A stretch of 20,000 nucleotides of DNA from an uncultured virus (IMG/VR IMGVR_UViG_3300031851_000010). Taxonomy: Duplodnaviria; Heunggongvirae; Uroviricota; Caudoviricetes. The DNA is taken from IMG/VR virus record IMGVR_UViG_3300031851_000010; one strand, 5' to 3'. This document shows, piece by piece, positions 1 through 20,000 of this stretch. Each line of letters opens with the position of its first letter. The stretch's first letter is position 1. The position numbers and the translations under genes are program-made. Below the pieces are notes generated by a model. That model was not told where the DNA came from and searched no databases. It was given only the letters and a program-made list of their open reading frames with translations.

Positions 1-1
1 T

Positions 2-3000
2 ACGGACACTGGTGGTTGGAAAGGTAGTACTCAAGGACTAAAAGGTAATCATGGTGTTGACGGTGATAAAGGTTTAAAAGGTGTACAGGGACCTGTAGGG
101 CCAACAGCTAATAGAGGTACAAGTGTTGATGGACCACAAGGTGATAAAGGTAGAAAAGGGTTAAAAGGTCTCAAAGGTAGATTTGGTACTATAGGTACTA
201 GTTGGGCGTTCCAAAATGATGGTGATAAAGGTTTAAAAGGACCACAAGGTCCAACATCCACTGAAGTGGGTCCGAAAGGTGAAAAAGGTAATCGTGGAGT
301 TCAGGGTGAAGAGGGTATTAAAGGTGCTATTGGAGATAAAGCCAGTCAAGGACCTGTAGGTTTACAAGGTTCAAATTCAGATAAAGGTATTGTTGGTGAT
401 AAAGGTAATAAGGGTTTAAAAGGACCACAAGGACCTAAAGGTGTCAAAGGTATTGAAGGTGAAAAAGGTAAAAAAGGTTCTTTAGGACCACAAGGACCAG
501 TTTCACAATCGGGTTCATCTGCGGATAAAGGACTTAAAGGACTTAAAGGTCTTCAAGGAACAAAAGGTCCGAAAGGTATTCAAGGTACTCAGGGATTACA
601 AGGACCAATAGCAAGTGTTGGTTCACAAGGACCCATAGGACCTAAAGGTCCAACAGGAGAAAAAGGTATAAAAGGGCTGATAGGTGTTAAAGGTCTTAAG
701 GGTGTGAAAGGTCTTAAGGGTGTGAAGGGACATAAAGGACTTATTGCTGTAAGTGGTGATAATGGTCAACAAGGTCCAACGGGGGCTCAAGGACCAATAG
801 GTTATAAAGGGGACAAGGGACTTAAAGGTCTTCAAGGAACAAAAGGTCCGAAAGGTATTAAAGGACCACAAGCCAGTACAACTACACAAGGACCACAAGG
901 ACCACAAGGATTACAAGGAATCACTTCAACAGATAAGGGTATTAAGGGTCAAAAAGGGTTAAAAGGTGTAAAGGGTTTAAAAGGTTTAAAACCTAATAGA
1001 GGTACTCAAGGAGGTATCGGTACACAAGCATCACAAGGACCTACTGGACCAACAGGACCTAAAGGTGATGATAAAGGTCAGAAAGGTCTAAAAGGTATTA
1101 AAGGTCTAAAAGGTAATAGAGGACCACAAGGACCTCAAGGTGCGATTGGTAATCAAGGTAGTATAGCCTCGACAGGTGACAAAGGTATAAAGGGTGTAGT
1201 TGGACCAACACCATTCAAAGGACTTAAAGGTCTTAAGGGTAATAAAGGTTTAAAAGGACCTAAAAATTCACAAGGTCCACAAGGTCCAACAGGTAATCAG
1301 GCGTCTATAGGTGATAAAGGTAATCGAGGTGCTACTTCAACCGATAAGGGTCTTAAGGGACCTAAAGGTTTAAAGGGTATTGAAGGACCTAAAGGACCTA
1401 TTGGGTTACAAGGTCCACAATCAAGTACAGGAACTGTAGGGGAACAGGGACCACAGGGTGACCAAGGACCACAAGGTCCAACTTCAACTGATAAAGGTAT
1501 AAAAGGACAAAAAGGTTTAAAGGGTTTAACTGGTGGACGTGGACCACAAGGAAGTGATGGTGTAAGAGGAGGTAAAGGACCGCAAGGGCCAACAGGTAAC
1601 AGAGGTAATATTGGTGTATCATCCGACAAAGGTAATAGAGGTCCACAGTCTGAGGAAAAAGGACTTAAGGGTCCTCAAGGCGATAGAGGTTCACAATCTA
1701 CTGATAAGGGTCAAAAAGGTCCACAAGGAAGTAGAGGGAGTCAAGCCGCACAAGGACCAACAGGACCGGCAAGTACCGATAGAGGTCCGGTTGGTAATAG
1801 AGGACAACAAGGAAAACAATCTACTGATAAAGGTCAAAAAGGTCCACAGGGACCACAGGGGGACCAAGCCGCTGCAGGACCAACGGGTCCACAAGGTCCA
1901 ACCAATGACACTAAAGGTCATAAAGGGTTAAAGGGTTTAAAAGGAGTTAAAGGTAATAGAGGTAGTCAAGGTCCAAGAGGACCACAAGGAGCAACATCAA
2001 CCGTAAAGGGGTATAAAGGTATAACCAGTACTACTAAAGGTATTAAAGGACAGAAAGGTTATAAAGGACCTAAAGGGCCAAGAGGTTCTGTTGGTAATAG
2101 AGGGGCACAAGGTGCGACATCAATAGTAAAAGGGGCGAAAGGACCAAATAATTCTGAAAAAGGGCTAAAAGGACTAAAAGGTTTAAAAGGGCCAAAGGGT
2201 AATAGAGGTAACCAAGGACCACAAGGTGTTAGAGGAGCCAATTCAACGGTTAAAGGGTTTAAAGGGATAGATAATACAACTAAAGGTCCAAAAGGTTTAA
2301 AAGGAGTTAAAGGTAATCGAGGAAATCAGGGGTCGCAAGGACCGCAAGGACCAAGAGGTTCAGCTTCAACTACACAAGGACCAAAAGGTCCAACTAATAA
2401 TACTAAAGGTCAAAAAGGTGCAGTTGGTGATTCAGGAATAAAAGGTGATAAAGGTATACGAGGACCGCAAGGACCAAGAGGAAATGATTCAACAGTAAAA
2501 GGATTAAAAGGACAGCCAAGTACTGAAAAAGGTTTAAAGGGACTTAAAGGGCCAAAAGGGCCGAAGGGTAATAGAGGTAATCAAGGACCTCAAGGGTCAA
2601 GAGGAAATGATTCAACAGTAAAAGGACCAATAGGACCGTCAAGTTCAGAAAGGGGTCTACAGGGTGTTAAAGGATTAAAAGGGCGAAAAGGGCCAAAGGG
2701 ACGTAAAGGTATTAAGGGACCACAAGGTTCTCAATCTACAGATAAAGGTCAAAAAGGTTTTATAGGTACAGATAAAGGTCTTAAAGGTCTACAAGGTAGT
2801 AAAGGACCTAAAGGAAATAGAGGACCACAAGGCTCACAAGGACCAAGAGGTCTACAATCTACAGATAAAGGTATAAAAGGTTATAAAGGACCAAGAGGTT
2901 CAAATGGACCAACAGGTCCAGGTGGGTCAAATGGGTCAGGTGGTCCAACAGGGCCAACAGGTGGTGGAGGTTCAAATGGACCAACGGGACCACAAGGACC

Positions 3001-3745
3001 AGCAGGTACTGAAAAAGGGTTAAAGGGTCTTAAAGGACTAAAAGGCCCTATTGAAAAACAAGGTAGTCAAGGACCAATAGGTCCGCAAGGTAATACTTCA
3101 ACAGTAAAAGGACCAACAGGGCCAATTGGTAATGACCTTGGACCAACAGGTCCAACAGGACCACAAGGTCCGGCAAGTACGGATAAAGGTCCGATAGGAC
3201 CAAAAGGACCAACATCAACAGTAAAGGGGGTAAAAGGACTAAGAGGGCCAATTGGTAGTACGGGACCAAGAGGAGGACAAGGAACAAGTGGACCACAGGG
3301 ACCGACAGGACCACAAGGACCGGCTGGTAGTGGTGGTGCGACAGGGCCAACTGGTGGACAAGGACCTAAAGGTCCAAAAGGACCAAGAGGTTTACAAGGA
3401 CCACAGGGACTACAAGGTCCAGCATCAGATAAAAGATTAAAAAATAATATTAAATCTTTAAAAGGTAATCTAAGTAAGTTAAAATTAATTGACGGTGTAA
3501 AGTTTACATGGAAAGGTGGGTCAACTAAATTTGAAAATAATTATGGTGAAGATTTTGGATTTATCGCTCAAGATATTGAAAAAGTTATACCTGAAGTTGT
3601 ATTTAATAGTGAGAGTGGTTATCTAAAACTTGAGTACGGTAAATTAGTTGCGATTGGTATAGGTTCTATACAAGAACAAAACACACGTATTGAAAATATA
3701 ACAGATAGAATTAACATATTAAAATCAAAAATTTTAAATGGGTAG
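2..3745 (+). CDS. Collagen-like fibre protein A with C-terminal peptidase S74 autochaperone; 5'-truncated
   Basis: Frame 2 is open from nt 2 ([20 protein letters not shown]...) into the GTG at 266, so 266 is not the real start. About 1130 aa of interrupted Gly-X-Y follow, then SDKRLKNNI...GVKFTWK...[15 protein letters not shown]...LEYGKL at 3425-3745. Stop is TAG. Confidence 0.9.
1988..2848 (+). repeat. Seven tandem 123-bp (41-aa) degenerate super-repeats within collagen A
   Basis: Units such as [17 protein letters not shown](GXY)8 and [17 protein letters not shown](GXY)8 were counted by hand as 41 aa each. Confidence 0.85.
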
Positions 3746-6700
3746 AGACATTAAAATAAATCCAACGGGTGGGACAATCAGTTTTTCAGGTACTAATAGT
3801 ACTATGATTAATATTGACTATAATAGTGGTGAATTAAATTTCAACACCCACTTAGGTAATGATTTTAAAATTACTTCAAACTTAGAGTTAGATAATATAA
3901 AGTTTATGCCGTCTGTTTCAGTAAAGAAAGAGAATAGTAACGAACTAATTGATGACTTAGGTAAGTGGAAGGGTTACCCTATGAATATGATTGGACCGAC
4001 TGGTACACAAGGTCCAAATGGACCTACAGGTCTTAAGGGTAGTAGAGCGGTTGATGGAGAAAAAGGTTTAAAAGGTAAAAAAGGTTTAAAAGGTATAACT
4101 TCTACTGAACAAGGTCCACAGGGTGACCAAGGTACTAAGGGGTTAAAAGGTATCAAAGGAGAAAAGGCTAACCAAGGACCTATAGGGCCAACAGGTGTCA
4201 AAGGTCAAATAGGTCCTCAGGGTAATACAGGACCAATAGGTCCGACATCTTTAAAAGGTCCAGTAGGACCACAAGGGTTTAAAGGTTTCAAAGGTAATAA
4301 AGGTATAAAGGGATTAATTGGTGACTCACTGAAAGGTCCTACAGGATTATCGGCGAGTAAAGGTAACCAAGGACCCACAGGTACTAATAAAGGACCAATT
4401 GGTCCAAAAGGTGAGGTAGGTGTAAAAGGACCTCAAGGACCAATTGGGATTACTGCAAATGTAGATGTTTATGTTTTCTATGACGCGACATCAATGCCAA
4501 GTGATAAAGCTAAAGAAGCTTCGCAGAGTGTTAGAGATTGGTTCCAAACGGTAAATGGTGATGGTGATATTAATAAACTATACGAGGGGGTAATTGGTAA
4601 AAATTCTCATAATGGTGAAAACTGGTTATGGTGGGCATCTTACCCATATCTTGGTTCACTATCCGGAGGTACCTTATCTGATAACACACAAATTAATGAA
4701 TTTAATAGTGCTGTACCTAATGCAACTTATCAATCTGATTATTGTAAGTCTAACTCAGGTGGTAATTGTGTACCAAGAAACTCACAATTTAATGATGGTG
4801 AAACGATATATAGAAGAATTAACAGAGGTGTTAATTTAGATACAGGTGCCGCTGAAACAATATCTCAGGGTGTACCTTTTGACCATAGTGATTTAAATAA
4901 TACGGAAACATCGGGACAAGGTTCATTTGGTGGTGATAATACTAACTATTTGGTAATTATTGTTGCTGATGAGTCAGATGGTCTTGTTGGTTTATATCAT
5001 GGACAGGTAGGTGGGACTAATAGTAATCCAACTAAGAGTGATTTGTATAATAAACCATTTGAATTAAATGGTAATTATTGGAATAATAATGCGGGTGATG
5101 AATATACGAATAGGTATTTACACGATTACTGTTCTTATGTTCAAGTATATGAAGATATTATATCCAATAGAGGGGGTAATGCTCAAGGTTTAGTTTATCC
5201 AGTTGTAAACCCACTTAGAGGTACTTCAACTTATGCGTTTGTTCAACATGCAGTAGCAGCAATTGAGGGTAGTACCATCACTAGTAATGAGTTTTTAAAC
5301 AGATATGGTGATAACATAACTTCAGTTGGTCCTGAAAACTTAAATTTAAGTGCATTAACAAGAACAAATGTATATTCAGGTTTAACGTCTGAAACTTGTT
5401 ATACAAATTTAGAAAGTAGTTTTAAAAATGGTTCAGGACTAAAACATTTTGGATTTGATGTTGACCCTACTGTTAGTAATTTTACGGAATCCGTTGTTAC
5501 AAACGCTTTAACGTCTTTTCTAAGACAACAAGGTGAAACTGGTGACGAAGGTAATAAAGGAATCGCTGGTGACGATAAAGGAACTAAAGGATTAAAAGGA
5601 TTAAAAGGATTAAAAGGTTTAAAAGGGGCTAAAGGACCTGATACCGATAGTGGAACAAAAGGTGTGGTAGGTGAAAAGGGACCTATCGGTGTTGATGGAC
5701 CTGTTGGTGATTTAAAAGGTCCAAAAGGTGAAGTTGGAGTTGTTGGACCAAAAGGTATTAAAGGACCTGATGGTTCCATAGGTGTTTCACCCAAAGGTCA
5801 AATAGGTCCTGATGGTGACCAAGGACCTACAGGTGGTAGAGGTGAAACTTCTACCGATAAAGGTGAAAAAGGTATTAAAGGTAGAAGAGGTAATAAAGGT
5901 CTTAAAGGTATTAAAGGTGTCAAAGGTCTAATAGCTAGCCAAGGAGATACGGGACCAACAGGTCCTCAATCCGATAAAGGTCTGACCGGTAATAAAGGTG
6001 ATAAAGGTCTCAAAGGTTTAAAAGGTCGAAAAGGATTACTTGGTCCACAAGGACCACAAGGAGCAATTGCTGACCAAGGAGCTCAAGGTCCAGTTTCACA
6101 AGATGGTGAGGGAGCGGATAAAGGTCTTAAAGGACTTAAAGGATTAAAAGGGTTAAAAGGTAAAAAGGGTATTGATGGGACAAAAGGACCTCAAGGGCCA
6201 ACAAGCCAAGGTAATGAGTTAGGACCTACAGGGGAAAAGGGTCAAAGAGGACCACAGGGAGATAAAGGTAATAAAGGTTATAAAGGATTAAAAGGTAAGA
6301 AAGGTGTTAAGGGACCTAAAGGACCTAAAGGTTTAATCGCGAGTCAAGGTGATGGAGGACCACAAGGACCAACGGGACCAGTGGCGGACCAAGGTAATAA
6401 AGGACTTAAAGGATTAAAAGGTAATAAAGGTTTTAAAGGGTTAAAAGGTTTAATAGGGCCTCAAGGAAATAAAGGACTTAAAGCCAGTCAAGGTGATGCG
6501 GGCCCACAAGGTCCTGAAAGTATCAAAGGGCAAAAGGGTTATAAAGGTATCAAAGGTCAAAAAGGTTATAAAGGACCACAAGGTAATAAAGGACCTAAAG
6601 GTTTAAAAGGGTTAAAAGGTGTTACTGGTGATAAAGGTTTAATAAGTGTATCTGCAGGTGACAAAGGAATTAAAGGTCAAAAAGGTTTTAGAGCCACTGA

Positions 6701-9059
6701 TGGTGATAAAGGTATAAAAGGTCAAAAAGGTTATAAAGGTCCAGATGGTAGTAGAGGTACTACTTCAACAGTTAAAGGTCTTAAGGGTCAAAAAGGTCTC
6801 AAAGGATTAAGAGCAACTGATGGAGTAAAAGGTAGTAAAGGATTAATAGGTATTAAGGGACCAAGAGGACCACAGGGTGGAAGAGGAACAACAACAGGTA
6901 CTGGTGGAGAACAAGGACCACAAGGTCCAACAGGTCCGGCAGCATTTAAAGGACTAAAAGGAATAAAAGGTTATAAAGGACCTAAAGGACCTAAAGGGCC
7001 GAAAGGAACACAAAGTACATCTCAAGGACCTACAGGACCTGGAGGAGATAATGGACCAACAGCCTATAAAGGACTTAAAGGTCAAAAAGGTATTAAAGGG
7101 GCTTATGGACCAAAAGGTCCAATAGGTTCAGCGACAGGAGATGGTGGACCTCAAGGTCCAACAGGGGATAATGGACCGACAGCATTCAAAGGGTTAAAAG
7201 GGTTAAAAGGACATAAAGGGTATAAAGGACCTAAGGGACCACAAGGACCATCAACTGCCGATGGAGGACCACAAGGTCCAACAGGTCCGGCAGCATTTAA
7301 AGGTATTAAAGGTAAAAAAGGGACTAAAGGACCTAAAGGATATAAGGGACCTTTAGGACCACAAGGAGCGACAACAGGTGTTGCTGGTGATAAAGGACCA
7401 CGAGGTCCTCAAGGACAGACAGGACCGACAGCATTCAAAGGATTAAAAGGTACAAAAGGTTTAATAGGACCTAAAGGACCGACAGGAAATCAAGGAACAC
7501 AAAGTGGTCCAACAGGTCCAACAGGTGCAGGTGGACCCGCAGCATTCAAAGGGTTAAAAGGGTTAAAAGGACATAAAGGGTATAAAGGACCTTTAGGACC
7601 ACAAGGAACTGGTAGTTCAGTTAAAGGTTATAAAGGAGAAAGAGGGCCAAATGGACCGACCGCTCAAAATGGTGATACAGGTCCAACAGGACTAAAAGGA
7701 CCAAAAGGTCCACAAGGACCGACAGGTCCTCAAAGTACTTCAAAAGGACCAAAAGGTGCTGTAGGTATTGGAGGTCCAGCCGCTTTCAAAGGACTAAAAG
7801 GTATTACAGGTGAGAAAGGTTTAAAGGGTCAGTTAGGACCTACAGGGCCAGCAAATAGTGATAAAGGTACTCGTGGTCCACAAGGAACAACTAATACAAC
7901 TAAAGGACCAAAAGGACCAAAAGGTCCACAAGGTGGTAGAGGTCCACAAGGTGGTAGAGGACTAATAGGTACCCAAAGCACATCTCAAGGACCGACAGGA
8001 CCAATAGGACCATTAGGACCAAAAGGTTTAAAAGGACATAAAGGAATTAAAGGTTACAAGGGCCCAAGAGGACCTCAAGGGTCGAAAGGGTCACAATCAT
8101 CTAAAACAGGACCAAGAGGACCACAAGGTCCGAGAGGTAATGCTTCTACAGATAAGGGTCAAACAGGTATCGCTGGAAATCCCGGACCACAAGGACCAAC
8201 AGGACCAAAAGGTTATAAAGGTTATAAAGGACCTAAAGGGTATAAAGGTCGACAAGGTGGTAGTGGTCCACAAGGTCTTCAAGGTCCACAAGGACCAAGA
8301 GGCCCACAAGGGTCAGATGGACCAGCAGCGTTATCTGGACCAACAGGACCAAAAGGTTTAAAAGGTAATAAAGGTATAAAAGGACCCACAGGTGGTGCGT
8401 TTTGTTTCGCTCATGACATTGCGGTAAGAGCAGGTGAAGATTGTGCGTATTGTAATGGTAGAAGTAGCCCATGTGGAGATAAGGTAAATTTGACTGTATA
8501 TAAAGGTGATATACAACCATTAGCTCAGGGTGATATCCTCTATACTGACCCAGATTGTAAAGATTGTAGAGAATTTGAGGGATTACCATGTATGAGAAAT
8601 CTATCTACAGATTTTATAACTATATGGGACGCGGTCAACTTAGGTGGAGTTTTATTTTCATGGGTAATTACACCACCACCTAAATCAGTAGTAAATGCTT
8701 GTGAAATATATGCTTGTGCCGATTGTAGGGCTTCTGATAGTAGACTTAAACATGGTACTAAAACATTAAGTGACTCTTTGAATAAGTTACTAAAAATTAA
8801 TGTTACGGAATATGATTGGAATGAAAATTATACAGGATATGACTTCTTAAAGGAAAGACAAAAATTACATTCAATTGGTATGATAGCACAAGAAATAAAC
8901 TTATTATATCCTGAAGTAGTTTATAGAAGGGATGATGGTTATTTAGCTATTAAGTATTATAAATTAAATGCATTAATTATTGAAGCGATTAAAAGTCAAC
9001 AAGTATTTATTGAAGACATAGAGGAACAAATAAACTGGTTAAGAACACAAATAGATTAA
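3738..9059 (+). CDS. Collagen-like fibre protein B (1773 aa): N-domain, collagen, vWA-like insert, collagen, Cys-rich domain, peptidase S74
   Basis: ATG overlaps the upstream stop by 8 nt. Gly-X-Y tracts flank a 359-aa globular insert (4455-5531). A 111-aa 10-Cys segment lies at 8400-8732, followed by SDSRLK...YDWN...GMIAQE...PEVV...IKYYKL from 8733. Confidence 0.9.
6933..7865 (+). repeat. About 40-aa degenerate super-repeats (GP[AT]A[FY]K anchored) within collagen B
   Basis: Spacings between GPxAxx units were counted as 40, 40, 37, 46, 37, 40 and 40 aa. Confidence 0.75.
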
Positions 9060-12000
9060 TGGCTAATATTATAATATATCCTACGGGAAGTACATTAAAC
9101 ACCAATCCACATATAATTTTTAGTGGTACAGGTGTTGATTATACTATTGAAATAGATACTACAGGTGATTTAGTATTTAAGTCTTCTACAAATATTTTTA
9201 AAATATCTGATAGTGCTACTCCATTATCATTACCAGGTGAGGTTAATGTTATTAATAGTGAACTTTATGTTGGTAGTATGATGGTAGTTGACTCTGGAGG
9301 TCATTGGGTTGGGCAGACAGAAGGTCTTAAAGGTCAAAAAGGTCTCAAAGGACTACAAGGTGTTGACGGTGATAAAGGTTTAAAAGGTAATAAAGGTATT
9401 CAGGGAATCGTTGGACCTACAGGTGATAAAGGTGACTTCGGTATCAAAGGTGGTATTGGTTCTGACGGAGAAAAAGGAATCAAAGGTGAGCTTTCAGTCA
9501 AAGGGGATAAAGGTAACCGAGGACCACAAGGTGAGAAAGGTATTGTTGGACCTAAAGGGTTAAAAGGGTTAAAGCCGTCAGACTCAACAAAAGGTCTTAA
9601 AGGACCAACAGGTCTAAAAGGGTTAACATCTTCAGATAAAGGAACTAAAGGTCCGACAGGTCTTAAAGGTGTTAAAGGAAATAAGGGTCTAAAACCTGAA
9701 CAAGGACCAAAAGGTAGTATAGGTGGTGATTCACCTCAAGGGCCAACAGGTTTAAAAGGGCCGACATCATCAGATAAAGGTCAAAAAGGACCAAAAGGTA
9801 TAAAAGGTGTAAAGGGACAAAAAGGTATTCTTGGAAATCAAGGTCCACAAGGTGATAAAGGTGTTAGGTCGACAGATGGGGATAATGGACCACAAGGACC
9901 AACAGGACCTACCGCTGATAAAGGACCTATTGGTAACAAAGGTATAAAAGGTCTTACAGGACCACAAGGTCCGCAAGGTCCTGATGGTATTGTAGGTGTA
10001 CAAGGACCTGATGGTGATTTAGGACCAAGAGGTCCACAATCTACAGACAAAGGTGATAAAGGTATCAAGGGTATTAAAGGTATCAAGGGTATTAAAGGAC
10101 CTAAACAAGGTAGAGGTGTAATAGGTACACAAGGTGAAAAAGGATTTATCGGACCACAAGGTCCAACAGGTCCAGGTGGACCAGCAGCCGTTAAAGGACC
10201 AATAGGTCCACAAGGACCGACAGGACCAAAAGGATTTGATGGAGATAGAGGGTTGCAGGGTGATTCACTAAAAGGACCTACAGGTTCTGGTGGAGATAAC
10301 GGACCTCAAGGACCGGCAAGTACTGATAAAGGTACGAAAGGGTTAAAGGGATTAATTGGTATCAAAGGTATTAAAGGATTAATCGGACCACAATCATCAA
10401 CTAGTTCAGGGTCACAAGGACCTACAGGTCCACAAGGACCAATTGGACCTGCAAGTTCTGACAAAGGTTTAAAAGGACCAGAAGGTACTAAAGGGTTAAG
10501 AGGACCACAAGGGCCTCAGGGACCTCAAGGTAATAATGAAAAGGGACTTATAGGTGATGTTGCCGTTGGTGGAGATATTGGACCAACAAATACAGATAAA
10601 GGACTACAAGGACCTACAGGTGATAAGGGACCTAAAGGTTTTCAAGGACCGAGAGGTACAATTGGTACTTCACCTAAAGGGGCGAGAGGAACACAAGGAC
10701 CAACAGGTCCAACAGCTGAAAAAGGTCCGAGTGGTACGTCCACAAATAAAGGTAATAAAGGTATCAAAGGTATCAAAGGACCGAAAGGTACAGATGGACC
10801 GAGAGGAACTATTGGAAATAGTATAACGGGACCAACAGGACCCAACGGACCAACAGGACCTAATAATGCCGATAAAGGACTTAAAGGTCCACAAGGACCA
10901 ACAGGTCCAACTAATACTGATAAAGGAACACAAGGACCAAAAGGTCCTAGAGGTAATCAAGGTGGACAAGGACCTCAAGGTCCGACAGGACCAAAGGGAA
11001 CTACCGGTGGACAAGGACCGACAGGTCCATCAAGTACTGATAAAGGTATTAAAGGGCAAAAAGGTTATAAAGGTACTAAAGGACCAAATGGCCCCACCGG
11101 TCCTACAGGACCAAAAGGTACTAAAAATACCACACAAGGTGATAAGGGACCATCTTCAACAGATAAAGGTTTAAAAGGTTATAAAGGACCAAAAGGTTTA
11201 CAGACAGGGAGAGGTACACAAGGGTCACAAGGACCTAAAGCATCTAATGGGGCAACAGGTCCTACAGGACCAAAAGGACCTGCAAGTACTGATAGAGGTC
11301 CAATAGGACCAAAAGGACCACAAGGTAATGATGGTAACCGAGGTCCCCAAGGTAGTGCGTCAGGTACAGGTATTCAAGGACCAACAGGACCCAAAGGACC
11401 GGCAGGTAATACTGCAGGACCAAAAGGAGCTATAGGTCCACGACAAAGCCAAGGCTCGCAAGGACCACAAGGTTCTAAAGCTAGTCAAGGTACTAATGGA
11501 CCTACAGGACCACAAGGTCCGGCAAGTACAGATAGAGGTCCACAAGGTAATAAAGGTATTAAAGGTGATTTAGGACCACAAGGGCCTAAGGCAACACAAG
11601 GTTCTGGTGGTGATACAGGTCCACAAGGACCGACAGGTCCATCAAGTACTGATAAAGGTAATAAAGGTTTAAAAGGTGGTCTTAAATCACAAACATCAGA
11701 TAAAGGTATTAAGGGTTACAAAGGGCCGAGAGCGGCAACGGGTCAACAAGGTCCACAAGGACCGGCAAGTTCTGTTAGGGGACCAGAAGGTAATAAGGGT
11801 CCAAGAGGGCCTCAGGGTTCACAAGGACCACAAGGACCTAAAGCTAGTCAAGGTCTTAATGGACCTACAGGACCACAAGGTCCGGCAAGTACGGATAAAG
11901 GTAATAAAGGTATTAAAGGTCCGAGAGGTGGACAAGGTCCACAAGGACCTACAGGTTATCAACCTGGACAAGGTCCACAAGGACCTAAAGGGGCTGTAGG

Positions 12001-13030
12001 TGCTGATGGTAATGAGCCAGGACCACGAGGACCCCAAGGACCACGAGGACCGCAAGGGCCTACAGGTCCACAAGGACCCAAAGCCTCTGGAGGGGCGACA
12101 GGTCCGACAGGTAAAGAAGGTCCGGCAAGTTCAGAAAAGGGACCAAGAGGAAATGTAGGTAGTCAAGGACCAAAAGGACCTAAAGGGTTCAAAGGTGGAC
12201 AAGGACCCAAAGGACCTAAAGGTCATAAGGGGAATACAGGGGAAAAAGGATTTAAAGGTCCAAAAGGTTACAAAGGTCCTAGAGGACCGCAAGGACCCCA
12301 AGGTTTAAAAGGACCAAGATTATCTCAAGGGTCAGGAGACGTAGGTGATACAGGACCACAAGGACCGGCAAGTACTGAAAAAGGTCTTAAAGGACCTAAA
12401 GGTCCTAAAGGAGCTAAAGGACCAAAAGGCCTAAAAGGACATAAAGGTTATAAAGGACCTAAAGGTCCAAAAGGTGTACTTGGTAAAGATGGACCACAAG
12501 GTCCGCAAGGTCCAAAAGGACCTACAGGTTCTGGCGGACCAACAGGGCCAGCAGGACAAAAAGGACCAAAAGGACTTAAAGGGATTAAAGGTAGAACCGG
12601 AGAAAAAGGTTTAAAAGGACGAACTTCAAGTCAAGGCTCACAAGGTATTCAAGGAACTCAAGGACCGGCAGGAGCCCAAGGTCCGGCGGGTTCTTTTTCC
12701 GATAAAAGATTAAAGGAAAATATTAAAAAAATTGATACACCTTTACAGAAAGTTTTAAATCTACGTGGTGTTGAATTTATATGGAAAGAAGAAAATCTCG
12801 ATGGTACCGTTTTACTTGATGGTGGTAGAAAAGATATTGGAGTTATTGCTCAAGAGGTAAAAGAAGTTTTACCTGAATTAATTGGTGGTTCAGAAGAAAG
12901 AGGTTATAAAGTTAGTTATGAACAATTAATCTCAGTATTATTTGAAGCAATTAAGGAACAAGAATTAATCTTAAAGGATAAAGATGGTGAACTAACTGAG
13001 TTAGAGGGAAAGTTTAAACGTAATCAATAA
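9059..13030 (+). CDS. Collagen-like fibre protein C (1323 aa) with C-terminal peptidase S74 autochaperone
   Basis: TAATG coupling. The N-domain resembles that of B (IxPTG...IxFSGT...DxxGxWxG). About 1125 aa of interrupted Gly-X-Y, then SDKRLKENI...GVEFIWK...[15 protein letters not shown]...VSYEQL from 12698. Confidence 0.9.
11276..12139 (+). repeat. About 120-bp (40-aa) degenerate super-repeats (GPASTD[KR] anchored) within collagen C
   Basis: [49 protein letters not shown] and GPASSEK recur at 40-aa spacing (once 41). Confidence 0.8.
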
Positions 13031-14069
13031 TCATATCATTTAAATACTTTTTAACTAAAGTATGGTCGGCATAATCATAATAACTTCTACTCATTGATGC
13101 ACCTTCAATTACTTCCTCAGTAATCATTTCTTTAGTGAGGTCTTCAAAGTCACCATAATAGTCAAATGCATTTCTATAATCATCTAATTGATAGTCATCA
13201 TTAAAAATTGAACTAAATAAAAAAGGTATGAATTTGGTAACTTCAATGATGTAGTTATATATAGTTTTCTCCTCACCTTTACTATTCTTTATGGTCTTAG
13301 ATTCCCAATCACCACTATTATCTATCTCCAATAAACTTCTAACTTCACTCATTATTTCATTATACTTTTCATCGGTATATGCTGTATTATATGAGTTATG
13401 GTGAAGTGAATATAAATTACTTGAAACTTCAGAAGCTTCATCTAATAAAACTTTAGTAGATGTTTCATCTTCTTCTAAAATATCCATTACTAACATAGGG
13501 TCTTTAACATCAACATAATCGGGGTGACCTTGGTCTTTAGCCATATTTTCTAATAACTCAGTTTCGGGTGAAATTTGAGTTCCTGATAATTCTTCAGATA
13601 TTGATTTGGCAAGTAAGAATTTATTTTTTTCATTTAACTCTTCAATAACATCGGTATACAAATTTTGAGTAACATCGCTAAATGGTTCGAACCAATCATC
13701 TTCACCTAAAATATTTTTAACCATTTCCGATGATGACATTTCACGATTACCGTCATCTGATTTAAAAAAAATACTTAAGTCTGACCTTTCACCAAGAGTT
13801 AAAAAATATTTATCACCTTTCTTAGTTATATCACTATAAGTGGAAACAATGTTATCGATAGTTTTTTTACGGTCATCAATATAACTCTTTCTTAGATAAG
13901 TCATTGGAAACATTTCAATAACACTTTCGTATGTGTCGGAGTTTTGAAGTAACCCAAACCTTTCTAACAAATCAAAAAAACTATCCTTATCTCCATTGAG
14001 ATAACGGTTGATAAAGTCTTCAACCTCACCTGAACCTCCCGATAGTATATTGATAATTTTTTCTTTCAT
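13014..14069 (-). CDS. Acidic hypothetical protein (351 aa)
   Basis: Long ORF in AT-rich DNA with ATG start and an upstream TATATTTAT motif. D/E/Y-rich, with no family recognised. Confidence 0.85.
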   Translation of the reverse strand: MKEKIINILSGGSGEVEDFINRYLNGDKDSFFDLLERFGLLQNSDTYESVIEMFPMTYLRKSYIDDRKKTIDNIVSTYSDITKKGDKYFLTLGERSDLSIFFKSDDGNREMSSSEMVKNILGEDDWFEPFSDVTQNLYTDVIEELNEKNKFLLAKSISEELSGTQISPETELLENMAKDQGHPDYVDVKDPMLVMDILEEDETSTKVLLDEASEVSSNLYSLHHNSYNTAYTDEKYNEIMSEVRSLLEIDNSGDWESKTIKNSKGEEKTIYNYIIEVTKFIPFLFSSIFNDDYQLDDYRNAFDYYGDFEDLTKEMITEEVIEGASMSRSYYDYADHTLVKKYLNDMIIDYV

Positions 14070-14085
14070 AACACGTTATTTACAT

Positions 14086-14094
14086 ATAAATATA
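14086..14094 (-). promoter_or_regulatory. TATATTTAT motif, putative phage promoter element
   Basis: Lies 16 nt upstream of the ATG at 14069, on the coding strand. The identical 9-mer precedes two neighbouring genes. Confidence 0.5.
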
Positions 14095-14119
14095 AAAAAA
14101 GGTGAGTTTTACCTCACCT
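14094..14119 (-). terminator. Rho-independent terminator downstream of the 43-aa ORF
   Basis: The minus strand reads AGGTGAG-GTAAAA-CTCACCT followed by a T run: a 7-bp perfect stem about 28 nt after the TAA at 14148. Confidence 0.75.
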
Positions 14120-14147
14120 ATTTACCCCAATCCCTTATTTTGTTTAA

Positions 14148-14279
14148 TTACTTCTTATCGTAATACTTTTCAACCGTCTTTTTGATGGCTTCTTTAACAG
14201 TTTGAGTGTTTGTACTTTTAACAGTTTGTGAACTTTGTTTTGTTTGGTTTTTGTTTTTGTTTTTACATCCGCATCCCAT
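14148..14279 (-). CDS. Small basic protein, 43 aa (MGCGCKNKNKNQTKQSSQTVKSTNTQTVKEAIKKTVEKYYDKK); absent from the ORF track
   Basis: Manual translation. It has its own upstream TATATTTAT motif and a downstream terminator. Confidence 0.75.
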   Translation of the reverse strand: MGCGCKNKNKNQTKQSSQTVKSTNTQTVKEAIKKTVEKYYDKK

Positions 14280-14310
14280 AGTTGATATTTTTTTAGTAAA
14301 GTTTATAATA

Positions 14311-14319
14311 ATAAATATA
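14311..14319 (-). promoter_or_regulatory. TATATTTAT motif, putative phage promoter element
   Basis: Lies 31 nt upstream of the ATG at 14279, on the coding strand. Confidence 0.45.
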
Positions 14320-14355
14320 AGTAACCATGAATTAGTGTAATAATCGGTTTTTATT

Positions 14356-14364
14356 TATATTTAT
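14356..14364 (+). promoter_or_regulatory. TATATTTAT motif, putative phage promoter element
   Basis: Lies 17 nt upstream of the ATG at 14382, on the coding strand. Confidence 0.5.
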
Positions 14365-14381
14365 GATAAAAGTACAATATT

Positions 14382-16001
14382 ATGAATCTTAGTCAAGTTT
14401 TATTAGAAAGTAGGAAGGATGATTTTTTAAGAATGTTTAGAGACAAGTTTTCTGACGAACAACTTAAAAAAGTTTTTACCCTATCTAGACAATTAGCCCC
14501 TAATCAAAAATTCCTTACATTTTTAGGTAAAGTTATACCTACAGAAAATTTTGATGAGAATTTAAGTAAAGCTGAAAAAGTAGTTGAGAAATTTATTAAG
14601 TACCAACAAGCTCTACAACAAAAAGATATTAATCAATTTAAAACTTTAGATGAGATAATAACTGCTATTAATAATCATGAGAATAAAGTTAGACGTACAG
14701 TTAAATCTGTTGATGGTGCTGATGTTGTTTATGAAGATGACCGATTTACGGTTGTAACTCCTCAAACACATAAGGCGAGTTGTTATTATGGTGCTGGTAC
14801 TAAGTGGTGTACTGCCTCTATGAATGGTTCTTCACATTTCGATAACTACAATGTAGATGGTAAACTTTTCTATATCTTAGATAAAAAAGCAAAAAGTAAT
14901 GACAAATATTATAAAGTGGCTTTATTACAAAAATATGATGGAGATAAAACATTCTATGATGCACCTGATAAATCTTTTAAAGATGGGTGGATATTAGGTA
15001 CTCCAGAATATGATGAAATTCAAAACGCGATTGATAAATACATTAATACTAACTACCAAAGAGAGATTAATATCTTTAAAGATAAAGAGGCGGCTAGACT
15101 TGAAAGAGAAAGATTAAGAAGAGTGGCTGAAAGACGTAGAATTGCTCAGTTAAGGGCTGATGCGGATGAAAGAAAAGAAGAGGATTCATGGAATTTAGAA
15201 AACGAACCTGACCAACAAGCGCTGGAGGCTAATGCGGTATTTGAAGTTATGGTTGATGAGTACGGCGTATCTGTTTTAGAAGAAGAAGGTGAGTCTATAT
15301 ATGATTTAATCCCGTCACAGTATAATCATTATGATTTACCAACATTTGAATGGGTAGGTGATGATGATACTGGAATAACCTTTGCTGTTGGTACGTGGGA
15401 TGAAGTATGGCAAGCGGCTAAAGAATATATGGAAGGACTATGGGATGACCAAGGGGCTGACGGATGGAGTAGCTCGTTTATTGAAAGTCATATTGATGAG
15501 CAGGAAGTTAGAGATTATTTTTATGATATGTTTGAAGATGATGTAAATAATAATTATGAATCATATTTTGATACAGACGAATTACCACTATCAGACGAAC
15601 AAGAATCTCAAGTAGCCAAATTAAAAGAAGAGGCAGAAGAGTTAGATGAGATAACTAGAAATGTAGATGACGTATATAATGAAGATGAGGTAGAATTAGC
15701 TGAAGATAGATGGAATGAAATAGATGATGAAATAACATATATTGAATCTGACCCTGAAGGTGAACCGACAGAGGAACAAATTGAAGATATGGTAAATAGT
15801 AGAGTTAATGATGTCATGTATGATATGATGGCTAGTATGACCGATTATGGTTTAGATATAAGTGACTATGTCGATAAAGATGCGTTATTTGAGTCAGCAA
15901 TTGATAGCGATGGTGTGGGTAATTCTCTTAGTAGTTACGATGGGTTAGATAATGAAGTAATGATAGGTGATACTTGGTTTCACGTTTTTAGAACAGAATA
16001 A
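14382..16001 (+). CDS. Phage hypothetical protein (539 aa): CYYGxGTKWCT domain, charged helix, highly acidic C-terminal domain
   Basis: KDINQF...VVYEDD...ASCYYGAGTKWCTAS is shared with the next ORF. An E/R-rich linker precedes a D/E-rich C-terminal half. Confidence 0.85.
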   Translation: MNLSQVLLESRKDDFLRMFRDKFSDEQLKKVFTLSRQLAPNQKFLTFLGKVIPTENFDENLSKAEKVVEKFIKYQQALQQKDINQFKTLDEIITAINNHENKVRRTVKSVDGADVVYEDDRFTVVTPQTHKASCYYGAGTKWCTASMNGSSHFDNYNVDGKLFYILDKKAKSNDKYYKVALLQKYDGDKTFYDAPDKSFKDGWILGTPEYDEIQNAIDKYINTNYQREINIFKDKEAARLERERLRRVAERRRIAQLRADADERKEEDSWNLENEPDQQALEANAVFEVMVDEYGVSVLEEEGESIYDLIPSQYNHYDLPTFEWVGDDDTGITFAVGTWDEVWQAAKEYMEGLWDDQGADGWSSSFIESHIDEQEVRDYFYDMFEDDVNNNYESYFDTDELPLSDEQESQVAKLKEEAEELDEITRNVDDVYNEDEVELAEDRWNEIDDEITYIESDPEGEPTEEQIEDMVNSRVNDVMYDMMASMTDYGLDISDYVDKDALFESAIDSDGVGNSLSSYDGLDNEVMIGDTWFHVFRTE

Positions 16002-17431
16002 TGAAGTTATTAAATTTAATAGAAGGTAGAAGAGAAGATATACTCAATCGTTTTGATGAGAACCCTGAGTTACGCAAAACAATAGAGGAGTTCTTAGACC
16101 ATGAATTCAATAAGAAAACAAATTATAAATATGTAAATTGGGTACTTAAAAGAAATTTTGATGACTTTGGTAATACAATTATTTCTTTAGATAGTGTAAT
16201 TAATTGGATTGAAAAATTTGATAGAGTAAGGAAAAACTTACAATACAAAGATATTAATCAATATAAAAACCTTCATGACCTTATCGATGCGTTAGAAGTT
16301 TACGGTGACACAAAAAGTGAAGAAAAAACTAAAGTAGAAGCGGGTACCTCAAAGATATATGAGGACTCTGAAGTTTTAATAGTTAAACCACTTACTCAAA
16401 AATCATCATGTTATTATGGTCAGGGTACCAAATGGTGTACGTCAGCCACATCTGGTGGTAACGCATTTAGAGCCTATAATGATAGAGGTCCTTTGTATTA
16501 TTTTATATTTAAAAATTTAAATAAAGATAATGATTATTATAAAATCGCCATTCATTATAATGTAGCTGAGGATAGGTACTCACTTTTTGATGCTAAAGAT
16601 AATTTTAATTCTAATCTGTTAGGTTTTTTAAAAACAAATTCAGCTTTCAATTCGATTGAAAAAGATATTGAAGAAAATCATAAAGTTGATGAATCTAAAA
16701 GTTTAGAGATTATGTTAATTAAACTTATTAGAGAAAATAAGTTTAATTTTAGTAAAATTAGAAAATATGTTTTATACGATAAGTTAGTTAATATAATTGG
16801 TGATGATAAAGGTACGAGACCACTTGTAGTCGGTTGGTATGGTGAAAAACGTATTATGATTAAAGTAAGTGATAACGATGAGGAAATAGAATTTAGGGAA
16901 TTAAGAAACAGTACTCCAAATTATGTTTATGATAGGAGACCTCTATATGAAATGGTAGAATATCTTGAGTCTAAATCGGACCCATATGATTTAGCACATT
17001 TATTAAGTCAAAATACTATACATACTAATTATAAAGTTATTAGAGATATATTTAATTTCTTTATTGAAGAATTACATGAAGAGTTAAGTGTGGGTAATCA
17101 AGAAGGTTTTAAGTTTTGGAACCCTGTAAACTCACATTCAAATTACCGTTTTGAAAGTAGAAATCCTGATAATGCTTACATTAAATTTTTAAATTATATA
17201 ACTCAAAAAACAAATGAAGGGGAACCAGCCAGTAAGAGAGATTTCTTAATTAATGTCTTAGAAAAAGACCCTGAAGACGTAGTATTTTCAGGATATCTCT
17301 CAACAATGTTCAGTTCAATGAAAGATGCTGGACTCGTTAGTCTTTACAGAGCCAATACTTCGCCTTATTTTAGGTACAGGCTTGGGCCCAACCACAGTGT
17401 TTGGGAAAAAGGAAGACTAAAGAGAATATGA
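16001..17431 (+). CDS. Phage hypothetical protein (476 aa), paralogue of the upstream gene at its N-terminus, with an unrelated C-terminus
   Basis: TAATG coupling. Contains KDINQY...KIYEDS...SSCYYGQGTKWCTSA. Confidence 0.85.
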   Translation: MKLLNLIEGRREDILNRFDENPELRKTIEEFLDHEFNKKTNYKYVNWVLKRNFDDFGNTIISLDSVINWIEKFDRVRKNLQYKDINQYKNLHDLIDALEVYGDTKSEEKTKVEAGTSKIYEDSEVLIVKPLTQKSSCYYGQGTKWCTSATSGGNAFRAYNDRGPLYYFIFKNLNKDNDYYKIAIHYNVAEDRYSLFDAKDNFNSNLLGFLKTNSAFNSIEKDIEENHKVDESKSLEIMLIKLIRENKFNFSKIRKYVLYDKLVNIIGDDKGTRPLVVGWYGEKRIMIKVSDNDEEIEFRELRNSTPNYVYDRRPLYEMVEYLESKSDPYDLAHLLSQNTIHTNYKVIRDIFNFFIEELHEELSVGNQEGFKFWNPVNSHSNYRFESRNPDNAYIKFLNYITQKTNEGEPASKRDFLINVLEKDPEDVVFSGYLSTMFSSMKDAGLVSLYRANTSPYFRYRLGPNHSVWEKGRLKRI

Positions 17432-18204
17432 GATTAGATACCAATTGGATTTTACAAGAACCTATAGATTTAGAGCATAAACAATATGTTCTAATGGACT
17501 ATATTACCAAAGTTGATAAGGACTTTGATGAATTTAAGTTATACCCATCCTTCCAAGAATTGTCGTTACATTTAGCTAACGTTGGTTCAATTAAGGACCG
17601 TTCTAGATATATTACACTTAATAGGGAACCAGACGATATTGATGATGAAATATTATTAGACGACTTGGTGTATAATAATTTAAGACATAGTAAAGAAACT
17701 AAAGAAGAAATATCAAAGATTATAAAGTTTTCTCAGAGTAGATTAACGGATTTATTTTTAATAGGTAAGTCTATATGGACATTACTATATGATAATGTTT
17801 CAATACGAATTGTCTTTAATGACCTTAAAAAAACAAATACTAAACCAGGTATAGGGTTTTTTTATATTGTGTATGATGAGTTATTACATGTTTATCAATA
17901 TAGAATTAATACCTACACTAAAACAACTAATGAAAATAAATGTAAAGTAGATTTAATTTATAAAGGTGACGTGATAGACGTAACCGATAAAAAAAGTCTA
18001 ATTAATTTAATTAGAAGTAAAGCTATTATTTTCAATGAAAAAAAATCAGAAAAGTTTTTAAAACAGATAGAAGATTCATATCCTATTTTTAGGGTTAGGT
18101 ATGAAGAAAAATTTCCGTTAGAAGGTTCTATTTTATCTATAGCTAAGAGAAAGGTTATGAACTATATTTTTCAAACAATTAAAATTCAAGAATTAAAGTC
18201 CTAA
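17428..18204 (+). CDS. Hypothetical protein resembling a conserved Bacteroidota family
   Basis: The ATG at 17428 forms an ATGA overlap with the upstream stop and is preferred over TTG 17401. Motifs W..EPIDLEHKQYVLMDY..KLYP and PLEGSILSIAKR are recalled as similar to Bacteroidota hypotheticals (not searched). Confidence 0.75.
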   Translation: MRLDTNWILQEPIDLEHKQYVLMDYITKVDKDFDEFKLYPSFQELSLHLANVGSIKDRSRYITLNREPDDIDDEILLDDLVYNNLRHSKETKEEISKIIKFSQSRLTDLFLIGKSIWTLLYDNVSIRIVFNDLKKTNTKPGIGFFYIVYDELLHVYQYRINTYTKTTNENKCKVDLIYKGDVIDVTDKKSLINLIRSKAIIFNEKKSEKFLKQIEDSYPIFRVRYEEKFPLEGSILSIAKRKVMNYIFQTIKIQELKS

Positions 18205-18205
18205 G

Positions 18206-18628
18206 ATGAGTAACATTAAACTTAAAAAACCTGACCATATTGTATGGGACGAAGAAACTCAAAAATATAACGCAAATATATTACCTTATGGGAGTAGCGT
18301 ATCGGCGCCCGTTATTAAAATAGAAGATATTTCATCCTACAAACAAAGGAATGTACAAAAGATACAGAAAAAATTCAATAAAAAATACCAAGAATTAGTA
18401 GATGAATATAATAATTTAGTTGATGAAGTTAAATTAAATCAAATAGTGTATGAGTCTAAATTTTCTTTTGAGCCGATAATAGGTCATATTTATTATCTTT
18501 ATTATGGAGATGATGGAAAATATTTCTTATCATTAATAGAACCTGAAATGTGGAATCAAGAATTTGTTCTAAGTGTTGAACTAAATTCTGAACATAAATG
18601 GGTCTTAATAAAAAAACCTCAAAACTAA
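18206..18628 (+). CDS. DUF2452-like protein
   Basis: The pattern KKPDHIVW..LPYGSSVSAPVI..SKFSFEPIIGHIYYLY..FLSLIEP.MW matches my recollection of DUF2452. Confidence 0.7.
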   Translation: MSNIKLKKPDHIVWDEETQKYNANILPYGSSVSAPVIKIEDISSYKQRNVQKIQKKFNKKYQELVDEYNNLVDEVKLNQIVYESKFSFEPIIGHIYYLYYGDDGKYFLSLIEPEMWNQEFVLSVELNSEHKWVLIKKPQN

Positions 18629-19560
18629 TGAAACTTCAAAACCCTATAGACGTTAATATTACAGATAAAACTGTATCAGTTCTTTTAGCGGGTGGTTTGG
18701 GTAATATGATGTTTCAGACAGCAACCTTAATGGTCTACGCTAAAGAAATGGGTTATGACCCAATTGTTGGTTATTGGACTACACATCAATCAGAGAGTTC
18801 TAAATTTAATAAACATCTTAATCGAAATGGTAGAAATATACATTTTGACCCATGGGGTGGACACATATTAAAAGACCCACATATATCATTTGGTGATGTT
18901 TACCCTAAATTACCGTGGTTCGATAGTAGACCTAATGCCTTTGAATGGTGGTTTGACCAAAGTTTAGGGTGGGATATAGATACTGGTGAAGGTGGAGTGT
19001 ACTACGATTTAAAACAAAAAGTAAAACCACCTTACCTATTTCAGGGTTACTTTTTTAATAAATTGTATTGGCATCACGAGAGGGATTATATTTTAGAAAT
19101 ATTCGAACCTGATGAAAATATAACAAATTATATTGAATACAATTATGGTAGTTTATTTAAAAATAGTATATCCTTACATCTAAGAATGGGTGGAGGTAGA
19201 CAAGATAATTTTTTTGATATAAAATTAATACCTGAAGAATGGGTTATTAAAATTTTAAATAATGAGAGTGAGGGACATAAAGTACTTGTGTTTTCAGATA
19301 ATTTAGAATCTGCCAAAAATTTCGTAAACAAATTAGGGTTTCCTAAGGAAAAGTTTGTTTATATTGATGAAGACCCGTATATTGCGGTTCATATGATGAG
19401 TATGTGTGATAAACACATATTATCAAATTCAACGTTATCATTTTGGGGTGCGTATCTTGATAAAAAACAAGAAAATGAGTATACTTTTATTCATGAAAGT
19501 TTTTTTGAAAGACATCCTTATAGTATGATACCTTACAATAAATGGAAAATTAATAATTAA
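18628..19560 (+). CDS. Glycosyltransferase family 11 (alpha-1,2-fucosyltransferase-like)
   Basis: GGLGNMMFQ, QGYF, SLHLR, VFSDN and MSMCDKHILSNSTLSFWGAYL are GT11 hallmark motifs. The ATG at 18628 (TAATG coupling) is preferred over 18598. Confidence 0.85.
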   Translation: MKLQNPIDVNITDKTVSVLLAGGLGNMMFQTATLMVYAKEMGYDPIVGYWTTHQSESSKFNKHLNRNGRNIHFDPWGGHILKDPHISFGDVYPKLPWFDSRPNAFEWWFDQSLGWDIDTGEGGVYYDLKQKVKPPYLFQGYFFNKLYWHHERDYILEIFEPDENITNYIEYNYGSLFKNSISLHLRMGGGRQDNFFDIKLIPEEWVIKILNNESEGHKVLVFSDNLESAKNFVNKLGFPKEKFVYIDEDPYIAVHMMSMCDKHILSNSTLSFWGAYLDKKQENEYTFIHESFFERHPYSMIPYNKWKINN

Positions 19561-19571
19561 ATGATAATACT

Positions 19572-19787
19572 ATGAGTGAAAAATTTGAAATACCAACAGA
19601 ACGTATGAATATGTTAACAGGTAAACTTAGGGTACCTATTCATATCAATTACATATCGGATTATATTTTATGTGAGTCTACAGAAAAAACTAGAATAATT
19701 TTAAAACAATTAATTAATAGAGACTTAATAGAGGTTAGTAAACACGCTGATGACTATTATGTTTTAAAAGCTAAAGGTAATGAGTAA
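19572..19787 (+). CDS. Small hypothetical protein (71 aa), possibly winged-helix-like
   Basis: Fills the gap in the operon and overlaps the next ATG. The pattern 'ILKQLINRDLIEVSK..DYYVLK' suggests a helix followed by a hairpin. Confidence 0.65.
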   Translation: MSEKFEIPTERMNMLTGKLRVPIHINYISDYILCESTEKTRIILKQLINRDLIEVSKHADDYYVLKAKGNE

Positions 19788-20000
19788 AGAATTAGTATCA
19801 CACCCTGACCATTATGGTGGTGAAGATAACCCATATGAGGTTATAAAAATAGCAGAAGCTACAGGGTTAGATGAAGATGCGTATCTATTTAACGTATTAA
19901 AGTATATAGTTAGAAGTGGAAAAAAAGATGACAACCCACCTGTACAAGATTTAAAAAAAGCGTTATTTTATTTAGATAGAAGAATTAAAACAATTGAACA
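19780..20000 (+). CDS. DUF3310 (SaV-like / T7 gp1.7-related) protein; 3'-truncated; absent from the ORF track
   Basis: Manual translation gives MSKELVSHPDHYGGEDNPYEVIKIAEATGLDEDAYLFNVLKYIVRSGKKDDNPPVQDLKKALFYLDRRIKTIE, containing the V.HP.HY, N..KY..R.GKK and DLKKA..YL motifs. Confidence 0.85.
   Translation, partial: MSKELVSHPDHYGGEDNPYEVIKIAEATGLDEDAYLFNVLKYIVRSGKKDDNPPVQDLKKALFYLDRRIKTIE

Follow-up and report, generated by a model that had tools for sequence, protein, structure and literature searches.

Do three adjacent phage genes for collagen-like chains of nearly the same length encode the three strands of one fibre, or three fibres each made of a single chain type? This question was raised by a window of 20,000 nt (the whole stretch of DNA that was analysed) from the 198,834-bp contig of a large, uncultured marine phage with a contractile tail and a 199-kb genome. 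The window carries three overlapping collagen-like fibre genes, A, B and C, all on the (+) strand. The initial annotation had proposed that a single triple helix formed by A, B and C constrains their lengths, and that only B displays adhesive domains.

Domain organization and genome context of the gene trio

Each of the three chains is composed of an N-terminal anchor domain of ~80 aa, a rod of ~1,120-1,136 residues in which the Gly-X-Y repeats are interrupted, and a domain of the self-cleaving chaperone family Peptidase_S74 (Table 1). Pfam Collagen (PF01391) was matched with E-values of 4e-98, 7e-105 and 6e-96 in A, B and C, respectively, and PHROG collagen-like tail-fibre families also matched the chains strongly. 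Gly-X-Y runs accounted for 83-86% of the rod residues, with 49, 47 and 49 breaks in A, B and C. The unit of the periodic array contained 9 triplets, an STVK-type break, 2 triplets and an STTK-type break in A; 7 triplets, a break, 4-5 triplets and an AFK-type break in B; and 7 triplets, an ASQ-type break, 4 triplets and an STDK-type break in C.

The C-terminal Peptidase_S74 domains (PF13884) scored 53.1 (A), 38.1 (B) and 62.1 (C) bits, the Pfam gathering cut-off being 22 bits. Their alignment revealed that S16, D17, R19, L20 and K21 are invariant (cleavage motif S-D-x-R-L-K). The Ser and the Lys five residues downstream were present in all three chains, and the motif was kept in the orthologs; K1F endosialidase has the same dyad spacing. 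The full-length N-domain of A was 30-38% identical to its homologs in B and C, and the paralog end domains (N and S74) shared 30-42% identity overall.

Table 1. Features of the three collagen-like chains in the window
Feature	Position (nt)	Strand	Remarks
Chain A	1..3745	+	5' end cut by window; full gene begins 232 nt upstream, 1325 aa
Chain A conserved Trp	17-19	+
Chain A interrupted Gly-X-Y	17-3424	+
Chain A super-repeat copy (~135-140 residues)	1082..1504	+	collagen coordinate ~355-495; missing in L030; boundaries ambiguous within repeat
Chain A periodic array	1916..2872	+	period 41 residues; collagen coordinate 633-951
Chain A S74	Ser at 3425-3427, domain to 3742, stop 3743-3745	+
Chain B	3738..9059	+	1773 aa; N-domain 3738-3968, Trp77 at 3966-3968
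Chain B insert, vWA-like alpha/beta domain	4455..5531	+	residues 240-598, collagen coordinate 163
Chain B super-repeat copy (~135 residues)	6030..6437	+	residues 765-900; missing in L030
Chain B six-residue break SQGNEL	6207..6227	+	~residues 824-830, collagen coordinate ~388
Chain B periodic array	6660..7871	+	period 40 residues
Chain B tip	8400..8732	+	residues 1555-1665, small Cys-rich beta domain
Chain B S74 domain	8733..9059	+	Ser1666 at 8733-8735, stop 9057-9059
Chain C	9059..13030	+	1323 aa; N-domain 9059-9307, Trp83 at 9305-9307
Chain C Gly-X-Y	to 12697	+
Chain C super-repeat copy (135 residues)	10298..10705	+	residues 414-549; missing in L030
Chain C periodic region	11213..12142	+	period ~40 residues
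Chain C S74	Ser1214 at 12698-12700; stop 13028-13030	+

The stop of A and the start of B overlap by 8 nt (ATGGGTAG), and the stop of B and the start of C by 1 nt (TAATG). A fourth collagen chain was not found: among all ORFs of at least 100 aa on the whole contig, more than 10 GxxGxxGxx windows were present only in A, B and C, and the listed ORFs that precede chain A, including a carbamoyltransferase, had 0 such windows each. The genome also encodes a PLOD-type enzyme (PF25342 GT_PLOD domain, E 1.7e-73) that matches a PHROG 2OG-Fe(II) oxygenase family as well. The major capsid protein was 42% identical to that of the nearest cultured phages and 45% to that of an uncultured record.

The gene family is common in marine metagenomes. 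The search for relatives of a 337-aa mini A-like chain (P0010) returned mostly low-complexity collagen matches, with an N-domain match in only 4 of 67 loci, and did not yield the locus of P0010 itself. The Gly-Ser-Ser and Gly-Thr-Ser repeat proteins of L064, L078, L081 and L083 did not belong to the same family.

Rod lengths in related loci

From the conserved Trp to the S74 Ser, A spans 1136 codons (nt 17 to 3425) and C 1131 (nt 9305 to 12698). B spans 1589 codons from Trp77 to Ser1666, which leaves 1119 once the 359-aa insert and the 111-aa tip are subtracted. The three lengths given in the initial annotation were thus reproduced.

The trio was found in identical order and with the same overlaps at 21 loci (L011-L031), 17 of which were complete and were used for the length comparison of this B-insert set. 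All 17 had exactly three chains, with 10 distinct length triples ranging from 840/830/831 up to 1136/1119/1131. Within any one trio the lengths differed by 1.2-2.1% (r = 0.999), whereas between lineages the rods varied from 830 to 1,136 residues. Length locking extended to two more lineages, of which one has reshuffled end domains: chain lengths were 1060/1052/1053 in L098, which lacks the vWA insert, and in the more distant clade 2 they were 1035/1032/1028 in L100 and 1163/1159/truncated in L097. Every complete trio therefore had the three genes and the co-varying lengths that the initial annotation had predicted for homologous loci, and neither a variable gene number nor uncorrelated lengths nor a fourth chain upstream, which it had named as contrary findings, was encountered.

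We have then considered how the lengths changed. A tree of 14 A-chain end-domain sequences contained 7 length states, with near-identical end domains yet rods of 1056, 1018 and 840 residues. Between L025 and L030, A lost 137 + 82, B 129 + 80 and C 135 + 80 residues, and in L016 ~40 residues were lost in every chain; the units gained or lost in each chain were ~41 and ~135 residues. Overall, close relatives differed in rod length by as much as 26%, all three chains having changed by equal amounts, with at least four concerted length changes and the lock present in two clades. Small unmatched indels, which speak against one mixed fibre, also occurred; for example, by coordinate 400 in L025 and L031, B was 7 residues shorter and C 2 shorter, with A unchanged. 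Based on these comparative data, the length match exceeds chance and the length lock is real.

The paralogs A, B and C are collinear and have the 11-triplet period and the super-repeat in common, as would be expected if their lengths were equal by common descent and had simply not yet drifted, with no selection on length. The absence of selection is contradicted by the concerted changes and by the ancient divergence of the paralogs, and we regard it as very improbable. Part of the collinearity may have been inherited from the ancestral gene, and the direct super-repeats flanking the ~135-residue deletion in each chain could account for its equal position; both points weaken the case for one mixed fibre. 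Gene conversion between paralogs was rejected as an explanation for the matched indels, since DNA similarity between them (63-72%, with a few short higher matches) was scattered and non-collinear. Equal and co-changing rod lengths in every relative found suggest that A, B and C probably belong to one fibre assembly.

Inserted domains and tip

The AF2 model of the B insert had a pLDDT of 86.7 and a pTM of 0.90. In the VIA-align comparison, the top rows were, with few exceptions, vWA, integrin beta-I or VWF-A domains (Z only 8.3-7, ~150 of 359 residues aligned); Foldseek gave weak matches only (E ≥ 0.018), and no Pfam family, VWA included, was matched at E ≤ 0.1. The canonical MIDAS motif, D-x-S-x-S after the first strand of vWA, is absent (D-A-T-S-M here, D-G-T-S-L in the consensus). 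Over the whole model, the insert has a candidate vWA-like fold, and its adhesive role is predicted. Neither the insert nor the C N-domain had a match in GenBank phages.

Domains of the vWA, PA14 and LamG/pentaxin types occur elsewhere as insertions in other proteins. In relatives, the SQGNEL break of B served as a second insert site, for lectin-type domains, occupied by PA14 in L020 and by pentaxin/LamG in L025 (Pfam). Chain C carried an insert of 173-174 aa in four relatives (L025, L027, L030 and L031); the 173-aa insert had no Pfam match, its sole match being to a PHROG family annotated as "virion structural protein". Both B insert sites coincided with breaks in A (distance 0-1) and the second one also with a break in C; the C insert site, at a distance of 7-11, coincided with no break of the other two chains.

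In the B tip 9 Cys and 1 His are invariant, although it was only 35-40% identical to that of more divergent lineages. Its AF2 model (pLDDT 69, pTM 0.63) had no recognised fold in structure comparison (best Z 4.7), and we consider the tip a candidate for a fast-evolving receptor-binding end. All trios examined in which the B-type chain was readable had exactly one tip; in clade 2, it belonged to the chain whose N-domain is of the A type. Clade 2 trios that could be typed at both ends had every N-domain type once and every S74 type once, and which N-domain type goes with which S74 type was permuted between clades; the cleavage motif had the variants SDIRYK and SDRRLK in this clade.

The chain that carries modules is therefore variable: B here, C in the four relatives named above and the chain with the A-type N-domain in clade 2. 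Chain A has neither globular insert nor tip in the window and never any globular domain in clade 1, yet its length tracks those of B and C. That only B is adhesive, as initially proposed, holds for the window but does not extend to the family.

Breaks, register and charge of the three rods

In collagen IV and C1q, helix interruptions are largely in register between chains. The ~49 breaks per chain in A, B and C had, by contrast, independent positions. In a rigid common register, all three chains were in Gly-X-Y at only 61% of positions, just the value obtained by multiplying the three single-chain fractions, and none of the offsets within ±6 was better than 0.64 (mean of all offsets, 0.608 ± 0.013). 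Break coincidence compared with unit shuffles mostly gave P > 0.03, and a drift-tolerant break alignment gave z values of just 0.8-2.8 for most pairs, indicating weak collinearity. Matching by "triplet levels" was not clearly better than by residue count. Gly-phase agreement was set aside as a test, since a one-residue slide always restores the stagger. A mixed helix would have a median unbroken stretch of 7 residues and 19% of its length in stretches of at least 12 residues, vs. 73-81% for homotrimers.

The net charges of A, B and C were +130, +131 and +102, respectively, so that all three are strongly basic. The charge profiles of the three chains contained no complementary pattern between chains, and their cross-correlation at lag 0 showed nothing beyond the 41-residue-period oscillation. 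With regard to what characterizes ABC-type collagens, three co-encoded chains of equal length are present and in-register interruptions occur at chance level only. Hence, of the proposal that one ABC helix constrains the lengths, the shared constraint was supported, whereas the helix as its cause was not borne out by the independent breaks and the non-complementary charges.

The independent breaks, the longer unbroken stretches and the lack of charge complementarity all favor three separate homotrimers (A3, B3 and C3), each with an S74 trimer of its own as chaperone and all of one length. The diverged S74 and N-domains would then separate the species and direct them to three kinds of docking site, and the need for three orthogonal S74 types would also explain why each trio has one of each. 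The common length could arise from equal "legs" around the baseplate, from an external ruler or from lateral bundling into a rope. Precedent points in the same direction. Many single-gene fibre proteins without collagen also start with the N-terminal motif, and the vWA-like domain is found inside single giant non-collagen fibre proteins of more distant phages (11 loci examined among L032-L096). Characterised S74 fibres and spikes, such as K1F endosialidase and the T5 L-shaped tail fibre, are single-gene homotrimers. Prokaryotic collagen-like proteins (Scl1/Scl2, BclA and E. coli prophage collagens) have so far been described as single-gene homotrimers too (PMC8968730).

Against homotrimers, flexible rods of ~240-330 nm with ~50 hinges should not need length equality within 1-2%, but the lock persists through at least four concerted changes and in both clades. 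Two of the three species would be bare rods with an empty far end after the S74 cut, in every lineage, and the move of the tip from a B-type to an A-type anchor in clade 2 would re-home the receptor-binding end. The size of the flanking genes did not scale with rod length, so that no neighboring gene serves as a ruler, and bundling would be opposed by the mutual repulsion of three rods whose chains each have a net charge of about +100 to +130. On balance, homotrimers are a serious possibility, to which we would give somewhat short of even odds.

The length lock and the independent breaks would also be reconciled if the chains joined only at their ends (N or S74), or with another stoichiometry such as A2B, the rods not forming a regular ABC helix. 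Nothing specific pointed to such partly mixed assemblies, and the 1:1:1 layout with one end domain per type does not suggest another stoichiometry; we consider them unlikely.

A proposed model for a mixed-chain fibre

We favor, with a probability of about 0.5, the reading that A, B and C each supply one strand of the same long virion fibre, an ABC heterotrimer, of ~320 nm by the usual collagen rise. In its favor we count the length-matched threesome in all complete loci, the labile lengths that the chains follow together, the single tip and mobile modules, the one end domain of each type, and the partner-chain breaks at the insert sites of B. We infer the following order of assembly. The overlapping genes would be translated in about equal amounts, and nucleation of the strands would begin at the C-terminus, where one A-, one B- and one C-type S74 come together. 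The three homologous N-domains would form the virion anchor at the opposite end, and the S74 domains would afterwards self-cleave at the conserved Ser. We propose that, since both ends would be joined, the three rods must stay equal in length, a repeat change in one chain being tolerated only once the other two follow. An adhesive module (the vWA-like domain, a lectin-type cassette or the one Cys-rich tip) would loop out of whichever strand bears it.

Comparison with known systems

The working analogy for the mixed-trimer reading is complement C1q, whose A, B and C chains come from three clustered genes. As in C1q, three neighboring paralogous genes have equal collagen regions, and the C-terminal domains could choose one chain of each kind for the proposed heterotrimer. 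The C-terminus is S74 rather than gC1q, the sequences are unrelated, and the single break of C1q coincides among its chains, whereas the breaks here are out of line.

With S74 phage fibres the trio shares PF13884 in all three chains, the invariant cleavage motif and a fast-evolving tip directly before the S74 of B. It differs in being three tandem paralogs with locked rod lengths, two of which pass straight from collagen to S74 without a distal domain. Mimivirus has collagen-like proteins and a PLOD-like modifying enzyme, L230, and is thus comparable as a virus that encodes collagen-like proteins together with a PLOD-type enzyme. The present trio, however, belongs to a tailed phage of bacteria and has S74 chaperones and the length lock, neither of which we know to have been described for mimivirus. 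Bacterial and prophage collagens (PMC8968730, PMC3368898) likewise have Gly-X-Y rods between non-collagen trimerisation and anchor domains, but the rods here are 3-10 times longer, each with its many breaks, and form a length-locked trio. It is about an even bet that the trio represents a phage ABC heterotrimer in which diverged S74 chaperones select the chains and modules hang from any one strand.

Significance

No report of a length-locked phage collagen trio was found in the literature and, to our knowledge, mixed three-chain collagen has so far come only from animals. If true, the ABC fibre would extend mixed-chain collagen beyond animals for the first time, and would be a natural system where small swappable end domains set chain selection and register. 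The production of defined heterotrimeric collagens is described, in PMC8968730, as a practical problem still unsolved. If A, B and C form one mixed helix, phages would have solved chain selection with a self-removing domain of ~110 residues, which would be useful for recombinant heterotrimer design. If they form three separate fibres, a lock of 1-2% over a 26% range would be an unexplained rule of virion architecture. The cassette-like exchange of lectin-type modules and the fast-evolving tip bear on phage host choice.

Three collagen-like chains with matched rods

The window contains three long, neighbouring ORFs (chains A, B and C), whose translations and Pfam matches revealed a common plan: a beta-rich N-terminal domain of ~80 residues with a conserved Trp at its end, a very long and often interrupted Gly-X-Y rod (Pfam Collagen, E 1e-96 to 1e-105) and a C-terminal Peptidase_S74 domain (38-62 bits vs. 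a cut-off of 22). The N-domain of chain A shares 30-38% identity with its counterparts in B and C, and the S74 domains share 37-42% mutual identity with an invariant S-D-x-R-L-K motif. The A stop and B start overlap by 8 nt, and the B stop and C start share one base. The window maps within one contig of 198,834 bp, on its minus strand, and there the chain A gene starts 232 nt upstream of the window (1325 aa at full length). Window and contig sequences differ at three bases (16340, 16345 and 19881), all outside the trio.

Counting codons from the conserved Trp to the S74 Ser, we reproduced the values of the initial annotation (1136 for A, 1131 for C and 1589 for B), including its chain B rod of 1119 once a 359-aa insert and a 111-aa Cys-rich tip preceding S74 had been subtracted. 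A fourth similar chain, which the annotation had named as evidence against its proposal, was absent from the whole contig, since no other ORF of at least 100 aa exceeded 10 GxxGxxGxx windows.

Coordinates of the trio and of associated features (L-numbers denote sequence loci)
Feature	Location	Strand	Match
Chains A, B and C	window 1-13030	+	
Six-residue break at the B cassette site (~residues 824-830)	window 6207-6227		
Opposite-strand gene, 351 aa	window 13014-14069		
Region past the trio with 539- and 476-aa paralogs	window 13014-17431		PHROG 17056/28193
DUF2452 protein and GT11-family glycosyltransferase	window 18206-19560		
Third paralog of the 539-/476-aa proteins	L004:11201-13114		
Small 2OG oxygenase	L005:7069-7665		
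CHU_C type IX secretion signal domain, end of 534-aa protein	L006:4279-5880	+	E 5e-13
Small 2OG oxygenase	L007:14316-14942		
475-aa protein, PLOD glycosyltransferase domain	L010:5189-6616	-	PF25342, E 1.7e-73
Split chain B (733 + 582 + 430 aa ORFs)	L014:9284-14609		
PA14 domain in chain B	L020:9935-10498		
Pentaxin/LamG domain in chain B	L025:11753-12430		
Globular insert in chain C	L025:17182-17700		
Clade 2 trio	L097:2108-13863		
Clade 2 trio	L100:2424-14115		
46-codon ORF, first half of C-type N-domain	L100:~6898-7038		

The length match is kept across related loci

Relatives were sought with the B insert as probe. Eight IMG/VR loci matched, and the insert, used as an alignment, matched 467 stretches in metagenome contigs; 88 of these were relatives, of which 80 were kept (78 distinct loci). 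The A-B-C trio, in the same order and with the same overlaps, was present in 21 of 21 loci with an insert identity of at least 64% (L011-L031), and 17 of these were complete; L014 has chain B in three ORFs, and in L023, L026 and L031 the contig ends inside a chain. The split chain B of L014, an IMG/VR contig otherwise identical to the window type, lies beside intact A and C; either a sequencing error or a disrupted gene could account for it.

Rod lengths were obtained with our own parsing rules (Trp to S74 Ser, non-collagen gaps above 30 aa removed, tip stripped). The 17 complete trios yielded 10 distinct rod-length triples, among them 1136/1119/1131 (A/B/C) in the window type, 1097/1082/1086 in L016, 1056/1034/1043 in L025 and 840/830/831 in L030. 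The spread within a trio was 1.2-2.1%, against a 26% range between lineages, with a pairwise r of 0.999. This bore out the expectation of the initial annotation that homologous loci would always carry the genes in threes with co-varying rods. The match was confined to the rods; the whole proteins spanned wide length ranges (1476-1962 aa for B, 1198-1409 aa for C) owing to their different inserted domains.

Across all trios of clade 1, to which these loci belong, the shortfall of a rod relative to that of A grew approximately with the globular-domain count of its chain: B was shorter by 8, 10-19 and 20-22 residues with one, two and three domains, and C by 4-11 residues with none and 9-13 with one. 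This trend, drawn from non-independent lineages and not followed by clade 2, fits total axial length as the matched quantity.

An N-domain profile search of 1.84 billion proteins returned 118 representatives. One of these, P0010, is a complete A-like chain of 337 aa whose rod measures only ~150 residues. A scan with P0010 gave 67 loci, mostly through low-complexity matches, with real N-domain matches in four. Matched rods were found in L098, a trio lacking the vWA-like insert (1060/1052/1053), and in the more distant clade 2, with L100 at 1035/1032/1028 and L097 at 1163/1159, where the contig stops within the third chain. The frameshifts of L099 resemble the split chain B of L014, and this locus was left out of the length comparison.

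The clade 2 chains combine their parts differently. In chain 1, an A-type N-domain is combined with an insert of 164-167 aa, the Cys-rich tip and an S74 of B type. Chain 2, 184 nt further on, has a C-type N-domain, the first half of which is a separate 46-codon ORF, and an A-type S74. Chain 3 has a B-type N-domain and a partly present S74, assigned as C-type by eye and unscored. In clade 2, each type of N-domain and each type of S74 thus occurs once per trio, and the pairing of the ends is free.

Rod lengths change in concert

When 14 A chains were placed in a tree by their non-collagen ends, seven rod-length states were seen, and chains with nearly identical end domains had rods of 1056, 1018 and 840 residues; rod length is therefore labile. 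All three chains carry a ~40-41-residue period, each unit comprising 11 triplets and two breaks, over the same rod stretch and a ~135-140-residue super-repeat at the same place. In L016, ~40 residues are gone from each chain. Between L025 and L030, A lost 137 + 82, B 129 + 80 and C 135 + 80 residues, and the flanking genes of L030 kept their lengths. Within the first 320 rod residues, the sampled coordinates revealed no net gain or loss of length, whichever chain or lineage was compared.

Gene conversion between the paralogs was ruled out as the cause of these concerted changes, because their DNA similarity is only scattered and non-collinear (63-72%, with a few short matches higher). We concluded that the three rods are held to one length by selection. 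Flanking direct repeats can partly account for the large deletion lying at equal positions; these positions are weaker evidence than the equal amounts lost.

Inserted modules and the chain B tip

The model of the B insert (pLDDT 86.7, pTM 0.90) resembled vWA, integrin beta-I and VWF-A domains along its whole length, with Z of only 8.3-7 over ~150 aligned residues and Foldseek E-values of at least 0.018. It had no Pfam match, and the canonical MIDAS motif was absent. In 11 more distant loci examined, the vWA-like domain lies inside single non-collagen proteins of 775-3600 aa. More distant phages with this domain (L064, L078, L081 and L083) also have tandem genes with Gly-Ser-Ser/Gly-Thr-Ser repeats of unequal length; these were set aside as a different repeat family, without N-domain or S74.

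A second site in chain B, at rod coordinate ~386, is a short break in the window and behaves as a cassette: it is filled by a PA14 domain in L020 and by equally long inserts (188 aa) in L021, L024, L028 and L029, by a pentaxin/LamG domain in L025 and by 219-aa inserts in L027 and L031. Chain C has a globular insert of 173-174 aa in L025, L027, L030 and L031, at rod coordinate 643 (508 in L030), which matched PHROG 19691 ("virion structural protein," E 3e-16) and nothing in Pfam. The tip has nine invariant Cys and one invariant His, with only 35-40% identity to more divergent lineages. It was modelled as a small beta domain (pLDDT 69), for which the fold search matched no known fold (best Z 4.7). 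Exactly one tip was present in each examined trio with a readable B-type chain.

Phage, host and gene neighbourhood

The PHROGs scan covered 119 of 175 ORF references, with longer ORFs picked and nine ORFs crossing locus borders left out. Matches including tail sheath, tail tube, baseplate hub, major head protein, large terminase and prohead protease identify the genome as that of a large phage with a contractile tail. The capsid protein shares at most 42% identity with those of cultured phages, the nearest being a Microcystis phage and Flavobacterium phages, and 45% with an uncultured record. The protein with the CHU_C domain hints at a Bacteroidota host.

Opposite-strand genes flank the trio (288 aa upstream, 351 aa downstream), followed by two paralogs of unknown function. 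This neighbourhood is kept across clade 1, with steady gene lengths where the rods shorten. Further downstream are genes for a DUF2452 protein and a GT11-family glycosyltransferase, and elsewhere the genome encodes GT17, a sulfatase, a carbamoyltransferase, DnaJ and a glutamine-synthetase-like gene; as a glycan-related gene set this is unusually rich. The 475-aa PLOD-domain protein, encoded outside the window on the strand of chain A and ~9.8 kb upstream of it, also matched a PHROG 2OG-Fe(II) oxygenase family (phrog_61). These domain matches make it a candidate collagen lysyl hydroxylase/glycosyltransferase, here in a tailed phage with Gly-x-Lys-rich collagen rods. Two further small 2OG oxygenases are encoded.

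One mixed helix or three homotrimers

Chains of one length could form three homotrimers, independent or bundled, and several results pointed that way. The rods of A, B and C contain 49, 47 and 49 breaks (31, 22 and 27 of them with a shift in Gly phase), and breaks coincide between chains at chance level. In a common register, all three chains are in Gly-X-Y runs at only 61% of positions, exactly the product of the single-chain fractions, and small chain offsets gave no improvement. The median unbroken stretch would be 7 residues, with 19% of the length in stretches of at least 12 residues, vs. 73-81% for each homotrimer. Collinearity was weak in a drift-tolerant alignment, and the chains are all strongly basic, with no complementary pattern in a charge-matching test. 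We regard three homotrimers held to one length as a serious alternative, at somewhat short of even odds, and partial or other assemblies as improbable.

Other observations argued for a single mixed helix, namely the locked lengths as such, the presence of one tip per trio and the free movement of modules between chains. Chain A of clade 1 never carries a globular domain, yet its length tracks B and C. Both B insert sites meet breaks in A (distance 0-1) and the second also meets a break in C, a coincidence that is not significant when the six site-partner pairs are taken together.

Fibres with an S74 chaperone and prokaryotic collagen-like proteins are both known kinds, and in the literature reached by full-text search no heterotrimeric or length-locked phage collagen trio was found. 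The nearest working analogy is C1q, also encoded by three clustered genes; the two are unrelated, and the in-register break that defines C1q has no counterpart in the phage trio. Altogether, we give a probability of about one half to A, B and C winding into one ABC heterotrimer.

Follow-up and report, generated by a model that had tools for sequence, protein, structure and literature searches.

Three collagen-like genes of a T4-like jumbo phage share a 13-triplet period: a candidate heterotrimeric fibre

Three neighbouring genes, A, B and C, in the genome of an uncultured phage encode long collagen-like chains, and the question raised by this locus is whether the chains are strands of one fibre or whether each gene makes a fibre of its own. 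A sequence-only reading of the window (the whole 20,000-nucleotide stretch of DNA that was analysed) had noted a shared period of 13 triplets in the breaks of the Gly-X-Y repeat, and had taken it as independent support for co-assembly. We think it probable that A, B and C are the three strands of one A:B:C heterotrimeric collagen-like fibre of a T4-like jumbo phage. The period turned out to be a small part of the case.

Anatomy of the three chains

The owner of genes A, B and C is a T4-like jumbo phage. A scan of 107 ORFs matched the Gp23 capsid protein, a gp20-type portal, a T4-type terminase, sheath, a baseplate protein and a prohead protease of T4-like myoviruses (Pfam PF07068, E 6e-72; PF07230, E 4e-78; PF03237; PF17482; PF12322; PF03420). 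The phage also has PLOD-type, GT25 and 2OG-oxygenase genes. Each of the three chains has an N-terminal domain, about 365 triplet levels (367, 364 and 370 in A, B and C) and a Peptidase_S74 chaperone, with a rod length of approximately 315 nm per chain. The collagen repeat (PF01391) was above the Pfam cut-off in all three (E 4e-98, 7e-105 and 6e-96 in A, B and C), as was Peptidase_S74 (PF13884; 53.1, 38.1 and 62.1 bits against a cut-off of 22; E 4e-14 in A). There were exactly three Peptidase_S74 matches in the whole genome, one in each gene. PHROG tail-fibre families also matched A, B and C, mainly through the collagen repeats. The features of the chains, in window coordinates, are:

1..3745, + strand: gene A (chain type NA-CA; Pfam Collagen and Peptidase_S74), 5' end cut by the window; the full ORF has 1325 aa and starts 232 nt upstream
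17-19, + strand: conserved Trp84 of A
3425..3742, + strand: Peptidase_S74 domain of A; its first residue, the Ser of SDKRLK, immediately follows the last triplet
3738..9059, + strand: gene B (NB-CB), 1773 aa, its start overlapping the end of A by 8 nt
3738..3992, + strand: N-terminal domain of B (some 85 aa); alignments show homology to the N-domains of A and C
3966-3968, + strand: Trp77 of B
4455..5531, + strand: 359-aa non-collagen insert of B, at Trp-relative position 163, from the segmentation
8400..8732, + strand: Cys-rich tip domain of B, 111 aa, between the end of the collagen and S74
8733..9056, + strand: Peptidase_S74 domain of B (SDSRLK)
9059..13030, + strand: gene C (NC-CC), 1323 aa, its ATG overlapping the stop of B (TAATG)
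9059-9322, + strand: N-domain of C
9305-9307, + strand: Trp83 of C
12698..13027, + strand: Peptidase_S74 domain of C (SDKRLK)

The N-domain of A lies mostly upstream of the window. The N-domain Trp was invariant in the alignments (13 of 13 sequences of each type). The autocleavage dyad motif SDxRxK, in the form SD[KSE]R[LVM]K (Ser...Lys), was present at the start of S74 in nine of nine chains of the window type, L008 and L009; the Ser-Lys spacing used as the standard is that of the endosialidase literature. Each chain has about 50 breaks. All three are strongly Lys-rich, with Lys or Arg in 131-155 Y positions and Asp or Glu in 20-31 X positions of the rods, and no obvious charge complementarity was seen. 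Hydroxyproline-type sequence is absent from the phage chains.

The 359-aa insert of B had no match in named phages, Pfam or PDB sequences (best PDB E 0.13), and its AF2 model was poor (mean pLDDT 37.5); a vWA-like character is a lead only. A Pfam search with the Cys-rich tip domain gave no family above the cut-off. In a first length table the collagen of B appeared 185 aa longer in some loci, and the extra length proved to be a second globular insert, not collagen.

When the three N-parts were folded together, the predicted complex had an ipSAE of 0.74 (best control 0.02), a score attained among solved complexes by 116 of 157 and among mismatched pairs by 2 of 215, with a partner pLDDT of at least 79 and runs sharing at least 93% of contacts. 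The prediction supports a trimeric N-terminal assembly and does not distinguish hetero- from homotrimer, the parts being paralogues for which a homotrimer might score equally.

A period of 13 triplet levels and its registration

Breaks were mapped by Viterbi segmentation and placed relative to the conserved Trp (A84, B77, C83), with the 359-aa insert taken out of B. The sequence-only reading had given strict 41-aa units (13 triplets plus 2) for A and units of about 40 aa for B and C, and both descriptions hold. In A, eight breaks (STVK, SIVK, STTQ, STDK) at 660, 701, ... 947 are spaced by exactly 41 aa (window 1997-2869), and each is followed 10 aa on by a second 4-residue break, making a unit of 13 triplet equivalents plus 2; this series was reached by 0 of 300 shuffles of run and break order. 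Frame-shifting (one-residue) breaks are spaced by 40±3 aa in B (13 breaks at 534...1018) and in C (11 breaks at 536...941), again with 0 of 300 shuffles each. At exact spacing B has five frame-shifting breaks 40 apart; C has three in a row, which is not significant (201 of 300 shuffles equal it). The periodic arrays are:

1622..2980, + strand: array of A, 11 units, Trp-relative 535-987, including the strict 41-aa series at 1997-2869
6645..8216, + strand: array of B, 13 units of about 40 aa, Trp-relative 534-1057 with the insert removed
10913..12139, + strand: array of C, about 10 units of about 40 aa, Trp-relative 536-944

The unit has 13 levels in every chain and is built differently in each. 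It consists of a 4-residue break, 2 triplets, the second 4-residue break and 9 triplets in A; of a +1 break (either STSQ or one T/S), then 4-5 triplets, a Gly-to-Ala triplet reading AFK (AFK or AYK in most units) and 7 triplets in B; and of an STDK or STDR +1 break, 7 triplets, an ASQ-type Gly-to-Ala triplet and 4 triplets in C. Every unit in A, B and C has one K-rich half and one P/Q/T-rich half. The DNA of the arrays consists of diverged tandem repeats of 123 nt (A), 120 nt (B) and 120 nt (C) with 70-79% matches. A Fourier test over the whole rod was weak (A 155/1000, B 734/1000), and 40-41 aa did not stand out in it, since each rod is only partly filled by its array.

The period is thus shared and lies in the same relative zone after the Trp in all three chains, as had been proposed, and the motifs named earlier are present in the arrays. 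Two details of that description needed changing. The arrays had been said to end at 944, 934 and 938 in A, B and C; the last regular breaks at 947, 937 and 941 agree with this, except that the series of B goes on to 978 and 1018. The statement that period is conserved while sequence is not is only partly right: an S/T-rich break of the S-T-x-K type is common to all three chains, as are the K-rich and P/Q/T-rich halves of the unit. Homologous breaks could not be assigned by a circular profile alignment of the unit consensus (rotation test), in which A-B was best at rotation 0 and B-C at 24-25, with 0 close behind.

Whether the breaks are in register, as had been claimed, depended on the coordinates used. 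In residue coordinates (±2 aa) coincidence of all breaks was at chance (A-B 10/51 against 11.6±2.8; B-C 10/49 against 11.1±2.9). On a ruler of triplet levels, which depends on the Viterbi segmentation and on rounding each break to its length divided by three, the period is 13 levels in A, B and C, and the primary +1 breaks lie at levels 216, 229, ... 307 in A, 215, 228, ... 306 in B and 217, 231, ... 308 in C. The frame-shifting breaks of the zone therefore fall at levels n-1, n and n+1 across the chains, without drift. Of these breaks 8 of 22 coincide at the exact level between A and B (3.1±0.9 when shuffled; 0/1000), 8 of 22 between A and C (1/1000), and 12 of 14 lie within one level between B and C (4.5±1.3; 0/1000), the shuffles being a null that also wipes out periodicity; against a random-phase null the phase match alone has p of about 0.05, (3/13)^2. 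The period by itself is for this reason weak support for co-assembly, and the earlier claim stands in that weakened form. Registration was absent in level coordinates for Gly-substitution breaks and for breaks before the zone, where frame-shifting breaks below level 170 coincided in 1/6, 0/6 and 2/11 cases.

Other comparisons between the chains gave mixed results. Ungapped diagonal identity had no peak at lag 0, in a test blunted by frame drift. Lys/Pro density was in phase between A and B in the zone of the window type (r 0.43, rank 4/241) and not in L009 (rank 44); the other pairs were not in phase, and B-C was anti-correlated before the zone. Strict bookkeeping of Gly phase was dropped as a test of a mixed helix, since bulging of a residue would start the phase afresh at each break. 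Salt-bridge triplets of the K/R-Gly-D/E type within one chain were depleted in five related lineages (counts of 13, 18, 10, 15 and 27, with means of 24-45 in shifted controls; z -2.4 to -2.9), and salt bridges between chains at matched level in the order A>B>C>A were enriched (z +1.5 to +2.8 in five related lineages), a pattern that speaks for a mixed helix.

Conservation and length of the trio in related phages

Across 70 related loci, each cluster that is not truncated by a contig end comprises exactly three genes of this kind, and neighbouring genes of the trio overlap. The trio was found in 11 of 11 further viral loci analysed (of 19 found) and in 29 of 51 metagenome loci, with the cluster touching a contig end in the other 22. 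Loci with the insert of B have A and C in 8 of 8 cases and an unbroken B in 7 of 8, the reading frame of B being interrupted in L007. A protein database search for the N-domain of C found it in 0 of 77 candidates. The N-domains form three clades and the S74 domains form three clades, with one of each per locus. In how N-domain and S74 types are paired, two phage groups differ by a cyclic permutation (NA-CA, NB-CB, NC-CC versus NA-CB, NC-CA, NB-CC). The paralogues split before the two phage groups split. In the distant locus L034 the DNA periods of the three genes are 126, 129 and 123 nt (42, 43 and 41 aa), and the period appears, on these sequence comparisons, to be ancient. Gene 1 of L034 has almost no breaks, and its DNA period is still present.

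The numbers of triplet levels in the three chains are nearly equal over a wide range of rod lengths. In 11 of 25 distinct triples, ranging from 98 to 370 levels, the chains agree within 2 levels, compared to a permutation mean of 0.12 (0/10000), with the qualification that the compared lineages are related and the counts therefore not independent; 18 of 25 agree within 6 levels. Short triples include 98/99/98, 154/154/153, 155/155/154, 156/156/157, 158/158/157 and 168/169/168, and longer ones 236/235/237, 271/269/270, 316/316/317, 343/342/343, 355/352/355 and 367/364/370. Residue lengths are less equal (295/305/295 in L035), so what is kept constant across the chains is the count of triplet steps. 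Five of the 25 triples (L039, L076, L066, L061, L069) are mismatched by 15-42 levels, or about 1-3 units, and reflect either a tolerated mismatch in unit number or imperfect assemblies. Some mismatched loci are close relatives of matched loci.

Where length has changed, it has changed in all three chains, by whole units or by deletions of the same size at the same level. One unit per chain is missing in L009, two in L029 and four in L074. The non-periodic part of L059 lacks 140 residues in A (level 116), 135 in B (level 106) and 135 in C (level 108), and L037 lacks 9 residues in A (level 139), 9 in B (level 130) and about 10-12 in C (levels 117-131). On sequence grounds, co-assembly is much better supported by these co-sized, co-located indels and by the equal triplet counts than by the period.

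One fibre or three

If the heterotrimer reading is correct, the three N-domain types of about 85 aa (NA, NB, NC) would pack together at the virion-proximal end, and the S74 chaperone at the end of each strand (CA, CB, CC) would, on the precedent of known S74 fibres, nucleate trimerisation at the C-terminus and then remove itself by cleavage at the conserved Ser. Modules of 13 levels, about 11 nm each, would make up the second half of the rod. Each module would begin with a break rich in S/T at which every chain gains one residue, the levels being nearly identical, and these matched residues would mostly preserve the one-residue stagger between strands. The shared module would thereby give regularly spaced soft or bulged sites, possibly kinked or glycosylated, that double as register marks, and would be the quantum of rod-length change in all three genes. 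We also lean, a little more cautiously, towards regarding this as a natural heterotrimeric collagen outside animals in which the shared module indexes register and is gained and lost jointly, and in which S74 (whose part in chain selection we infer) and the N-domains select the chains. Several results stand against a heterotrimer: the five mismatched triples, the unregistered breaks before the zone, the residue-based test at chance, and the second +1 break per unit in A, which B and C do not have. Unmatched +1 breaks would each have to bulge out of a mixed helix. The strongly Lys-rich make-up of all three chains, which shows no obvious charge complementarity, counts against it as well.

The mismatched triples, the unregistered breaks and the second break of A, together with the homotrimeric state of described S74 fibres and prokaryotic collagen-like proteins, would suit three separate homotrimeric fibres, A3, B3 and C3, made from one operon with an S74 each, kept equal in length by selection and sharing a period inherited from a common ancestral repeat. 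The three diverged S74 clades could equally serve self-recognition, and the tip domain and lectin-type inserts occur in B alone, as in ordinary trimeric receptor-binding fibres. We consider this arrangement unlikely. For separate flexible fibres, 85-315 nm long, there is no evident reason to agree to within 1-2 triplets (less than 2 nm), to change jointly by single triplets (154/154/153, 155/155/154, 156/156/157) or to lose an identical stretch of 45 levels at one height in three genes, and S74 cleavage would leave A and C as naked collagen rods without a distal domain. Three homotrimers lying side by side in one bundle, with their 13-level breaks aligned as in a staggered fibril that enforces equal length and period, would account for the level counts, the period and the phase match while keeping homotrimeric S74 folding; however, lateral packing of such highly cationic rods would be repulsive, no bundling domain was seen, and the N-parts are predicted to intertwine as a single trimer, which leaves the bundle highly improbable. 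We find it nearly as hard to believe that the period has no structural meaning and is left over from an ancestral tandem duplication of about 120 nt, kept by concerted evolution within each paralogue. The arrays are indeed DNA tandem repeats, unit number is polymorphic in some close relatives, and the rotation test does not establish the homology of individual breaks. Against this, five lineages have matched period, unit number and phase although the paralogues split before the phage groups did, and between the window type and L009 conservation is higher at break positions (89/96) and in break residues (66-76% identity) than in X/Y residues (52-60%).

The heterotrimer reading can be set beside known fibres. 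Phage fibres and spikes with a C-terminal Peptidase_S74 (PF13884) chaperone include the K1F endosialidase and the T5 L-shaped fibre, and the S74 fibres known to us are single-gene homotrimers. Chains A, B and C resemble them in having PF13884 above the cut-off and SDxRxK at the domain start. They differ in that the chaperone is fused directly to the collagen rod in A and C, and in that three paralogous chaperone types, one per gene, are conserved as a set. The complement C1q stalk is made of A, B and C chains from three clustered genes, with the gC1q heads as trimerising domain, and has a single interruption at one height, where one chain has an extra residue and another has Ala in place of Gly. 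The phage trio shares with C1q three neighbouring paralogous genes, collagen stalks of equal length and the two kinds of break, which dominate the phage chains; unlike C1q, it has about 50 breaks per chain, a periodic array of 11-13 units and an S74 chaperone that is probably removed. Interrupted heterotrimeric animal collagens such as type IV, and vWA-bearing collagens, likewise have long rods, many GnG interruptions and a globular module inserted in a chain, whereas the phage chains are viral, lack hydroxyproline-type sequence and have a strict 13-level period. To our knowledge a mixed three-chain collagen helix has so far been physically demonstrated for animal collagens only.

Interchain contacts are thought to guard chain register in interrupted collagens, according to PMC11923368. 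The same paper describes KGE/KGD salt-bridge triplets as enriched in collagens generally, whereas within the phage chains they are depleted. Prokaryotic collagen-like proteins such as Scl1/2 and BclA are described as homotrimers in a review (PMC8968730). The phage chains share with these proteins the order N-domain, Gly-X-Y rod and C-domain, a Thr-rich composition and length variation by repeat number, and differ from them in being a gene trio that co-varies in triplet number.

Chain selection and register are an open question for animal collagens and also a practical obstacle for recombinant heterotrimeric collagens, which the same review (PMC8968730) describes as hard to make. If the three chains form one helix, the phage would offer a compact system, expressible in bacteria, for studying how chains are selected and kept in register along more than 1000 residues. 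In that case the conserved N-domains and the trio of S74 domains would be candidate registration domains for designed heterotrimers, and the 13-level module a natural length ruler. For phage biology, the trio represents a type of very long fibre, decorated with lectins, that is widespread among large uncultured T4-like phages.

Three adjacent collagen genes with a periodic zone

The virus record that holds the window (198,834 bases, judged 66% complete) carries three neighbouring genes, A, B and C, and the end of each overlaps the start of the next.

232 nt upstream of the window to 3745, + strand: gene A, 1325 aa
3738-9059, + strand: gene B, 1773 aa
9059-13030, + strand: gene C, 1323 aa
4455-5531, + strand: 359-aa non-collagen insert of B (aa 240-598)

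Each chain begins with a domain of ~85 aa that has an invariant Trp at its end, continues with a very long stretch of Gly-X-Y triplets (Pfam Collagen, E 1e-96 to 1e-105), and finishes with a Peptidase_S74 domain that scores above the family cut-off and starts with a Ser...Lys motif (SDxRxK). B has in addition a 111-aa Cys-rich domain between rod and S74. The insert of B had no match in Pfam, PDB sequences or named phages, and its AF2 model was poor (pLDDT 37.5); its language-model look-alikes, vWA or integrin-beta-like clusters (0.85-0.91), may serve as a lead only.

A Pfam scan of the 107 other ORFs of the record found the markers of a T4-like myovirus (Gp23 capsid, gp20-type portal, T4-type terminase, sheath, baseplate protein and prohead protease). 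The closest named relatives of the capsid are just 42-45% identical, and the virus therefore belongs to an uncultured lineage. Two weak hints to the host are a CHU_C type IX secretion signal domain (E 5e-13) in a protein encoded at L017:9279-10880 (+ strand; a segment of the record) and the hosts of the closest cultured capsid relatives, Flavobacterium or Microcystis. Downstream of the trio, at 14382-19560 (+ strand), lie two adjacent ORFs that both hit phrog_17056 and phrog_28193, PHROGs of unknown function; next come a DUF2452 protein and a GT11 fucosyltransferase-like protein. At three positions (16340, 16345 and 19881), all outside the collagen trio described here, the bases of the window and of the genome record disagree.

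We used a small Viterbi model to map departures from Gly-X-Y, counting positions from the conserved Trp with the insert of B removed. The rods measure 1135, 1118 and 1130 residues from Trp to end in A, B and C, with 51-52 breaks each. The sequence-only reading had proposed strict 41-aa units in A and units of about 40 aa in B and C, and these were confirmed. In A, eight breaks of 4 residues recur at exact 41-aa intervals (660...947), and ten residues after each comes another 4-residue break. The Gly frame is shifted by thirteen breaks in B, spaced 40±3 aa (534...1018), and by eleven in C (40±3 aa; 536...941). When the order of helical runs and breaks was shuffled 300 times per chain, no shuffle matched any of the three series (0/300 each). 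At zero tolerance the periodicity of C was not significant (201/300 shuffles reach it), and a Fourier test across whole rods gave a weak signal. The unit motifs were reproduced, as were the distances at which the arrays had been said to end, to within 3 residues, but the B series extends two units further. At the DNA level the arrays are tandem repeats with periods of 123, 120 and 120 nt (A, B and C) and 70-79% matches, and these repeats are old.

Registration of breaks between chains

The breaks had also been proposed to lie in register between the chains, a proposal to be refuted if break positions matched across chains no better than in shuffled controls. By residue count the proposal failed: whether whole chains, the part before the periodic zone or the zone itself was considered, lag-0 coincidences of all breaks were as frequent as after shuffling or at other lags. 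A residue count is misleading here, since every +1 break lengthens the chain by one residue but contributes no helical step. We therefore counted triplet levels, one per Gly-X-Y, with the length of each break divided by three and rounded per break. By this count all units of the three chains span 13 levels, and the primary +1 breaks (A, levels 216, 229, ... 307; B, 215, 228, ... 306; C, 217, 231, ... 308) show no drift between chains across the zone.

Frame-shifting breaks in the zone coincided at the exact level in 8/22 cases for A and B (3.1±0.9 in shuffles; 0/1000 reached this), 8/22 for A and C (3.1±1.0; 1/1000) and 7/14 for B and C (2.3±0.9; 1/1000); 12/14 of the B-C cases fell within one level (0/1000). 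This null destroys the periodicity too; a phase match alone, the periods being equal, has by our own arithmetic a probability of roughly (3/13)^2, ~0.05. In five related lineages, which share ancestry, the phase is kept to within two levels. Registration thus stood for frame-shifting breaks in the zone, counted by levels, but not in residue coordinates, not before the zone (no excess of frame-shifting coincidences before level 170; 1/6, 0/6 and 2/11) and not for Gly-substitution breaks, whose coincidence was never above chance.

Before the zone (positions 10-530 from the Trp), the Lys densities of B and C are anti-correlated at lag 0, with r -0.49 in the window trio (the lowest of 241 lags) and r -0.43 in the related locus L009 (rank 227). 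This could reflect charge spreading in a mixed helix.

Gene trios and rod lengths in related loci

Searches seeded with the B insert and the C N-domain found 8 + 19 viral loci and 51 metagenome loci. Three tandem collagen + S74 genes were present in every cluster uncut by a contig end, save L007, and no cluster among the loci analysed had more than three. In L007, an otherwise identical relative, A and C are whole and the frame of B is interrupted (B region, about 9284-14560), which may be a sequencing error.

Both the N-domain tree and the S74-domain tree have three clades spanning near and distant relatives, and each locus has one member per N clade and one per S74 clade. The pairing of N types (NA, NB, NC) with S74 types (CA, CB, CC) is cyclically permuted: NA-CA, NB-CB and NC-CC in the near group, and NA-CB, NC-CA and NB-CC in the distant group (L034-L040). 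The Cys-rich tip always accompanies CB. PA14 or concanavalin-like lectin modules of relatives are placed at break sites, in one chain.

L043:6591-7154, in B: PA14 module, E 1e-10
L076:2261-2800, in gene 1: PA14 module, E 1e-10
L029:6735-7391, in B: Laminin_G_3/ConA-like lectin, E 8e-8
L059:11765-12286, in C: 174-aa insert without family assignment

L030, L053 and L074 have no inserted module. Insertion sites in B recur at 163 and about 393-396 from the Trp; A has conserved breaks at 162 and 398.

Rod length varies almost four-fold between loci, with level numbers nearly equal across the three genes of a locus, both in short rods (98/99/98, 142/142/140, 154/154/153, 155/155/154, 156/156/157, 158/158/157, 168/169/168) and in long ones (236/235/237, 271/269/270, 316/316/317, 343/342/343, 355/352/355, 367/364/370). 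Among 25 distinct triples, 11 agree within 2 levels (permutation mean 0.12, 0/10000), 14 within 3 and 18 within 6; two have a range of 7, and in the other five (L039, L076, L066, L061, L069) the mismatch is 15-42 levels, or roughly one to three units. Residue lengths agree less: L035 has 295/305/295 residues for its 98/99/98 levels, because its gene 2 has eleven single-residue insertions. In some loci B had looked 185 aa longer, but the extra length is a second globular insert and not collagen. Among close relatives of L034 (L066, L069, L061, L067, L068, L071-L073), unit number varies in single genes, the gene 1 collagen measuring 427, 385, 364, 343, 310 and 302 residues (steps of about 21-42); the cause is either true polymorphism in repeat number or an artefact of assembly.

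Length changes in all three genes come in steps of the 13-level module. Relative to the window trio, about one unit per chain is missing in L009 (-39/-37/-45 residues), two in L029 and in L030, and four in L074; each of these losses falls inside the periodic zone. In L059, A is short of 140 residues at level 116, B of 135 at level 106 and C of 135 at level 108, in the non-periodic part of the rod, where the alignment is unambiguous. In a comparison of two distant relatives, the three chains of L037 are without 9 residues at level 139, 9 at level 130 and about 10-12 at levels 117-131. In L040 each chain has gained about 10 levels at its C-terminal end. Between the window trio and L009, 89/96 break positions are conserved, with identities of 52-60% at X/Y positions and 66-76% at break residues; such conservation despite low X/Y identity argues that the breaks are maintained features. 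The three genes of L034 have DNA periods of 126, 129 and 123 nt (42, 43 and 41 aa), gene 1 being almost break-free. The period is ancient.

Probable assembly of the three chains

A, B and C probably form one A:B:C heterotrimeric collagen. Equal triplet-step counts, single-triplet co-variation, deletions at the same height in three non-identical genes, and one N and one S74 type each per locus whatever the pairing are all requirements of a single mixed triple helix, and independent flexible fibres need none of them. The main rival, three homotrimers of equal length, we regard as unlikely. Folded together, the three N-parts gave an ipSAE of 0.74 (best control, 0.02; partner pLDDT at least 79), a mark reached by 116/157 solved complexes and 2/215 mismatched pairs, in runs that share at least 93% of contacts; homotrimers remain compatible with this score because the chains are paralogues. 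The review PMC8968730 provides a homotrimer precedent, which we counted against the heterotrimer together with the unaligned breaks outside the zone, the second shift in each unit of A that the other chains do not match, the five level triples with unit-sized mismatch and the cationic character of the chains. A side-by-side bundle is a minor alternative, and so is a purely historical period.

The idea for a salt-bridge test came from PMC11923368. Five related lineages show a depletion of within-chain K/R-Gly-D/E triplets (z -2.4 to -2.9) and an enrichment of the between-chain K/R-Gly-D/E contact at matched level when the chains are ordered A>B>C>A (a broad peak, z +1.5 to +2.8). This pattern gives the heterotrimer modest support. 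Full-text literature searches found no description of a three-gene or heterotrimeric phage collagen; one mention of "heterotrimer" in a phage paper was set aside as a PDB template name.

Outside the window, the virus record encodes candidate modification enzymes.

L021:14192-15574, - strand: PLOD-type glycosyltransferase domain (PF25342, E 1e-72)
L016:330-1076, - strand: GT25 protein
L016:9975-10688, + strand: 2OG-Fe(II) oxygenase

The first lies about 8.6-10 kb upstream of window base 1, and a Pfam scan of the record found many other glycosyltransferases. Together with the Gly-X-Lys-rich rods, the three genes suggest that Lys residues of the phage collagen may be hydroxylated and glycosylated, as the review PMC8968730 mentions for mimivirus.

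In the proposed heterotrimer, the S74 trio would nucleate at the C-terminus, the helix would zip toward the N-terminus, and the three N-domains would close the assembly. With the collagen rise of 0.286 nm per residue, the 13-level module is about 11.2 nm long. It would make each of the three strands bulge by one residue at almost equal height, and would supply S/T-rich soft sites at which decoration may occur, as well as register marks that would disfavour any slip except one by a full module.
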